Source of the DNA: a virus | Lineage: Duplodnaviria; Heunggongvirae; Uroviricota; Caudoviricetes | Length of the DNA stretch: 26,478 bases | IMG/VR virus record: IMGVR_UViG_2721755724_000002 | Direction: 5' to 3' (one strand) | In this document: positions 1 through 26,478 of the stretch, in pieces | Numbering within the stretch: the first letter of the stretch is position 1 | Layout of the letters: the number at the start of each line of letters is the position of its first letter | Program-made: the position numbers and the translations under genes | The notes under the pieces: model-generated | Seen by the model: the letters and a program-made list of their open reading frames with translations, nothing else | Database searches by the model: none | Told to the model about the DNA's origin: nothing

Positions 1-915
1 ATGTACTCAATAAAAAAAGTAACCATGCTCTTGGGGTGCCTCGCCCTCACCTGCTCGATCGCATTTCAGGCGAGTGCAACTGAAAAATTCAAGGTCATTA
101 CAACATTTACCATCATCGCAGATATGGCCAAAAACGTGGCTGGAGATGCTGCAGAAGTCTCATCCATAACCAAGCCCGGTGCAGAAATTCATGAGTATCA
201 GCCTACCCCTGGCGATATTAAACGTGCGCAGGGGGCACAACTGATTCTCGCCAATGGTATGAATCTGGAATTGTGGTTCCAACGCTTTTACCAGCATCTT
301 AATGGGGTTCCAGAAGTAATTGTCTCTTCGGGTGTGACGCCAGTAGGGATCACTGAAGGCCCCTATGAGGGCAAACCTAACCCCCATGCCTGGATGTCGC
401 CAGATAATGCTCTGATTTACGTCGATAATATTCGTGATGCGTTGATAAAATACGATCCGGCAAATGCACAAACCTACCAACGTAATGCCGATACTTATAA
501 AGCCAAGATTACCCAAACCCTTGCCCCCCTGCGTAAGCAGATTGCTGAACTCCCTGAGAATCAGCGATGGATGGTCACCAGTGAAGGGGCTTTTTCTTAT
601 CTCGCACGCGATTTGGGGCTAAAAGAGCTTTATCTGTGGCCGATTAATGCCGATCAACAAGGCACGCCGCAGCAGGTACGTAAGGTTGTTGATATGGTGA
701 AGAAAAATCATATCCCGGCAGTCTTTAGCGAGAGTACGATTTCCGATAAACCAGCGCGTCAGGTTGCGCGTGAAACCGGCGCGCACTACGGCGGTGTACT
801 CTATGTCGATTCCCTGAGCACAGAAAACGGCCCGGTACCTACGTATATCGACCTTCTGAAGGTTACTACCAGTACGCTGGTACAGGGAATTAAAGCCGGG
901 AAAAGGGAGAAATAA
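1..915 (+). CDS. sitA: Periplasmic Mn/Fe-binding protein of an ABC transporter (SitA/YfeA/MntC family)
   Basis: 304-aa ORF with ATG at position 1; hydrophobic N-terminal signal sequence; close resemblance to YfeA/SitA solute-binding proteins ([30 protein letters not shown]); stop overlaps the next ATG (TAATG). Confidence 0.85.
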
Positions 916-1240
916 TGATGCAATCTGCGGGCATTGTCGTTAATGATGTTACTGTCACCTGGCGTAACGGGCACACAGCACTGCGCGATGCATTCTTCAC
1001 AGTACCAAGTGGATCTATTGCCGCTCTGGTTGGGGTAAACGGTTCCGGAAAATCGACGTTGTTTAAAGCGATTATGGGATTTGTGCGTCTGACCAGCGGA
1101 AAGATATCTGTTCTGGGTATTCCCACGCGACAGGCGCTACAGAAAAACCTGGTTGCCTACGTCCCTCAGTCAGAAGAGGTTGACTGGTCATTTCCTGTAC
1201 TAGTGGAAGATGTGGTGATGATGGGCCGCTACCGGGCAAA
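915..1240 (+). pseudogene. sitB: sitB (ABC transporter ATPase), 5' fragment truncated at a recombination junction
   Basis: Walker [10 protein letters not shown] present; SitB/YfeB-like sequence runs only to about VMMGRY (codon ~106). The track ORF continues to 1310 as antisense of the neighbouring fragment; no ABC signature or Walker B follows. Confidence 0.7.
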
Positions 1241-1249
1241 ACATCCGTC

Positions 1250-1650
1250 AACAGTTCATCAATTTCTGTCGGGCCGAAGCCTGTCAGGGAGACATCAAAA
1301 TCAGCATTGATTAGGTCCGACAGCTCCATCCGCAACAGATCTTCATCCCAGCCAGCATTCATCGGTAGGCGATTATCTGCCAGGCGGTACGCCTTTTTCT
1401 GCTCATCCGTCAGGCCAGACAGAACAATGACCGGAACAGAATCCATTTTGAGCATTTCAGCCGCCATAACACGACCGTGACCCGCAATAATTTCGCCCTT
1501 TTCGTCAATCAGCACCGGATTAGTCCAGCCGAATTGCTTAATACTTTCTACCAGTTGTGCCACCTGCTCAGTACTGTGCGTCCTGGCGTTGTGCGCATAC
1601 GGTGACAATTCTTGTAATGGGCGATAGACTATCTTTAATTTCTCGCTCAT
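1250..1650 (-). pseudogene. ParB-like nuclease-domain protein, N-terminal fragment (possibly ynaK-like), 3' truncated at the sit junction
   Basis: ATG at 1650 with AAGG Shine-Dalgarno; N-terminal ~130 aa look ParB/Srx-like (LSPYAHNARTHS, IIAGHGRVMAA). Downstream part of the track ORF ([12 protein letters not shown]...) is the reverse translation of sitB. Position next to trkG matches ynaK in Rac; symbol left blank because I cannot confirm identity. Confidence 0.5.
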
Positions 1651-1787
1651 ACAGCCTTGCTTTATGAATAAAACGCACCCCAGCAGCCAGTGCTACTGGG
1701 GGCGGAGGTGTTGCTGGTAAAGTTAGGTATTGGATCAATGAGTGAGTCAATATAATATTAAACTCACAATTATAAATCAGCCATATA

Positions 1788-3245
1788 TTAGGAGCGCCAA
1801 AAAAAACCTGAAAACAATATAATAACAGGATAAATTTCAAGGCGACCAAGAATCATAGCTATGCACATTAAATATTTTGCAATGTCATTAAGCACTCCGA
1901 ATGACGATGCAGTAGCCCCAAAACCTAATCCCATATTATTAATACATGCAGCCACTGTTGCAAATGATGTAAGAAAATCATATCCCATACCATTTAACAC
2001 CAGTATAAAAAACACCGTGAAGAGAGTATAAAGAAAAAAGAAACTCCATACAGACCTCATTACACGATCTGTAACTATCTTCCCTCCTACATTTACACTC
2101 AACAACGCTCTGGGATGAGAAAGCTGATTTATCTCGTGTTTGCTTTGTTTGAAAAGTATAAGAAATCGAAGTGACTTAATTCCACCACAAGTTGAACCTA
2201 TACATCCCCCAAAGAAACTTGACGACAGCAAAAACACTATCGTGTGCGTGGGCCAGTTTGCATAATCCTGCGTAGCTAAACCATTATCAGTGAGCATGGA
2301 GCTGGCAAGAAAAAACGAATGAATAAAACTTCCATGCAAGTCATACATACCTATATGCCAGACCTGGAAAGAGGTAACAATGATCACCCCTAAGGCTATT
2401 AACAGAAAGAAACGAAGTTCAATATCTCTGATTAAAGGTTTTATCGTTTTCCTGCTAATAACAATATACCAAAGAGTGAAGTTGAAAGCCGATAGCAGGG
2501 AAAAAGAACCAGCCACCAGCTCAACCAAATAGTTATTAAAATATCCGATACTCTCGCTATGAGTTGAGAAACCACCAAGCGAAACTGTGGAAATCCCGTG
2601 ACAAATAGCATCAAACAAAGGCATTCCTGCAAGTCTATAACAGACAATACAAGCAATACCTAATAAAGAATAAGTTATCCACAGTGTCCGTGACGTATCG
2701 GCCAGGCGGGGAGTGAGTTTGTCATCCTTAAATGGCCCCGGCATTTCTGACTGATAAAGCTTTGCACCACCAATACCCAATAATGGCAATACAGCAACCG
2801 CCAGAACAATAACTCCTAAACCACCTATAAAATTTAACTGTGACCGATAGTACAAATATGCCCGAGGTAATGAACTAACATCATCAATTACAGTTGCTCC
2901 TGTTGTTGTTATTCCAGAAACCCCTTCAAACAGAGCATCAATGAACGTTAAATTAAGTTCTGAGTCAATCCATAAAGGGAATGCACTAATAACAGAAAAC
3001 AAAATCCAAAACATTACAATTATAATAAACCCATCACGGGTACGTAATTGAATGCCAGATTTCTTAGTTGTATACCACGCTCCGCCACCAATGCAAAAAA
3101 ACATAACGAAAGTTATAAAGAAAACGAACAGGCTTTTTTCTTTATAAAACAATGCTACAACCATTGGTGGCAACATTGAAAGACTATAGAGCCAAACCAG
3201 AAACCCACACATATGAGTAACAACTCTTACATGAGATGTATTCAT
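1788..3245 (-). CDS. trkG: TrkG/TrkH-family potassium uptake membrane protein
   Basis: Polytopic membrane protein with TrkH-type repeats; AT-rich gene, as for Rac trkG. Track ORF starts at TTG 3263; first ATG (MNTSHVRVV) at 3245 gives 485 aa. Confidence 0.85.
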   Translation of the reverse strand: MNTSHVRVVTHMCGFLVWLYSLSMLPPMVVALFYKEKSLFVFFITFVMFFCIGGGAWYTTKKSGIQLRTRDGFIIIVMFWILFSVISAFPLWIDSELNLTFIDALFEGVSGITTTGATVIDDVSSLPRAYLYYRSQLNFIGGLGVIVLAVAVLPLLGIGGAKLYQSEMPGPFKDDKLTPRLADTSRTLWITYSLLGIACIVCYRLAGMPLFDAICHGISTVSLGGFSTHSESIGYFNNYLVELVAGSFSLLSAFNFTLWYIVISRKTIKPLIRDIELRFFLLIALGVIIVTSFQVWHIGMYDLHGSFIHSFFLASSMLTDNGLATQDYANWPTHTIVFLLSSSFFGGCIGSTCGGIKSLRFLILFKQSKHEINQLSHPRALLSVNVGGKIVTDRVMRSVWSFFFLYTLFTVFFILVLNGMGYDFLTSFATVAACINNMGLGFGATASSFGVLNDIAKYLMCIAMILGRLEIYPVIILFSGFFWRS

Positions 3246-3382
3246 ATCTAAATATTCTTTCAATTATAACCACCTTGCTGCAATATTATGATTATACTGT
3301 ATAAAATTTAACTCCTCTTAGATCTTACTTCACTGTTCCTTATGAAACAATCATCAAAATGAATCATATTGTAGTTAAGATT

Positions 3383-3847
3383 TTACTTTAAACACTGTTC
3401 GGTTATGTATTGCTGAGCACCTTCAAGTTGGGCCTGCATCATTACCAGTCGTTCCCGGAGGGTGAAATAATCCCGTTCAGCGGTGTCTGCCAGTCGGGGG
3501 GAGGCTGCATTATCCACGCCGGAGGCGGTGGTGGCTTCACGCACTGACTGACAGACTGCTTTGATGTGCAACCGACGACGACCAGCGGCAACATCATCAC
3601 GCAGAGCATCATTTTCAGCTTTCGCATTAGCTAACTCCTTCGTGTATTTTTCATCCAGTGCAGCAACATCACGCTGGCGCATCTGCATGTCAGTAATTGC
3701 CGCGTTCGCCAGCTTCAGTTCTCTGGCATTTTTGTCGCGCTGGGCTTTGTAGGTAATGGCGTTATCACGGTAATGATTAACAGCCCATGACAGGCAGACG
3801 ATGATGCAGATAACCAGAGCGGAGATAATCGCGGTTACTCTGTTCAT
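3383..3847 (-). CDS. rzpR: Rz-type inner-membrane spanin (i-spanin)
   Basis: N-terminal TM helix then coiled-coil-like periplasmic region ([20 protein letters not shown]); ATG at 3847 overlaps endolysin stop (ATGA); Rz1 embedded in +1 frame. Track ORF starts at GTG 3859. Confidence 0.8.
3442..3627 (-). CDS. rzoR: Rz1-type outer-membrane lipoprotein spanin (o-spanin), embedded in Rz
   Basis: 61-aa ORF inside Rz in another frame; signal peptide with lipobox LVVVGC and proline-rich mature part ([15 protein letters not shown]), typical of Rz1. Confidence 0.7.
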
Positions 3848-4341
3848 TGCTGACCCCACAAACAGATTTCACGCTCAATCTCACGACGAGTCATGAGACC
3901 TTTCCATTGCTTACCGCCAGCATATGTCCAGCGACGTAGCTGATCACATGCGCCTTTGATATCGCCCTGGTTTATTTTGCGAAGAAGCGTCGATGTTCTG
4001 AAATTGCCAGCACCCACGTTGTAAACGAATGAGTAAAGAGCGCCGCGCGTTGTTTCCGGTATATCGACTTCGATGTACGGGTTAATTTGTCTGGCGACAG
4101 TGGCAAGGTCTTTATTCAAGAGTGCTTTGCATTCTGCTTTGGTATACGTTTTACCGAGCATGATGTCTTTTCCTGTATGCCCGTGACATACAGTCCATAC
4201 ACCAACAATATCTTTGTATGGTATGTAGCTGACACCTTCCAGACCATCGTTACCACTTGGGCCAGTGATTAACACTGATGCTATAGCAATTGCTCCGCCA
4301 CCAATAGCAGCAGCAACGGCTTTTCGTAATGATGGAGGCAT
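3844..4341 (-). CDS. Phage lysozyme (SAR endolysin, phage 21 R-like)
   Basis: 165 aa; N-terminal signal-anchor-release segment ([18 protein letters not shown]) then lysozyme catalytic region ([10 protein letters not shown]...VCHGHTG); start overlaps holin stop (TAATG). Confidence 0.85.
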
Positions 4342-4556
4342 TATTCACCTCTCGCAGCCTTGCGCTTATCTTCTTTAATCTTGAAATAAAGGTTTGTCAG
4401 GTACGTCAGCAGGCCAAAAACCAGACTACCCAGCACACCGATTGCAGCCCACTGTGACGGAGTTACTCTATCGAGCAACTGTAAAAACCAGTAGCCAGCA
4501 CTGCCTGCGGAGGTGCCATAGGCGACACCCGTTGTTAACTTATCCATGGATTTCAT
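4341..4556 (-). CDS. Class II pinholin (phage 21 S-like) with dual-start motif
   Basis: [25 protein letters not shown]...[15 protein letters not shown], two TM segments, charged C-terminus; ATG at 4556 (GAGGTGG Shine-Dalgarno) and second ATG at 4547 resemble the S21 antiholin/holin starts. Track ORF extends upstream to 4649 without support. Confidence 0.8.
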
Positions 4557-4941
4557 AACCCCCACCTCGCAGATGCGGGCGCTGTGTAATGGAAACAAAA
4601 AATGGCCACCAGCGGCCCGTAAAAAACACCCCGTCAAAAGCACCGGCATCCGCAGATGCCCTTTGCGTGGCGTTATTTGATGCGCGCCAGATGTGGCGCA
4701 AAGAAATGAAATAAGACTTATCGAAAATTAAGGTTAATTTGATGATTTAAACCACTTCTGAAGCTTAGTAGTATGAACATGTCCCCAGAAGGGGGCCAAT
4801 ACTTATGATTCTTCATGGACTTTGTCCCGCGGCGTTAATCCGACGGCCGCGCTTTTTTTGCGCCATATTCATCGCTAACTTACATGGCATTGCCACACGG
4901 GCATTATCAGTGTCCGTGTTTCTTTTTTTAGGGTTCAGAAT

Positions 4942-4967
4942 AAAAAAAACCGCCCGGTGGAGGCGGT
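4942..4967 (-). terminator. Rho-independent terminator (minus strand) downstream of the tRNA pair
   Basis: On the minus strand: stem ACCGCC/GGCGGT (plus 4949-4954/4962-4967), 7-nt loop, then U7 (plus A-run 4942-4948). Confidence 0.5.
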
Positions 4968-5240
4968 AAAGGATGTATTTCCAGGTTTTGCTTAGTATAT
5001 GATTAATCTCAATGTCATTTTTAGCGATGTTTACAACATCGGGATGGCACATCACCGGCCCTGCCAGGAAATACAAAATCTCCACCGATAATGCACCATT
5101 CTGCTGCCGTAAAAAAATCAGCACTGAGGCTACACCTGGCCTCAAATCATAGCCAGAGAACAGAATGCTTTTTCGAAACAACCTGCTCCCACGTAATAAA
5201 AATACGCCAGTGCTGCAATACAATAAGGCTTATTTCAAAT

Positions 5241-5315
<75 letters not shown>

Positions 5316-5318
5316 GCA

Positions 5319-5396
<78 letters not shown>

Positions 5397-5612
5397 ACAG
5401 AACCGCCACCGAGGTATCGAATCTCACACCTACCACTTAAATGATGGTCGGCTCTTCCCGATGAGCAGATGGCGGTGTTCCCTTAATGGGATAGCTGTAT
5501 TCAGTAATCCGTTATTCGAATACACCATCGAAGGAACAAGCGCATTATATACATTCACGATTCGTGTTATTAGCTAATTGCGCACAACACAGCTTCATTT
5601 AACGAAATGCCC

Positions 5613-5647
5613 CCCCAGAAACAACAAAACCCGCTCAATGGCGGGTT
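5613..5647 (-). terminator. Candidate tR'-like terminator downstream of Q (minus strand)
   Basis: On the minus strand: stem AACCCGC/GCGGGTT (plus 5628-5634/5641-5647), loop of 6, then U-rich UUUUGUUGUUUCU; about 85 nt downstream of the Q stop, where lambdoid phages have pR'/tR'. Confidence 0.4.
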
Positions 5648-5730
5648 CTGGTAAAGTTCATGCGCTTGGTTCGCCTCGCGATACAGCTTTGCGAAACATA
5701 CCGGAATTGAAGCAATTTATGCGTAAAAAA

Positions 5731-6273
5731 TCAAGCTATTTTTTGAGCAAATGATTCTCGCATGGGAATATACAGGGCATATTCAGCAACGGCTAACCAA
5801 TTAGCAATTCGCTTTTCGCATGTGCTAAAACACCACTCAGGATGTGCATCATTCAGCAATTCAGCCATTTTACGCTTAGTCATCCCCCTCCCTTCATATC
5901 GTTGCCGGAGGATACAAATCAATCCTGGGTGTTTTGCCAGCACCTCACTTATGACTCTATCAATACATAACGCCTCTGCATCAGTACAATGCGCCAGCCA
6001 GGTCTTTTGCTTGCCATTGATCATCTCTCGCAAAAACGCTTCCAGCTCAGGTTTCTCTATTCCCGCTTTTTTCATCCTGCGCAGGGCTTCATTGACGGCT
6101 GTTTTCGTCAATTTTTTGGATGCCAGCAACTGGTTAAACATATTTCCCGTCTTACCGCCGCCAATATACGACCAGCGCCCCCACATGCGCAGTTTTCCCT
6201 GAATCCAGACACTTTCCAGCGTGGTGAGACGAAGGTGTTCCCCGCTTTTGCCTGTATTTGTTGGGTAAATCAT
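5731..6273 (-). CDS. Putative late-gene antitermination protein Q
   Basis: 180 aa from ATG 6273 with AAGGAAGG Shine-Dalgarno, overlapping the upstream stop (ATGA); contains the W-G-x-W motif (LRMWGRW) seen in Q-like antiterminators; lies immediately upstream of terminator, tRNAs and lysis cassette. Track ORF extends to 6393 without RBS support. Confidence 0.6.
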   Translation of the reverse strand: MIYPTNTGKSGEHLRLTTLESVWIQGKLRMWGRWSYIGGGKTGNMFNQLLASKKLTKTAVNEALRRMKKAGIEKPELEAFLREMINGKQKTWLAHCTDAEALCIDRVISEVLAKHPGLICILRQRYEGRGMTKRKMAELLNDAHPEWCFSTCEKRIANWLAVAEYALYIPMRESFAQKIA

Positions 6274-6560
6274 AAATAACCTTCCTTTCTCCAGATTTCT
6301 TGTGTGCGAAAAACACCTTCTGCATGCATCAGGCGTAATTCTTCTTTGGTGTAATCGCTGGTTTTTACCCGCCCGTCGATTAAATCGTGGCATGAGCTAC
6401 AGGCAATCGCTGCCTGCATATCGTGTGGTTTTGTCGCTGTTCCGCACGTCCCCGCCAGCCTGTAATGCGCCAGCACAGAGGTTTCGGGATTGTGATTGCA
6501 GTAGCCAGGGATTCTGATCTGGCACATCTGGCCTTTAGCCGCTTTACGTAAATCCACCAT
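6270..6560 (-). CDS. nin-region protein, YbcO-like (DUF1364-like), Cys-rich putative nuclease
   Basis: 96-aa ORF, ATG at 6560 overlapping upstream stop; conserved cysteines (CQIRIPGYCNHNPETSVLAHYR ... CSSCHD) like DLP12 YbcO as recalled. Confidence 0.55.
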   Translation of the reverse strand: MVDLRKAAKGQMCQIRIPGYCNHNPETSVLAHYRLAGTCGTATKPHDMQAAIACSSCHDLIDGRVKTSDYTKEELRLMHAEGVFRTQEIWRKEGYL

Positions 6561-7159
6561 TACGCAAACTCCAGCAGCTGCGCAGCAACATTTTCGACTT
6601 GTTCCGGAGAGGAAAATTTACGGAACAGGATCCAGTTCCAAAGCACATTCAGTACGGATTTATAAACCTGCTGAAACTCGGTATCGTCCATGTTCGCAAA
6701 CGCGATAGATCTTGCCCTGCGTCCACGGCTACCGTCCGGATAAAAATGCTCGGTGTAAAATCCGGCCTCAATAGTTACCCATTCACGGAAAGCATCAAAT
6801 GACTTTAGCAATGCCGTATCACAGGTTCTGCGTATCGCAATGGTATTCAGATATTGTTCTGCGGCATCACTCAGGGCTGGCGTATGTTCCCGGCCGACCG
6901 AGTCACACAGATAATCAACGAAACCGGACACAAGTTTTCGTTCACGAGAGGTGATCGCCCCACCGACAGGAGTCCAGTAATCGAATCCGAGTTGCAGGAG
7001 TTTGAAAAAACGCTTGTGAAATGCGTAGTTACGAACGCGCTTAAAATCAGCGTGTATCCACTCACCTATTTTTATTTGATGCAAGAATTCGCAACTCTCC
7101 GATGTTGCCGGGAGCAGTAATCCAGAAGAGGTATGTTTGATCAGTTGTATATGTGCCAT
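6560..7159 (-). CDS. Phage nin-region protein of unknown function
   Basis: 199-aa ORF, ATG at 7159 with GGAG Shine-Dalgarno, translationally coupled to the downstream gene; no motif I can name with confidence. Confidence 0.5.
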   Translation of the reverse strand: MAHIQLIKHTSSGLLLPATSESCEFLHQIKIGEWIHADFKRVRNYAFHKRFFKLLQLGFDYWTPVGGAITSRERKLVSGFVDYLCDSVGREHTPALSDAAEQYLNTIAIRRTCDTALLKSFDAFREWVTIEAGFYTEHFYPDGSRGRRARSIAFANMDDTEFQQVYKSVLNVLWNWILFRKFSSPEQVENVAAQLLEFA

Positions 7160-7225
7160 CGGCTTTCTCCGGTGGCACGGTGTTACTCAGCAGGGGGTCA
7201 ACCCTGCGCTGAATTGTAGATGAGT

Positions 7226-7486
7226 TCAATCGTCTTCAAAAGCAGAAAAGCCAGCTTTTAATCCAATTTCTTTTAATGTCCGTAATGATGTGACAAATTC
7301 ATCTTCACGCAACATAAATCCGTCCGTCACATGCCCATTCAAGAGATATATTAACATAGCCCCACTAGGCTGTTGCAAAGCCCGTGAGCAATGAATGCAG
7401 TAACAACTAATAATTTCCCCATTTTCAACGCGCACAGCATAGAGACCATCTTTATTAAAAATTTTGCGCAACTTCTTGAAATCCAT
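7226..7486 (-). CDS. Small phage protein of unknown function (sits where rem sits in Qin-type prophages)
   Basis: 86-aa ORF with ATG at 7486 in the same orientation as neighbours; assignment by position only. Confidence 0.4.
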   Translation of the reverse strand: MDFKKLRKIFNKDGLYAVRVENGEIISCYCIHCSRALQQPSGAMLIYLLNGHVTDGFMLREDEFVTSLRTLKEIGLKAGFSAFEDD

Positions 7487-7640
7487 AAACAGAAATTTTC
7501 CAGATTAATAGCGTTCCCCTGAAGGGTCCATCCCTCTTCTCCCTGCGCGCTAACTAAGCAAACACGATTCTATTTACAACAGTCAGTCCCTCAAGACTTA
7601 CGGCTAAAAGAGTACACAAAAAGCTAATTTATCCACCACA

Positions 7641-7662
7641 ACAAAAAACCCGCCGAAGCGGG
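7641..7662 (-). terminator. Rho-independent terminator of the hok/mok mRNA
   Basis: On the minus strand: stem CCCGC/GCGGG with TTCG tetraloop then UUUUUUGUUG (plus A-run 7642-7647, hairpin 7648-7661); about 70 nt past the hok stop. Confidence 0.6.
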
Positions 7663-7731
7663 TAAGTACGGGTGCGTTGAGGATGCCTGACACATCAGAG
7701 GTGGCGGGGGATTTCTCCCCCGCCGGGTCTC

Positions 7732-7887
7732 TTACTCCTCAGGTTCGTAAGCTGTGAAGACAGCGACCTCCGTCTGGCCGGTTCGGATTCGTACCTCGCA
7801 GAGGTCTTTCCTCGTTACCAGTGCCGTCACAACGACGGTTAAACAGATGACGATCAGGGCGATTAACATCGCCTTTTGCTGCTTCAT
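7732..7887 (-). CDS. hok: Hok-family type I toxin (host killing membrane peptide)
   Basis: Reverse complement 7887-7732 translates to MKQQKAMLIALIVICLTVVVTALVTRKDLCEVRIRTGQTEVAVFTAYEPEE (51 aa), a Hok/Gef-family sequence; below the 60-aa cutoff of the track. Confidence 0.85.
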   Translation of the reverse strand: MKQQKAMLIALIVICLTVVVTALVTRKDLCEVRIRTGQTEVAVFTAYEPEE

Positions 7888-7945
7888 AGCCTGCTTCTCC
7901 TTGACCTTTTGGTCGGTAAGAGGCTAATCTACGTATGCAAAGCAT
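7739..7945 (-). CDS. mok: Mok-like overlapping reading frame (modulation of killing)
   Basis: 68-aa ORF in another frame starting upstream of hok (ATG 7945) and ending near the hok stop, the arrangement of mok in hok/sok loci. Confidence 0.55.
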   Translation of the reverse strand: MLCIRRLASYRPKGQGEAGYEAAKGDVNRPDRHLFNRRCDGTGNEERPLRGTNPNRPDGGRCLHSLRT

Positions 7946-8099
7946 AGATGTGGCCTCAGATTAATGTTAAGCGTCTTGCCGGACGCGTAATGTTAACTGG
8001 GGCTTTTCTCTATCTGCCTTTGGTGTTCATGCCCGAGGCAGACAGCCTCAAGCACCCGCAGCTATTCTACTTAACTCCCGTTACCTCGCCAATATGAAA

Positions 8100-8189
8100 T
8101 CAATCAGAAAGGTGATCCATAAGAGCAATAGCAAGACCATAGATTGCCATTACAGCCGCTATAGCCAACGCACATTTCGTAACCAGCAC
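8100..8189 (-). CDS. Candidate 29-aa hydrophobic peptide (small membrane protein or toxin-like)
   Basis: GTG at 8189 preceded by AGGAGG with 5-nt spacing; encodes (M)LVTKCALAIAAVMAIYGLAIALMDHLSD, one TM-length hydrophobic stretch; an in-frame ATG 5 codons upstream lacks an RBS. Confidence 0.3.
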   Translation of the reverse strand: MLVTKCALAIAAVMAIYGLAIALMDHLSD

Positions 8190-8490
8190 GTTAACCTCCT
8201 GCATTTGACACTCGCATGTGCTGATAAATATGTGGATGTCTCACTGGTGACTCAATAAAACTATTTGGTGTACTTAGTCTATTTTTTTTCTGTGCAACAC
8301 AACAAACCGTCACCACCAGCACTTCCTAAATGCGCTGAGTCAGACACAAGCCAACATTTTAGTCCGCTTTGAGCGAAGAGCGGACATTGATGCCCCCACA
8401 GGCTTTGAAAATATTCAATATAATCACTCCTTGAGTATAAGTTATGTAGCGGAGGAATACATCCGCTACTTTTTAATGTTATGACAGTAA

Positions 8491-11052
8491 TTAATATTTG
8501 AATCTTTTGTTTGGTATGATTTTCAGTTTTTTTGCTAAAGCCGTTAACTTTCTTAAGCGCCACTTAAGGGTGGACTCAGTTAATCCTTCCCCTGCAATAC
8601 CTTTAAAAATTTCATAACAAGGCTGACCAGCGTGTATTGCTTTCCAGAAATCCTCATAGCCGTCATCAAGTATTTGAGCTGTAAGTGCCTCATTAAGCTC
8701 TTCAATATTAGATACTGCTAAGTGCCCATCGACTAAAACACCAGCATTATTTAAATCAGATTTTGCTTTAAGCGCTTCTTTTCCAGTAGGCTCTTTACCG
8801 TTCAGTATCAAGCTGGTAACTTCAATCATTTTAGCGTGAGATGTTACAGGGAAGAAAAGCCCTTTATTTCCTGCCCTTAAGCCCGAAATTTTCTTAAGAT
8901 TTCCTAACTCAGCTGTTGCATCATTATGCGACACATCTGAGGCAATAATGCGACCTTCCCCATCAATTTCTATAATTTTTAGGGCAAGTAACCATGACTT
9001 TAAAATCGTAGAGTATAATCCCCATGTTTTCTCTGATGCCTCAATAAAAGGATAAGACTCAGAAAAATACGTGGGTATATCGCTCTCGAAAACTTTTTCT
9101 CCAGAAAGAATTTTTTTAAGTAAAGTCTCGACGAGTTGATTGTCTAAAATTTTTCGGCGTAGATAACCAGCAAGGGTTCCTTGAGAATATATATCCCTAA
9201 CATTGGTTGGAATTATCCATTCACCACTTTTAACTGCATCAAGCAAGTCTAAATTCCGCAATTCCTTAACGAGATTAAATGCGTAACCTTCCCTTACATT
9301 TAGATTTTCCGTTATTTTTGTAATTGTCAGCTTTCTCATTGTTATCAGTTTATGAAACTGGGATATAACAGAGCTTGGATACATTCTATAAATAACCAGC
9401 AGTCTAAATTCAGGAAGCTTTTGGTAGACAAGATATTCTTTGAAAACATCGTTATAAGTATCATAGGTAGAACCACTCAAGCGTACCAATCTGTAAGCTG
9501 TTAACTTATCGAGGACTTTTACAAGCATTGGGTCTTCGTCAAATTGGTATTGAAGCTCATTGAAATCTGCTGGTAGCTTAGCTGCAATCTTAACTAGATA
9601 ATCTTTTTCAATCTCATCCAAACCTTCAAGCTCTTCTTCAAAAAGGTCGTTCAGTTTTAAGCCCGCACTGATTAAATCCCTCTGAGAGTCACCTTTTCGA
9701 GTGAGTTTTAAAACATGAGCTATCGTTCTCTTTAAAAGCCAAGGAAAACCCTGCGCAAATTCAATAATATAGGGTAGTATTTCTTTACTGAGAATATTAG
9801 AGTTATTTTCATTTATTTTTTCTAAAAGAAGTATTGATTCTTTGTTTTCAAAATCCGGAAGAGTAAAGCTTTTCGATAGCTGATTAATTCTATTAAGAGA
9901 AACTTTACTGTTGTCATAGGTTGTTAGCTGATCATTTTTACGCGCAAACACTATGTATACACCACCACGAAGCTTTGTTATTGAGTTCGCAATGTATTCA
10001 TAGCAATCGAAAATGTCAGGATTCGAGAATGTAGATTCAAATTGGTCAACAAAGAAAACTGCCTTTTGGCCATTTAGTGAAAGTTGCAAGTCTTTCAGTT
10101 GTTCATCAAGTTCTATAAAATTAGTCGCAATAATGCTGCTTTGGGTAAACCTCTGAACAAGATAAAAAACATCATATATTGTTTTTACATCCCTTGAGTC
10201 ATGTAATTCAGTAATAACCCCATCCATTGAGAGCTTGTTTTCTAAAAAGGATACAAGAGAGCTTTTTCCTACTCCAGAGCGACTTTTTATCTGAAGAACA
10301 TGTGGTAGCTCATTATGTTTGATGTGAGAAAGAAGTTCACCTATGAATTCAGTCCTGCCAACGAACACAGTTGGCCCTGCAGGTAGCCTATAGTCAGCCC
10401 ATTCAGTCCCAACAGTTAATCCTCGAACTATTTCACGCTTTACTTGAGGCATTTCGTCAACTATTTTTTTCTTGCTAGGCATAATGAAATCCAAACCAGC
10501 AAGTTCTGAAATCCCTATTTTTAAATTTTCCAAAAATCTTTCATCATCAATTTGGCTGCCACTTTTATTGAATACCACAAAATTTGATGGCGTTCCTGAA
10601 TTTACCTCTTTTAAAATAAATAACTTATACAACCCCGTATCAGTCTTGAGAATGTTTGGGGCCACAAGGTCATAACCTTTAATTTCCTTATGTAGAGATG
10701 TTTCAGTCGGCAAATGCAAAGTCGCAGTTATTTGGTTATAAAGTTCCTTTCCTACCTTTGTCGTTAACCCCATATTTTCGACAGTTCGAAAATAATCTTC
10801 CGCCTCCGGTGTTAATGGTGATAATGACAGAAATAATCCATGCACCTTTTTTTCCAGAAGACCTAGCGGCAAAAGCTTTCCAACGAACGCAGCAACTGTT
10901 TGTCCACTCATGCTTTTGCTGTGTGCTTTAGCTTCGCCAATAATCTTTTGGCCAGTTGCTCTAGAGAATCCTTCAATGTCGTACTCTAAACTAGATTCTT
11001 TTTTCCTTAACTCAATGTCGTATCCAGAGCCTTCCAAGTATTCTTTTAACAA
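8491..11052 (-). CDS. Mrr-like nuclease + STAND-type P-loop NTPase protein; candidate antiphage defence effector
   Basis: 853-codon ORF, strongly AT-rich. N-terminus has a PD-(D/E)xK/Mrr-like pattern (EYDIEGF...IIGEAKAH); P-loop KSRSGVGKSSL at residues ~255-265; Walker B-like AVFFVDQFE near 336; GFPWLL (GxP-like); ~350-aa helical C-terminus. Start is TTG at 11052 without a good Shine-Dalgarno, so the 5' end is uncertain. Confidence 0.75.
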   Translation of the reverse strand: MLKEYLEGSGYDIELRKKESSLEYDIEGFSRATGQKIIGEAKAHSKSMSGQTVAAFVGKLLPLGLLEKKVHGLFLSLSPLTPEAEDYFRTVENMGLTTKVGKELYNQITATLHLPTETSLHKEIKGYDLVAPNILKTDTGLYKLFILKEVNSGTPSNFVVFNKSGSQIDDERFLENLKIGISELAGLDFIMPSKKKIVDEMPQVKREIVRGLTVGTEWADYRLPAGPTVFVGRTEFIGELLSHIKHNELPHVLQIKSRSGVGKSSLVSFLENKLSMDGVITELHDSRDVKTIYDVFYLVQRFTQSSIIATNFIELDEQLKDLQLSLNGQKAVFFVDQFESTFSNPDIFDCYEYIANSITKLRGGVYIVFARKNDQLTTYDNSKVSLNRINQLSKSFTLPDFENKESILLLEKINENNSNILSKEILPYIIEFAQGFPWLLKRTIAHVLKLTRKGDSQRDLISAGLKLNDLFEEELEGLDEIEKDYLVKIAAKLPADFNELQYQFDEDPMLVKVLDKLTAYRLVRLSGSTYDTYNDVFKEYLVYQKLPEFRLLVIYRMYPSSVISQFHKLITMRKLTITKITENLNVREGYAFNLVKELRNLDLLDAVKSGEWIIPTNVRDIYSQGTLAGYLRRKILDNQLVETLLKKILSGEKVFESDIPTYFSESYPFIEASEKTWGLYSTILKSWLLALKIIEIDGEGRIIASDVSHNDATAELGNLKKISGLRAGNKGLFFPVTSHAKMIEVTSLILNGKEPTGKEALKAKSDLNNAGVLVDGHLAVSNIEELNEALTAQILDDGYEDFWKAIHAGQPCYEIFKGIAGEGLTESTLKWRLRKLTALAKKLKIIPNKRFKY

Positions 11053-11399
11053 CTCTTCAAAAAGTAACCCCTTGTAATAACTAGTGTTTTTTTTCAGTTT
11101 GTTCAGAGTGAAAAAATAAAAACATTAAACAACTCCATGTAACTATTATTGATGAGTTATAACGCTCATTAAATTGGTCAAACCGCACTTAAAACGTGGC
11201 TTCCCCATACTAGAAAATCTACTATAAAGAGGATTACATTGCACCTTTAAATTTTAGAGATTTATAAGTGAGACTAATAATCTCGCACTGTATAATCGCA
11301 GGGTAACACATCTTTCAAGCGCCTAGGTGCTCAGATATAAGCCAGATATTAATATAGTGCTCACTATTCCTCGAAAGACCTAGAATGACCGCTTCCGGC

Positions 11400-12680
11400 T
11401 GTGAGTTCAATCAGTGGATGCAACGCTATCCTTAATCAAGGGGGACGTTGCCATGAAACGAAGAACTCGGATTAACTACACGCCAGAGCAGAAGGCAATT
11501 ATCTGGGACAGATATAAGCAAGGTGATTCTCTCCATGATATCGCCAGAATGTTCGACAGATATCATTCTTCCATTATGCCCACTATCCACCAGACAGGGA
11601 GCTACCGTCCTCCCGTGCGAAAACGGTACCGATTAGCGCTTTCGCTTGATAAAAGAGAGGAGATATCCAGAGGAGTGGTAGCAAAACTCAGTATCAGGGA
11701 CATCGCCGCCAAATTATCAAAAGCGCCTTCAACGATTAGCCGCGAGGTCAGGAGGCACGGAGGTGCCAAACAATACCGTGCAGCAAAAGCCGATACTGCT
11801 GCATGGGAAAATGCTCTGAGACCAAAACCTTGCAAGCTAATTGAAAGCCCACATTGTGTAAAATCATTGCAGAGAAGATGCATCAGGACTAGTCGCCGGA
11901 ACAGATCGCCGGCTGGCTGAAACGCTGTTATCCGGATAATCAGGAAATGCATGTGTCACACGAAACGATTTATAAAACGCTTTTTATACAAACCCGGGGT
12001 GCATTAAAAAAAGAACTGCAGCAATGCCTCAGAAGCGGAAGAGCGGTTCGTAGATCCAGAACATCATCGCTTAAAGGGAAAGGGTTAGGGTCAATCCCAG
12101 ATACGATACCAATAAGCGAAAGGCCACCTGAAGTTGCAGACAGAGCCATACCGTGTCACTGGGAAGGTGACCTGATCCAGTGCTCGAAAAACTCCTTTAT
12201 CGTCACCCTCGTAGAACGCCATTCCCGCTTTGTTATGCTGGCAAAAATCAGAGACAACAAGACCATAACGGTTATATCTGCACTCATCAGACAAGCCCGG
12301 GAATTACCTGTTGAGCTTTATAAAACACTAACATGGGACCGGGGCGCTGAAATGACCAGCCATACCCGGTTTACTGTAGCGACAGATATTCAGATTTATT
12401 TCTGTGATCATCAATCTCCATGGCAACGCGGCTCAAATGAAAATACAAACAGATTACTCAGACAGTATTTTCCAAAAGGAACTGACTTATCAGTTCACAC
12501 AGTGTTGCCAGACAGCTCAACGAGCGGCCAAGAAAAACGCTAGACTACGAATCACCCGCAGAACGGTTCAATAAGTGTCTTGCGTCCATCAGTTTAACTC
12601 ACAGCGAAAAGCAGAAGTTCAAAATTTTTCATAACGACTGATGAGAACAACTCCAATTATCAAGTTTACTGGTACCTCTG
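11400..12680 (+). mobile_element. IS30-family insertion sequence, degenerate
   Basis: Left end TGTGAGTTCAATCAGTGGATGCAACGC at ~11400 resembles the IS30 left inverted repeat; internal transposase is IS30-like. Right end placed by element length; I could not find a clean right inverted repeat. Confidence 0.65.
11453..12641 (+). pseudogene. IS30-family transposase, inactivated by two frameshifts and a nonsense codon
   Basis: IS30-like segments lie in three frames: RPKPCKL (from ATG 11453); then KPTLCKIIAEKMHQD-stop-SPEQIAGWLKR, where TAG at 11890-11892 replaces the conserved Trp codon and a frame change falls near 11845; HWEGDL...WDRG...SPWQRGSNENTN in the 11947 frame; C-terminal QLNERPRKTL...FHND after a second frame change near 12505. 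Confidence 0.75.
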
Positions 12681-12737
12681 CCAAGCGTACTTAGAGGTCT
12701 ATGTCTAAACCACCCGCCATGCAGGTGGTTGATTTAC

Positions 12738-14342
12738 CTAATTAGGCCTTGCTTGAATCGCAGACTCTATAGCTTCTCGGAATTCCGGAGCATCACTTCT
12801 TAATCGATAATCATCAAGTGTATTGAATATTTCTAGAAGTTCTTTACGATAATACGGCGATGCCAAATTACCTTCGCCTCTAGTTGTGAAAATTAATAAT
12901 GAGTCAGCGACGTCTTTTAATTTTTTATTCCTTTTCAATCTAATGTAACAAGACACAATTATACCAAGAATATCTTTCCTAGATTTCAAAGTGAGTTTTG
13001 AATTAGGCAAAACCAACTCCAACATAGCACCAAGTAATTTGGTAGCCTCTTTTGAAATATAATGAAGATCGAAATTTTCTGTTTCTTTATTTTCTTGAAG
13101 GATGTCCCTTTCATCTATCCATTCGCATTGTTCTGCCCAATTTATAGCGATGCTAAATAAATGACAGAGAAGGAAGTGAAAAGGTGTTTCCCATTCACCA
13201 CTATATTCATTCGACTGCCTATTCATATTCTTTATGATTTTCTTTGCAAAATGTGTATAGTAATGCAGCCATAAATGATCCTGAAGCCCCTGATGAATAC
13301 CTTCATGAACCATGATTTCAAACAGCGTGATCCCAGAGTAAATAGGACATTTATACTTCGAAACATCTGAATAAGAACCTAAAGATTTATTAAGTGTAGC
13401 AATAATTTTTTCATCTTCATCTAACCTCCAGTAGATATATTCACCGATGTCACGGTATATTGCTAAATCAGCCGCAAACTTAGCATTGGAAAAGAAAAAA
13501 TGTAATATACGATTGTTTTTCGGGATCAACAAACGATGCCCTCGACTAACGTTAAGATTATTTTTAAGCTCAACATATAGACGACTGTTAGGTGAATCTA
13601 GTAATGCACTGATAAAATTAGAAGTAAAGTCAGAACGAACTATTGGTTCGATCTTGATTAACTCAAGGCAGAGGGATGGGTGCGCAAGTGCAAAGTGATT
13701 GGTAAGTTCAGGTGATGAGACAATATTTAATAATGCTTCATGTGCATATTCGGCAGCAGTCTCGCGATTAGAGATGCGGAGATTGTTAGCTATCTTATCA
13801 CAAAGTCGATTCTTCACCGGACTATCAATTATTGATATCAACTTTTCTAGTTGAGGTGCCAACAATTGTGCCAGATCATCGTATCGTTTAGTAAGGTGCA
13901 AATTTTCCACTAACTCTAGAAATATTCCTGTTCTTCCAACTGAAAGTTTAGGTTTTTTTAAGCGAAATAAAATGTAAATAGCAACTGCGAGTGATATCAG
14001 GTATACGGCACTTGAACTATCTAATCCCCATTTCCAGGGGCCAAAACTAAAATATAAGTCTAGTGATTTTAAAGCTGGTGCAAACACCAAATAATTGCTT
14101 AGTAAGAATGCGAAACCAACAATTGCCCAATCCCACCACGCCAGGCAGAACCTCAAACGTAGTCGAGCGTTTGGAGTAATAAGGGCCCATACGGCAGCAA
14201 TAACGCCCAGTATGGTAAGTAGACTTGAAGTATCAATTTTGGTTGGCGGTGTCATAATTTCTCTTGTAATCATGGTTTGATGTACATCGGAATGGCTTAA
14301 CATGATAAGGCTCTTTGTATTATAAATCAGAACATTATGCAC
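12738..14342 (-). CDS. Membrane-anchored protein of unknown function with HEXXH motif; candidate defence-associated gene
   Basis: 534-codon ORF, strongly AT-rich; three predicted TM helices in the first ~125 aa, then ~400-aa helical soluble region with HEGIH (residues 346-350, plus 13293-13307). Track start is GTG 14342; alternative ATG at 14303. Confidence 0.65.
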   Translation of the reverse strand: MHNVLIYNTKSLIMLSHSDVHQTMITREIMTPPTKIDTSSLLTILGVIAAVWALITPNARLRLRFCLAWWDWAIVGFAFLLSNYLVFAPALKSLDLYFSFGPWKWGLDSSSAVYLISLAVAIYILFRLKKPKLSVGRTGIFLELVENLHLTKRYDDLAQLLAPQLEKLISIIDSPVKNRLCDKIANNLRISNRETAAEYAHEALLNIVSSPELTNHFALAHPSLCLELIKIEPIVRSDFTSNFISALLDSPNSRLYVELKNNLNVSRGHRLLIPKNNRILHFFFSNAKFAADLAIYRDIGEYIYWRLDEDEKIIATLNKSLGSYSDVSKYKCPIYSGITLFEIMVHEGIHQGLQDHLWLHYYTHFAKKIIKNMNRQSNEYSGEWETPFHFLLCHLFSIAINWAEQCEWIDERDILQENKETENFDLHYISKEATKLLGAMLELVLPNSKLTLKSRKDILGIIVSCYIRLKRNKKLKDVADSLLIFTTRGEGNLASPYYRKELLEIFNTLDDYRLRSDAPEFREAIESAIQARPN

Positions 14343-14624
14343 ACGGTTAACAATACCCTCAAAATGGCATTAATTAAATGGACACTACTTGTCCACTCAG
14401 TTTTTTTAGTCGGCTTTTTCCGACTAACGTTTGGATGTCCTATTGAAATTACGCGCCTTACATGAGCAACACTGCAACTGCATGTTTATCATAGGGATTG
14501 TGCTAATCAAATTACTGAAGCTTAAGGTCCGCCCCTGGCACAAAACAGACAACCACGCTAGCCGTATCCTGTGCCATGAAACTGTCAATTCACATATGAA
14601 TTAGTGGTCTTTAATCTCGTCACT

Positions 14625-15041
14625 TCAATAAATACCAACATTCCCCTGATAAAATGCTAATACACGCTGCATAACTTCACTCTTCCGGCACTCGCGACAA
14701 ATTATGTTCTGACACCTGTCGTAGCGGCGTATTTCTCCGTCTGGTAATGACCAGATAAGGTCAGGATCAACCATAACCGGTTCCTTCGACTTTGCCCTCG
14801 AGAGTTTTTTGCGGGCGTTTTGCCAGTCTTGACGTGCCTGCTCAGACGGAAATAACCCATAGCCAGAGTTGTATACGTCACCACTCGAAACCAGCTCTTT
14901 GGCGAGAATACTTATCAGATATCTGGTTGCCCCTGTTTTAGCTTCCAGTTGTCGTAACGTCTCTCGCCCGCTCTGGCGTACGAGATCAACAATCTGCCCT
15001 TTAATTTTTTCTCGCTCTTCCTGTGTTAATACTTTTGCCAT
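14625..15041 (-). CDS. Phage early-region protein of unknown function
   Basis: ATG at 15041 (MAKVLTQEE...) preceded by GGGGAGGG; 139 aa; overlaps the upstream gene's stop. Track ORF starts further upstream without RBS support. Confidence 0.6.
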   Translation of the reverse strand: MAKVLTQEEREKIKGQIVDLVRQSGRETLRQLEAKTGATRYLISILAKELVSSGDVYNSGYGLFPSEQARQDWQNARKKLSRAKSKEPVMVDPDLIWSLPDGEIRRYDRCQNIICRECRKSEVMQRVLAFYQGNVGIY

Positions 15042-15057
15042 AAGCCCTCCCCTGGAA

Positions 15058-15783
15058 TCACTTTTCCGACACAATACGACTGGAGGAATCGACAATCTGA
15101 CGGACAATGTCCTGGTGCTTGTTCAGCTCACGCAGCGCGGCGCAGACTCGCTCCCACTTCTGGACATGACTTTTCGCCCGGCGCAGTTCGCGGTTTGCCA
15201 TTTGCAGCGATGGTAAAATCAGGTCATTGGCTCGCGTTTCAGTGAACGATGGTAGTGACTGCACAATGTCCCCCACAGTATCTGTTTTAATTTCTTCCTG
15301 TGTTGCCGCTTCCTGTACTGGTAACGCAACACCGGCTGGCTGAGGAAAGCCTTTACCAGGTGTTTTAACTACCGATACAACTTTCGGCTCTGCTGGTAAA
15401 TTACCGTCCGGCAGGCAGTAACGAAATTTACCGTTCTGATTTACGCGAATCAGACGACCTTTGCTGATGGCCATAGCCAGCGATGAGTTCACCCTGCGGG
15501 AAGTAATTCTGAATATCAGTGCAAGTTCATCAGCCGCTTTAGGGCCATGCTGTTCAATCGCCTCGATCAGCATTTGCGCTGTCACTTTAGAAGCCTGTGC
15601 CACAGATGCGTTTTCGTCGGTTTGAGTCAACCACCACATCGGGCCCTTGTTATCAGCTTCCCCGCGACGCTTCAGTTTCCACAGCTCGTTAATCGCCTCA
15701 TCCCGGGTCATTCCCAGACGTGCTGCCACTTCCTGGGAAGAGGCTTTTCCCATTGCTTTCAGTGCGTCAAAAACGGTCTCCAT
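15058..15783 (-). CDS. Phage replication-region protein (DUF1627-like, tentative)
   Basis: ATG at 15783 (METVFDALKAMGK...) preceded by GGAGG; 241 aa; N-terminus resembles the conserved small domain common downstream of dnaC-like genes in lambdoid prophages. Confidence 0.6.
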   Translation of the reverse strand: METVFDALKAMGKASSQEVAARLGMTRDEAINELWKLKRRGEADNKGPMWWLTQTDENASVAQASKVTAQMLIEAIEQHGPKAADELALIFRITSRRVNSSLAMAISKGRLIRVNQNGKFRYCLPDGNLPAEPKVVSVVKTPGKGFPQPAGVALPVQEAATQEEIKTDTVGDIVQSLPSFTETRANDLILPSLQMANRELRRAKSHVQKWERVCAALRELNKHQDIVRQIVDSSSRIVSEK

Positions 15784-16552
15784 TAAAATTTCCTCCCGGT
15801 AAAAATTGCTTCTCAATTCCTGGCTGACCAACATTCGGGCGCCAGCTCTCCCAGTTAAAATTCACCCATCGCCCGCCGTTCATGGTCATCCGATCCATAA
15901 TCCTCTCGCCGAGCAATGTTTTCATGGCCTCATAGTTCAGGTTTGTCAGCATCCCCACGCTGCGGATCGACGCTGTCCGGCGATCAACAATCTGGTGCAG
16001 TACCACCTGCTCGTTTTTTGTCTCGCGCTGAATGCCAATTTCATCAAGAACCAGCAGATCCACTTCGCACAGTTCCCGCAAAAATTTTTCGCCTGATTGC
16101 CCGTCGTCATAGCTGGCGTGTAGAGCACTCATAACATCAGCCACGGTAACCACAATCACTGTCTGACCGTTTTTCAGCAGGCGATTCCCGATAGCCGCCG
16201 CCAGATGGTTGTTTCCGGTACCAGGTTTTCCGCTGAACGCAAAATTTGTACACCCGACCATCAGTTCATCGGCGATGGATTTCGCCTGGCTCAACGCGTA
16301 TCGCTGGCCGTCGTTCTGCACCTGGTAATTCGAAAACGAGCATTTGCGGTGCAACGGCTGGATGCCGGAGCGATTCAGAATTTTTTCCACCCGCAACTGA
16401 CGATTCTGGCGATTGATCTCCTCGCAACGTTTCTGGCCTTCTGCAAGTTGCCACTCGCGCCACTCCGCCACCGTCCTGAATGGCGCGGTTACATGTGACG
16501 GGGCCAGTCTGCGGATACGTTCCAGAACGCCGCCTGTCGCAATATTTTTCAT
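15767..16552 (-). CDS. ydaV: DnaC-like helicase loader (replication protein)
   Basis: 261 aa; clear DnaC similarity: NRSGI.PLH..CSF.NY, Walker A FSGKPGTGNNHLAAAIGN, Walker B LLVLDEIG, VDRR, GMLTNLNYEAM; ATG at 16552 overlaps the upstream stop. Confidence 0.8.
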   Translation of the reverse strand: MKNIATGGVLERIRRLAPSHVTAPFRTVAEWREWQLAEGQKRCEEINRQNRQLRVEKILNRSGIQPLHRKCSFSNYQVQNDGQRYALSQAKSIADELMVGCTNFAFSGKPGTGNNHLAAAIGNRLLKNGQTVIVVTVADVMSALHASYDDGQSGEKFLRELCEVDLLVLDEIGIQRETKNEQVVLHQIVDRRTASIRSVGMLTNLNYEAMKTLLGERIMDRMTMNGGRWVNFNWESWRPNVGQPGIEKQFLPGGNFNGDRF

Positions 16553-16558
16553 GGTCAG

Positions 16559-17347
16559 TTACCCCCTGAAGCCTGGCGGGATCGCACTGTCCGGCAACGA
16601 GACGGTGTTAACCTGTCGGAGCAACGTCTCAGGCCGAACACCTTTCGGCGCGAACAAGCCCTGGTATTCATTGGCGATGCTGTGTCGAATCACCTGCTCA
16701 GGGGTAAAACCCTGCTGGCGGAATTTTTCCAGTTCCCGTATCGCCCCGTTAGCGCCCTGCTCCGTTCGAATCGGTTTTCGCAATGCCTGCCTGAACTGGA
16801 CCCACTCATTCCAGAGTGTTTCTGGCAACCAGTCGGGCAGAGCAATGGCCTCCGGCTCGAATTTTTTAGACGCTCGTTTTTGCCGAGGGGGATTTAGGGG
16901 GAGATCAGTATTTTTATCTTCCTCTTCCTCTTCCTCTGGTAACGCTTTTTGATCCGTTTGTGTAACGCTGGCAGCGTTACCTTTTCGCTTCAGTTCGCGT
17001 ATTTTTGTAACTCTCTCGTTTGTAACCGCCCGTTTTTTCGAGCTTTTTCCGTTATGACGCTCAAAGTTAGGTAGTGAAAGCACTCCATCACTTTCGACCA
17101 GCCATCCAACCTGAATTAACGCATCAGCAAAACCAGCCATAAAAGTGATACGGTCTATTGCACTTTTTGTAACGCCTCGAGCGTTACACTCTGCGTTACC
17201 ATCAATCATTTGTTGATCCGCCCATGCCCAGAATCGAATGACCTTCCCTAATGCGGCATCTGGATCAATATTAAGAATCTCAGCAATCCTGAATATTTCC
17301 GGTTTATCCGGCGTAATAACTTCGAGCTTTATCCAGTTTGAAGCCAT
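16559..17347 (-). CDS. ydaU: Replication-initiation-associated protein (YdaU-like), contains repeated palindromes
   Basis: ATG at 17347 (MASNWIKLEV...) preceded by AGGTGA; acidic run EEEEEED; coupled to the dnaC-like gene. Track ORF begins at TTG 17425. Confidence 0.7.
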   Translation of the reverse strand: MASNWIKLEVITPDKPEIFRIAEILNIDPDAALGKVIRFWAWADQQMIDGNAECNARGVTKSAIDRITFMAGFADALIQVGWLVESDGVLSLPNFERHNGKSSKKRAVTNERVTKIRELKRKGNAASVTQTDQKALPEEEEEEDKNTDLPLNPPRQKRASKKFEPEAIALPDWLPETLWNEWVQFRQALRKPIRTEQGANGAIRELEKFRQQGFTPEQVIRHSIANEYQGLFAPKGVRPETLLRQVNTVSLPDSAIPPGFRG

Positions 17348-17381
17348 ATTGTTTTCACCTTGTAACGCTCGCAGCGTTACA
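16961..17381. repeat. Three copies of a palindrome TGTAACGC-N3-5-GCGTTACA (iteron- or operator-like)
   Basis: 16961-16981 TGTAACGCTGGCAGCGTTACC; 17169-17189 TGTAACGCCTCGAGCGTTACA; 17361-17381 TGTAACGCTCGCAGCGTTACA (just upstream of the ydaU start); extra half-sites at 16939-16946, ~17020-17031 and 17193-17200. Confidence 0.6.
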
Positions 17382-17425
17382 TTTAACTGATACCGAACAA
17401 AACGCTCCGGCACGATTAATTTCAA

Positions 17426-17848
17426 TCAATGCACTACGACAGAATCGCCGGATGATCCGCCGCGGCTGAAATGCGCTTTCCGGTAAACGGCCTGGACTGC
17501 ATCATCATGCGCATCAATTGCCGTATTCAGCGCTTCCTGAGCCGCCAGTAATGCGCGACGTTCCAGGGTGTCAAAAACGCTGAGGCGGTGTCGCAGTTCG
17601 CGCGGAAGAATTGCCAGGATTGCAGGAATCAACTTCTGGATTTTTTCCCTTTGCGCCTTTGTTTCACCTTTTAACCAGCGGTGATAGATGTTTTGCTGAT
17701 TGTTCCAGTCCTTGCCTGGCGCCAGGGCTAATTCACTCTCCCCCTGGCGCAAATATTCTTCAGTAATTGCGTTGGCAACCCACGCCTGACCTTTTTCGGC
17801 AGCCAGAGCTAACAACACTGATTCAATGTGCTCATGCCTGATTTTCAT
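17426..17848 (-). CDS. ydaT: YdaT-family prophage toxin-like protein
   Basis: ATG at 17848 (MKIRHEHIESVLLALAAEKGQAWVANAITEEYLRQG...) preceded by AGGGT; 140 aa, matching Rac YdaT as recalled; overlaps the end of ydaS. Confidence 0.8.
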   Translation of the reverse strand: MKIRHEHIESVLLALAAEKGQAWVANAITEEYLRQGESELALAPGKDWNNQQNIYHRWLKGETKAQREKIQKLIPAILAILPRELRHRLSVFDTLERRALLAAQEALNTAIDAHDDAVQAVYRKAHFSRGGSSGDSVVVH

Positions 17849-18059
17849 GAATACCCTTACCCGCCCGCTTTGCCTTACGATATTTGTCATAGATATTTGA
17901 GTCGTACTGAAGCTCCCCGCCAGATGCCTCTTGCAGACGCATCGCGCGGCCTTCAGGAACCAGTTCCCCCCATTGAGAAACAGCAGATGGATCAACGCCA
18001 GCAGCTTTCGCCACTTTGGCTTTCGTGCCGTAATAATTAATTACGTCTGATTTAAACAT
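17832..18059 (-). CDS. ydaS: Cro-like small regulator/toxin YdaS
   Basis: ATG at 18059 (MFKSDVINYYGTKAKVAKAAGVDPSAVSQW...) preceded by GGAGG at 5-nt spacing; divergent from racR. Track ORF starts at TTG 18086. Confidence 0.7.
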   Translation of the reverse strand: MFKSDVINYYGTKAKVAKAAGVDPSAVSQWGELVPEGRAMRLQEASGGELQYDSNIYDKYRKAKRAGKGIHENQA

Positions 18060-18136
18060 TGCACCTCCAATATTGAGTTTTCTCAATGTTAATCACTCAA
18101 GGAATCTCAAGTCAAGGGTTATTAAGATATCTAAAT
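18060..18136. promoter_or_regulatory. Divergent racR/ydaS control region with palindromic operator
   Basis: Perfect palindrome ATTGAG-TTTT-CTCAAT at 18072-18087; on the minus strand a -35-like TTGACT (plus 18110-18115) and -10-like TAACAT place the ydaS transcript start at the palindrome. Confidence 0.5.
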
Positions 18137-18544
18137 ATGAACGAGAAAACTTTAGGTCAACGAATTAGAGAAAGACGCAAGCAGGTAGGCTTAAGTCAAA
18201 GTGGTTTAAGCAAAGCTGCTGGCGTTTCTGGCTCATCAATTTCATTATGGGAAAGTGACCATACAGCCCCGCGCGGGCAAAATTTGCATAGACTCGCCGA
18301 GGTATTACAATGCTCACCGACCTGGATACTGTTCGGTGATGAGGATAAAACTCCGGATGCCCCAGTTTCACTCAATAGCCCCTTAGACTTATCGGAAGAT
18401 GAACTGGAGATGTTGCGACTGTATCGCGCACTTCCAAAATCCGAACAACAAGCACAAATCAGTGAACTCAGCGCTCGAGTTGAGAATTTTAATCGCCTAT
18501 TTACTGAGCTATTAGAAGCTCGCAAGCGTAACAAACATCAATAA
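18137..18544 (+). CDS. racR: Prophage repressor RacR (CI-like HTH regulator)
   Basis: MNEKTLGQRIRERRKQVGLSQSGLSKAAGVSGSSISLWE... has an XRE-type helix-turn-helix; divergent from ydaS. Alternative in-frame ATG at 18086 would overlap the operator. Confidence 0.8.
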   Translation: MNEKTLGQRIRERRKQVGLSQSGLSKAAGVSGSSISLWESDHTAPRGQNLHRLAEVLQCSPTWILFGDEDKTPDAPVSLNSPLDLSEDELEMLRLYRALPKSEQQAQISELSARVENFNRLFTELLEARKRNKHQ

Positions 18545-18604
18545 TCACCCCATCACAAATTTTTAAAGCCTTACATTTCAATGTATTGGCTTTATCTTGA
18601 GTCA

Positions 18605-18660
18605 AATATTGAGTTTTCTCATCAAAAACACTTGACCAAAAACAATGAGAAAACTAAATT
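18605..18660 (+). promoter_or_regulatory. Candidate leftward-early (pL-like) promoter with RacR operator copies
   Basis: Second copy of AATATTGAGTTTTCTCA at 18605-18621 (first at 18069-18085); -35 TTGACC 18632-18637, 17-nt spacer containing an inverted imperfect half-site (18643-18654), -10 TAAATT 18655-18660. Confidence 0.45.
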
Positions 18661-18812
18661 ACATCCCATCAAAACACCGCACGGTGTTCTCAGCAAACAG
18701 TTCCGCCACCCGGCGTTAAGGGGATACGAAGATGATCGCAGATGAAAAGCAGGGACTGGTGTTAAAAATAGATACCAGCCCCCTGAGACATCAGATTGAG
18801 AAGTTATACAAA

Positions 18813-19004
18813 CTACTTGTTCCTGCGGTTTTTAACTGTCCGGATGATTTTATTGATTGTTTTATTAAAGTGTTCACTGAAATCAGAATCTTTGATTTCC
18901 GCAAAACAATCACCGCAGATAAAACGATCATTGTCAGAGCCAGAGTGCTCATCGATCTCAATGTAGCGAGATCGGCAATGAGGACAGCGAAATTTAATAT
19001 CCAT
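18813..19004 (-). CDS. Small zinc-ribbon protein (CxxC-x17-CxxC)
   Basis: 63-aa ORF, ATG at 19004 with AAGGA Shine-Dalgarno; CPHC...CGDC pattern; common E. coli codons, whereas the overlapping plus ORF 18732-19010 uses AGA five times. Orientation is unresolved. Confidence 0.4.
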   Translation of the reverse strand: MDIKFRCPHCRSRYIEIDEHSGSDNDRFICGDCFAEIKDSDFSEHFNKTINKIIRTVKNRRNK

Positions 19005-19099
19005 AATTAATATCCTTACAGCAAATTACCATTTGTAAGGATATCACCTCACCTGATGTGGTTAAAAGCAGGTCGTAGGCTCCACGATACGGAGCAACT

Positions 19100-19297
19100 A
19101 TGAAGCCAATTCCCCCAGCGTTAAGGGAAAATGAGGTCAACATGGATACTATCGATCTTAGCAACAACGAATCCCTGGTGTGTGGCGTGTTCCCCAACCA
19201 GGATGGAACGTTCACCGCCATGACGTATACCAAAAGCAAAACGTTTAAAACCGAAGTTGGCGCGCGTCGCTGGTTGGAGAAGTACACAGTAAGCTAA
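19100..19297 (+). CDS. ydaF: Small prophage protein (YdaF-like)
   Basis: ATG at 19100 with GGAG Shine-Dalgarno; internal ATG at 19142 (MDTIDLSNNESLVCGVFPNQDGTF..., 51 aa) also has GAGG and matches the Rac YdaF length; typical codon usage. Confidence 0.55.
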   Translation: MKPIPPALRENEVNMDTIDLSNNESLVCGVFPNQDGTFTAMTYTKSKTFKTEVGARRWLEKYTVS

Positions 19298-19749
19298 CGA
19301 TTAAAACGTCTGCTCCTACTGTTCCAGAATAACTTCATAAAGTGGGAGTATTTTTCGGTGACGAGATAATAAGAACAGTTTGCGCCATCACTCTGATGTT
19401 GAATGATGCCCTTCCGTTCTAATTTTTTCATAACCGGGTTACGGCAAGGAGAAGTGATAATAAGATTTCCTGTTTTAAGGAAATCTTTAAATACAGCGAT
19501 TTCTTTCTCAGATAAACGAAGCAATACTCGTTGCTCTGGTAGCAATGAATAATGTTTTTGAATATGTGCTCGCAATCTTGAGAAGGAAATGGCAACCACG
19601 AAAGAAAAGGCAAAAACTATAATCTGAAAGAGCCAGGTTATTTCAGTATAAGCATTAAATACGACAGCAAACTCTTTCGGTATCAGCCAGAGAGTGAGGC
19701 CAAAAATGATAATCGTGTACATAAGTCTTTCGATGTGGCTCTTTAGCAA
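19294..19749 (-). CDS. sieB: Superinfection exclusion protein B-like membrane protein
   Basis: Two N-terminal TM segments (TIIIFGLTLWLIP; WLFQIIVFAFSFVVAISF) and position between immunity region and kilR as for Rac sieB; track start is TTG 19749, first ATG at 19722, neither with a clear RBS. Confidence 0.6.
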   Translation of the reverse strand: MLKSHIERLMYTIIIFGLTLWLIPKEFAVVFNAYTEITWLFQIIVFAFSFVVAISFSRLRAHIQKHYSLLPEQRVLLRLSEKEIAVFKDFLKTGNLIITSPCRNPVMKKLERKGIIQHQSDGANCSYYLVTEKYSHFMKLFWNSRSRRFNR

Positions 19750-20001
19750 AAAGTTTCAACAATGGAGTAAATACATCCAACATTTCAATAACTCTCGACT
19801 GTAAGGGTATTGAAATGTTAACACAAGCTCTCGCTGTAGGGGTATAGCCGAGACCACCGAAGCCCGGAGGTGGTGAAATAAAACCGGGCACAACACGAAG
19901 GCGCATTTCCGATATCCATAAAGAGTCGGTCTTGTCTGTTAAATATAAATGGTGGGAGTGCGCCTCCGGTTGTGAATAACGACATTGCTGTGTGTAGTCC
20001 T

Positions 20002-20050
20002 GGCGGCATCAGTTTTTTTCTTGAAGTTCGGCTGATGTCCGCCCTTTTTA
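20002..20050 (+). terminator. Candidate intrinsic terminator upstream of kilR (plus strand)
   Basis: Hairpin GGCGGCATCAG / CTGATG(T)CCGCC (20002-20012 / 20032-20043) with 19-nt loop, followed by CTTTTTA. Confidence 0.35.
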
Positions 20051-20224
20051 AAGTGAATTTTGTGATGCGGTGAATGCGGCTAAGCGCACGTGGCACAGTT
20101 AAAAGTCATGTTAGTCCTTATTGGTTTGGGTGGGAAAGCCGACTGTAATTGTTAACTGGTTGCAGTCACCTGGAGGCACCAGGCACCGCATCAACAAAGT
20201 TCATTTGTAAAAATGGAGATAATT

Positions 20225-20446
20225 ATGATTGCACATCACTTCGGAACTGATGAAATACCACGTCAGTGTGTGACTCCTGGCGATTATGTTCTTCATGAAG
20301 GCCGGACATATATTGCCTCGGCAAACAATATTAAAAAGCGAAAACTATATATTCGTAACCTGACCACAAAAACATGCATTACTGACCGCATGATTAAAGT
20401 CTTCCTCGGTCGTGATGGTTTACCTGTAAAGGCGGAGTCATGGTGA
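20225..20446 (+). CDS. kilR: KilR, FtsZ-targeting cell-division inhibitor of Rac
   Basis: ATG at 20225 preceded by GGAGA; 73-aa product [46 protein letters not shown]... matches KilR as recalled. Confidence 0.85.
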
Positions 20447-20616
20447 TGACTAAGAAAATAAAATGTGCTTACCACCTTTGCAAAAAAGACGTTGAAGAAA
20501 GCAAAGCTATTGAAAGAATGCTTCACTTCATGCACGGGGTTTTATCAAAAGACGAACCGAGAAAATATTGCAGTGAAGCTTGTGCCGAAAAAGACCAGAT
20601 GGCACATGAACTTTAA
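20446..20616 (+). CDS. ydaE: Small Cys/His-rich protein YdaE
   Basis: Not in the track (56 aa). ATG at 20446 overlaps the kilR stop (TGATG); translation [56 protein letters not shown]. Confidence 0.7.
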   Translation: MTKKIKCAYHLCKKDVEESKAIERMLHFMHGVLSKDEPRKYCSEACAEKDQMAHEL

Positions 20617-20690
20617 TTAATTGACTATTCGAAACTGAATTTATGCCAGAAATGGCAGGTATTCGCTCAACCTTAATTAAGGAGAAAAAC

Positions 20691-20966
20691 ATGATTACCA
20701 ATTATGAAGCCACTGTTGTAACTACCGATGACATTGTTCACGAGGTGAATCTGGAAGGAAAGCGCATTGGCTACGTAATTAAAACAGAAAATAAAGAAAC
20801 CCCATTCACTGTGGTTGATATCGATGGTCCATCAGGCAACGTAAAAACACTTGATGAAGGTGTCAAAAAAATGTGCCTGGTGCATATCGGAAAGAATCTG
20901 CCCGCAGAAAAAAAAGCCGAATTTCTGGCAACTCTAATTGCAATGAAATTAAAAGGTGAAATCTGA
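20691..20966 (+). CDS. racC: RacC
   Basis: ATG at 20691 preceded by AAGGAG; 91-aa product MITNYEATVVTTDDIVHEVNLEGKRIGYVIKTENKETPFTVVDIDGPSGN... matches Rac RacC as recalled. Confidence 0.8.
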   Translation: MITNYEATVVTTDDIVHEVNLEGKRIGYVIKTENKETPFTVVDIDGPSGNVKTLDEGVKKMCLVHIGKNLPAEKKAEFLATLIAMKLKGEI

Positions 20967-21067
20967 AAGAAATAGCCTGCGTATGGCGCAGGCTATGAAC
21001 AGTGTGTATCCGGCAAGATCATTCACTGAACAAAACGAATTTTAATCTGAGTTGAGGTTAAAAAACA

Positions 21068-23668
21068 ATGAGCACAAAACCACTCTTCCTGTTACGGAAA
21101 GCGAAAAAATCATCCGGTGAACCTGACGTCGTCCTGTGGGCAAGCAACGATTTTGAATCGACCTGTGCCACTCTGGACTACCTGATCGTTAAGTCAGGTA
21201 AAAAACTGAGCAGCTATTTTAAAGCTGTTGCCACGAATTTTCCTGTCGTTAATGACCTGCCCGCTGAAGGTGAGATCGATTTTACCTGGAGTGAACGCTA
21301 TCAACTCAGCAAAGACTCCATGACATGGGAACTAAAACCGGGAGCAGCACCAGACAACGCTCACTATCAAGGCAATACCAACGTCAACGGCGAAGACATG
21401 ACTGAGATTGAGGAGAATATGCTACTCCCAATTTCTGGCCAGGAACTGCCCATTCGTTGGCTTGCTCAACACGGCAGCGAAAAACCGGTAACGCACGTTT
21501 CACGCGACGGACTCCAGGCATTACACATTGCTCGGGCTGAAGAACTACCGGCTGTTACTGCCCTGGCTGTTTCCCACAAAACCAGCCTGCTCGACCCGCT
21601 GGAAATTCGCGAACTCCACAAACTGGTTCGTGACACTGACAAAGTTTTCCCTAATCCTGGTAATTCAAACCTGGGACTGATAACTGCTTTTTTCGAAGCA
21701 TACCTGAACGCTGACTACACCGATCGAGGACTGCTGACAAAAGAGTGGATGAAGGGTAATCGTGTTTCACACATCACTCGCACGGCTTCCGGTGCTAATG
21801 CTGGCGGCGGAAACCTCACCGATCGCGGCGAAGGTTTCGTACACGATCTGACGTCACTGGCGCGCGACGTAGCCACTGGCGTACTGGCCCGTTCAATGGA
21901 TCTGGACATCTATAACCTTCATCCGGCACACGCTAAACGCATTGAGGAAATTATCGCTGAAAATAAACCGCCCTTTTCTGTTTTCCGCGACAAATTCATC
22001 ACCATGCCTGGCGGGCTGGATTATTCCCGCGCCATCGTGGTTGCGTCCGTAAAAGAAGCACCAATTGGGATCGAGGTCATCCCCGCGCACGTCACTGAAT
22101 ATCTGAACAAAGTACTGACTGAAACCGATCATGCCAACCCTGATCCGGAAATCGTGGATATTGCCTGCGGTCGCTCCTCTGCCCCGATGCCGCAGCGAGT
22201 AACAGAAGAAGGAAAACAGGATGATGAAGAAAAACCGCAACCATCTGGAACAACGGCAGTTGAACAGGGAGAGGCTGAAACAATGGAACCGGACGCAACT
22301 GAACATCATCAGGACACGCAGCCGCTGGATGCTCAGTCACAGGTAAATTCTGTTGATGCGAAATATCAGGAACTGCGGGCAGAACTCCATGAAGCCCGAA
22401 AAAACATTCCATCAAAAGATCCTGTCGATGCCGATAAATTGCTTGCTGCATCACGTGGTGAATTTGTTGACGGAATTAGCGACCCGAACGATCCGAAATG
22501 GGTAAAGGGGATCCAGACTCGCGATTCTGTGTACCAGAACCAGCCAGAAACGGAAATAATCAGCCCGGATGCGAAACAACCTGAGCCAGTAGTGCAACAG
22601 GAACAGGAAATAGTCTGCAATGCCTGCGGTCAGACTGGCGGGGATAACTGCCCTGACTGTGGTGCGGTGATGGGCGACGCAACATACCAGGAAACATTCG
22701 GTGAAGAGAATCAGGTTGAAGCTAAGGAAAAAGATCCGGAGGAAATGGAAGGCGCTGAACATCCGCACAATGAGAATGCTGGCAGCGATCCGCATCGCGA
22801 TTGCAGTGATGAAACTGGCGAAGTCGCAGATCCCGTAATCGTAGAAGACATAGAGCCCGGTATTTATTACGGAATTTCGAATGAGAATTACCACGCGGGT
22901 CCCGGTGTCAGTAAGTCTCAGCTCGATGACATTGCTGATACTCCGGCACTGTATTTGTGGCGTAAAAATGCCCCCGTGGACACTACAAAGACAAAAACGC
23001 TCGATTTAGGAACCGCTTTCCACTGCCGGGTACTTGAACCGGAAGAATTTAGTAACCGCTTTATCGTAGCACCTGAATTTAACCGCCGTACAAACGCCGG
23101 AAAAGAAGAAGAGAAAGCGTTTCTGATGGAATGCGCAAGCACAGGAAAAACGGTTATCACTGCGGAAGAAGGCCGGAAAATTGAACTCATGTATCAAAGC
23201 GTTATGGCTTTGCCGCTGGGGCAATGGCTTGTTGAAAGCGCCGGACACGCTGAATCATCAATTTACTGGGAAGATCCGGAAACAGGAATTTTGTGTCGGT
23301 GCCGTCCGGACAAAATTATTCCTGAATTTCACTGGATCATGGACGTGAAAACCACAGCGGATATTCAACGATTCAAAACGTCTTATTACGACTACCGCTA
23401 TCACGTTCAGGATGCATTCTACAGTGACGGTTATGAAGCACAGTTTGGTGTGCAGCCAACTTTCGTTTTTCTGGTTGCCAGCACAACTGTTGAATGCGGA
23501 CGTTATCCGGTTGAGATTTTCATGATGGGCGAAGAAGCAAAACTGGCAGGCCAGCAGGAATATCACCGCAATCTGCGGACCCTGGCTGACTGCCTAAATA
23601 CCGATGAATGGCCAGCTATTAAGACGTTATCACTGCCCCGCTGGGCTAAGGAGTATGCAAATGACTAA
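21068..23668 (+). CDS. recE: Exodeoxyribonuclease VIII (RecE)
   Basis: 866-aa ORF, the full length of RecE; acidic/low-complexity middle region and C-terminal PD-(D/E)xK nuclease domain ([11 protein letters not shown]...[12 protein letters not shown]). Confidence 0.9.
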
Positions 23669-24494
23669 GCAACCACCTATCGCAAAAGCCGATCTGCAAA
23701 AAACTCAGGGAAACCGTGCACCAGCAGCAGTTAACGATAAGGATGTGCTGTGCGTGATTAACAGCCCGGCAATGAAAGCGCAACTGGCAGCAGCTCTGCC
23801 ACGTCACATGACAGCGGAACGCATGATCCGCATTGCTACAACAGAAATCCGTAAAGTACCGGAACTAAGAAACTGTGACTCGACGAGTTTTATCGGTGCC
23901 ATCGTACAGTGTTCACAGCTCGGACTTGAGCCAGGTAGAGCCCTCGGTCATGCATATCTGCTACCGTTCGGCAACGGAAAAGCAAAAAACGGTAAGAAGA
24001 ACGTACAGCTGATCATCGGTTATCGCGGCATGATCGACCTTGCCCGTCGATCAGGTCAAATCATCAGTCTGTCAGCTCGTGTTGTCCGTGAATGTGATGA
24101 ATTCAGCTATGAACTTGGCCTTGATGAAAAACTGGTTCATCGTCCCGGTGAAAACGAAGATGCCCCTATAACCCATGTCTATGCTGTTGCAAAACTGAAA
24201 GACGGAGGAGTGCAGTTTGAAGTCATGACCCGCAAACAAGTAGAAAAAGTTCGCGACACACACAGCAAGGCGGCAAAAAACGCAGCGTCAAAAGGGGCGT
24301 CGTCCATCTGGGATGAACACTTTGAAGACATGGCCAAAAAGACAGTGATACGAAAACTGTTCAAGTATCTGCCGGTATCTATTGAAATCCAGCGTGCAGT
24401 ATCGATGGATGGAAAAGAGGTGGAAACAATTAATCCAGACGACATATCGGTTATAGCCGGGGAATACAGTGTAATCGATAATCCAGAAGAATAA
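23661..24494 (+). CDS. recT: RecT single-strand annealing recombinase
   Basis: ATG at 23661 with GGAG Shine-Dalgarno, overlapping the recE stop by 8 nt; RecT-family sequence throughout. Confidence 0.9.
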
Positions 24495-24538
24495 TCCAGC
24501 CTGGCGGTGTAATGCACCGCCAACGTGAGATAGTTTTT

Positions 24539-24745
24539 ATGACAAAAACTTTGAGATATGACGATGTTAAACCATGTCCGTTTTGTGGTTGTCCATCAGT
24601 AACGGTGAAAGACATTTCAGGATATTACCGGGCAAAATGCAACGGATGCGAATCCCGAACTGGCTATGGTGGAAGTGAAAAAGAAGCGCTCGAAAGATGG
24701 AATAAACGAACCACTGAAAATATTAATGGAGGCGTTCATGTATAA
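24539..24745 (+). CDS. ralR: Restriction alleviation protein Lar/RalR
   Basis: ATG at 24539; MTKTLRYDDVKPCPFCGCPSVTVKDISGYYRAKCNGCESRTGYGGSEKEALERWNKRT... zinc-ribbon-like, matches Lar as recalled. Confidence 0.8.
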   Translation: MTKTLRYDDVKPCPFCGCPSVTVKDISGYYRAKCNGCESRTGYGGSEKEALERWNKRTTENINGGVHV

Positions 24746-24926
24746 AATTACCGCTACAATTGAAAAGGAAGGTGGCACTCCTACTAACTGGACAAGATAT
24801 TCAAAATCTAAACTAACGAAATCAGAATGCGAAAAAATGCTCTCAGGTAAAAAAGAAGCAGGCGTTTCCAGAGAGCAGAAAGTAAAACTGATAAATTTTA
24901 ATTGCGAGAAACTTCAGTCCTCGTGA
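24738..24926 (+). CDS. ydaC: Small prophage protein YdaC
   Basis: ATG at 24738 with GGAGG Shine-Dalgarno, overlapping the ralR end; MYKITATIEKEGGTPTNWTRYSKSKLTKSECEKMLSGKKEAG... Confidence 0.7.
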   Translation: MYKITATIEKEGGTPTNWTRYSKSKLTKSECEKMLSGKKEAGVSREQKVKLINFNCEKLQSS

Positions 24927-25025
24927 ATTGCATTGTATTCAAATTAAAACTTCATAGCTGATTATTAATAATCAACATCAGGCGTCAATTTCAGTCTAAC
25001 ATTGGCGCCTGCCAGAGGTGATGCG

Positions 25026-25241
25026 ATGGCACAAGTAATCTTTAATGAAGAGTGGATGGTTGAATACGGCCTGATGCTTCGCACTGGTCTGGGGGCCAGA
25101 CAAATTGAAGCATACCGCCAGAACTGTTGGGTGGAGGGCTTCCACTTCAAACGAGTATCTCCTTTAGGTAAGCCAGACAGCAAACGAGGGATTATCTGGT
25201 ACAACTATCCAAAGATAAATCAGTTTATCAAAGACTCATGA
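25026..25241 (+). CDS. xisR: Excisionase-like protein
   Basis: ATG at 25026 with AGGTGA Shine-Dalgarno; 71-aa [71 protein letters not shown]; immediately upstream of the integrase. Confidence 0.7.
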
Positions 25242-25242
25242 T

Positions 25243-26478
25243 ATGTCTAAATTACCAACAGGTGTCGAGATTAGAGGTAGAAACATTCGCATCTGGTTCA
25301 TGTTTCGAGGAAAACGATGTCGGGAAACATTAAAAGGCTGGGAGATTACAAACAGTAATATTAAAAAAGCCGGAAATTTAAGAGCGCTGATAGTTCATGA
25401 AATAAACTCCGGTGAATTTGAGTATTTAAGACGTTTTCCCCAGTCCAGCACTGGGGCAAAAATGGTGACAACGAGAGTCATAAAAACGTTCGGGGAGCTT
25501 TGTGATATCTGGACAAAAATTAAAGAGACAGAGTTAACAACAAACACAATGAAGAAAACGAAATCACAATTAAAAACACTCAGAATAATAATTTGTGAAA
25601 GTACCCCGATATCATATATTCGTTATAGCGATATCTTAAACTACCGGAATGAACTGCTGCATGGAGAAACGCTTTACCTGGATAATCCAAGATCCAACAA
25701 AAAAGGAAGAACCGTGCGCACAGTTGATAACTATATCGCCCTGCTCTGTTCGCTGTTACGTTTTGCGTATCAGTCGGGATTTATATCAACCAAACCATTT
25801 GAAGGAGTAAAAAAATTACAGCGAAACAGAATAAAGCCTGACCCGTTATCTAAAACAGAATTCAATGCATTAATGGAAAGTGAAAAAGGACAGAGCCAAA
25901 ACTTGTGGAAATTTGCCGTTTACTCCGGGCTTCGTCACGGGGAACTGGCAGCTCTGGCGTGGGAGGATGTGGATTTCGAGAAGGGAATTGTGAATGTCAG
26001 AAGAAACCTGACGATACTTGATATGTTCGGTCCCCCAAAAACAAATGCCGGGATCCGGACGATAACATTACTACAGCCAGCTCTTGAAGCACTGAAGGAG
26101 CAATACAAACTGACCGGGCATCATCGCAAAAGCGAAATCACTTTTTATCATCGGGAGTACGGCAGAACCGAAAAGCAAAAACTGCATTTTGTTTTCATGC
26201 CCAGGATGTGTAACGGAAAACAGAAACCTTATTACTCGGTAAGCAGTTTGGGTGCGAGATGGAATGCAGCAGTAAAACGTGCTGGTATTCGCCGCCGTAA
26301 TCCGTACCATACGCGACATACTTTTGCCTGCTGGCTGTTGACGGCAGGAGCGAACCCGGCATTTATAGCCAGCCAGATGGGGCATGAAACTGCGCAGATG
26401 GTGTATGAAATTTACGGTATGTGGATTGATGACATGAACGACGAACAGGTAGCTATGTTGAATGCGCGGTTATCGTAG
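25243..26478 (+). CDS. intR: Tyrosine-type site-specific integrase
   Basis: 411-aa ORF ending with TAG at the window edge; C-terminal catalytic region with conserved R (GLRHGELAALAW), H-x-x-R (YHTRHTFACWLL) and downstream Tyr; follows the excisionase as in Rac. Confidence 0.9.
   Translation: MSKLPTGVEIRGRNIRIWFMFRGKRCRETLKGWEITNSNIKKAGNLRALIVHEINSGEFEYLRRFPQSSTGAKMVTTRVIKTFGELCDIWTKIKETELTTNTMKKTKSQLKTLRIIICESTPISYIRYSDILNYRNELLHGETLYLDNPRSNKKGRTVRTVDNYIALLCSLLRFAYQSGFISTKPFEGVKKLQRNRIKPDPLSKTEFNALMESEKGQSQNLWKFAVYSGLRHGELAALAWEDVDFEKGIVNVRRNLTILDMFGPPKTNAGIRTITLLQPALEALKEQYKLTGHHRKSEITFYHREYGRTEKQKLHFVFMPRMCNGKQKPYYSVSSLGARWNAAVKRAGIRRRNPYHTRHTFACWLLTAGANPAFIASQMGHETAQMVYEIYGMWIDDMNDEQVAMLNARLS

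Follow-up and report, generated by a model that had tools for sequence, protein, structure and literature searches.

A stretch of 26,478 nucleotides of viral DNA (IMG/VR record IMGVR_UViG_2721755724_000002), hereafter the window, raises the question of how a truncated sitB came to abut a truncated ParB-like phage gene on the opposite strand. The original prediction placed an abrupt junction between positions 1200 and 1300, and proposed that a recombination or deletion had joined the trkG-proximal end of a prophage to an island carrying the sit operon, removing sitCD and the phage late genes along the way. Alignment with an undeleted relative of the prophage maps the breakpoint to a TA dinucleotide within that interval, and neither sitB nor the ParB-like gene is full-length here (Table 1). 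The junction is very probably the scar of an internal deletion within one sit-carrying, Rac-like lambdoid prophage, with its ends at recurrent TA sites. As such, it is an ordinary scar of prophage decay and a new allele; the recurrence of the TA breakpoints is the noteworthy part.

Table 1. Features of the window and of an intact relative, with the evidence or remark for each.
Feature	Position	Strand	Basis or remark
sitA, intact, 304 aa, periplasmic Mn/Fe-binding protein	1-915	+	complete ORF
sitB 5′ remnant, 105 of 275 native codons plus hybrid Tyr106 codon	915-1231	+	identical to intact sitB as far as 1231
sitB′ ORF tail out of context, 25 aa plus stop	1232-1310	+	antisense of ParB gene; SitB homology ends at 1231
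ParB′ ORF tail out of context, 52 aa	1072-1229	-	antisense of sitB; ParB homology ends at 1230
Deletion junction, TA dinucleotide common to both parents	1230-1231		alignment with w264
ParB/Srx-family (ynaK-like) 5′ remnant, codons 1-140 of 262	1230-1650	-	translation equals w264 ParB through ...LLTDVLPG
trkG, K+ transporter, intact, prophage cargo	1788-3263	-	ORF; annotated trkG in all matching genomes
Lysis cassette: Rz-like lysis protein, lysozyme RrrD, holin EssD	3383-4556	-	ORFs; annotation of w264 (99.9% identical)
tRNA-Gly(tcc)	5243-5317	-	prophage-borne
tRNA-Thr(tgt)	5321-5396	-	prophage-borne
853-aa protein, weak N-terminal Mrr_cat nuclease match plus nSTAND1 NTPase domain	8491-11052	-	
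IS30-family element, terminal inverted repeats TGTGAG...CTCACA, GC target duplication	11399-12606	+	
TAGT-like gene	L011 45064-45996	-	lost in window
ParB/Srx gene, intact relative	L011 45989-46777	-	truncated in window

On the sit side, sitA is intact as predicted: its product matches the Pfam ZnuA profile at 2.4e-86 over positions 1-262 of 263, and window positions 1-966 are 100% identical to genomes whose SitA product is WP_000286867.1. The sitB frame, which starts at 915, stops matching after the residues VMMGRY, where the original prediction had seen the similarity fade; homology to intact sitB is exact up to 1231 and then absent. Here, the Tyr106 codon is a hybrid, changed from TAT to TAC by the join, and the complete open reading frame (915-1310) encodes a fused product of 131 aa. 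This product retains the Walker A motif, while the second half of the ABC_tran domain is gone, with Pfam profile coverage of positions 2-71 of 137 as compared with 1-136 for intact SitB. Neither sitC nor sitD is present in the window, and in the undeleted relative E. coli w264 (NZ_CP095088.1), used as the reference (ref) below, both lie within the missing 29.8 kb.

On the other side, the minus strand does encode the end of a truncated ParB-like gene, as had been proposed. Native sequence runs from 1650 down to 1230 and stops at residue 140, so that the remnant is without its C-terminal 122 residues, while the ParB_N domain is complete (residues 23-90, 29.8 bits against a Pfam cut-off of 26.3). 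The ParB/Srx protein is full length (262 aa) in FORC_081 and in w264, and the window gene is orthologous to K-12 ynaK. Its placement at the trkG-proximal end of the prophage needs refinement: trkG is its neighbor, with a RefSeq start at approximately window position 3245 and a location immediately inside the right edge of the deletion, but in intact prophages the ParB-like gene lies mid-prophage, between terS and trkG. In w264, RefSeq lists this gene as a 258-nt ynaK pseudogene without a C-terminus (L010 7095-7352; L011 46520-46777), whereas its reading frame is open for all 262 codons, and the pseudogene call is an artefact of annotating against K-12 YnaK. The adjoining gene in intact prophages encodes 310 aa with a match to Pfam TAGT (TET-associated glycosyltransferase; 3.4e-36), and this gene and ParB/Srx, which lie just upstream of terS, may work as a pair in DNA modification. 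Many of the right-hand deletion ends in this prophage family lie inside these two genes.

The join itself can be placed to the nucleotide. The left parent matches the window to position 1231 (ref 16554) and the right parent matches from position 1230 (ref 46357), and the window-versus-w264 alignment contains a single gap of 29,804 bp. The two flanks match their parental loci at 99.6-100% identity, over >1.2 kb and >2 kb, so the junction is not a chance pattern. Both genes had been described as incomplete and overlapping in antisense, and the two open reading frames (915-1310 and 1072-1650) do overlap by 239 nt, between their ends at 1072 and 1310, each running into the antisense of the other gene. 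The sitB′ and ParB′ frames are probably pseudogene remnants that read into one another's complementary strand. No insertion sequence (IS), filler or other inserted DNA is present at the join, where sitB runs straight into ParB sequence. The parents share exact identity only at TA, flanked by the imperfect match TA-T-GGGCA in sitB and TA-CC-GGGCA in ParB, as compared with the tens of bp of shared identity expected of homologous (RecA-type) recombination. Because exact identity is limited to TA and the join carries no IS or filler, the deletion is illegitimate and homology-independent.

A join that shares only 2 bp and is found in none of 5,426 complete E. coli genomes could have come from an assembler that fused two unrelated contigs, but this is extremely improbable. 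An independent metagenome assembly contains the identical junction, with one SNP in 1,341 nt relative to the window, and encodes exactly the same 131-aa SitB′. Moreover, both flanks derive from one prophage in their correct relative order and orientation, sister junctions at the same nucleotides occur in complete long-read genomes, and overlaps of 2 bp are not used by assemblers for joining contigs. Since the junction is absent from all of these complete genomes, its support from other sequences consists of this one short metagenome contig; together with the fit of flank order and orientation to a simple deletion, and with the sister junctions, that contig makes a misassembly at 1230/1231 unlikely.

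What was lost becomes clear from the undeleted relatives. Window positions 3300-26478 are 99.9% identical over their whole length to five complete E. coli genomes, including w264, that keep the full late region. From the attR side, the order in w264 is uspF, attR, sitABCD, tail fibres, lom, J, tail genes, tape measure, ydaY, tail tube, head genes, portal, terL and terS, followed by a 69-aa ORF, the 310-aa TAGT-like gene, ParB (262 aa), trkG, the lysis genes and, further on, recET, xisR, intR and ttcA. The strains w264, KFu024, STS73-1-E and 127 share with the window the flank order of sitA-sitB and ParB-trkG; in contrast to the window, they keep sitBCD, the entire morphogenesis region and the 262-aa ParB. 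Relative to w264, the window lacks the remainder of sitB together with sitCD, every tail, head and packaging gene, the TAGT-like gene and the ParB C-terminus, and all virion morphogenesis and packaging genes lie inside the deleted interval (ref 16555-46356). Thus the proposed removal of both sitCD and the late genes agrees with the single gap, and in this respect the deletion half of the original prediction stands. The separate sit island does not. The K-12 attR remnant ttcC maps approximately 360 bp outside sitA, next to uspF, and because of this position sitABCD is cargo inside the same Rac-like prophage, so that the event is an internal deletion.

The prophage has the features of a Rac-like element, with an intR-xisR-recET-kilR early region, trkG, lysis genes in Rac order and a location near ttcA/uspF. 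K-12 Rac has in common with it the ttcA/ttcC site by uspF, trkG and the ParB-like gene, and is also defective, with most of its late genes lost through internal deletions. K-12 Rac differs in that its ynaK breaks off at codon 87 and continues into ydaY through a TT microhomology, leaving a 12.9-kb gap relative to w264, and in that its attR end carries stfR-tfaR-pinR and no sit operon. Based on their similarity to the window, undeleted prophages of the w264 type are the likely ancestral form. The ancestor would have been a w264-like, Rac-like lambdoid prophage at ttcA with sitABCD as cargo beside attR, from which about 29.8 kb between sitB nt 317 and ParB codon 141 would have been lost. The terS gene of w264 carries an IS3-family insertion that accounts for approximately 1.3 kb of the 29,804 bp; without this insertion in the ancestor, the loss would come to about 28.5 kb. 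The ends would then have been joined at a TA common to both parents, with neither homologous recombination nor an IS involved. A phage-related, unstable island with sitABCD and many deletions and rearrangements has been described as 'PAI sit' in Shigella flexneri and E. coli, and, as far as the summary of Fisher et al. (2009) in PMC7545054 goes, its instability is ascribed to homologous recombination and insertion sequences. The window junction differs from that description, with 2 bp of identity and no IS.

The window is one member of a series. Sister alleles in FORC_081, PSS-07, the O177:H21 group, E300010, ES5 and A65EC also carry truncated sit genes fused to prophage DNA near trkG, with breakpoints at TA and some at the very nucleotides used in the window, but the partner breakpoint varies, so each allele retains a different remnant. 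Across strains, the sitB breakpoint (ref 16554) has four different right-hand partners (portal ref 40805, terS ref 44242, ParB ref 46357, and ref 46742), always at a TA in both parents; L072 has the portal join, FORC_081 and L073 have the terS join, and PSS-07 has a join at approximately ParB codon 12. The ParB breakpoint (ref 46357, TA followed by CCGGGCAAAAC) is in turn preceded by at least 13 different non-native sequences, which include sitA nt 621, the end of ydaY, a tail gene, the terminase large-subunit gene, a point upstream in ParB and a tail-fibre assembly gene. Wherever the left parent of a ParB-site join is known, it also has TA at the break, and at least 11 complete genomes make up the group with the sitA nt 621 junction. 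The sites at sitA 621 and sitB 966 have two or three partners each, and additional scans for partners of these two breakpoints added none. Overall, the reused hot sites lie at ref 15944, 16289, 16554, 45911, 45996 and 46357 (window 621, 966, 1231 and 1230).

Four partners on one sitB breakpoint would also be explained by a nested series descending from a single founding junction. In such a two-step history, an older deletion from sitB nt 317 to the portal gene or terS, as still present in L072 and FORC_081, would have been followed by a deletion from that junction to ParB codon 141, and the half-site CCGC-TA does remain at the junction after every step. We consider this route possible, if somewhat doubtful. 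Every later step would have to begin at exactly the same TA, however, so a hot spot is needed either way, and the 1-2 SNPs that separate these strains in the sitA-sitB′ flanks are too few to order the steps.

Other rearrangements are also found in this prophage family. Some relatives, all of them IMG/VR and metagenome contigs, have three to six internal deletions each, in which TA-type joins and ordinary microhomology joins are mixed (L109, L132, L159, L129, L116, L104, L036). Classical IS-adjacent deletions extend from an IS1 end in ompN (fixed end ref 13192/13193) and stop at differing positions inside the prophage, with the loss of uspF and sit (L158, L168, L169, L127), while L175 carries an IS-adjacent deletion from the IS3-family element in terS (ref 42827).

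To quantify the TA preference, approximately 195 loci from complete genomes, metagenomes and IMG/VR (L001-L198) were mapped against w264, giving 42 clean, distinct deletion junctions. TA is part of the microhomology at 23 of the 42, as compared with 0.9% for random breakpoints (p ~5e-36), an approximately 60-fold excess, and two-nucleotide microhomologies are exactly TA in 15/19 cases against an expected 3.6% (p ~9e-19). The flanks are also non-random. Against the full set of 2,764 TA sites in the region, the 34 distinct parental TA sites are enriched for C at position -4 from TA (34/68 versus a background of 23%, p 1.5e-6) and for G at position -2 (41/68 versus 28%, p 2.6e-8), while position -3 holds C or G. 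This enrichment is found on both sides, in retained and deleted halves alike, and therefore describes a palindromic context, CSGN-TA-NCSG. In the window, the join CCGC-TA-CCGG unites two consensus half-sites, and all four half-sites of the event have C at both -4 and -3.

These figures bear directly on whether any TA-directed activity is needed. Replication slippage or alternative end joining could have produced the window deletion through TA-T-GGGCA and TA-CC-GGGCA, in which both parents offer a TA followed one or two bases later by GGGCA; because ordinary joins with 0-5 nt of microhomology make up about 19 of this family's 42 junctions, the window event could be of this generic kind and fall at TA by coincidence. 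We regard this as unlikely, since the same sites join partners that share only TA (sitA 621 with ParB, sitB with portal), TA is heavily over-represented at the junctions, and the C(-4)/G(-2) preference is positional and not a matter of identity between partners. Given that both window breakpoints belong to recurrent TA sites in a CSGN-TA-NCSG context, an activity that cuts and rejoins DNA sequence-selectively is a more likely cause than random slippage. We advance tentatively, as somewhat less likely than not, the reading that the junction is the product of an undescribed, sequence-selective TA deletion process, neither IS-driven nor random microhomology, that erodes this prophage family at TA in the CSGN-TA-NCSG context, with a few very hot sites used repeatedly, through a dimeric or two-strand-acting host or phage enzyme. 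Such an enzyme could, for instance, be a type IA topoisomerase, or else a recombinase or nuclease that has so far escaped recognition. We infer both this enzymology and the order of events, be it one step or two via an older sitB-terS or sitB-portal junction. A search of the literature for TA-specific deletions in prophages found nothing relevant.

A mobile element that targets TA would offer a more familiar source for the same pattern. Fixed endpoints with variable partners are the classic mark of IS-adjacent deletion, true IS1- and IS3-adjacent deletions are present in this prophage family, and precise excision of an element from a TA duplication would leave a single TA. Here, adjacent deletions, or recombination between two copies, would have been followed by precise loss of the element. 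This history is very unlikely, however, as none of the approximately 195 loci has a resident element at any TA junction. IS5 and IS630 target YTAR and CTAG, respectively, and the tetranucleotides at the junction sites do not fit either preference. The IS30-family copy in the window is a pseudogene with a GC target duplication, and the lambda IS30 hot spot is unrelated in sequence, so IS30 was set aside as the agent. The context (GC)GNTANC(GC) is reported to disfavour insertion of the Himar1 mariner element, and the motif flanking the junctions is this same Himar1-disfavouring context, which argues against a mariner-type element. The flanking motif also suggests an unusual local DNA structure.

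Several enzymes were also compared with the signature attributed to this putative TA-directed process. Illegitimate recombination by DNA gyrase was rejected, as the published consensus centre, CGGCGGTAT^NNNN^ATACCGCCG with a 4-bp stagger, does not match and, unlike the junction sites, is not symmetric about a single TA. Rpn nucleases, which a published report describes as lacking sequence specificity, were likewise discarded. Pseudo-sites for a Pin/Hin/Gin invertase or a resolvase do not account for the junctions either: the half-sites are dissimilar to the consensus sequences of these recombinases, and prophages of the w264 type are without a pin gene. Inversions at TA sites were considered as well, and the sole inversion seen (L111) has non-TA junctions. 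A partial resemblance is to E. coli topoisomerase I, whose in-vivo motif is a C located four nucleotides before a T^A cut, within AT-rich TCNTTA sequence (PMC9352719). The TA and a C approximately four positions upstream, the two strongest features shared with the junction sites, resemble this motif. In contrast, the junction C lies one position further away (-5 if the cut is T^A), the junction context is GC-rich, and G(-2) is the strongest feature of the junction sites. When half-sites with C(-4) are paired on the same strand, 14/23 pairings are found as compared with 11 and 13 in control pairings, which does not discriminate between the models. The partial resemblance makes topoisomerase I a lead and nothing further.

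The consequences for both parts of the locus follow from gene content. The operon had been expected to be non-functional here, and the gene complement agrees, with an ATPase that lacks its second half and no permease genes in the window. Because the locus offers SitA and half an ATPase with zero permease genes, the Sit importer would be unable to assemble from it. The chromosomal sit locus would thus be dead, yet sitA would score as present in gene-presence or PCR typing. A second sit copy may reside elsewhere in the genome, beyond the 26-kb window, and is conceivable given how often sit is carried on plasmids (1,019 plasmid matches). Since every virion gene has been lost, the prophage should likewise be unable to form virions and would be a remnant fixed in place, one that keeps int/xis, recET, the lysis genes, trkG and a probable defence islet. 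More broadly, the locus is a natural collection of deletion alleles that arose independently and whose recurrent TA breakpoints are exact to the nucleotide. Should the TA/C(-4)/G(-2) signature reflect a specific enzyme, it would define a concrete molecular route for the domestication of E. coli prophages and the formation of pseudogenes, and one that is directly testable in a w264-type lysogen.

The remainder of the window adds several minor observations. Two tRNA genes, for tRNA-Gly(tcc) and tRNA-Thr(tgt), sit between the lysis genes and a cluster of DUF1133, DUF1364 and DUF1367 genes. The 853-aa protein is named in RefSeq as either a 'restriction endonuclease' or an 'nSTAND1 domain-containing NTPase'; it has no PADLOC hit, and its gene, which lies in the early region of the prophage, resembles antiphage defence genes of the STAND type. 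The IS30-family element lies between this STAND gene and a 534-aa ORF (12738-14342, minus strand) for which neither Pfam nor PADLOC gives a hit. The transposase of the IS30-family element is broken into two ORFs, and RefSeq records it as frameshifted with an internal stop.

Follow-up and report, generated by a model that had tools for sequence, protein, structure and literature searches.

The segment that separates the phage tRNA genes from the lysis genes of this virus raises the question of whether it carries a gene of its own. In the 26,478-nucleotide stretch of DNA analyzed here (the window), the minus strand encodes tRNA-Gly(TCC) at 5243-5317 and tRNA-Thr(TGT) at 5321-5396 (ARAGORN and Rfam), and an EssD-type holin at 4341-4556, which is the first gene of the lysis cassette (ORF list and RefSeq annotation of an identical stretch). 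An initial annotation had proposed that the DNA between them holds either a plus-strand prophage small RNA or a vestigial cargo slot. The comparison with about 130 related loci delimited a discrete cassette at 4672-4970, which probably encodes, judging from this comparison, a real and unnamed prophage small RNA whose gene is convergent with the two tRNA genes.

The plus strand of the cassette is composed, in this order, of an upstream block, a weak sigma-70 promoter, a 5' hairpin, a linker, a small hairpin, and a terminator with a U7 tail. The upstream block (4712-4753, AAGACTTATCGAAAATTAAGGTTAATTT..ATTTAAACC) is a conserved A/T-rich segment that lies upstream of the -35 hexamer and overlaps it. 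It was near-invariant in alignments A1 and A3 and was kept in the Salmonella plasmid variant, and it may be an UP element or the site of a regulator. The putative promoter consists of TTTAAA (-35, 4746-4751), a 17-nt spacer, and TAGTAT (-10, 4769-4774). Direct reading of the sequence confirmed the hairpins, T-runs, and hexamers of the initial annotation at their coordinates. The promoter had been called weak, rightly so: it matches 8 of the 12 consensus positions, and our scan, with a threshold of 9, did not call it. The hexamers and their spacing hold their position in four diverged variants. The -10 element at the same place reads TAATAT, TATGAT (K-12; 9 of 12, called by the scan), or TAAAAT (Salmonella), and positions T1, A2, and T6 are kept in every variant.

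Downstream of this promoter, the covariance model and folding predict a primary RNA of about 80 nt (4780-4859), its 5' end being placed from the -10 hexamer and its 3' end from the U-run. This interval coincides with the unit conserved across the approximately 130 loci, in agreement with the transcript length first suggested, and the covariance model scored 4775-4860 at 103.8 bits. The RNA would start with a 5' hairpin (GUCCCC-AGAA-GGGGGC, 4781-4796), identified by covariation and folding. It is followed by a 20-nt linker (CAAUACUUAUGAUUCUUCAU, 4797-4816), single stranded in both the minimum-energy and the centroid folds and conserved, which makes it a candidate seed region, and by an invariant small hairpin (GGAC-UUU-GUCC, GGACUUUGUCC, 4817-4827). 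Terminator 1 (4828-4859), seen in the sequence and backed by covariation, has the stem CGCGGC(G)/(G)GCCGCG, with arms CGCGGC at 4828-4833 and GCCGCG at 4846-4851, the loop UUAAUCCGAC, a C, and seven T's at 4853-4859. It was missed by the consensus scan because its simple 6-bp reading leaves a loop of more than 8 nt; by folding it is a 9-bp bulged stem. Together with the small hairpin it reaches -15.6 kcal/mol, a value equalled by 6 of 200 shuffles. A further hairpin at 4682-4700 was left out of the RNA, since inspection by eye revealed mismatches in several relatives.

The alignments indicate that these helices are maintained. Pairing was kept in 97.5% of cells against 93.8% in shuffles, none of 500 being as high, and in only 41-55% when the partners were slid. 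In alignment A3, both partners change in pairs 40-50, 90-103, and 91-102; of the two in terminator 1, 90-103 is split between C-G (20 sequences) and U-A (11), while 91-102 is C-G, U-A, or U-G. One pair of the 5' hairpin is C-G in 15 sequences and U-A in 15, and another is U-G in 17 and U-A in 14. RNAalifold recovered all five hairpins from six diverged members, including the Salmonella copy at 72% identity, with both-side changes in 7 pairs. The small hairpin is invariant across all family members, K-12 and Salmonella copies included, and therefore offers no covariation to test. Independent compensatory events are few, since the sequences are closely related and form two main clades. Within the promoter, RNAalifold also drew a helix that seemed to covary (A3 columns 10-28). 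It was rejected as a linkage artifact, its sole covariation tracking the two-clade split, and it illustrates that clade linkage alone can mimic covariation.

The hairpins are nearly symmetric between strands, and the assignment of a strand depends on a few G-U pairs. These pairs and the folding energy favor the plus strand. On the plus strand, 28 of the 31 distinct sequences pair fully in the 5' hairpin, against 10 of 31 on the minus strand, and the G-U pairs of this hairpin work on the plus strand only. The T-runs likewise follow the stems of terminators 1 and 2 on that strand only. Folding of the plus-strand RNA, put forward as a check by the initial annotation, yielded -27.7 kcal/mol (z -2.28) for 4780-4859. 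The minus strand gave -23.7 kcal/mol (z -1.23), no better than shuffles. Alternatively, the same structures could be part of a leader on the late or lysis transcript of the minus strand, where they might serve in RNA processing or stability, given that the hairpins also fold on the minus strand and that the region is the 5' untranslated part of the lysis operon. We regard such a leader as very improbable: apart from the strand bias of the 5' hairpin and the poor minus-strand fold, the G-U pairs of terminator 2 become C-A on the minus strand, and the copies in the core genome and on the plasmid are not followed by a lysis operon.

A coding function is harder still to reconcile with the data. 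In RefSeq the stretch is either unannotated or covered by a spurious 'hypothetical protein' that spans three terminators, and the ORFs 4813-5223(-) and 5091-5291(+) exist mechanically in the ORF list. The candidates for a product are the RefSeq protein (4813-5124, minus strand), a 54-aa ORF (4805-4969, plus strand), and a 7-codon mini-ORF (4814-4837; AUG GAC UUU GUC CCG CGG CGU UAA). PGAP does annotate a CDS in identical sequence, and the stop codon of the mini-ORF, located in the terminator loop, is invariant. Against this, ORF lengths over the unit varied erratically from 0 to 136 aa among 75 distinct versions, with no frame conserved on either strand. The ATG at 4805 is ATT in most copies and that at 4814 is ACG in about a third, T-run length differences between copies shift the reading frame, and the long ORFs cross three terminators. 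The search of protein families over the unit gave no Pfam or PHROG match. That the unit encodes a protein is thus scarcely credible, in line with the earlier statement that it holds no convincing ORF, and the lack of a conserved ORF on either strand also speaks against a type I toxin-antitoxin system.

The distribution of the cassette revealed a mobile unit with sharp limits. Among 5426 complete E. coli genomes, 347 carry it at full length, and so do more than 110 IMG/VR contigs and 2 deposited phages. Strain 13P484A has a 100% identical copy, and E. coli W/KO11FL one of 94% identity at 3,366,987-3,367,146 of NC_017660.1. On its left, TerB and DUF3927 insert at approximately 4672-4677 in relatives. 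On its right, three alternative downstream sequences start directly after the T-run of terminator 1, placing recombination breakpoints just 3' of this T-run, and one relative (L010) cleanly lacks 4712-4937. The relatives with TerB and DUF3927 bear out the idea of a cargo slot. The slot is not vestigial, however, because the RNA cassette is itself the cargo. It is always found antisense between tRNA-Gly and a holin of either of two unrelated families, and tRNA-Gly adjoins it on the opposite strand in nearly all loci with enough flank.

Conservation was expected to extend beyond the terminators if the RNA is real, and it does so in the upstream block, the 5' hairpin, and the linker. Among prophage copies the linker is near-invariant while the stems vary, as expected of a seed region; with the promoter as the only anchor, it showed single-base differences only. 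The variants of K-12, L135, and Salmonella, the last a plasmid remnant, have another linker sequence and other 5' stems at the same place. The family is wider than the Rac-like prophages across which the initial annotation had suggested checking for it, and one of its copies belongs to the core genome. Both-side changes, G-U pairs, breakpoints, conserved hexamers, and the absence of an ORF together favor the plus-strand small RNA that was first proposed.

Several further elements lie 3' of terminator 1, namely a diverged tandem small hairpin and terminator and then a convergent terminator on the minus strand. The tandem module (4884-4929, plus strand) comprises a small hairpin GGC-AUU-GCC (4886-4894), terminator 2 (4895-4919, stem ACACGG...), and the T-run TTCTTTTTTT (4920-4929). 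Both hairpin-plus-T-run elements of the initial annotation are thus present, and the second is not independent of the first: it is a diverged tandem copy of 4815-4859, with a pairwise alignment score that none of 500 shuffles reached. The covariance model matched second modules with E values of 0.049 (4863-4927), 0.0016 (L003), 0.0035 (L135), and 0.00013 (L147), and in this module five pairs have substitutions in both partners. Folded with its small hairpin, terminator 2 reaches -17.3 kcal/mol (z -4.74), a value that none of 200 shuffles attained. The convergent terminator (4941-4967, minus strand; ACCGCCUCCACCGGGCGGU then U8), found by the scan and by folding, has its hairpin at 4967-4949 and its eight T's opposite the plus-strand A-run 4942-4949, folds at -11.1 kcal/mol (z -2.58), and closes the tRNA-side transcription unit. 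In L005, L009, and L147 a hairpin with a different stem and the same role occupies this position. A G+C-rich stem followed by a U-run, the hallmark of intrinsic terminators, is thus present at 4828-4859(+), 4895-4929(+), and 4967-4941(-). The scan also called two terminator-like hairpins on the minus strand (4660-4645 and 4617-4604). They immediately precede the holin start, together spanning 4604-4660, and lie within a block common to phages with other holin families.

The core-genome relative bears on what the 3' end may do. The promoter block and the 3' module recur between yodB and serU, joined to a different 5' part, in 5353 of the 5426 complete E. coli genomes. In K-12 the upstream/promoter block is 83% identical to that of the prophage cassette, with the same -35/-10 spacing, the small hairpin GGACUUUGUCC is identical, and the terminator is 90% identical. 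This element, scored at 72.4 bits by the family covariance model, is likewise convergent with a tRNA gene; it differs from the cassette in being chromosomal, near-universal, and not prophage-borne, and in having a 5' hairpin and linker unrelated in sequence. No name for it was found in Rfam 15 or in the full text of the papers searched. The published serU transcription unit of Conway runs from a promoter at 2,041,633 to a terminator at 2,041,144, with 61 nt shared with a convergent operon (PMC7373196, Table S1d). This overlap puts the plus-strand 3' end, by our mapping of the published RNA-seq, at approximately 2,041,205, the last T of the homologous terminator; the start predicted for the K-12 element lies at about 2,041,118 (U00096.2 coordinates). 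Such an end could belong to a long yodB 3' UTR and not to an RNA with its own promoter. On the opposite strand, the homologous hairpin also seems to be where the serU transcript ends, so the 3' module may be selected as a bidirectional terminator.

This raises the possibility that the cassette is a terminator or insulator only, providing stops between the tRNA unit, the morons, and the lysis genes, bidirectional as at serU of K-12, with hexamers that are silent or give an unstable by-product without a function of its own. Terminator-like sites are indeed enriched on both strands of 4300-6000 (6 by the consensus scan, including 4895-4919(+) and 4967-4949(-), against 1.9 ± 1.4 in shuffles). Conservation across the family is strongest in the terminator and the small hairpin, the promoter is weak, and the K-12 hairpin lies where the serU unit and a convergent plus-strand unit both end. 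Yet termination requires neither a conserved block 110 nt upstream nor a covarying 5' hairpin or an invariant linker, and these extra parts are conserved with fixed spacing in four variants. Moreover, minus-strand terminators already flank the cassette on either side, and T-runs on the plus strand would be pointless without plus-strand transcription. We therefore consider a purely terminating role unlikely, though it deserves some weight.

The position of the cassette suggests another possibility, that the plus-strand RNA acts in cis on the complementary minus-strand RNA. Its target would be tRNA read-through or, after induction, the Q-antiterminated late transcript some 225-300 nt upstream of the holin start, and cleavage of the duplex by RNase III would alter tRNA 3' processing or the amount or timing of lysis mRNA. 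Q-modified polymerase reads through terminators, so an antisense target must exist in lytic growth. The cassette is always antisense between tRNA-Gly and holin whichever the holin family. In published K-12 data, the homologous locus is among the strongest RNase III double-stranded RNA clusters (2,041,159-2,041,583), the left edge of which (2,041,159, position 1201 of L129) falls at the small hairpin of the element. Action in cis, however, puts no constraint on the sequence, whereas the linker is near-invariant across backgrounds; the core-genome copy faces no late operon, and the cassette is far from the holin ribosome-binding site. A cis-acting antisense RNA is accordingly doubtful in our view.

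We lean instead, by a modest margin of belief, toward 4746-4859 as a self-contained plus-strand gene for a non-coding RNA of about 80 nt, which would be antisense to the late operon, the tRNA genes, and the holin, and act in trans. Transcription would start at approximately 4780 from the weak sigma-70 promoter. The second 3' module (4884-4929), where read-through would stop, would serve either as a fallback terminator or to end a longer RNA of about 150 nt. The minus-strand terminators at 4967-4949, 4660-4645, and 4617-4604 would insulate the cassette from neighboring transcription in the lysogen, so that the resident prophage would express it as a moron. We infer that the promoter fires and that the RNA is stable and is bound by Hfq via its U-tail and U-rich linker. 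The linker would then pair in trans with host or phage mRNAs, by analogy with PasA/PasC, AgvB/AsxR, and DicF. RNAduplex runs of the linker against 177 start regions of the window, that of the holin included, identified no target and gave no interpretable outlier, their energies being those of long, loop-rich duplexes.

How the trans-acting RNA might have arisen can be proposed from its variants. Prophage and Salmonella plasmid copies keep the core 3' hairpin/terminator and the promoter block, with at least three other versions of the 5' hairpin and linker. A speculative and rather improbable reading is that of a two-tier modular family, in which phages took a host small-RNA chassis (promoter block and 3' end) and gave it a new targeting sequence. 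The chassis would then bring along an unchanged regulatory input and an unchanged protein-binding 3' end, and a host regulatory circuit would be redirected or competed with in the lysogen. Should the RNA be expressed, its three natural seed variants, built on one chassis, would amount to a ready experiment on the evolution of the targeting part. The fixed antisense position before the holin suggests a connection with lysis control that can be tested.

Small RNAs carried as cargo in late regions (PasA-D, AgvB, AsxR, DicF, and IpeX) let a resident phage rewire host expression and are under-annotated. The cassette would add to them a family found in about 6% of complete E. coli genomes, traveling with tRNA-Gly across different lysis modules. 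No description of its RNA or DNA sequence was found in a full-text literature search, and Rfam 15 at the gathering threshold gave no match in 4650-4940. Relaxing the cutoff to an E value of 10 or less added only noise over the element (astro_FSE, 15 bits; tpke11, 17 bits). With both cutoffs, searches of the window, the K-12 locus, and four relatives returned only tRNAs, RalA, and sok, leaving the element uncovered. A CyaR_RyeE match at 4943-5012(-) was rejected: it reached 23.6 bits against a threshold of 47, consists mostly of the minus-strand terminator, and has no usable promoter upstream.

IpeX of prophage DLP12 is also a small RNA, and its gene immediately precedes the essD-type lysis cassette of a defective lambdoid prophage, but it is co-oriented with nmpC and the late genes and not antisense to them. 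The mEp460-type porin-holin spacer is resembled only by 4560-4610 of the window. AgvB/AsxR, Esr41, and STnc100 are horizontally acquired, Hfq-associated cargo RNAs of the late regions of lambdoid prophages (PMC4104026). None of these was matched by Rfam models in the cassette, even at an E value of 10 or less.

The closest parallel is with PasA and PasC of EPEC E2348/69, for which expression and Hfq dependence were established by Northern blot and RIL-seq (PMC8550237; doi 10.64898/2026.05.13.724894). Identity with PasA, PasC, or PasD was rejected by both sequence and covariance model. The published PasA core sequence is unrelated to the cassette, blastn of 4557-5242 against the PasA locus gave chance matches only, and our covariance model R1 gave E values of 9.3 and 5.4 on the PasA/PasC loci (L127 and L128, respectively). 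The Pas small RNAs are reported to be largely restricted to pathogenic lineages (PMC8550237; doi 10.64898/2026.05.13.724894), whereas the cassette family has a core-genome copy. Their organization is nevertheless shared. PasA occupies the same slot in EPEC, in the same orientation. Like PasA and PasC, the cassette is a predicted small-RNA gene of about 80 nt in a late-region cargo slot, directly upstream of and antisense to a holin-lysozyme cassette and followed by a second hairpin with a T-run, and TerB and opposite-strand tRNAs are common neighbors of both. In each of the two families, the variants share their 3' end and differ in their 5' part.

The window corresponds to an E. coli lambdoid prophage of the Rac-like type. 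The predicted small-RNA unit (promoter at 4746-4774, RNA at 4780-4859, plus strand) lies between trkG (1788-3263), Rz/Rz1 (3383-3859), lysozyme (3844-4341) and an EssD-type holin (4341-4556) on one side, and tRNA-Gly (5243-5317), tRNA-Thr (5321-5396), a tR'-like terminator (5650-5625) and a DUF1133 (Q-like) gene (from 5731) on the other, all on the minus strand. This order places the unit in a cargo slot of the late region, with tRNAs on one side and the lysis cassette on the other; read on the plus strand, it runs antisense to the late transcripts of the phage. The prophage also carries two antitoxin RNAs on the minus strand, a full-length RalA (24744-24922, 218 bits) and one of the sok type (7882-8057, 105 bits), as expected of a Rac-like prophage.

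The initial annotation had proposed a plus-strand small RNA among back-to-back terminators, and every sequence element it listed was found where it had placed it. Its promoter (TTTAAA-17-TAGTAT), described as weak, matches 8 of 12 consensus positions, under the threshold of our scan. The consensus scan revealed 6 terminator-like sites in 4300-6000, against 1.9 ± 1.4 in shuffles, including 4895-4919 (plus strand) and 4967-4949 (minus strand). Terminator 1 (4828-4859) was left uncalled only because of a loop-length limit; it folds into a 9-bp stem with a bulge, with U7 behind it. The terminators alone could be what matters in this region, an explanation to which we give a minor chance; the whole unit from promoter to terminator is kept in relatives, and conservation extends beyond the terminators. 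Among 38 distinct promoter-to-terminator sequences, the linker (4797-4816), CUUAU(G/U)(A/C)UUCUUCA(U/C)GG, and the small hairpin GGACUUUGUCC (4817-4827) were almost invariant, even when the loci were collected with an anchor on the promoter only, while the 5' hairpin (4781-4796) and the terminator stem varied.

The variable parts retained their pairing. In the alignment of 31 distinct unit sequences, 97.5% of the paired cells were complementary, against 93.8% in shuffles (0 of 500 as high) and 41-55% with slid partners. Three alignment pairs changed on both sides: 40-50 (15 C-G, 15 U-A), 90-103 (20 C-G, 11 U-A) and 91-102 (11 C-G, 9 U-A, 1 U-G). Types of hairpin, linker and terminator were found in many combinations, indicating that they are shuffled by recombination and that pairing is nonetheless kept. 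RNAalifold, applied to six diverged members including the Salmonella salamae IncF plasmid copy (72% identity), recovered five plus-strand hairpins with seven pairs altered on both sides. For all these paired changes, the number of independent events is small, since the sequences are close relatives and form two main clades. A spurious "helix" inside the promoter, drawn on the 31-sequence alignment, shows that clade linkage by itself can mimic covariation.

The structure is biased towards the plus strand. A U-G pair occurs in the 5' hairpin of 17 of the 31 sequences, this hairpin is fully paired in 28 of them on the plus strand versus 10 on the minus strand, terminator 2 contains plus-strand G-U pairs, and T-runs follow both terminators on the plus strand only. 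The 81-nt plus-strand RNA, whose folding the annotation had put forward as a check, reaches -27.7 kcal/mol (z = -2.28); its complement also folds (-23.7 kcal/mol; z = -1.23), and a leader structure on the minus strand is, given this bias, very unlikely. Together, conservation, paired changes and strand bias support the small-RNA reading from comparative evidence.

Protein-coding readings are less probable still. In 75 distinct versions the longest ORF over the unit varied without pattern (plus strand, 18-105 aa; minus strand, 0-136 aa), and none of the four local ORFs matched Pfam or PHROGs, in line with the earlier view that no convincing ORF exists. Most copies have ATT in place of the ATG at 4805, about a third have ACG in place of the ATG at 4814, and the T-run differs in length between copies. 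A RefSeq (PGAP) "hypothetical protein" (WP_001741616.1; 4813-5124, minus strand) annotated on the identical sequence is probably a miscall: its frame crosses three terminators and is unconserved in relatives.

BLAST comparison with relatives resolved 4560-5242 into a block common to phages with other holins (4590-4677), a plus-strand module (4672-4954), a swappable cassette (4955-5029) and a block travelling with tRNA-Gly (5030-5242). Some relatives carry TerB and DUF3927 genes inserted at ~4672-4677, one cleanly lacks 4712-4937, and three unrelated or strongly diverged sequences begin directly after the T-run of terminator 1 (67 distinct 300-nt versions), revealing a promoter-to-terminator unit with sharp recombination boundaries on both sides.

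The neighbouring blocks have features of their own. The pre-holin block (4590-4677) covers ~88 nt immediately before the start of the holin gene and shares 78-89% identity with phiP27, SerU-LTIIb and an Actinobacillus phage, whose holin genes are unrelated. It contains terminator-like hairpins at 4660-4645 and 4617-4604, both on the minus strand, and resembles a portable "stop before lysis genes" element that would be passable only by antiterminated polymerase. An unrelated stretch of ~160 nt replaces 4955-5029 in four loci (L004-L007), and on the minus strand the versions of the window and L005 both close with an ACCGCC...GGCGG hairpin and T8 after it. In some viral contigs an extra tRNA-Val or tRNA-Tyr gene lies between this cassette and tRNA-Gly. 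Directly downstream of tRNA-Gly, ~100 strongly folded nucleotides (5110-5217, minus strand) terminate in a hairpin with U7 (5145-5124) and are conserved along with the tRNAs (90-96% identity); they may form a structured trailer to the tRNA or a further small RNA. The minus strand of 4938-5242 has a fold z of -3.16 (0 of 100 shuffles as good).

Full-length units were found in 347 of 5,426 complete E. coli genomes, more than 110 IMG/VR contigs and the representative of one further species (E. ruysiae); among 50,697 deposited phage records, only 2 contained one. At 127 loci the unit was antisense and flanked by a holin and tRNA-Gly, except for one without a holin match and five without a nearby tRNA. 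Thirty-six loci had an EssD-type holin and about 70 an unrelated holin of 131 aa; 21 of the latter also had TerB and DUF3927. The tRNA-Gly was usually followed by tRNA-Thr, sometimes with an extra tRNA-Val or tRNA-Tyr in between. Strain 13P484A is 100% identical to the window over 1.2 kb around the unit and carries an IS1 (3653-4350 of its locus), absent from the window, between the Q-like gene and tRNA-Thr. Phage SerU-LTIIb, a prophage encoding the LT-IIb enterotoxin, has a partly duplicated tRNA-to-holin stretch (3290-3998 and 5001-5899 of its locus), with the small-RNA cassette (5188-5272) retained only beside "holin1a." The Salmonella enterica subsp. salamae IncF conjugative plasmid pCFSAN001015 holds a remnant of the same late region (1141-2384 of its locus) adjoining an Rpn-family nuclease gene, with blocks of the Q-tRNA spacer, the entire cassette and the pre-holin block; the tRNA genes are absent.

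The family covariance model also matched 4863-4927, just downstream of the unit (E = 0.049), and the corresponding module in SerU-LTIIb (E = 0.0016), in the viral contig L135 (E = 0.0035) and in the Salmonella copy (E = 0.00013). The alignment of module 1 (CAUGGACUUUGUCC plus terminator 1) with module 2 (CAUGGCAUUGCC plus terminator 2; 4884-4929) beats all 500 shuffles, marking the second hairpin as a duplicate of the first module. The space between them is too small for a promoter, making module 2 either a back-up stop for transcription or the 3' terminus of a ~150-nt read-through form.

The 3' module (4815-4860) was matched in 5,353 of the 5,426 E. coli genomes. In K-12 it lies in the yodB-serU interval, convergent with serU, behind an upstream block homologous to 4712-4753 (83% identity) and a promoter (TTTAAA-17-TATGAT) with the prophage spacing that matches 9 of 12 positions and was called by the scan. 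The K-12 5' hairpin and linker are unrelated to the prophage versions; L135 has a third 5' version and the Salmonella plasmid a fourth. The family thus keeps its promoter block and its 3' module constant, with a variable 5' hairpin and linker between them. This unnamed K-12 element (1090-1250 of locus L129; predicted RNA of ~88 nt with terminator), present in nearly all E. coli, merits its own annotation.

Published data bear on this locus. serU is among the strongest RNase III (p19-captured) dsRNA clusters (2,041,159-2,041,583; PMC7373196), and Table S1d of that study quotes, from Conway et al., a minus-strand serU unit (promoter 2,041,633, terminator 2,041,144) with a 61-nt convergent overlap with an annotated operon. 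Anchoring the table's coordinates on serU (2,041,492-2,041,581 = 1534-1623 in L129), the inferred mapping puts the left edge of the cluster at 1201, where AUGGACUUUGUCC begins, and the end of the quoted serU unit at 1186; the implied plus-strand end (1186 + 61) falls at 1247, on the final T of the homologous T-run. From the quoted entries, we infer that a K-12 plus-strand transcript, starting at its own promoter or at yodB, ends at the homologous terminator, suggesting a bidirectional hairpin that stops both this and the convergent serU unit. The dsRNA data make it plausible that the RNA acts in cis, through RNase III on a complementary tRNA read-through or late transcript, although we regard this as unlikely.

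The best-supported reading, which we hold to be somewhat probable, is a moron-like small-RNA gene that would be expressed from the resident prophage, with terminators on both strands insulating it. The U-tail of its terminator and the U-rich linker would fit a base-pairing RNA that acts in trans and putatively depends on Hfq; action in trans and action in cis do not exclude each other.

No Rfam 15 family matched the element, and full-text literature searches returned no description of the RNA sequence or the K-12 locus; either may bear a name in other papers or supplements. Among known RNAs, PasA/PasC of EPEC come closest to the element. The PasA gene sits between an esterase gene and a holin, antisense to both; it has a promoter and a terminator of its own, with a second hairpin and T-run beyond them, and is typically found near TerB, a holin-lysozyme cassette and tRNAs on the opposite strand. 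By sequence and by covariance-model score, however, neither PasA nor PasC is related to the element, and the element is, as a predicted RNA, an unnamed small RNA of a kind already known.

Follow-up and report, generated by a model that had tools for sequence, protein, structure and literature searches.

A foreign, AT-rich block in an Escherichia coli Rac prophage has palindromes at both ends and probably combines two defence-type cassettes

Introduction

Several described systems resemble parts of the locus treated here. Avs proteins, among which Avs4 has about 1,540 amino acids, carry TPR-like repeats in their C-terminal part (Gao et al. 2022; Lee et al. 2026, PMC13581612); the latter account comprises 589 clades. 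The P2/P4 hotspots offer a fixed slot between conserved phage genes to alternative, compositionally foreign defence cargo, including the single-gene, NLR-like Rst_TIR-NLR (Rousset et al. 2022). REP/BIME/REPIN elements are imperfect extragenic palindromes of 20-40 nt that are found alone or as inverted dimers whose members are a short spacer apart (Di Nocera et al. 2013, PMC3733652). Integron cassettes with their attC sites and the pdif modules of Acinetobacter are small, diverse and mostly single-gene modules that lie between short structured or palindromic sites. Rearrangements have been observed to join at REP sequences, and IS30 prefers palindromic hot spots as targets. An E. coli prophage defence arsenal was reportedly described by Brenes and Laub in 2025.

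Here we compare with these systems an AT-rich block in a 26,478-nt stretch of DNA, the whole of which we call the window. We find that the block is indeed cargo of foreign origin, carried by a Rac prophage. The explanation that we favour, and to which we give somewhat better than even chances as a whole, is that it consists of palindrome-bounded cassettes of the defence type, fused by an insertion sequence and exchanged by recombination within the hairpins.

Results

The block is foreign cargo in a Rac prophage

We identify the window as an E. coli Rac prophage. It carries the backbone intR-xisR-ralR-recT-recE-racC-kilR-sieB...ydaT-ydaV next to ttcA, is 99.9% identical to E. coli strain 127, in which the Rac backbone is annotated, and shares 95.6% identity with the K-12 Rac prophage over intR-sieB. 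On one side of the block is the DUF977 gene, on the other hok/sok. The original prediction was right about these flanks, with DUF977, DUF1627 and ydaV on one side and hok with the sok RNA on the other (Pfam HOK_GEF, 1e-23; Rfam sok, 105 bits), and about the contents, namely two large genes and a relic of the IS30 family (Table 1). It was also right that K-12 has a deletion in this neighbourhood: the Rac prophage of MG1655 has no equivalent of window positions 3828-15369.

Table 1. Features of the block and its edges (window coordinates).
Feature	Position	Strand	Remarks
Hairpin A (GTCCGCTTTGAGCGAAGAGCGGAC)	8362..8385	+	left (hok-side) cargo boundary
G+C-rich terminator-like stem-loop	8446..8469		just 3' of the STAND gene stop; consensus scan; same stem in Pantoea copy L005
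Gene for Mrr-type PD-(D/E)xK nuclease + nSTAND1 NTPase + C-terminal array modelled as winged-helix-like	8491..11052	-	853-aa ORF, TTG start
Ancestral start region of the STAND gene	11081..11125	-	ATG at 11125; one A too many in the A8 run at 11087-11094
One half of a degenerate 24-nt hairpin that the IS interrupts	11387..11399		minus strand ...GCCGGAAGCGGTC
Dead IS30-family insertion sequence, 1,204 nt	11400..12603	+	imperfect terminal inverted repeats (TGTGAGTT...), 2-bp 'GC' target duplication
Other half of the split hairpin	12604..12619		minus strand AACTTCTGCTTTTCGC; aligns with A-like hairpin of L019 (8789-8812)
Gene for 505-aa protein	12738..14255	-	three N-terminal transmembrane helices + all-alpha HEAT/ARM-like solenoid
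Hairpin B, degenerate (GTCCGCCCCTGGCACAAAACAGAC)	14527..14550	+	right (DUF977-side) cargo boundary

A sliding-window profile and the G+C of individual segments bear out the predicted low G+C content, if not the estimate of one third, since the measured values are 37-39%. G+C is 38.7% between 8362 and 14550 and 46.0% in the rest of the window (8200-14620, 38.8%; 8361-14541, 38.7%); the left flank (3400-8200) has 47.5% and the right flank (14621-18000) 50.7%, and 500-nt windows in the block differ from those outside it (Mann-Whitney p = 1.7e-4). Because the IS30 element (46.7%) is near to the backbone in composition, the block is uneven, with 36.5% at 8361-11400 and 37.4% at 12601-14541. Codon usage follows the same pattern: GC3 is 0.30 in both large genes and 0.43-0.60 in the neighbouring phage genes. 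Comparison with other copies places the edges at 8362 and 14550, about 160 nt and 70 nt further inside than the 8200 and 14620 first proposed. The cargo block itself thus stands, although its composite nature, the frameshift in its STAND gene, the hairpins at both ends and a third hairpin under the insertion sequence had gone unseen. A scan against Rfam matched only sok, RalA and two tRNAs, and promoter and terminator scans of the region gave counts not above shuffle expectation.

The full-length Rac integrase gene is present in 1,831 of 5,426 complete genomes, and the block occurs in Rac context in five of the 5,426, plus one partly deleted derivative. It is therefore far from universal; almost all Rac prophages lack it. 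Some 28 other genomes carry it at 98.7% identity in an unrelated island (copy L002), and its two halves are found apart, in Pantoea and in an E. coli defence island. These facts uphold the predicted horizontal acquisition, and the domain content and context of the genes argue for the suggested role in defence or fitness.

The DUF977-hok slot receives many cargoes

The slot between DUF977 and hok is a cargo hotspot in lambdoid prophages of the Rac/Qin type. The two genes lie within about 1 kb of each other in 560 genomes, with other small inserts between them. Among ten loci with eight different cargoes, the backbone is common only from TGGCACAAAGCGGAC (hairpin B) onwards, and the hok-side flank at hairpin A is combined with at least seven different right flanks. 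In other phages the slot holds Tmn (PADLOC, 1e-66), a ThsA-like SIR2 gene set (9e-32) and PADLOC Hp1-3, and most slot cargoes have 34-40% G+C. Further, flanks re-assort around hairpin A in 61 viral contigs. The viral and genomic palindrome loci were chosen by exact match to palindrome A, and their sharing of the palindrome is therefore by construction; the informative evidence is the re-assortment of flanks and the independently fetched loci only.

Two cassettes are joined by a dead insertion sequence

The block probably consists of two accessory cassettes of the anti-phage-defence type, each with a single gene, and a dead insertion sequence joins them. In the order of transcription, on the minus strand, cassette 1 carries the gene for the 505-aa protein and cassette 2 that for the nuclease-STAND NTPase. 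Each cassette also exists alone, the STAND cassette in Pantoea (L005, 5728-8765; 89.6% nucleotide identity) and the 505-aa cassette elsewhere in E. coli (L019, 6708-8802; 92% identity), and in both cases the homology begins and ends inside palindromes. As these two loci were retrieved through protein homology and not through the palindrome, they constitute independent evidence. The idea that the large genes form a two-gene system was rejected: homologues of each stand alone in seven different contexts, never together, and here the IS-interrupted hairpin lies between them.

The transposase has Pfam matches to HTH_38 (3e-20) and rve (3e-10) on two ORF fragments, as in the IS30 family, and PGAP labels it 'frameshifted; internal stop'. 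Its frame is broken, and the element is thus a dead relic. It sits at the exact dyad centre of TTCTGCTTTTC-GC-CGGAAGCGGTC, a site that it occupies both in Rac and in the island, and it is the part of the block in which the two copies differ most. Homology to the Pantoea STAND cassette begins in the half-hairpin to its left, inside the L005 hairpin (5717-5740).

Two insertion sequences were considered as agents of movement and discarded. The IS30 element is a single dead copy, internal rather than terminal; IS-mediated capture therefore leaves the ends of the block unexplained. An IS481 transposase adjoins the block in L002, but in locus L018 it lies inside the hok/sok region, away from the hairpin.

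Palindromes lie at both ends of the block

Both ends of the block and the IS30 insertion point lie in palindromes of 24 nt, GTCCGC-N12-GCGGAC, which have two loop variants, A (TGAGCGAA) and B (TGGCAC). Hairpin A is divided: its left arm is phage backbone, and its loop end and right arm move together with the cargo. The island copy is homologous from 8361, and other prophages (L003, L004) are homologous up to 8385-8388. The RNA of its minus strand folds with -13.6 kcal/mol (z = -3.5). Hairpin B is a hybrid, its left part like the island copy and its right part like the phage backbone.

Such palindromes could be REP/BIME/REPIN-like elements, or plain mRNA hairpins at 3' ends, with no role in mobility; the block would then have entered by illegitimate or IS-mediated recombination, and the match between block ends and palindromes would merely reflect intergenic location. 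They are imperfect, extragenic and 24 nt long, and each one in the window stands after the 3' end of a gene. B is identical to the reverse complement of A at 21 of 24 positions, so that a B-A doublet is inverted in the way of a REP dimer; in front of many B copies stands a C, which gives the tetranucleotide CGTC, as in one REP superfamily (PMC3733652); and compensatory changes in the arms (ATCCGC...GCGGAT) show selection for pairing. Yet the prophage has dozens of intergenic regions, and throughout the 26-34-kb prophage loci palindromes occur only at the cargo edges and under the insertion sequence. In hundreds of pairwise comparisons, and also in the loci retrieved independently, the breakpoints at which flanks become unrelated fall within a few bases of a palindrome, and the internal position of the IS30 relic does nothing to account for the ends. 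Further, no canonical U-tract was found behind the hairpins, and their copy number is low, with one to seven places per E. coli genome and one to three exact copies per species genome. We thus consider a role confined to the transcript or to REP-like elements quite improbable.

The palindromes punctuate accessory-gene arrays in Enterobacterales

Arrays of accessory genes in about 100 species of Enterobacterales are punctuated by the same palindromes. There are 2-7 copies per 8 kb in 92 of 119 loci, and 67 doublets have a spacing of 38-42 nt; shuffled controls gave none. The cassettes are diverse (89 clusters among 117 ORFs) and consist mostly of ordinary accessory genes (GNAT, VOC, LysR, ars) rather than defence genes, with no bias in gene orientation (61:56). 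The palindromes are therefore not specific to defence. Nor is the hairpin part of the E. coli core ars locus, a candidate that we rejected: K-12 has no hairpin after arsC, and the hairpin-bearing ars operon is a variant of about 79% identity.

These arrays bear on a second alternative, that the palindromes are sites of a dedicated site-specific recombinase. A and B would be heterospecific, and A x A and B x B crossovers would swap whole cassettes in the manner of integrons, pdif modules or recombinase-mediated cassette exchange. The inverted arms of 6-7 bp surround a strongly conserved centre of 10-12 nt, the two classes of centre stay distinct across about 100 species, and the crossovers whose position can be determined lie in this centre; however, the arms are short, and the sites lack the R/L box pattern of attC. 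Most cassettes (79 of 119) run from A to B, and the order in doublets is always B-A. The content of the cassettes (GNAT, VOC/glyoxalase, cupin, DinB-like, defence) and their diversity resemble those of chromosomal integron cassettes, but their orientation is unbiased, unlike in integrons. Further, the 3.5 kb on either side of the sites hold no recurrent recombinase gene, and phmmer searches with a tyrosine integrase and a serine recombinase, which have low sensitivity and covered 8-kb windows, gave one weak match in 119 loci. On balance, we regard such a recombinase as unlikely.

A truncated allele of a predicted Avs-like NTPase

The STAND gene of the window is an N-terminally truncated allele of an 877-aa family. 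The frame from the ancestral ATG stops after 14 codons (MFLFFHSEQTEKKH, then stop). Alignment with the island copy, direct reading of the sequence, and translation and comparison of both alleles place a single-base indel at 11087; this +1 frameshift in the A8 run removes 24 conserved N-terminal residues, which include an invariant Glu as well as the strand and half-helix with which the nuclease fold begins. Their loss probably leaves the Rac allele inactive or crippled. The same 853-aa allele is annotated in independent assemblies.

The protein has a STAND-type P-loop NTPase core with Walker A and B motifs and a Pfam nSTAND1 match above the curated cut-off; catalytic and Walker residues are conserved, and the dN/dS of the gene is 0.066. 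In a structure model, the fold matches include Avs4 and Avs5, and the C-terminal region of about 400 aa appears as several winged-helix-like units. There is no TPR in the model of this region, and Pfam matches neither it nor the isolated linker and C-terminal parts. Homologues elsewhere are stand-alone genes in ICE, island or IS-rich contexts. DefensePredictor Table S10 gives the 877-aa allele, WP_021536679.1, as predicted defensive (log-odds 6.17), with an HHblits match to Rst_TIR-NLR (prob 99.4, 37% of length); the STAND gene does not appear among the units that the DefensePredictor tables give as tested. Its name in RefSeq is 'restriction endonuclease'. Neither large protein matches a PADLOC model, even at E = 10 (PADLOC 2023 / PADLOC-DB v2), NCBIfam gave no match for the block proteins, and sequence searches with both proteins and both family profiles against the PDB returned nothing significant.

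We infer from the likeness to Avs that the STAND protein is a predicted defence NTPase of an Avs-like kind. If it acts as Avs proteins do, its C-terminal domain would sense a phage product, the NTPase would oligomerise, and the N-terminal PD-(D/E)xK nuclease would then cut DNA, with the result that the infection is aborted.

A widespread membrane protein

The 505-aa protein matches phrog_13820, has no family in Pfam, NCBIfam or PADLOC, and has a dN/dS of 0.20. Its most conserved motif, 317-HEGIHQGLQDH-327, has an HExxH-x5-H pattern that hints at metal binding. No effector fold is recognisable in it. Homologues of the gene adjoin Gabija and a Cap4-nuclease pair, adjoin a Lamassu-like system, and stand beside SIR2_2 and the N gene in an Edwardsiella prophage; the association with defence genes comprises a handful of loci. 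Judged from sequence and neighbours, the product may well be a single-gene, membrane-associated defence or exclusion factor. Phage-plasmids encode the protein too, and in an Edwardsiella prophage its gene lies in the early region.

A further alternative is that the cargo serves ends other than anti-phage defence. The nuclease-NTPase might serve modification-dependent (type IV-like) restriction or act as a selfish addiction module, and the 505-aa protein a membrane fitness, superinfection-exclusion or lysis-timing protein for the prophage. The RefSeq name of the former agrees with this, and the modelled winged-helix-like units and an ORC/Cdc6-like ATPase would suit DNA recognition; the lack of a recognisable effector fold and the phage-plasmid and early-region occurrences of the latter, and the failure of both proteins to match PADLOC models, point in the same direction. 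Restriction and exclusion are, however, themselves defence, so this alternative differs mainly in mechanism. The nSTAND1 match and the stand-alone architecture of putative effector, NTPase and C-terminal region, together with the neighbours, agree with defence STANDs, and we find a role outside defence rather improbable.

Discussion

An IS30-family element went into the centre of the palindrome that separated the two cassettes and has since decayed. In the explanation that we favour, recombination within the hairpins of an IS-fused pair of cassettes, this insertion would have destroyed the internal boundary, so that the 6.2-kb pair afterwards moved as one unit. This unit would have passed between an integrative island and Rac through two crossovers, one in palindrome A and one in palindrome B, most likely by short-homology recombination, with palindrome copies that both elements already had as partners. 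Rac encodes RecE/RecT, which can use such short homologies. Crossovers inside a shared 24-nt sequence are expected under any mechanism, and the data fit short-homology recombination and recombinase sites alike and cannot separate them.

A bolder proposal is that the palindromes are the sites of a so far undescribed Enterobacterales cassette-exchange system, which would keep accessory and defence genes as A...B modules and in which a host or phage enzyme would swap these at the hairpin centres. We hold this to be unlikely. If it were true, swaps would take place among prophages, integrative islands, ICEs, plasmids and chromosomal arrays, and the system would be a functional analogue of integrons and pdif modules, unrelated to them.

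As prophage cargo, the block is ordinary in kind. It nonetheless supplies two single-gene defence candidates, an 877-aa Mrr-nSTAND1 protein with a non-TPR, winged-helix C-terminus and a widespread membrane protein of 505-533 aa, and these come with natural intact and frameshifted alleles that can be compared. The DUF977-hok slot, with its Tmn and SIR2-type systems, could be mined in the way of the P2/P4 hotspots. Further, module boundaries can be drawn to the base: the same palindromes bracket cargo in a prophage, an island, a Pantoea ICE region and the arrays of about 100 species, and the insertion of IS30 at a palindrome centre explains why two modules travel jointly here. The palindromes also make the movement of defence genes between mobile elements a testable question, in that they would be either portable homology for RecET/Red or true recombinase sites.

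Comparison with known systems

The 877-aa family differs from Avs in being much shorter than Avs4, in lacking a match to the PADLOC AVAST/Avs models, and in having winged-helix-like units in the modelled C-terminal part where Avs has TPR-like repeats; the window allele also lacks 24 N-terminal residues. Rst_TIR-NLR is the nearest known defence protein to the 877-aa allele in DefensePredictor Table S10 and is likewise a single-gene, NLR-like protein borne by a phage hotspot, but the match spans 37% of the query (the NTPase region), and the predicted effector here is an Mrr nuclease, not TIR.

The relic has the HTH_38 and rve domains, the length of about 1.2 kb, the terminal inverted repeats, the 2-bp duplication and the insertion at a palindrome centre of the IS30 family, and departs from it in being dead, with a frameshifted transposase and an internal stop.

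The palindromes share with REP/BIME/REPIN elements their short, imperfect, extragenic form, single or as inverted dimers, and the existence of two subtypes that form heterodimers. In contrast to those elements, they number one to few per genome instead of hundreds, are confined in E. coli to accessory or mobile DNA, and are unrelated in sequence to the E. coli REP consensus; no association with RAYT genes was noticed. With integron cassettes and pdif modules the loci have in common small, mostly single-gene modules between short sites, the recurrence of the same module in different replicons, and a wealth of GNAT, glyoxalase/VOC, cupin and defence genes. The sites differ from attC in lacking the R''-L''/L'-R' boxes (RYYYAAC...GTTRRRY); they are only 24 nt long, have no dif-like XerC/D sequence and no linked integrase or recombinase, and show no bias in orientation.

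We searched the literature for the hairpin sequence and for defence cassettes bounded by palindromes and found neither described, nor slot edges of this kind. The closest parallel in organisation is with the P2/P4 hotspots (Rousset et al. 2022) and the E. coli prophage defence arsenal, where a fixed slot between conserved phage genes likewise takes up alternative, compositionally foreign defence cargo. The slot described here differs from these in lying between DUF977 and hok in lambdoid prophages of the Rac/Qin type, and in having at both edges short conserved palindromes, which are not restricted to phages.

A rare, foreign block in a Rac-type prophage

The window is a Rac-type prophage of E. 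coli, 99.9% identical to that of strain 127 (NZ_CP023377). The annotation of that record runs intR-xisR-ralR-recT-recE-racC-kilR-sieB'...ydaT-ydaV-DUF1627-DUF977, then through the block, and beyond it hokD-DUF1367-DUF1364-DUF1133-tRNAs-lysis-trkG-terminase, with the prophage adjoining ttcA. Most genes between ~3 kb and 18 kb, those of the block among them, lie on the minus strand. The prophage also has the RalA antitoxin sRNA (Rfam, 218 bits), which belongs to the RalR/RalA system. Downstream of the lysis genes, trkG (1788-3245, minus; 38.1% G+C, GC3 0.33) is a second AT-rich cargo gene, one that is also kept in K-12 Rac.

The original prediction described an AT-rich block with roughly one-third G+C. 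The shift stands, as 8361-14541 has 38.7% G+C against 46.0% in the remaining window and 47.5% and 50.7% in the two flanks; the value of one-third overstated it somewhat, and the block is interrupted by an insertion sequence of 46.7% G+C between coding parts of 36.5% and 37.4%. The codon-usage comparison that was proposed as a check points the same way, with a GC3 of 0.30 in both large genes and 0.43-0.60 in the neighboring phage genes. Low G+C and low GC3 together thus establish that the composition shift is real. The K-12 Rac deletion noted for this neighborhood is likewise found: the MG1655 Rac is without the equivalent of window 3828-15369.

The block is foreign to Rac and rare. It is present in its entirety in 33 of 5,426 complete E. 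coli genomes, but within Rac in only five, as identical copies; in a sixth Rac, that of strain 13P484A, an IS1-associated deletion has removed the 505-aa gene along with part of the DUF977 gene. The full-length Rac integrase gene, by comparison, occurs in 1,831 genomes, and the block is therefore a rare, recent Rac cargo. It also occurs in ~28 genomes, 98.7% identical, as part of an unrelated integrative island (inovirus-Gp2-like, GTPase, DUF932, antirestriction and JAB genes), and homology of that island to the window is limited to 8361-14541. These carrier counts and the island copy uphold the predicted horizontal acquisition of a non-universal block.

Of all parts of the block, the IS30-family element has gathered the most differences between the two copies. 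Compared with the island, the window copy carries 12 extra nt (11368-11379) beside the IS end and 4 extra nt (14369-14372) upstream of the 505-aa gene, and lacks 17 nt at 12498 within the IS; each of these changes falls in non-coding or dead DNA. In the sister Rac of 13P484A (L204, NZ_CP019280; 13685-14726), an IS1 copy stands in place of the 505-aa gene and the 3' portion of the DUF977 gene, so the cargo is decaying in that lineage; this Rac has kept the IS30 relic and the STAND allele with the frameshift seen in the window.

Features of the block, tRNA genes and RalA (window coordinates)
Feature	Position	Strand	Remarks
Left-end hairpin, type A, loop TGAGCGAA	8362-8385		Other-prophage homology stops where island-copy homology starts
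STAND gene, 853 aa	8491-11052	minus	Partial Mrr_cat nuclease match and nSTAND1 NTPase match above cut-off
IS30-family element, 1,204 nt	11400-12603		Imperfect terminal repeats, 2-bp GC duplication, broken transposase
505-aa gene	12738-14255	minus	Start fixed by phrog_13820 and RefSeq
Right-end hairpin, type B, loop TGGCAC	14527-14550		Visible hybrid, island-like half and phage-like half
Pair of tRNA genes (annotation: Gly, Thr) and RalA	5246-5396 and 24744-24922	both minus	tRNA genes downstream of Q-like genes

Palindromic edges and two modules

Both ends of the block lie inside a 24-nt palindrome, GTCCGC-N12-GCGGAC. Such palindromes mark the edges not only of the block, which is a composite, but also of its two modules. 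Each module also exists by itself: the STAND cassette in Pantoea stewartii (89.6% nucleotide identity) and the 505-aa cassette in an E. coli island (92%). Each has a hairpin at either side, in a locus fetched by protein homology only. Two further hairpin-bracketed single-gene cassettes come after the former, and hairpin-separated Cap4-pair and Gabija modules after the latter. The hairpin that separates the cassettes in the window is cut by the IS30-family element exactly at its dyad centre, which would explain why the pair now moves as one block.

The slot between the DUF977 gene and hok is a hotspot containing recognised defence systems. Ten slot loci with eight different cargoes have a common phage backbone only from TGGCACAAAGCGGAC onwards, and at hairpin A one hok-side flank is joined to at least seven unrelated cargo flanks. 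The alternative cargoes, mostly of 34-40% G+C, include Tmn, PADLOC Hp1-3, HAD plus NUDIX, and a set of ThsA-like SIR2, Ham1-like and deaminase-like genes. This last cassette (slot loci L039, L076 and L082; ~3.6 kb, 37% G+C) has four genes: a ThsA-like SIR2 (PADLOC 9e-32), a Ham1/ITPase-like gene, an adenosine-deaminase-like gene (CARF_ADA, 1e-35) and a divergent ORF that was placed in no family. Together they may be an undescribed nucleotide-targeting defence set.

The two cargo genes

Homologs of the STAND protein keep their length tightly (874-895 aa) across Proteobacteria, Firmicutes and other phyla, and occur as stand-alone genes in an ICE region of Pantoea, an island of Vibrio and an IS-rich region of Sporomusa. 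The family alignment shows no variation at E23, D49, E64-x-K66, the Walker A loop and D360/E363. An AF2 model of the intact 877-aa allele (WP_021536679.1; pLDDT 83) comprises a nuclease domain, a small beta-rich linker, a P-loop ATPase and several winged-helix-like units, with no TPR. The protein has no match in PADLOC, NCBIfam or PHROG. For the 877-aa allele, DefensePredictor (PMC13092281) gives the label "putative novel defense gene" (log-odds 6.17), with Rst_TIR-NLR as the closest known protein across 37% of its length; the allele was not among the units tested in that study. We consider the protein a candidate Avs-like abortive-infection nuclease.

In Rac, the 853-aa allele (WP_073511864.1) is probably crippled by a frameshift. 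The ancestral ATG (11125) has lost its frame through one extra A in the A-run at 11087-11094, and the RefSeq start is a TTG restart 24 residues short, so that the protein is without the invariant F22/E23, its first beta-strand and half of helix 1. The Rac superinfection-exclusion gene sieB (window ~19300-19790; 25099-25588 of comparison locus L001) is also frameshifted according to the matching RefSeq record, and the prophage therefore has two damaged exclusion/defence genes.

The 505-aa protein, which has no known domain, is predicted to fold as three N-terminal hydrophobic helices followed by an all-alpha solenoid. The best-conserved stretch of its family is HEGIHQGLQDH. Conservation peaks over residues 303-336, CP..G..FEIMVHEGIHQGLQDHLWLHY, with an HExxH-x5-H pattern like the metzincin zinc site; despite this pattern, the predicted all-alpha solenoid has no protease-like match. 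The family is widespread in Proteobacteria and always stand-alone. In E. coli, homologs adjoin Gabija and a Cap4-nuclease pair; in Delftia, a Lamassu-like system; and in an Edwardsiella prophage, SIR2_2 and the N gene. Others occur in a Pseudomonas integrase island and Klebsiella phage-plasmids. The protein is a putative membrane-associated defence or exclusion factor. The STAND gene has a dN/dS of 0.066 and the 505-aa gene one of 0.20, so selection maintains both families.

Palindromes and proposed cassette exchange

Exact type A copies occur in 61 viral contigs and 119 genomic stretches from ~100 Enterobacterales species, at 1-3 per genome, and E. coli genomes have 1-7 palindrome places each. 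With up to three mismatches allowed, 92 of the 119 loci have 2-7 copies per 8 kb, and shuffled controls have none. Loci picked by the pattern carry a selection bias; our argument rests on the independent loci (L005, the Pantoea STAND cassette, and L019-22, including the E. coli 505-aa cassette) and on the re-assorted flanks. At L005 8742-8765 and L019 11945-11968, arms ATCCGC...GCGGAT replace GTCCGC...GCGGAC, a compensatory change at the outermost pair that indicates selection for pairing or dyad symmetry.

The small accessory genes encoded between palindromes vary widely and show no preferred orientation. In six viral contigs (L048, L049, L053, L059, L064 and L081), hairpin A lies ~45 nt past the arsC stop of a variant arsRBC operon, ~79% identical to that of K-12, which has no hairpin after arsC. 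Six unrelated left flanks meet at this hairpin, including phage tail-fibre, UmuD-like and transposase genes.

Cargo would be exchanged by recombination within the palindromes. Short-homology recombination is the most likely route, because Rac encodes RecET; a dedicated recombinase acting there is a less likely alternative. No recombinase gene recurs within 3.5 kb of the palindromes.

We found no description of these palindromes in the literature. Type B is identical to the reverse complement of type A at 21 of 24 positions, so the 67 B-A doublets spaced 38-42 nt apart in the 119 loci (up to three mismatches) are inverted pairs. In this they are like REP dimers.

What the first reader, a model, noticed from the sequence alone, without database searches (positions are those of the whole stretch)
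8491..11052. Single large Mrr-like nuclease + STAND-type NTPase gene in an AT-rich prophage cargo block: candidate antiphage defence protein
Seen in sequence: an 853-codon ORF in visibly AT-rich DNA. It has an N-terminal PD-(D/E)xK/Mrr-like pattern (EYDIEGF...IIGEAKAH), a P-loop of the GxxGxGK[ST] kind (KSRSGVGKSSL), a Walker B-like AVFFVDQFE, a GxP-like GFPWLL and a long helical C-terminus. Established knowledge: nuclease effector + STAND NTPase + C-terminal sensor is the layout of Avs/AVAST and bacterial NACHT antiphage proteins, and lambdoid prophages carry defence cargo between replication and Q genes. Inference: a single-protein abortive-infection-type sensor/effector. At 853 aa it is shorter than typical Avs proteins and I cannot place it in a named family, so it may be an undescribed variant.
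Basis: partly seen in the sequence, partly recalled or inferred. Interest (0 to 1): 0.85.

Follow-up and report, generated by a model that had tools for sequence, protein, structure and literature searches.

The report
Frameshifted Mrr–STAND defence nuclease gene
This is a copy, broken near its start, of an uncharacterised stand-alone bacterial gene that joins a DNA-cutting domain to an NLR-type molecular switch and an unusual DNA-reader-like tail; it is probably an anti-phage or anti-plasmid nuclease, but in this prophage it is most likely switched off.

Summary
Pfam nSTAND1 passes its cutoff. D-x14-ExK, hhGRExE, Walker A/B, GxP and a WHD histidine are invariant across a family of about 877 aa found in at least 12 phyla.

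The 853-aa length is an artefact. The true gene starts at ATG 11125, and a poly-A tract (11087-11094) is A8 here. It is A7 (in frame, 877 aa) in island copies and A6 in the other Rac-prophage copies. This copy loses 24 universally conserved N-terminal residues of the nuclease and is probably inactive.

The C-terminal 302 aa is not a TPR sensor. It is a basic tandem winged-helix module resembling the DNA-recognition domains of type IIS enzymes and BrxA.

The gene is stand-alone: no neighbour is conserved in 33 loci. It is rare (35 of 5,426 E. coli genomes), mobile and almost absent from phages. It matches no PADLOC model or PDB sequence, so it is not Avs1-5, Avs7, Avs8 or bNACHT.

Verdict: the Avs-like reading is partly supported. 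This is a new variant of a known kind, with a possibly DNA-sensing tail. It is untested experimentally, and its interest is moderate.

The parts
8491..11125 (-). Full footprint of the Mrr-nSTAND1-wHTH gene. In intact alleles this is one 877-codon ORF. Here it is split by a +1 frameshift into a 14-codon leader ORF and the 853-codon ORF.
   Evidence: Apart from the indel, only 8 codons differ from the intact EC974 allele (4 synonymous, 4 non-synonymous).
11087..11094 (-). Polymorphic poly-A tract: A8 here (+1, out of frame), A7 in frame in the island copies and Pantoea, A6 in five other Rac-context copies.
11081..11125 (-). Original start codon ATG (11125-11123; GGAG at 11136-11133) and a 14-codon remnant that ends at TAG 11083-11081.
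   Evidence: Sequence read and compared with EC974.
10720..11052 (-). Remaining part of the Mrr-type PD-(D/E)xK nuclease domain (residues 25-135 of 877). Catalytic D49 is at 10978-10980, E64 at 10933-10935 and K66 at 10927-10929. Strand 1 and the first half of helix 1 are missing.
   Evidence: Pfam Mrr_cat, invariant residues, model, N-terminus conserved in all phyla.
10450..10719 (-). Small three-stranded beta plus helix linker domain (residues 136-225). It is variable and its function is unknown.
   Evidence: AF2 model. Identity among distant homologues is 30%.
9685..10449 (-). STAND (nSTAND1) NTPase core with helical domain (residues 226-480). It holds FVGRTEF (hhGRExE), Walker A at 10258-10275, Walker B at 10036-10047, GFPWLL and H470.
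9400..9684 (-). Acidic segment (median pI 4.6) in the WHD/linker position (residues 481-575). It is the most conserved part of the protein but is modelled with low confidence.
8494..9399 (-). C-terminal 302-aa basic tandem HTH/winged-helix module, the putative sensor. Its last ~100 aa correspond to Pfam AAA_assoc_C in distant relatives.
8361..14541 (.). A 6.2-kb AT-rich mobile block inserted between hokD and the DUF977 gene. It carries this gene, an IS30 pseudogene and a 505-aa gene, and is 98.7% identical to a block in a non-prophage island of strain EC974.
   Evidence: In 70 other genomes the hokD-DUF977 interval is only about 1 kb.
11453..12641 (+). IS30-family transposase pseudogene (frameshifted, with an internal stop) directly upstream of the gene.
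   Evidence: RefSeq annotation of the identical strain H2 sequence; ORFs.
12738..14255 (-). 505-aa hypothetical membrane protein gene that travels with the E. coli block. It is not a conserved partner.

Best explanation
The window holds a 5'-frameshifted, probably inactive copy of a stand-alone gene for an uncharacterised 877-aa protein family. The protein has an N-terminal Mrr-type PD-(D/E)xK nuclease, a small beta linker, an nSTAND1-clade STAND NTPase, and a C-terminal basic triad of HTH/winged-helix domains. Shown here: the domain identities, the invariant catalytic and NTP-binding residues, the single-gene organisation, the patchy mobile distribution, and the frameshift. Inferred: the intact protein is an NLR-like defence nuclease kept off in an ADP-bound monomeric state. 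Binding of an invader-derived ligand to the winged-helix module would allow nucleotide exchange and ATP-dependent oligomerisation. That would bring the Mrr domains together into an active DNase that destroys invader and/or host DNA. Because the sensor resembles sequence- or structure-reading DNA-binding modules (type IIS recognition domains, BrxA) and is basic, I favour nucleic acid as the ligand, probably foreign or modified DNA, over a phage protein. In this window the A8 tract ends the reading frame after 14 codons. Any product restarted at TTG 11052 lacks a universally conserved strand and half a helix of the nuclease, so little or no activity is expected. Rare transcriptional or replicative slippage back to A7 could restore the frame.
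Confidence: 0.6

Rival explanations
1. Classical Avs-type pattern-recognition receptor. The winged-helix module binds a conserved phage protein, not DNA. This drives tetramerisation and indiscriminate DNA degradation (abortive infection).
For: The layout is the same effector-NTPase-sensor order, and the top Foldseek hit is Avs4. All characterised Avs families sense phage proteins (PMC13581612). The sensor is the most variable region.
Against: The sensor is 302 aa of wHTH units, not a TPR-like domain of 400 aa or more. Its best long structural matches are DNA-recognition modules, and it is basic. There is no sequence relation to any solved or PADLOC-modelled Avs.
Confidence: 0.3
2. The 853-aa product from TTG 11052 is made and is a functional defence protein in this prophage, so the shorter N-terminus is tolerated.
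For: RefSeq annotates it as an intact CDS, WP_073511864.1. The catalytic D-ExK triad is retained. The rest of the ORF has no further lesions, and the exact sequence is seen on 108 contigs.
Against: The strong start (GGAG-N7-ATG) feeds a 14-codon dead-end ORF, and TTG 11052 has no well-spaced Shine-Dalgarno sequence. The lost residues (MFLF..., K18, G19, F22, E23) are at least 90% conserved across all phyla. Mrr_cat falls below its Pfam cutoff. Sister copies are out of frame in the other direction, which looks like decay.
Confidence: 0.12
3. Phase-variable contingency gene. The poly-A tract is an ON/OFF switch that lets a costly nuclease be expressed in only a fraction of cells.
For: Three tract lengths (A6, A7, A8) occur among copies at least 98.7% identical, and two different OFF states occur within one prophage lineage. 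The OFF ORF otherwise remains intact.
Against: The tract is short for efficient slippage. It is absent from most homologues, being only a by-product of E-K-N codons in AT-rich DNA. Five of six Rac-context copies share A6, which fits one inherited mutation. The single A8 could be an assembly error.
Confidence: 0.15
4. Not an immune protein. It could be a STAND-regulated DNA-binding factor or a nuclease serving the mobile element itself, for example in addiction, element competition, or a MalT/Orc-like regulatory or replication role.
For: The STAND/ORC-like ATPase plus wHTH layout is shared with MalT, Cdc6/Orc1 and DnaA. Many loci have no defence neighbours. The gene is always on mobile or variable DNA.
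Against: The invariant Mrr catalytic triad argues for DNA cleavage. No cognate element or partner is conserved. The phyletic spread is patchy and inactivation is recurrent, which is typical of defence genes.
Confidence: 0.1

Closest known systems
Avs4 (AVAST type 4; EcAvs4, PDB 8dgf)
   Same: N-terminal Mrr-type nuclease followed by a STAND NTPase in a single polypeptide that acts alone. It is the best Foldseek match to the full model.
   Different: There is no detectable sequence similarity, either by profile against PDB at E<=1 or to the PADLOC AVAST models. Avs4 is about 1,540 aa with a large TPR-like portal-binding sensor. This protein is 877 aa with a 302-aa winged-helix module.
Avs8 / PD-lambda-4A
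   Same: Mrr nuclease plus P-loop NTPase found in Enterobacteria. Its dsDNA cleavage is activated by ligand plus ATP (PMC12236752).
   Different: Avs8 is a two-gene operon (A and B) and senses HK97-fold capsid proteins. This family has no conserved partner and no PADLOC hit at E<=1.
nSTAND1 clade of STAND NTPases (Pfam PF20703; Aravind group conflict systems)
   Same: The NTPase scores above the Pfam cutoff, and RefSeq already names some copies 'nSTAND1 domain-containing NTPase'.
   Different: nSTAND1 was described in multi-component or effector-associated-domain systems of multicellular bacteria (PMC8195603). This Mrr plus wHTH-triad single-gene architecture is not described in the papers I could search.
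BrxA and BrxC (BREX); DNA-recognition domains of type IIS enzymes (FokI, N.BspD6I, BpuJI)
   Different: The match is fold-level only, at 6-9% identity. There is no methyltransferase or other BREX/R-M partner, and the nuclease is of the Mrr type.
E. coli Mrr and other type IV restriction enzymes
   Same: An Mrr catalytic domain combined with winged-helix DNA-binding domains, with no cognate methylase.
   Different: Mrr has an N-terminal wH domain (Mrr_N) and no NTPase. Here a STAND switch sits between the nuclease and the C-terminal wH array, and there is no Mrr_N hit.

Membership tests
STAND NTPase superfamily (nSTAND1 clade) | Profile match above the curated cutoff | tested here: met
   PF20703 scores 33.1 and 33.0 bits against a cutoff of 27.1.
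STAND NTPase superfamily (nSTAND1 clade) | hhGRExE motif, Walker A, Walker B, GxP motif and a conserved WHD histidine. The list of hallmarks is recalled from Leipe et al. 2004. | tested here: met
   FVG256R257TEF, G284VGKSS289, D360QFE363, G459FPW462 and H470 are all invariant in 41 sequences.
STAND NTPase superfamily (nSTAND1 clade) | Structural distinction from ORC/Cdc6-type AAA+ ATPases | tested here: inconclusive
Mrr-type PD-(D/E)xK nuclease (Pfam Mrr_cat) | Profile match above the cutoff | tested here: inconclusive
   The intact 877-aa allele scores 28.2 bits against 21 and passes. The window's 853-aa ORF scores 20.1 bits and fails.
Mrr-type PD-(D/E)xK nuclease (Pfam Mrr_cat) | Catalytic D...(D/E)xK residues present | tested here: met
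   D49, E64 and K66 are invariant and are retained in the window ORF.
Mrr-type PD-(D/E)xK nuclease (Pfam Mrr_cat) | Complete core fold encoded in this window | tested here: not met
   The frameshift removes strand 2-5 and residues 14-24 of helix 1, including K18, G19, F22 and E23, which are at least 90% conserved.
Avs1-5 / AVAST, Avs7 (named antiviral STAND families) | Sequence membership by family HMMs or similarity to solved members | tested here: not met
   No PADLOC-DB v2 hit at E<=1. A profile against all PDB sequences gives no hit at E<=1.
Avs1-5 / AVAST, Avs7 (named antiviral STAND families) | Large repeat-type (TPR-like) C-terminal sensor that binds a phage protein | tested here: not met
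   The sensor is a 302-aa wHTH array. Ligand binding is not testable here.
Avs8 / PD-lambda-4 | PD-lambda-4 HMM match and a conserved two-gene A/B operon | tested here: not met
   No PADLOC hit for this gene or for the 505-aa neighbour. No conserved neighbour in 33 loci.
Avs10-24 and the other sensor clusters of Lee et al. 2026 | Assignment to one of their 589 clades or 684 sensor clusters | not testable with these tools
   The supplementary tables are not held. Their sensor clustering excluded C-terminal regions under 400 aa, which probably excludes this family.
bNACHT | NACHT-clade NTPase | tested here: not met
   No NACHT hit at E<=1 for this protein. One distant relative gives only a sub-threshold hit.
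Anti-phage defence system (functional class) | Enrichment next to known defence genes | tested here: inconclusive
   Some loci lie in R-M or defence islands or on MGEs, while others lie among housekeeping genes. No statistical test was done.
Anti-phage defence system (functional class) | Protection against phage on expression | not testable with these tools
   No experimental report was found.
Phase-variable contingency locus | Repeat-tract length polymorphism among near-identical strains | tested here: met
   A6 (five copies), A7 (four copies) and A8 (one sequence: the window, identical to strain H2).
Phase-variable contingency locus | Tract conserved as a feature of the family; measurable switching | tested here: not met
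   A run of at least 7 A occurs only in E. coli, Pantoea and one Eubacteriales MAG. The switching rate is not testable.

The most novel reading that the evidence does not exclude
The intact family is a STAND-gated restriction nuclease that senses nucleic acid directly. A BrxA/type IIS-like winged-helix triad would read foreign DNA (modified, or of a particular structure or sequence) and license ATP-dependent oligomerisation of an Mrr nuclease. That would make it an NLR-type receptor whose 'pattern' is DNA rather than a phage protein, with a hypermutable poly-A tract in the enterobacterial lineage acting as an ON/OFF switch for a costly gene.
Probability: 0.25. Interest if true: 0.7.

Novelty: new variant of a known kind. 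Interest (0 to 1): 0.4.

Why it matters
Characterised bacterial STAND/NLR-like defence proteins (Avs1-24, bNACHT) are described as sensors of phage proteins with large repeat-type sensors. The recent systematic survey left out proteins with C-terminal regions under 400 aa, which is about 80% of its defence-associated STANDs. This family is a compact, widely spread example from that unexplored part. Its sensor looks like a DNA-reading module, so it could link NLR-type switching with restriction-type DNA recognition. It is directly testable because intact alleles exist in complete E. coli genomes such as EC974. For this window the practical message is annotation. The '853-aa restriction endonuclease' CDS is a frameshifted remnant of an 877-aa gene, so it should not be counted as an active defence system.

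Tried and rejected
1. PADLOC-DB and NCBIfam scans of this protein and of the 505-aa neighbour found nothing.

2. Profile searches of the full length and of the C-terminal module against all PDB sequences found nothing significant.

3. I tested whether the 505-aa upstream gene is a partner, like Avs8B. I rejected this because it is absent next to homologues in Pantoea, Vibrio, Pseudomonas and 28 other species. It has its own wide proteobacterial distribution.

4. I tested whether the gene is generic phage cargo and rejected it. megablast and tblastn against 50,697 phage genomes found nothing. There was one hit in IMG/VR, and it is this same prophage.

5. I tried to match the family to Lee et al. 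2026 or other papers by accession. There were no hits, and the supplements are not held.

6. Literature searches for nSTAND1, Mrr-STAND and wHTH-STAND descriptions found no paper on this architecture.

7. The sigma-70 promoter scan gave fewer sites than shuffled controls and no convincing minus-strand promoter upstream of the gene, so it was uninformative.

8. The Foldseek afdb50 search of the C-terminal model was unavailable.

9. I considered whether the A-tract is a conserved regulatory feature. It is not conserved outside the enterobacterial lineage.
Full report
OBSERVATION. It lies in DNA of GC 0.34-0.39, with flanks at about 0.47-0.51. The quoted motifs are in the translation. Pfam places nSTAND1 (PF20703) at residues 228-403 with 33.1 bits against a cutoff of 27.1. 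Mrr_cat (PF04471) covers residues 2-97 with 20.1 bits, just under its cutoff of 21. PADLOC-DB v2 and NCBIfam give nothing at E<=1.

WHERE IT IS. The window is 100% identical to the Rac-like cryptic prophage next to trkG in E. coli strain H2. The gene lies between hokD and an IS30 pseudogene, in the stretch between the replication genes (ydaU/ydaV, DUF1627, DUF977) and the hokD/DUF1367/DUF1364/DUF1133 late-regulatory region. RefSeq calls it 'restriction endonuclease' or 'nSTAND1 domain-containing NTPase'. Only 35 of 5,426 complete E. coli genomes carry at least 80% of the query. Seven of these have this prophage context. The rest have an unrelated chromosomal island bordered by IS481, as in strain EC974. 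The two contexts share a 6.2-kb block, window 8361-14541, at 98.7% identity. The block holds this gene, the IS30 pseudogene and a 505-aa hypothetical gene. In 70 other genomes the hokD and DUF977 flanks are only about 1 kb apart, so the block is an insertion.

THE ORF IS A FRAMESHIFT REMNANT. In EC974 the gene is 877 codons and begins MFLFFHSEQTEKNTSYYKGLLFEELLKEYL. The window has the same ATG (11125-11123) with GGAG 7 nt upstream. Its poly-A run at 11087-11094 is A8 instead of A7, so the frame ends at TAG 11083-11081 after 14 codons. The annotated TTG 11052 is simply the first start codon in the downstream frame, and it has no well-placed Shine-Dalgarno sequence. Apart from this indel, the window allele differs from EC974 by 4 synonymous and 4 non-synonymous codons. 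The lesion is therefore recent.

With the intact 877-aa sequence, Mrr_cat passes its cutoff at 28.2 bits. The lost 24 residues are not dispensable. M1-F4, K18, G19, L21, F22 and E23 are at least 90% conserved. The motif MFLF[FY]..Q..N..YYKG.LF opens the protein in every intact homologue from every phylum examined. In the model these residues form strand 2-5 and the first half of helix 14-32 of the nuclease domain.

The tract is polymorphic. It is A8 in the window (the strain H2 sequence). It is A6 in five other Rac-context copies (four genomes and one IMG/VR contig). It is A7 in three island-context genomes and in Pantoea. Both Rac-context states are out of frame. Other independent lesions exist: a +1 A at nucleotide 1568 in strain FCI55, and truncated or fragmented copies on Enterobacter and Salmonella plasmids. 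In the protein collection the exact 877-aa sequence occurs on 774 contigs and the exact 853-aa ORF on 108. I conclude that the window copy is most likely inactive. The A8 call in one assembly could itself be a homopolymer error, but the majority Rac allele (A6) is also broken.

THE FAMILY. A search of 5.8 billion proteins returned 302 relatives. Most are 874-890 aa and align over 100% of the query at 40-47% identity. They come from Proteobacteria, Bacillota, Balneolota, Acidobacteriota, Planctomycetota and others. A scan of species-representative genomes found 28 loci in at least 12 phyla, including Patescibacteria, Cyanobacteria, Chloroflexota and Bdellovibrionota. In a 41-sequence alignment the invariant residues (877 numbering) are:
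- D49, E64 and K66, the PD-(D/E)xK triad
- G256 and R257, in FVGRTEF; from memory of Leipe et al. 2004 this is the STAND-specific hhGRExE motif
- G284-S289, Walker A
- D360 and E363, Walker B
- R395
- G459-W462, the GxP motif
- H470, the WHD histidine

Some relatives carry extra terminal domains: AP2 in proteins of about 1,080-1,110 aa, and HA in proteins of about 1,185 aa.

STRUCTURE. AlphaFold2 with the alignment gave a mean pLDDT of 82.5. The domains are:
- an alpha/beta nuclease domain (residues 1-135)
- a small beta domain (150-205)
- the NTPase with its helical domain (about 250-480)
- a low-confidence segment (about 518-573)
- about 300 residues of helix and beta-hairpin units

A long list of single winged-helix DNA and RNA binders follows: FtsK-gamma, Z-alpha, SelB, IclR, ArsR and MarR. 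Several members give weak HTH_24, TrmB, IclR or MarR hits. In distant relatives the last ~100 residues match Pfam AAA_assoc_C above its cutoff. The module is basic, with median pI 9.2 and net charge +7. It is also the most variable part, at 31% identity among distant members, against 57% for the nuclease and 49% for the NTPase.

A profile of the module finds only 261 cluster representatives in 1.84 billion proteins. Most have the same architecture. A few proteins of 430-445 aa carry the module without an NTPase, and one of 725 aa has nSTAND1 plus the module without Mrr. According to PMC12839542, BrxA-type HTH/wHTH triads are the DNA-binding elements of BREX. The same paper describes BrxC and DUF499 as STAND/ORC-like ATPases followed by wHTH arrays. 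This gives a precedent for the combination seen here. The module is not the TPR-like sensor typical of Avs proteins.

GENOMIC CONTEXT. Clustering all ORFs of 70 aa or more from 33 loci found no neighbour family shared by more than three loci. The gene therefore stands alone. The 505-aa gene upstream of it in E. coli is absent from all other loci and belongs to a separate, widespread, unannotated proteobacterial family.

Contexts include:
- a conjugative element in Pantoea
- an integrase island in Vibrio
- a solitary insertion among housekeeping genes in Pseudomonas
- an IS cluster in Sporomusa
- a site between an Mrr type IV gene and an Eco57I/XhoI R-M pair in a Nitrospirota MAG

A bulk scan of 136 flanking ORFs found several R-M methyltransferases and endonucleases, MADS components and PDC-S39. 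It also found integrases, transposases and ordinary housekeeping genes. This fits a mobile, stand-alone gene with some defence-island association. I did not compute an enrichment statistic. Phages do not carry the family. There was no hit in 50,697 phage genomes at either the DNA or protein level. There was a single hit in 2.9 million viral contigs, and it is this same prophage.

MECHANISM. Shown: the domain identities, the conserved catalytic and nucleotide-binding residues, the single-gene organisation, and the frameshift. Inferred by analogy with Avs3, Avs4, Avs7 and Avs8 (PMC13581612; PMC12236752): the intact protein rests as an autoinhibited monomer. Ligand binding to the C-terminal module permits ATP-dependent oligomerisation, and the juxtaposed Mrr domains then cut DNA. 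Because of the fold and charge of the sensor, I favour a nucleic-acid ligand. In that case the protein would behave as a STAND-gated, methylase-independent (type IV-like) restriction nuclease. A protein ligand remains quite possible. The acidic, extremely conserved, poorly modelled segment 481-575 may be a hinge or an autoinhibitory element. That is speculation.

COMPARISON AND NOVELTY. Functionally the protein resembles Avs4 and Avs8 (Mrr plus STAND). By membership tests it belongs to none of them. It has no PADLOC or PDB sequence match, no TPR sensor and no partner gene. It is a member of the Pfam nSTAND1 clade and is already labelled as such in RefSeq. I found no paper that describes this architecture. 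The 2026 survey of antiviral STANDs seeded its search with Mrr-containing STANDs and probably includes the clade. However, it clustered only sensors of 400 aa or more, which is 34,990 of 178,641 proteins, and its tables are not available here. I therefore rate the finding as a new variant of a known kind, with moderate interest.

Noticed in passing
window 12738-14255 (-) (longest ORF runs to 14342): A 505-aa hypothetical protein with predicted N-terminal membrane helices and no Pfam, PADLOC or NCBIfam hit. It belongs to a widespread gamma- and betaproteobacterial family of 505-540 aa. In Pseudomonas aeruginosa it sits in an integrase-bounded island full of unannotated genes. It may be independent cargo, possibly defence-related, and is not a partner of the STAND gene.
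   Followed up: partly
window 9400-9684 (-), residues 481-575 of the 877-aa protein: An acidic segment (median pI 4.6, net charge about -7). It is the most conserved part of the family, at 71% identity among distant members, yet it has the lowest AlphaFold confidence. It could be a conformational hinge or an autoinhibitory element.
   Followed up: no
window 11453-12641 (+): An IS30-family transposase pseudogene (frameshifted, with an internal stop) lies between the 505-aa gene and the STAND gene. The same decayed copy is present in both genomic contexts, so the block moved after the IS decayed.
   Followed up: partly
L047 (E. coli FCI55, NZ_CM172716.1), nucleotide 1568 of the gene; L012 and hits H26-H29 (Enterobacter and Salmonella plasmids): Further independent lesions of the same gene: a +1 A that splits it into two CDSs in FCI55, and N-terminally truncated or fragmented copies on plasmids. 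Recurrent loss suggests the gene is costly.
   Followed up: partly
proteins P0047, P0049, P0054 (about 1,080-1,110 aa) and P0077, P0119, P0125: Family variants carry an extra AP2 DNA-binding domain or C-terminal HA (helicase-associated) domains. A class of about 430-445-aa proteins (P0152, P0177, P0187, P0207) carries the winged-helix module without the NTPase or nuclease.
   Followed up: partly
window 8446-8469 (+): An 8-bp GC-rich hairpin followed by TTTTT, 22 nt beyond the gene's stop codon. It reads as an intrinsic terminator on the plus strand, that is, for transcription entering from the hokD side.
   Followed up: no
window about 1-1230 and about 19290-19790: By the RefSeq annotation of the identical H2 sequence, sitB is truncated at the prophage boundary, ynaK is a fragment and sieB is frameshifted. 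tRNA-Gly and tRNA-Thr genes lie inside the prophage at about 5243-5396. The prophage is a decayed Rac/Qin-like mosaic.
   Followed up: no
E. coli genomes, hokD-DUF977 interval: The flanks of the 6.2-kb block match in 4,834 of 5,426 genomes, but they are adjacent (about 1 kb apart) in only 70. This interval of lambdoid prophages is therefore highly variable and may be a cargo hotspot worth cataloguing.
   Followed up: partly

Follow-up and report, generated by a model that had tools for sequence, protein, structure and literature searches.

The Rac prophage of E. coli carries, on the minus strand of the 26,478-nucleotide stretch of DNA that we analyzed (hereafter, the window), a gene whose product we read as a stand-alone inner-membrane protein, transported as cargo by mobile elements and most likely protecting its host against phages or other invading DNA. 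Our confidence in this reading is moderate; in its best form, the protein is a member of a new family, tethered to the membrane and acting against phages or in exclusion. Should phage protection prove to be the role of the family, the defence catalogue would gain a widespread single-gene system, with Rac and Stx prophages and Klebsiella phage-plasmids among its carriers. Its mechanism would also be a new one, since the protein contains no known domain and resembles no known structure.

A real gene in a mobile single-gene cassette

The initial annotation described an AT-rich ORF of 534 codons over positions 12738–14342. The ORF is real, and its coding sequence is indeed AT-rich (36.8% GC, compared with 50.7% in the adjacent Rac genes and 44.3% in the window), but its strand is minus, not plus as given for the motif, and its product has 505 residues, starting at M30 of the 534-aa translation. 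That longer translation is the mechanical longest-ORF call from a GTG start on the minus strand; read on the plus strand, the same coordinates give a translation full of stops. All full-length homologues in two alignments (35 in A1 and 69 in A2, the latter reaching down to 41% identity) begin at the M30 position (MTxxxxIDT...), the lone exception being a 5'-truncated sequence, P0102, and in distant loci (L006 and L009–L012) the ORFs start precisely at the residue matching M30. The 29-codon extension upstream of M30 aligns with nothing in the homologues of A1 and A2. RefSeq annotates the protein as 505 aa (WP_073511866.1, 'hypothetical protein', from the annotation of the identical strain 127), and from this length and the homologue starts we take the shorter frame as the real coding sequence (Table 1). 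The gene is real and under purifying selection, with a dN/dS of 0.07–0.25.

Table 1 Coordinates of the gene, its cassette, its neighbours and its predicted protein regions
Feature	Position in the window	Strand	Basis
Mobile single-gene cassette, ~1.93 kb (~290 bp 5' flank, CDS, ~125 bp 3' flank)	12612..14541	-	
True CDS, 505 aa + stop (stop codon 12738–12740)	12738..14255	-	homologue alignments, RefSeq
Spurious 29-codon N-terminal extension (GTG start), really 5' leader	14256..14342	-	homologue alignments
Candidate sigma-70 promoter TTGAGG-17-CATAAT, ~80 nt upstream of ATG	14334..14362	-	consensus scan
Hairpin CCACC-TGCATGGC-GGGTGG then TTT, starting 10 nt past the stop codon	12714..12728	-	
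Full-length ISCfr4-like IS30-family IS with frameshifted transposase, outside the cassette	11381..12612	+	
853-aa NTPase gene	8491..11052	-	
Composite 6.2-kb block: NTPase cassette + IS + the present cassette	8361..14541	-	
Predicted membrane region, residues 10–100 (505-aa numbering)	13956..14228	-	Kyte-Doolittle, AF2, charge count
Predicted TM1, residues 10–26 (505-aa numbering), then short Arg-rich loop RLRLR			
Predicted TM2, residues 43–62 (505-aa numbering), then conserved loop containing GPWKWG			
Predicted TM3, residues 80–100 (505-aa numbering), then KKPK...R			
Predicted cytoplasmic all-alpha domain, residues 101–505, solenoid-like	12741..13955	-	
Family signature block FEIMVHEGIHQGLQDHLWLHYY, residues 312–333 (505 aa) / 341–362 (534 aa), includes HEGIH	13257..13322	-	
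HEGIH, residues 346–350 of the 534-aa translation	13293..13307	-	

The gene moves as a unit with its flanks. At ~92% DNA identity, the cassette recurs in Leclercia, Pectobacterium, a MAG and other E. coli, surrounded there by wholly different genes, and homology stops at 14541–14550 on one side and at ~12603–12612 on the other. The ends are the same in five or more unrelated contexts; enterobacterial genera have exchanged the cassette whole, and it has likewise passed whole between insertion sites. Terminal repeats, direct or inverted, were sought as an explanation of this mobility, and none was convincing. Of the first option that the initial annotation had offered, an independent membrane-associated abortive-infection factor, the words 'independent' and 'membrane-associated' are well supported, the gene having constant cassette ends and no conserved partner.

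Signals for separate expression may travel with it. The ~290 bp 5' of the ATG accompany the gene in all contexts, with the candidate promoter inside them, a 9/12 match of a kind no commoner in the region than in shuffles. The hairpin beyond the stop codon is a weak terminator candidate, kept in the 92%-identical variants except for one loop base (alignment A5), and an Rfam search of the cassette gave no match.

Beyond the IS lies the gene of an 853-aa Mrr/STAND NTPase, which is listed in the DefensePredictor supplements. The second option of the initial annotation was that the two genes were partners in a two-gene system; this would make them a former operon, with a sensor and a membrane effector, that the IS30-family element later broke apart. 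The genes are co-oriented, as noted at the outset (both minus strand), are alike in their low GC (36.8% and 36.5%) and travel jointly in the 6.2-kb composite block in 35 E. coli genomes, and there is precedent in known defence systems that combine STAND NTPases with separate membrane effectors. The block aligns in a single 6197-bp stretch at 98.7% identity to locus L002 of EC1515, an unrelated E. coli island, and was transferred whole between that island and the Rac prophage. However, every co-occurrence of the two genes is this one block at 98.7–100% identity, and all of them thus amount to a single evolutionary event.

Elsewhere the two genes go their own ways. Just two among the 52 loci of the family examined have the NTPase, both of them the 6.2-kb block; outside the block, the homologues have no NTPase relative in flanks of up to 10 kb, as far as contig or flank allows, a result that covers 20 species-level loci and the other contexts examined. 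About 41 E. coli genomes with a 93% variant of the membrane-protein gene have no megablast match (at least ~85% identity) to the NTPase, and the cassette stands without it in Leclercia, Pectobacterium and E. coli Gabija islands. Conversely, the NTPase, found in 35 E. coli genomes with all copies at least 99% identical, occurs alone on plasmids (IncF; Salmonella and Enterobacter). Each gene has a ~300-bp 5' flank of its own.

The position of the IS argues in the same direction. It is 92–93% identical to plasmid-borne IS30/ISCfr4 copies over ~11381/11389–12605/12619, its transposase being labelled 'frameshifted; internal stop' in RefSeq, and its right end falls at the 3' boundary that the cassette also has in IS-free variants. 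The element therefore abuts the cassette end and interrupts no unit. A 73-bp segment (12603–12675) common to IS-free variants was considered as a vestige of an ancestral IS30 and rejected, because the plasmid copies put the end of the IS at ~12605–12619 and the segment is mostly native 3' flank. In the loci examined, the two gene families are not neighbours in divergent genomes; this is the kind of outcome that the initial annotation had named as refuting its proposal, and a split two-gene system is close to refuted. We infer that the NTPase gene is a defence candidate in its own right, mobile independently, that came to lie beside the cassette at the IS30-family element, and the two should be treated as two separate systems.

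Predicted membrane anchor, helical domain and the HEGIH motif

The protein is predicted to be an integral inner-membrane protein with three TM helices near the N-terminus, in line with what the initial annotation had read from the sequence. Kyte-Doolittle analysis (19-residue windows, score ≥1.6) marks hydrophobic segments at residues 7–30, 43–62 and 78–100, and the AF2 model places helices at 10–25, 40–57 and 80–100, in agreement. Positive charges follow TM1 (RLRLR) and TM3 (KKPK..R), a distribution that by the positive-inside rule would give an N-out/C-in topology.

The ~400-aa remainder, described initially as a soluble helical region, is all helical in the AF2 model, with beta-sheet absent. 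A Foldseek structure search returned TM-scores of at most 0.27 and nothing at E ≤ 0.001. HEAT, ARM and TOG alpha-solenoid proteins differ from the model in sequence (5–14% identity) and superpose with high rmsd, and no Pfam repeat family was detected in the protein; the resemblance is generic helical-repeat similarity and does not speak for homology. A passive scaffold would be an equally good reading of such a predicted all-alpha solenoid.

Exactly one HEGIH motif is present, as first described. It raises the possibility of a membrane-bound zinc metallopeptidase with a zincin- or metzincin-like HEGIH(x5)H centre that kills or protects by proteolysis in the manner of Lit, the HEXXH abortive-infection protease (Peptidase_U49) that prophage e14 carries as a defence function. 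Like Lit, the protein is prophage-borne and has an HEXXH, and one family member has a U49 gene 2.5 kb away. Within its own clade (at least 39% identity) the motif residues are near invariant (H346 in 67/70, E347 in 69/70 and H350 in 70/70, together with D355 in 70/70 and H356 in 69/70; 534-aa numbering), and in the AF2 model the motif closes a helix with a loop next to it. The H-E-x-x-H-x5-H pattern has the His spacing of metzincins and arises in 0.05% of shuffles. A single HEXXH arises in 2.3% of composition-matched shuffles, so the caution that such a motif can be a product of chance was right.

Beyond the clade the motif dissolves. In a MAFFT alignment of 140 divergent representatives, the full H-E-x-x-H is present in just seven, the first His (H317 in 505-aa numbering) being kept in 9, the Glu (E318) in 86 and the second His (H321) in 59. 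A clade at 31% identity carries L/Q-E-G-L-H at this position and relatives at 18–20% identity carry R-A-S-I-V and S-T-A-I-F, while in close members that are otherwise intact the first His or the Glu is replaced by Y, N or Q. In contrast to Lit, the protein matches no Pfam family at E ≤ 1, Peptidase_U49 (PF10463) included, and appears to be an all-alpha solenoid; the model, which has no beta-sheet, finds no structural match to a peptidase fold and lacks that of zincins. Pfam searches with six other family members, four distant relatives among them, gave nothing relevant, NCBIfam gave nothing meaningful for the protein itself, and a PDB sequence-profile search with it gave two chance matches only (E ~ 0.3). 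Because the first His of HEGIH and D355 are lineage-specific substitutions, the site is probably not a canonical zincin centre. Judged from the alignment and the model, HEXXH fails as a family property and the protein is probably not a zinc protease; we consider a metallopeptidase, a reading already called weak at the outset, to be very unlikely. Two other motifs around H356 were rejected from the alignment: a HEPN motif (Rx4-6H), since positions -5 to -7 lack a conserved Arg, and an HD motif, the pair being W/D-H and not H-D.

The signature block that HEGIH overlaps holds residues conserved across the whole set of representatives: F312 (135/140), M315 (133), H327 (137 of 140), W329 and L330 (130/140 each) and Y332 (131/140), all in 505-aa numbering. 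The same block carries residues of a putative pocket, suggested by sequence conservation, in which the near-invariant polar S253, E258, H356 and E383 may come together with E347 (534-aa numbering), and the focus of mutagenesis shifts accordingly to S253, E258, H356 and E383, beyond H346, E347 and H350. A bolder proposal, which we regard as quite improbable, is a new single-protein immune module with a new fold and an active site of S253/E258/H356/E383 at the inner membrane face. In the enterobacterial/Pseudomonas/Burkholderiales clade, the paired changes S/T346->H and W355->D, beside the pre-existing E347, H350 and H356, would then have made a metzincin-spaced metal centre on an all-alpha scaffold. 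If true, a defence protein would contain a metalloenzyme site that evolved independently.

A patchy family in defence-rich neighbourhoods

The protein belongs to phrog_13820, which it matches over its full length (1–505 to 1–505, E = 0, 1046 bits); this PHROGs v4 entry attaches no function to the family and records phage or prophage occurrence only. The superfamily comprises 832 clusters at 50% identity. Among the 150 best-scoring representatives, nearly all are full-length proteins of ~450–610 aa without extra domains. Members are found mainly in Gamma- and Betaproteobacteria; rhizobia have plasmid-borne copies, and a small number of distant members come from MAGs of other phyla. PADLOC-DB v2.0.0 contains no family matching the protein at E ≤ 1, and literature searches found no paper mentioning its accessions or phrog_13820, keyword searches yielding comparators only.

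Genomic association is what points to a defence or exclusion role. Relatives lie on ~110-kb non-mobilizable IncFIB plasmids of Klebsiella, three of them deposited as phages; in Stx1a/Stx2c phages, beside a 407-aa ORF taken as an integrase; next to a Gabija-like pair with a Cap4 nuclease; next to putAbiC; in a P. aeruginosa integrase island with HNH and Vsr; with Lamassu and DUF3800; with a type I R-M system, an AAA/S8 peptidase and an integrase; with Lamassu and a reverse transcriptase; and in an ICE with an AAA_21 ATPase, Peptidase_U49 and T5orf172. Distant members adjoin AbiEi/AbiEii with an integrase in one context and a CHAT protein with an IS in another. A census of 115 neighbours in 18 species-level loci counted Gabija and DRT twice each, MTase_II twice and AbiL/PARIS-type ATPases four times. 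Defence and mobile-element genes thus recur beside the family in unrelated genomes, a pattern that is qualitative and has a clear counter-example in lineage P0101, which on several metagenomic contigs sits among housekeeping genes (DegP-like, ferredoxin, rubrerythrin and CtpB).

No neighbour is shared by more than four of 22 loci when the flanking ORFs are clustered by BLASTP. The DUF3800/Lamassu pair was rejected as a conserved partner: only a single subclade has it, and the neighbours there are themselves 81–100% identical.

The P0101 lineage, together with a distant member in an ambiguous context, speaks for a protein with no part in defence, an accessory or housekeeping membrane scaffold (serving the envelope, transport or mobile-element fitness) that hitch-hikes in variable regions. 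Solenoid folds are typical scaffolds, Pfam, PADLOC and NCBIfam recognize no effector domain, and the proximity to defence islands is a qualitative one. On the other side, the gene is patchy (85 of 5426 E. coli genomes) and foreign in GC to its host, it is passed between genera as a cassette, it decays repeatedly by frameshift, and the family stands repeatedly beside integrases and at least six different known defence systems. We take these as hallmarks of defence cargo and not of a housekeeping gene, and regard a non-defence scaffold as rather unlikely.

Possible action at the membrane and the closest known systems

We propose that the protein would be produced constitutively in the lysogen, like a prophage moron, and that its membrane anchor would keep the cytoplasmic domain at the inner membrane face, where phage genomes and ejection proteins enter. 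There the putative pocket could bind or modify a target specific to infection.

Such a protein might alternatively act by killing the infected cell, as an abortive-infection membrane effector whose solenoid senses a phage protein and whose three-helix bundle oligomerizes and depolarizes or permeabilizes the inner membrane. Many Abi effectors are small TM modules, the membrane region with its GPWKWG loop is strongly conserved at 39% identity and above, and the family occurs as a single-gene system in defence islands, in some loci adjoining putAbiC and AbiE. However, conservation in the superfamily peaks at polar and aromatic residues of the cytoplasmic domain and not in the TM helices, which suits a conserved active site or binding site more than a variable sensor, and there is no sign of a neutralizing partner or of toxicity control. 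We consider abortive infection unlikely, while noting that the data do not separate it from direct defence.

The spatial logic of direct, membrane-face action is that shown for SNIPE (PD-lambda-1), a membrane-bound nuclease that cleaves phage DNA during injection and consists of one TM helix, a DUF4041 DNA-binding domain and a GIY-YIG nuclease (PMC13190303). Both are single proteins of ~500 aa encoded in E. coli accessory DNA, and SNIPE offers a model of how a tether gives self/non-self discrimination. The present protein differs in having three predicted TM helices and no Pfam domain, and the two share no detectable homology, only a likeness of logic; PADLOC, which covers PD-lambda, gives no match. 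If the protein is protective, it would be the second example, after SNIPE, of membrane tethering that confines an activity to the site of phage entry.

Prophage-encoded exclusion proteins provide the other close comparison. SieA of P22 and similar proteins are single-gene inner-membrane proteins that block incoming phage DNA in the lysogen, and the SieA types are confined to phages and active only on P22-like phages (PMC10883804). [quoted passage not shown] It has no sequence relationship to SieA and, unlike it, belongs to a large family that has a conserved 400-aa domain, predicted to be cytoplasmic, and that is found in chromosomal islands, ICEs and plasmids as often as in phages.

A single-gene product with a membrane anchor and a helical domain

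The open reading frame that the initial annotation placed at 12738–14342 exists, but it lies on the minus strand, its plus-strand translation being riddled with stops, and its 534-aa length is a product of the longest-ORF rule, which took a GTG start. The real CDS encodes 505 aa, with M30 of the longer translation as M1: this position (MTxxxxIDT...) is the start of every full-length homologue in alignments of 36 and 70 members, the sole exception being 5'-truncated, the ORFs at distant loci begin at its equivalent, and RefSeq annotates 505 aa (WP_073511866.1). The gene is indeed AT-rich (36.8% GC, versus 50.7% in adjacent Rac genes and 46.8% in the neighboring IS element), and pairwise dN/dS values of 0.07–0.25 against five orthologues indicate a protein under purifying selection. 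Copies split by frameshift in the E. coli hits H48–H55 and in two fetched loci (L005 and L014), each annotated in RefSeq as two 'hypothetical protein' fragments, point to recurrent decay of the gene; frameshifted copies are common among accessory defence genes. A terminator-like hairpin lies 3' of the stop codon.

Three N-terminal transmembrane helices had been predicted, and hydropathy windows and an AlphaFold2 model built from the 70-sequence alignment (mean pLDDT 82.7, pTM 0.77) agree in placing them at ~10–26, 43–62, and 80–100 (505-aa numbering; residues are otherwise numbered on the 534-aa translation). Arg/Lys clusters follow TM1 (RLRLR) and TM3 (KKPK..R), and the TM2–TM3 loop (GPWKWG) is neutral, a pattern that, by the positive-inside rule, would put the N-terminus in the periplasm and the 400-residue C-terminal domain in the cytoplasm. 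The fold is all-alpha, and the membrane anchor is joined to a large helical domain carrying near-invariant polar residues, an architecture uniform in the family, with no fused effector domains. Profile searches against Pfam, NCBIfam (June 2026), and PADLOC (2023), from which the family is absent, returned no match; the sole library match, phrog_13820, is full-length and annotated as unknown function. All named members listed for the protein's 648-member 90% cluster are 'hypothetical protein', and a search by accession found none of the family accessions named in the papers covered.

Features of the window
Feature	Position	Strand	Basis or remark
trkG	~1791–3248	-	strain annotation
tRNA-Gly(tcc) and tRNA-Thr(tgt), upstream of lysis genes	5243–5396	-	strain annotation
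hokD toxin gene, just past NTPase cassette	~7734–7889	-	strain annotation
6.2-kb block (NTPase, IS, 505-aa gene)	8361–14541		6197-bp alignment, 98.7% identity
NTPase gene, 853 aa	8491–11052	-
ISCfr4-like IS30-family element	~11381–12612	+	plasmid copies align ~11381/11389–12605/12619, 92–93% identity
Single-gene cassette	~12603/12671–14541/14550		~92% identity in variants
CDS of the 505-aa protein	12738–14255	-	WP_073511866.1
HEGIH motif	13293–13307		residues 346–350
Candidate promoter TTGAGG-17-CATAAT	14362–14334		weak consensus match only
sieB, frameshifted	~19300–19789	-	strain annotation

The HEXXH motif in the clade and in the wider family

The HEGIH motif is present as described, and the caution that a single HEXXH can arise by chance was apt, as one is seen in 2.3% of composition-matched shuffles. 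Its near-invariance among 70 relatives of 41–92% identity (H346 in 67, E347 in 69, and H350 in all 70, with D355 in 70 and H356 in 69) indicates that it is no random occurrence in this clade. Further out, Leu stands in place of the first His in a Comamonadaceae clade (31% identity) and Gln in a Chthonomonas MAG, and all three motif residues are replaced in relatives of 18–20% identity from a Saprospiraceae MAG and Stx phages. An exhaustive profile search (E ≤ 1e-3) gave 832 clusters at 50% identity, 389 of them reaching E ≤ 1e-30; the best 150 of the 832 are nearly all full-length (~450–610 aa). Of these 150 representatives, 140 were scored (median identity to the 505-aa protein 25%): 9 keep the first His, 86 the Glu, 59 the second His, and 7 the full H-E-x-x-H. 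The true family signature is F-[DE]-I-M-V-x-E-A-L-x-Q-x-I-x-W-H-M-W-L-Y-Y, and across the 140 conservation along the protein is highest at S253 and E258 (0.99), H356 (0.98), F341, W402, M344, W358/L359/Y361, and E383.

The metallopeptidase reading, already called weak, thus fails as a family property, given the loss of HEXXH in the wider family, the all-alpha fold, and the lack of any peptidase match. Within the clade, the changes S/T346 to H and W355 to D arose beside pre-existing E347, H350, and H356, producing H-E-x-x-H-x5-H, the metzincin His spacing, which was found in 0.05% of shuffles; the clade may have a lineage-specific metal site.

An independent mobile cassette beside an NTPase gene

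The gene forms a single-gene cassette of its own that moves horizontally. This cassette, made up of the gene with ~290 bp upstream and ~125 bp downstream, is all that Leclercia, Pectobacterium, a MAG, and other E. coli share here with the window. The initial annotation offered, as one reading, that the gene was the upstream partner of the co-oriented NTPase gene in a two-gene system later split by the IS30-family element. The two genes do share a strand, but homologues occur without the NTPase gene except in one block: among the 52 family loci retrieved by the time of the count, only L001 and L002 had it, sharing a single alignment in Rac and in an unrelated island of strain EC1515, and tblastn of up to 10 kb around the homologue at 20 species-level loci found no relative of it. 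Among 5426 complete E. coli genomes, 35 carry the NTPase gene, all at ≥99% identity, equaling the count of ≥99% copies of the 505-aa gene; ~41 E. coli genomes with a 93% variant of the latter gave no megablast match to it. Conversely, the NTPase copies (96–98%) that IncF plasmids of Salmonella and Enterobacter carry, which are frameshifted and cut short by IS3, have no member of the 505-aa family within 6 kb. This is the outcome that the initial annotation had named as refuting the pair.

The span over which plasmid copies align indicates that the IS is full-length; its transposase is frameshifted, with an internal stop. Its right end falls within a few bases of the 3' cassette boundary, the divergence point of IS-free variants, so that the IS joins two independent cassettes rather than splitting an operon, and its 97% conservation inside the block at the second site shows that the IS was already in place when the block moved.

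The NTPase has an nSTAND1 domain (E = 6e-8) and, at its N-terminus, a weak match to Mrr_cat that at 20.1 bits falls just short of the 21-bit Pfam cut-off, with no PADLOC match. DefensePredictor Table S10 gives its EC1515 allele (WP_021536679.1, annotated 877 aa) as a predicted novel defence gene (mean log-odds 6.17; HH match Rst_TIR-NLR); the rows covered do not include the 505-aa protein.

In the 3' flank, at ~12672, the window is missing 152 bp that all four variants at 92% identity have (those of E. coli, Pectobacterium, Leclercia, and the MAG); in these the segment separates the terminator-like hairpin from the end of the cassette. Although labelled a Bacillota MAG, L005 (JAEYLX010000008.1) has the enterobacterial cassette, 92% identical in DNA, and is probably a mis-binned contig or contaminant DNA.

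Genomic contexts and candidate role

The window is an Escherichia coli Rac-type lambdoid prophage, matching strain 127 (NZ_CP023377) at 100% identity and carrying intR, xisR, recET, kilR, sieB, cI/cro, ydaT, ydaV, DUF1627, DUF977, lysis genes, trkG, and terminase; other Rac cargo features were taken from the annotation of this identical strain. Across family loci we found no conserved neighbor. In one subclade, from Delftia, Xanthomonas, and Stutzerimonas, the homologue repeatedly has beside it a convergent DUF3800 gene and then a Lamassu triplet (CTD7/MC3/LmuB_C). These were rejected as shared partners: the neighbors are themselves 81–100% identical, making the context a single island type. 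DUF3800 follows the homologue in L039–L052, L006, L009, and L017, with the ABC-3C triplet beyond it in L039–L052; the arrangement occupies at least two insertion sites, one beside an integrase and YhcG, another beside a DnaE2-type polymerase gene.

The remaining contexts vary yet have a common character, that of mobile elements and defence genes. Besides Rac, they include ~110-kb non-mobilizable Klebsiella IncFIB plasmids, three deposited as phages (adjoining integrase and YafO toxin); an E. coli island with a Gabija-like OLD-TOPRIM/UvrD pair and an ATPase/Cap4-nuclease pair; Yersinia (adjoining putAbiC); integrase islands of P. aeruginosa (HNH and Vsr genes) and Citrobacter (type I R-M and an AAA/S8-peptidase pair); P. 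putida, where Lamassu and a reverse transcriptase flank the homologue; and a Pseudomonas ICE with a 991-aa AAA_21/SMC ATPase. A distant relative (20–22% identity), annotated hypothetical protein, lies beside a 407-aa putative integrase ORF in 24 Stx1a/Stx2c phage records and is present in 35 E. coli genomes; it has 517 aa (L038 5995–7548, Stx2c phage LC727877; E = 3e-25) and S-T-A-I-F in place of HEXXH. Two majority-type distant members adjoin an integrase with AbiEi/AbiEii and a CHAT protein with an IS, respectively. A census of 115 flanking ORFs at 18 species-level loci counted two strong Gabija pairs, two DRT reverse transcriptases, two type II methyltransferases, and four AbiL/PARIS-type ATPases, along with integrases, DUF932, and RadC. 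A non-defence accessory role may also apply: the lineage of homologue P0101 (L062–L064) lies amid housekeeping genes (DegP-like protease, ferredoxin, rubrerythrin, CtpB, and NDK) on 16 metagenomic contigs, against the defence-island pattern, and one further context is ambiguous.

We put a defence or exclusion role at roughly even odds, and any particular chemistry far lower. The protein would be made in the lysogen from its own promoter and sit N-out/C-in in the inner membrane, where a predicted pocket of S253, E258, E347, H356, and E383 would engage a target specific to infection at the inner face, by binding or modifying it. For such membrane-tether logic the closest precedent that has been worked out is SNIPE/PD-lambda-1, whose tethered cytoplasmic nuclease cuts phage DNA only during injection (PMC13190303), and among prophage proteins P22 SieA (PMC10883804) is the closest analogue; the protein has homology to neither. 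The main mechanistic rival is that it may instead be an abortive-infection pore. As membrane-anchored single-gene cargo of prophages and defence islands, whose architecture and fold match nothing described, it is a good defence candidate, one among many such.

On the Pseudomonas ICE, genes for a Lit-like Peptidase_U49 and T5orf172 (L059 11170–11754) lie 2.5–3 kb downstream of the family member, so that a genuine HEXXH abortive-infection protease is a neighbor of the family and not a relative.

Follow-up and report, generated by a model that had tools for sequence, protein, structure and literature searches.

Bacteriophage lambda carries its replication origin (ori) inside gene O, at the segment that encodes the interdomain linker, and there four contiguous, dyad-symmetric iterons are read by the N-terminal domain of O. 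A plain A+T block melts beside these iterons, the C-terminal half of O hands over to P, which is encoded just downstream, and in lambda-type alleles iterons and N-domain are swapped together. Phage replisome organisers such as G38P of SPP1 and the lactococcal P335-type proteins also bind an origin within their own gene. Plasmid Rep dimers use inverted repeats as operators, and in iteron plasmids such repeats are typically operators and not origin iterons. For oriJ of the Escherichia coli K-12 Rac prophage, no sequence-level description was found in the literature searched, where oriJ is mentioned only in passing (PMC3945230 and the reference list of PMC11014345).

Here, we describe a Rac-like prophage locus in a window of 26,478 nucleotides, by which the whole stretch of DNA that was analysed is meant, and we consider it likely that the palindromes found in and next to an initiator gene are recognition sites of the N-domain encoded by this same gene and that they together form the prophage origin. 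This origin is probably embedded in the initiator gene in the manner of lambda O. The features on which the description rests are the following.

15767-16552, minus strand: ydaV, a DnaC/IstB-like ATPase and presumed helicase loader (PF01695, 1.7e-18; annotated ydaV in near-identical genomes)
16559-17347, minus strand: initiator gene ('ydaU' by position), 262 aa, ATG at 17347
16562-16843, minus strand: C-domain, aa 169-262, like the C-terminal domain of DnaT
16901-16916: short A+T-rich stretch after the homopurine tract, gene strand GATAAAAATACTGATC
16917-16937, minus strand: homopurine tract, AGAGGAAGAGGAAGAGGAAGA on the gene strand, which is (GAGGAA)3 and codes for EEEEEE
16938-16945: half-site GGTAACGC, gene strand GCGTTACC, coding for A-L-P, the final half-site ahead of the purine tract
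16961-16981: site B (P1), TGTAACGCTGGCAGCGTTACc, which is TGTAACGC-TGGCA-GCGTTACc, in the linker, where the N-domain ends, coding for the peptide G-N-A-A-S-V-T
16979-17347, minus strand: N-domain, aa 1-123, no Pfam family, winged-helix-like model
17006-17011 and 17021-17026: two weak TGTAAC half-sites flanking site B, degenerate and poorly conserved
17168-17188: site A (P2), TGTAACGCCTCGAGCGTTACA, which is TGTAACGC-CTCGA-GCGTTACA, within the coding part of the N-domain, peptide C-N-A-R-G-V-T
17193-17199: extra half-site GCGTTAC, gene strand GGTAACGC, 12 bp off site A
17355-17360, minus strand: Shine-Dalgarno sequence AGGTGA of the initiator gene, abutting site C and directly 3' of it on the mRNA
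17361-17381: site C (P3), TGTAACGCTCGCAGCGTTACA, which is TGTAACGC-TCGCA-GCGTTACA, non-coding, in the ydaT-initiator intergenic region

The palindrome has the form GTAACGC-N5-GCGTTAC and is present in three copies. In a scan of the window the exact pattern was matched twice (0.00 expected), and with up to three mismatches allowed exactly P1, P2 and P3 were matched (3 versus 0.04 expected); P1 carries a mismatch at its outermost base and has 9-nt arms in its core, GTAACGCTG/CAGCGTTAC. The heptamer GTAACGC occurs ten times in the 26.5 kb, where 1.95 copies are expected, a number reached in none of 100 shuffles, and eight of the ten copies lie within 442 bp (16939-17380). A preliminary description made from the letters alone had reported three palindromes about 200 bp apart together with isolated half-sites, and both observations hold: the sequence, the pattern scans and start-to-start distances of 207 and 193 bp confirm the former, and the half-sites at 16938-16945 and 17193-17199 are real, as are the weaker TGTAAC copies at 17006 and 17021, whose reading as half-sites is of low confidence. 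It had also placed two palindromes inside the coding sequence and one 14-34 nt upstream of the start by the ribosome-binding site, and these positions were confirmed (P1 and P2 intragenic, P3 abutting the Shine-Dalgarno sequence), the latter distance arising because the gene lies on the minus strand with its ATG at 17347. P1 was also considered as a terminator, since it gives a terminator-like score on the antisense strand, yet the counts equal the shuffle expectation and this candidate was dropped.

The protein encoded around these sites is a composite. A Pfam hmmscan of all 262 residues returned no family at E<=0.01, including neither Phage_rep_O (PF04492) nor DUF1376 (PF07120), and PHROG 2509, 'replication initiation protein', matches residues 1-262 against profile positions 1-277 with an E-value of 4e-89; an 'O-like' PHROG is matched by the middle and C-terminal part only. 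PDB chains of DnaT (2ru8, 9zbt; structures of the C-terminal domain) align to the C-terminal 94 residues with E-values of 1e-4 to 3e-4, the NCBIfam DnaT model is matched by the last 19 aa only (E 0.005, far under its cutoff), and PF17948, the DnaT C-terminal domain, is matched by relatives at 1e-11 to 1e-14, the window protein itself being without a Pfam match. The name ydaU given in the preliminary description is right for the position and for the C-terminal half, both shared with K-12 YdaU (81% aa identity over residues 139-262 between the window and a K-12-type allele), and wrong for the N-domain, which is a different and Pfam-unannotated one; K-12 YdaU is annotated DUF1376, and the K-12-type allele matches this family at 5.4e-24. 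The N-domain family of the window counts 6,487 cluster representatives at 50% identity, mostly annotated 'hypothetical protein'. According to the protein model, site A codes for a low-confidence surface loop and site B for a disordered linker. Directly upstream of the initiator gene lie genes for YdaT, a Cro-like protein and an HTH repressor; downstream, the DnaC-like gene of the window is replaced in distant loci by genes for DnaB, a primase-helicase or a P-like loader. The integration context is shared with K-12 Rac (intR, recET, kilR at ttcA), and since Rac-type prophages are defective, the origin element may no longer fire.

Conservation was followed in 16 homologue lineages that were chosen by protein similarity alone (42-70% aa identity) and that include Pantoea, Pectobacterium, Stieleria, Roseiconus, Coralloluteibacterium, metagenome-assembled genomes and phages, thus reaching from Enterobacteria to Planctomycetes. 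Across all of them the half-sites are kept at the same two intragenic places: site A lies at +149/+161 and is perfect in 14 of the 16, counting the perfect copy at +173 in one lineage (L014), the other two having a single mismatch, and the half-site array of site B was found in 16 of 16. The extra half-site beside site A is also present in the Pantoea and Pectobacterium relatives. In ten divergent lineages, each of the 29 invariant amino-acid columns outside the half-sites that are degenerate in codon choice uses at least two codons, and four columns inside the sites use a single codon each (GGT, AAC, GTT and TTA), the leucine codon of the A-L-P half-site being TTA in ten of ten. Among 83 close relatives variation is confined to the 5-bp spacers; the arms of site C are intact in all 83, and its spacer occurs in four haplotypes. 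Judged from these comparisons of sequence, the half-sites are under purifying selection at the level of DNA, not of the peptide, and the same layout is conserved at DNA level across thousands of related phage genes.

It could be argued that this conservation is a by-product of a repeated peptide (NAxSVT), of an mRNA hairpin, or of a recombination joint used for swaps of the C-terminal domain, given that in the window P1 and P2 are read in a common frame and yield a common peptide, that every palindrome can be folded as a 9-bp RNA hairpin, and that site B and the tract lie exactly at the point where relatives exchange their C-terminal domains. We regard this as most improbable. The peptide does not account for site C, which is non-coding, nor for site B, whose reading differs by one frame between lineages, xNAxSVT in some and VTxxAL in others; the amino acid at the site edge varies between Cys, Gly, Arg and Ser with the nucleotides unchanged, and synonymous positions are frozen inside half-sites only. 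The hairpin was rejected as the selected feature, because compensation is seen for none of the 11 deviations in the arms and because direct repeats, whose half-sites are unable to pair, also occur in the arrays; the RNA folds as any palindrome would, without covariation. A module joint does not explain site A, which sits midway through the N-domain. Even so, recombination may be a secondary outcome at conserved origin DNA.

The sites are moreover specific to this gene. A DNA-pattern scan of IMG/VR gave at least 120 loci, and among the matches listed all lie in the initiator gene family; the motif scan of the whole prophage and related genomes that the preliminary description had proposed bears it out, with eight of ten window heptamers clustered and the IMG/VR matches listed all in one gene family. 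The initiator gene alone carries the palindromes both in the complete 40-kb phage BUCT554 and in a circular phage replicon of 41 kb from Pusillimonas, and a plasmid collection yielded two records only, one of them the circular 41-kb phage genome, with no small plasmid found. The cumulative GC skew of BUCT554 has its minimum near the gene; it was set aside as origin evidence, being uninformative because the same point is the switch of divergent transcription. Sister N-domains of 24-41% identity go along with other half-sites, such as GTCACG, GTCCGC, GGGGAC, GTAGAC and more, and in 54 of 62 sister loci the coding part of the N-domain contains two or more copies of the hexamer that is arrayed next to the tract; the mean is 3.3 copies, where 0.16 would be expected and a downstream control gives 0.26. 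The half-site sequence switches jointly at both clusters, along with the N-domain subfamily. When half-site classes were compared with residues, many differences appeared against the GTCCGC class, and none cleanly splits GTAACG from GTCACG.

These data bear on whether a protein other than the initiator reads the palindromes, be it YdaT, a Cro- or RacR-like regulator or a host protein. The genes of such regulators do lie directly upstream, and YdaT-family proteins have been reported to bind inverted repeats (PMC9986795), but we deem another binder very unlikely: neighbouring regulators vary among the loci that bear the sites, the hosts range from Enterobacteria to Planctomycetes, and the N-domain, with whose subfamily the half-site sequence switches, is the sole constant partner. 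For YdaT in particular, the published operator TTGATT-N6-AATCAA differs in sequence from the palindromes, and its pattern was found at chance level in the window (5 versus 3.2 expected), so that this candidate was rejected.

Directly after the last half-site follows the homopurine tract, (GAGGAA)3 in the window and (GAGAA)4-8 in relatives; together with the site B cluster it occupies aa 123-145. The tract is a probable DNA-unwinding element. Duplex stability was computed by the nearest-neighbour method for 18 relatives over the gene +/-300 bp. In 11 of them the 30-mer of lowest stability falls in the tract zone, and in five others, among them the window, this zone ranks at the 99th percentile of instability or higher. 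For L008 and L113 the output was not valid; the least stable 30-mer of L008, at +422, falls within the equivalent zone. In the window itself, where the tract has 50% G+C, the zone reaches the 99th percentile and is not the minimum, which lies at +52. Some of the tract signal could stem from the protein, since the codons of an E/K/R-rich linker are of necessity rich in purines. IMG/VR contigs with Phage_rep_org_N, DUF1376 and Lin1244_N N-domains also show short-repeat arrays, behind which the same (GAGAA)n tract follows at about aa 100-175. The preliminary description made no mention of the homopurine tract adjoining the half-sites.

The palindromes might instead be autoregulatory operators only, on which bound initiator dimers would repress the early promoter or keep their own mRNA from being translated, the origin lying elsewhere or in the direct-repeat part alone. 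Several properties suit this explanation, namely the dyad symmetry of the sites, the Shine-Dalgarno sequence abutted by site C, and the location of all sites within the 5' half of the replication genes of the operon. It also speaks against an embedded origin that the sites are palindromes about 200 bp apart, inverted repeats in iteron plasmids being as a rule operators. We nonetheless think the operator-only explanation unlikely. A palindrome of the site C type occurs in two clades only, Escherichia/Shigella (Rac-like) and Pantoea-like, and most lineages lack it, whereas every lineage has both intragenic clusters and the low-stability tract; no promoter-like site was predicted beside the palindromes; site B, about 370-400 nt into the gene, falls in the interdomain linker, where lambda-type origins classically lie; and no other origin-like repeat cluster was seen in the complete genomes examined (BUCT554 and the 41-kb Pusillimonas phage). 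The clade-specific upstream palindrome may still serve as an operator, and in RNA folding site C forms a hairpin that leaves the Shine-Dalgarno sequence unpaired.

The proposal of the preliminary description that dyad-symmetric protein-binding sites serve as origin elements and/or operator is hence supported by DNA-level selection, gene specificity, co-variation with the N-domain, the neighbouring low-stability tract and the helicase-loader gene downstream. For an origin embedded in the initiator gene, we infer the identity of the binder, unwinding, looping, helicase loading and autoregulation as follows. The recognition unit would be the 7-bp half-site GTAACGC, and an initiator dimer would occupy two inverted half-sites 12 bp apart from centre to centre, and satellite half-sites would extend the complex at distances of 11-12 bp, or of 23 bp in the clade of the window. 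The origin core would consist of site B with its adjoining half-site (16938-16981) placed against the homopurine repeat (16917-16937) and the short A+T stretch, a region predicted to be among the easiest places of the gene to melt. Initiator bound to site B would open the tract, possibly joined through DNA loops to sites A and C, which lie about 200 and 400 bp away, and host DnaB would be brought in by the DnaT-like C-domain and the downstream DnaC-like YdaV. Through site C by the ribosome-binding site the initiator might throttle its own expression.

No published binding or replication experiments on this allele or its relatives were found in the literature searched, nor any description of the GTAACGC motif or the N-domain family, which is weak evidence, as few subscription papers were covered. 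Embedded origins as a kind are already known; the architecture and breadth seen here appear undescribed. As a tentative extension, possible but not one on which we would rely, the window palindromes may represent one specificity class of a very large unannotated origin superfamily written in initiator codons, with two half-site clusters (surface loop and linker) that switch with the DNA-reading domain, and with an almost invariant homopurine (GAGAA)n mirror repeat, common to at least four N-domain families (that of the window, DUF1376, Phage_rep_org_N and Lin1244_N) across bacterial phyla, as common unwinding or helicase-entry element, possibly via triplex (H-DNA). If our reading is correct, a sequence-level origin definition would be at hand for a large group of temperate phages and prophages, and both origin and specificity could be predicted from the hexamer arrayed before the (GAGAA)n tract with a second cluster upstream. 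The natural specificity variants (GTAACG, GTCACG, GTCCGC and others) would allow to study DNA reading by the N-domain, E. coli Rac-type prophages would possess at least two non-homologous initiator/origin alleles, and the gene would be a clear case of protein sequence dictated by DNA-level constraint, in which the loop peptide (GNAxSVT/GHAxGVT) and the linker peptide (ALPEKRREEK) apparently exist because binding sites are encoded there.

Among the described systems, K-12 Rac with oriJ shares the prophage type, the gene order racR-like/cro-like/ydaT/initiator/ydaV and repeats at the same linker position, but it has a DUF1376 N-domain and CAGATGTTCAAACA-type repeats at the linker, and it lacks both a (GAGAA)n or (GAGGAA)n tract and, over 6 kb, the heptamer GTAACGC. 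The preliminary description would have given way if homologous ydaU genes were devoid of the palindromes; K-12 ydaU is without GTAACGC, and homologues with the window-type N-domain carry it, the absence from K-12 being misleading as a refutation because its N-domain differs and has repeats of its own. Replisome organisers have N-domain folds and families of which the window protein matches none, and their characterised hosts are Gram-positive. E. coli DnaT aligns in its C-terminal structures with the C-terminal 94 residues of the window protein, but it has no sequence-specific origin-binding domain and acts in PriA-dependent restart, whereas here the domain is fused to a putative specific DNA reader. 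With the Rep proteins of iteron plasmids (RepA/RepE/pi) the initiator would have in common a reader modelled as winged-helix-like, one half-site in mixed inverted and direct arrangement, and a possible dual role in which an inverted repeat near the gene start is the operator and an array by the unwinding element the origin; as in iteron-type origins, the motif is short, multi-copy, clustered, conserved and co-varying with the N-domain. Unlike in lambda, the sites form two to three clusters about 200 bp apart instead of four contiguous iterons, the candidate melting element is a homopurine penta-/hexanucleotide repeat instead of a plain A+T block, and a DnaT-like C-domain and a DnaC/IstB-like loader, with no Phage_rep_O match, stand in the place of O and P. 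The likeness to lambda ori is one of layout, not of sequence: predicted initiator sites and an easily melted region at the gene's own interdomain linker, a loader gene just downstream, and half-sites that change together with the N-domain.

The window is a prophage of the Rac type, and E. coli 13P484A carries a counterpart with 99.6% identity, flanked by ttcA/intR/xisR/recET/kilR/sieB and ydaV/DUF1627. Its minus strand carries, in this order, a Cro-like gene (PF14549), ydaT (PF06254), a gene for a 262-aa protein and ydaV, which encodes a DnaC/IstB-like ATPase; a gene for an HTH repressor lies divergently on the plus strand. The longest open reading frames of the ydaV-like gene (15767-16552) and DUF1627 (15058-15834) overlap by 68 nt at 15767-15834, and the true DUF1627 start probably lies further inside its frame, the annotated homologue measuring 726 nt. 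The features in and around the 262-aa gene are:

16559-17347, minus strand: the 262-aa gene
16917-16937: homopurine run, with a short A+T stretch after it
16961-16981: palindrome P1 (site B), inside the coding sequence, TGTAACGCTGGCAGCGTTACc
17168-17188: palindrome P2 (site A), inside the coding sequence, TGTAACGCCTCGAGCGTTACA
17361-17381: palindrome P3 (site C), 14-34 nt upstream of the ATG and touching the Shine-Dalgarno AGGTGA, TGTAACGCTCGCAGCGTTACA

As the preliminary description had stated, three near-identical palindromes are spaced about 200 bp apart (start-to-start distances of 207 and 193 bp), two within the gene and one at its ribosome-binding site. Two pattern scans of the window agree on this, the strict palindrome pattern giving 2 matches versus 0.00 expected and the pattern with up to three mismatches returning exactly P1, P2 and P3 versus 0.04 expected. 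The half-site GTAACGC occurs 10 times in the 26.5-kb window versus 1.95 expected, a number reached by no shuffle, and the motif scan of the prophage that had been proposed places eight of these copies within 16939-17380. Three other long perfect palindromes, namely ATAGCCTGCG-N5-CGCAGGCTAT (20972-20996), AAGATTTCCT-N6-AGGAAATCTT (19462-19487) and GGCGGGGGA-N4-TCCCCCGCC (7703-7724), bear no relation to this motif. The published YdaT operator pattern is TTGATT-N6-AATCAA; ACGATTAATTTCAATCAA at the ydaT stop (17412-17429) agrees with it at 16 of 18 positions and 10 of 12 specified bases, and matches to the pattern occur in the window at chance frequency (5 versus 3.2 expected).

Relatives were chosen by protein similarity and comprise 16 independent lineages with 42-70% identity over the N-terminal 120-135 residues. 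They were collected by a distant blastn search against phages (BUCT554, a Klebsiella phage, TL-2011b) and by a protein-seeded search with one genome per species (Pantoea, Pectobacterium, Coralloluteibacterium, the planctomycetes Stieleria and Roseiconus, several metagenome-assembled genomes), and six metagenomic proteins traced to their source contigs were added. Scanning these genomes, likewise proposed earlier, revealed both intragenic sites in 16/16 lineages: site A (GTAACGC-N5-GCGTTAC) at roughly nucleotides 150-160 of the gene, perfect in 14, including a copy at +173 in locus L014, and with one mismatch in the other two; and site B at roughly nucleotides 340-400, where the same half-site forms a palindrome or an array. 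An extra GCGTTACC follows site B by one helical turn, or by two in the window's clade. Site C occurs only in the Escherichia/Shigella clade and in one Pantoea-like clade. Stieleria magnilauensis (NZ_CP036432.1) contains two identical initiator loci at about 7.98 and 8.02 Mb, about 44 kb apart, which suggests a duplicated or tandem prophage.

Codon usage across ten divergent lineages separates selection on the DNA from selection on the protein. Outside the half-sites there are 29 invariant columns whose amino acid has degenerate codons, and every one of them is spelled with 2-5 codons; the four such columns inside the half-sites show no codon variation (Gly GGT, Asn AAC, Val GTT, Leu TTA), and a residue at the site edge varies between Cys, Gly, Arg and Ser while its nucleotides xGT are constant. 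Moreover, the same site B DNA encodes different peptides in two reading frames: x-N-A-x-S-V-T in the window, in Pantoea and in the planctomycetes, and V-T-x-x-A-L in several gammaproteobacterial lineages and in the BUCT554/TL-2011b group. Site C is non-coding. In 83 close Escherichia/Shigella copies the spacer of each site exists in several haplotypes, and the arms are intact in 83 (site C), 82 (site A) and 81 (site B). These comparisons show that it is the nucleotides that are conserved; it is most improbable that selection on a peptide motif or RNA hairpin, or use of the DNA as a recombination joint, produced the sites as a side effect. None of the 11 arm deviations in the divergent set is compensated, and site B arrays contain direct repeats, as in Pusillimonas, where three half-sites in one orientation precede two in the other with 11-12 bp phasing; selection thus acts on a specific 6-7-bp sequence and not on a hairpin. 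An RNA hairpin as the selected feature was rejected, folding of the three palindromes adding nothing beyond any palindrome.

An element absent from the preliminary description is the homopurine run that directly follows the last half-site in all relatives. In most lineages it is AGAGAAGAGAAGAGAAGAGAAG, i.e., (GAGAA)4-8, among them lineages of 60-63% G+C, in which arginine is not usually encoded by AGA; (GAGGAA)3 takes its place in the window and the BUCT554 group, and Pantoea and Pectobacterium have a degenerate GAA-rich run. A nearest-neighbour duplex stability scan of the gene with 300 bp on each side in 18 lineages placed the single least stable 30-mer within the tract zone in 11 and put the zone at or above the 99th percentile of instability in five more, including the window, whose tract is not the absolute minimum; the figures for L008 and L113, two loci lacking a 14-nt purine run, are not valid, and the least stable 30-mer of L008 lies at +422, the equivalent zone. 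Since the run is a mirror repeat, it could in principle form H-DNA. Part of the tract signal could be protein-level because the encoded E/K/R-rich linker is purine-rich in any case; the strict repetition of the pentamer points to a cause at the DNA level. At least 120 viral contigs of IMG/VR contain the exact AGAGAAGAGAAGAGAAGAGAAG at about aa 100-175 of the frame, mostly behind a repeat array; besides the MAGDWIK type, the genes concerned include some with Phage_rep_org_N, Lin1244_N and DUF1376-like N-domains. From its distribution the tract looks like an origin core common to several initiator families. Just 3' of the tract, a Stieleria locus (L010) and two IMG/VR loci (L121, L197) carry a (CA)6-7 run encoding THTHTH, a second simple repeat of unusual structural potential.

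The paired sites are specific to this gene. A DNA-only IMG/VR scan for two palindromes 165-195 bp apart gave at least 120 loci, and all those listed lie, ambiguous ones resolved, within genes with the window-type N-domain. In the complete 40-kb BUCT554 genome half-sites are paired only at the two places in the initiator gene, the remaining GTAACGC copies being scattered singles at about chance level. Paired half-sites are likewise confined to the initiator gene in a circular 41-kb Pusillimonas 'plasmid', actually a lambdoid phage genome, whose only replication genes are the initiator and the adjoining ATPase.

A Pfam search assigned the 262-aa protein to no family; it matches PHROG 2509 'replication initiation protein' over its full length (4e-89), and residues 169-262 align to the solved DnaT C-terminal domains 2ru8 and 9zbt (E about 1e-4). 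The AlphaFold2 model of residues 1-135, of medium confidence (mean pLDDT 71, core 80-94), predicts helices followed by a beta-hairpin at residues 84-91. Its low-confidence parts are the loop 52-57, encoded by site A, and segment 124-135, encoded by site B, so the DNA sites appear to sit where the protein tolerates arbitrary sequence. With clustering at 50% identity, the N-domain family has 6,487 representatives at a threshold of E<=1e-3 and 4,051 at E<=1e-10. C-terminal domains differ between relatives (many are PF17948 DnaT-type), as do downstream genes (DnaC-like, DnaB, primase-helicase or lambda-P-like loader); what stays constant is the N-domain together with half-sites and tract. Many Shigella/E. 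coli copies (L006 from Shigella flexneri; P0003-P0015) are truncated or frameshifted, e.g., 210 aa with an altered C-terminus, and nevertheless have all three palindromes intact.

Half-site and N-domain co-vary. A tract-only IMG/VR scan gave 119 loci among the matches listed, of which only 28 have GTAACG half-sites before the tract; most others show the same layout with another short motif, e.g., GTCCGCA..GTCCGCA..GCGGACA..GCGGACC then AGAGAAG, or GTCACGC, GTAGAC, GTGACG and GGGGAC. Of the loci listed, 99/115 have a repeat array, counted as three or more copies within the 85 nt preceding the tract, versus 5% of control windows, and 78/115 encode a MAGDWIK-type N-domain at the protein start (24-41% identity to the window's, E 1e-7 to 1e-34). 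Of 62 such loci with a clear array motif, 54 have two or more copies of its hexamer upstream as well, in the DNA that codes for the N-domain, with a mean of 3.3 copies per 319 bp versus 0.16 by chance and 0.26 in an equal-length downstream control. In the GTCACG class the upstream cluster lies at the site A position and the loop peptide GNAxSVT becomes GHAxGVT. Such concerted change of two separated clusters and the adjacent domain would be expected if the domain reads both, and binding of the palindromes by another factor is very unlikely.

The data are explained most economically by a replication origin that lies inside the initiator gene, and the palindromes are, judged by these patterns, probably initiator-binding sites that constitute it. 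The half-sites would be the initiator's recognition sequence and the palindromes dimer sites; the duplex would open at a core of site B array and homopurine tract, to which the DnaT-like domain and YdaV would bring DnaB, and sites A and C would assist via looping or higher-order assembly. Site C, clade-specific and touching the ribosome-binding site, may also be an operator. Two points weaken the origin reading: dispersed palindromes are commoner for operators than for iterons, and Rac prophages are defective. A purely autoregulatory role of the palindromes is rather unlikely.

A specialist would have expected the origin interpretation as such; the breadth of the finding and the cleanness of its DNA-level signal go beyond expectation and make specific experiments straightforward. 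The searchable literature yielded no description of this N-domain family with its half-site, of an arrangement in two clusters whose motifs switch in concert, of a site kept though read in two frames, or of the (GAGAA)n tract. The name ydaU from the preliminary description suits the C-terminal half, 81% identical to the K-12-type allele, and not the unrelated N-terminal half: YdaU of K-12 Rac is a DUF1376 protein, whereas the window protein has no Pfam family. GTAACGC is absent from the K-12 Rac allele across 6 kb. Its ydaU linker (MG1655 1421119-1421976, +393 to +460) instead contains CAGATGTTCAAACA twice and an inverted TGTTTGAACAT, then A+T-rich DNA, and the same repeat set is found in the K-12-type allele L004 at 1900-1971; by its sequence this set is a candidate core of oriJ, and the K-12 allele would thus, by another route, also fit the matching of N-domain and repeats. 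Origins that lie within the gene for an initiator or replisome organiser and whose iterons match its N-domain are an already known kind, lambda O having the same kind of origin within its initiator gene.
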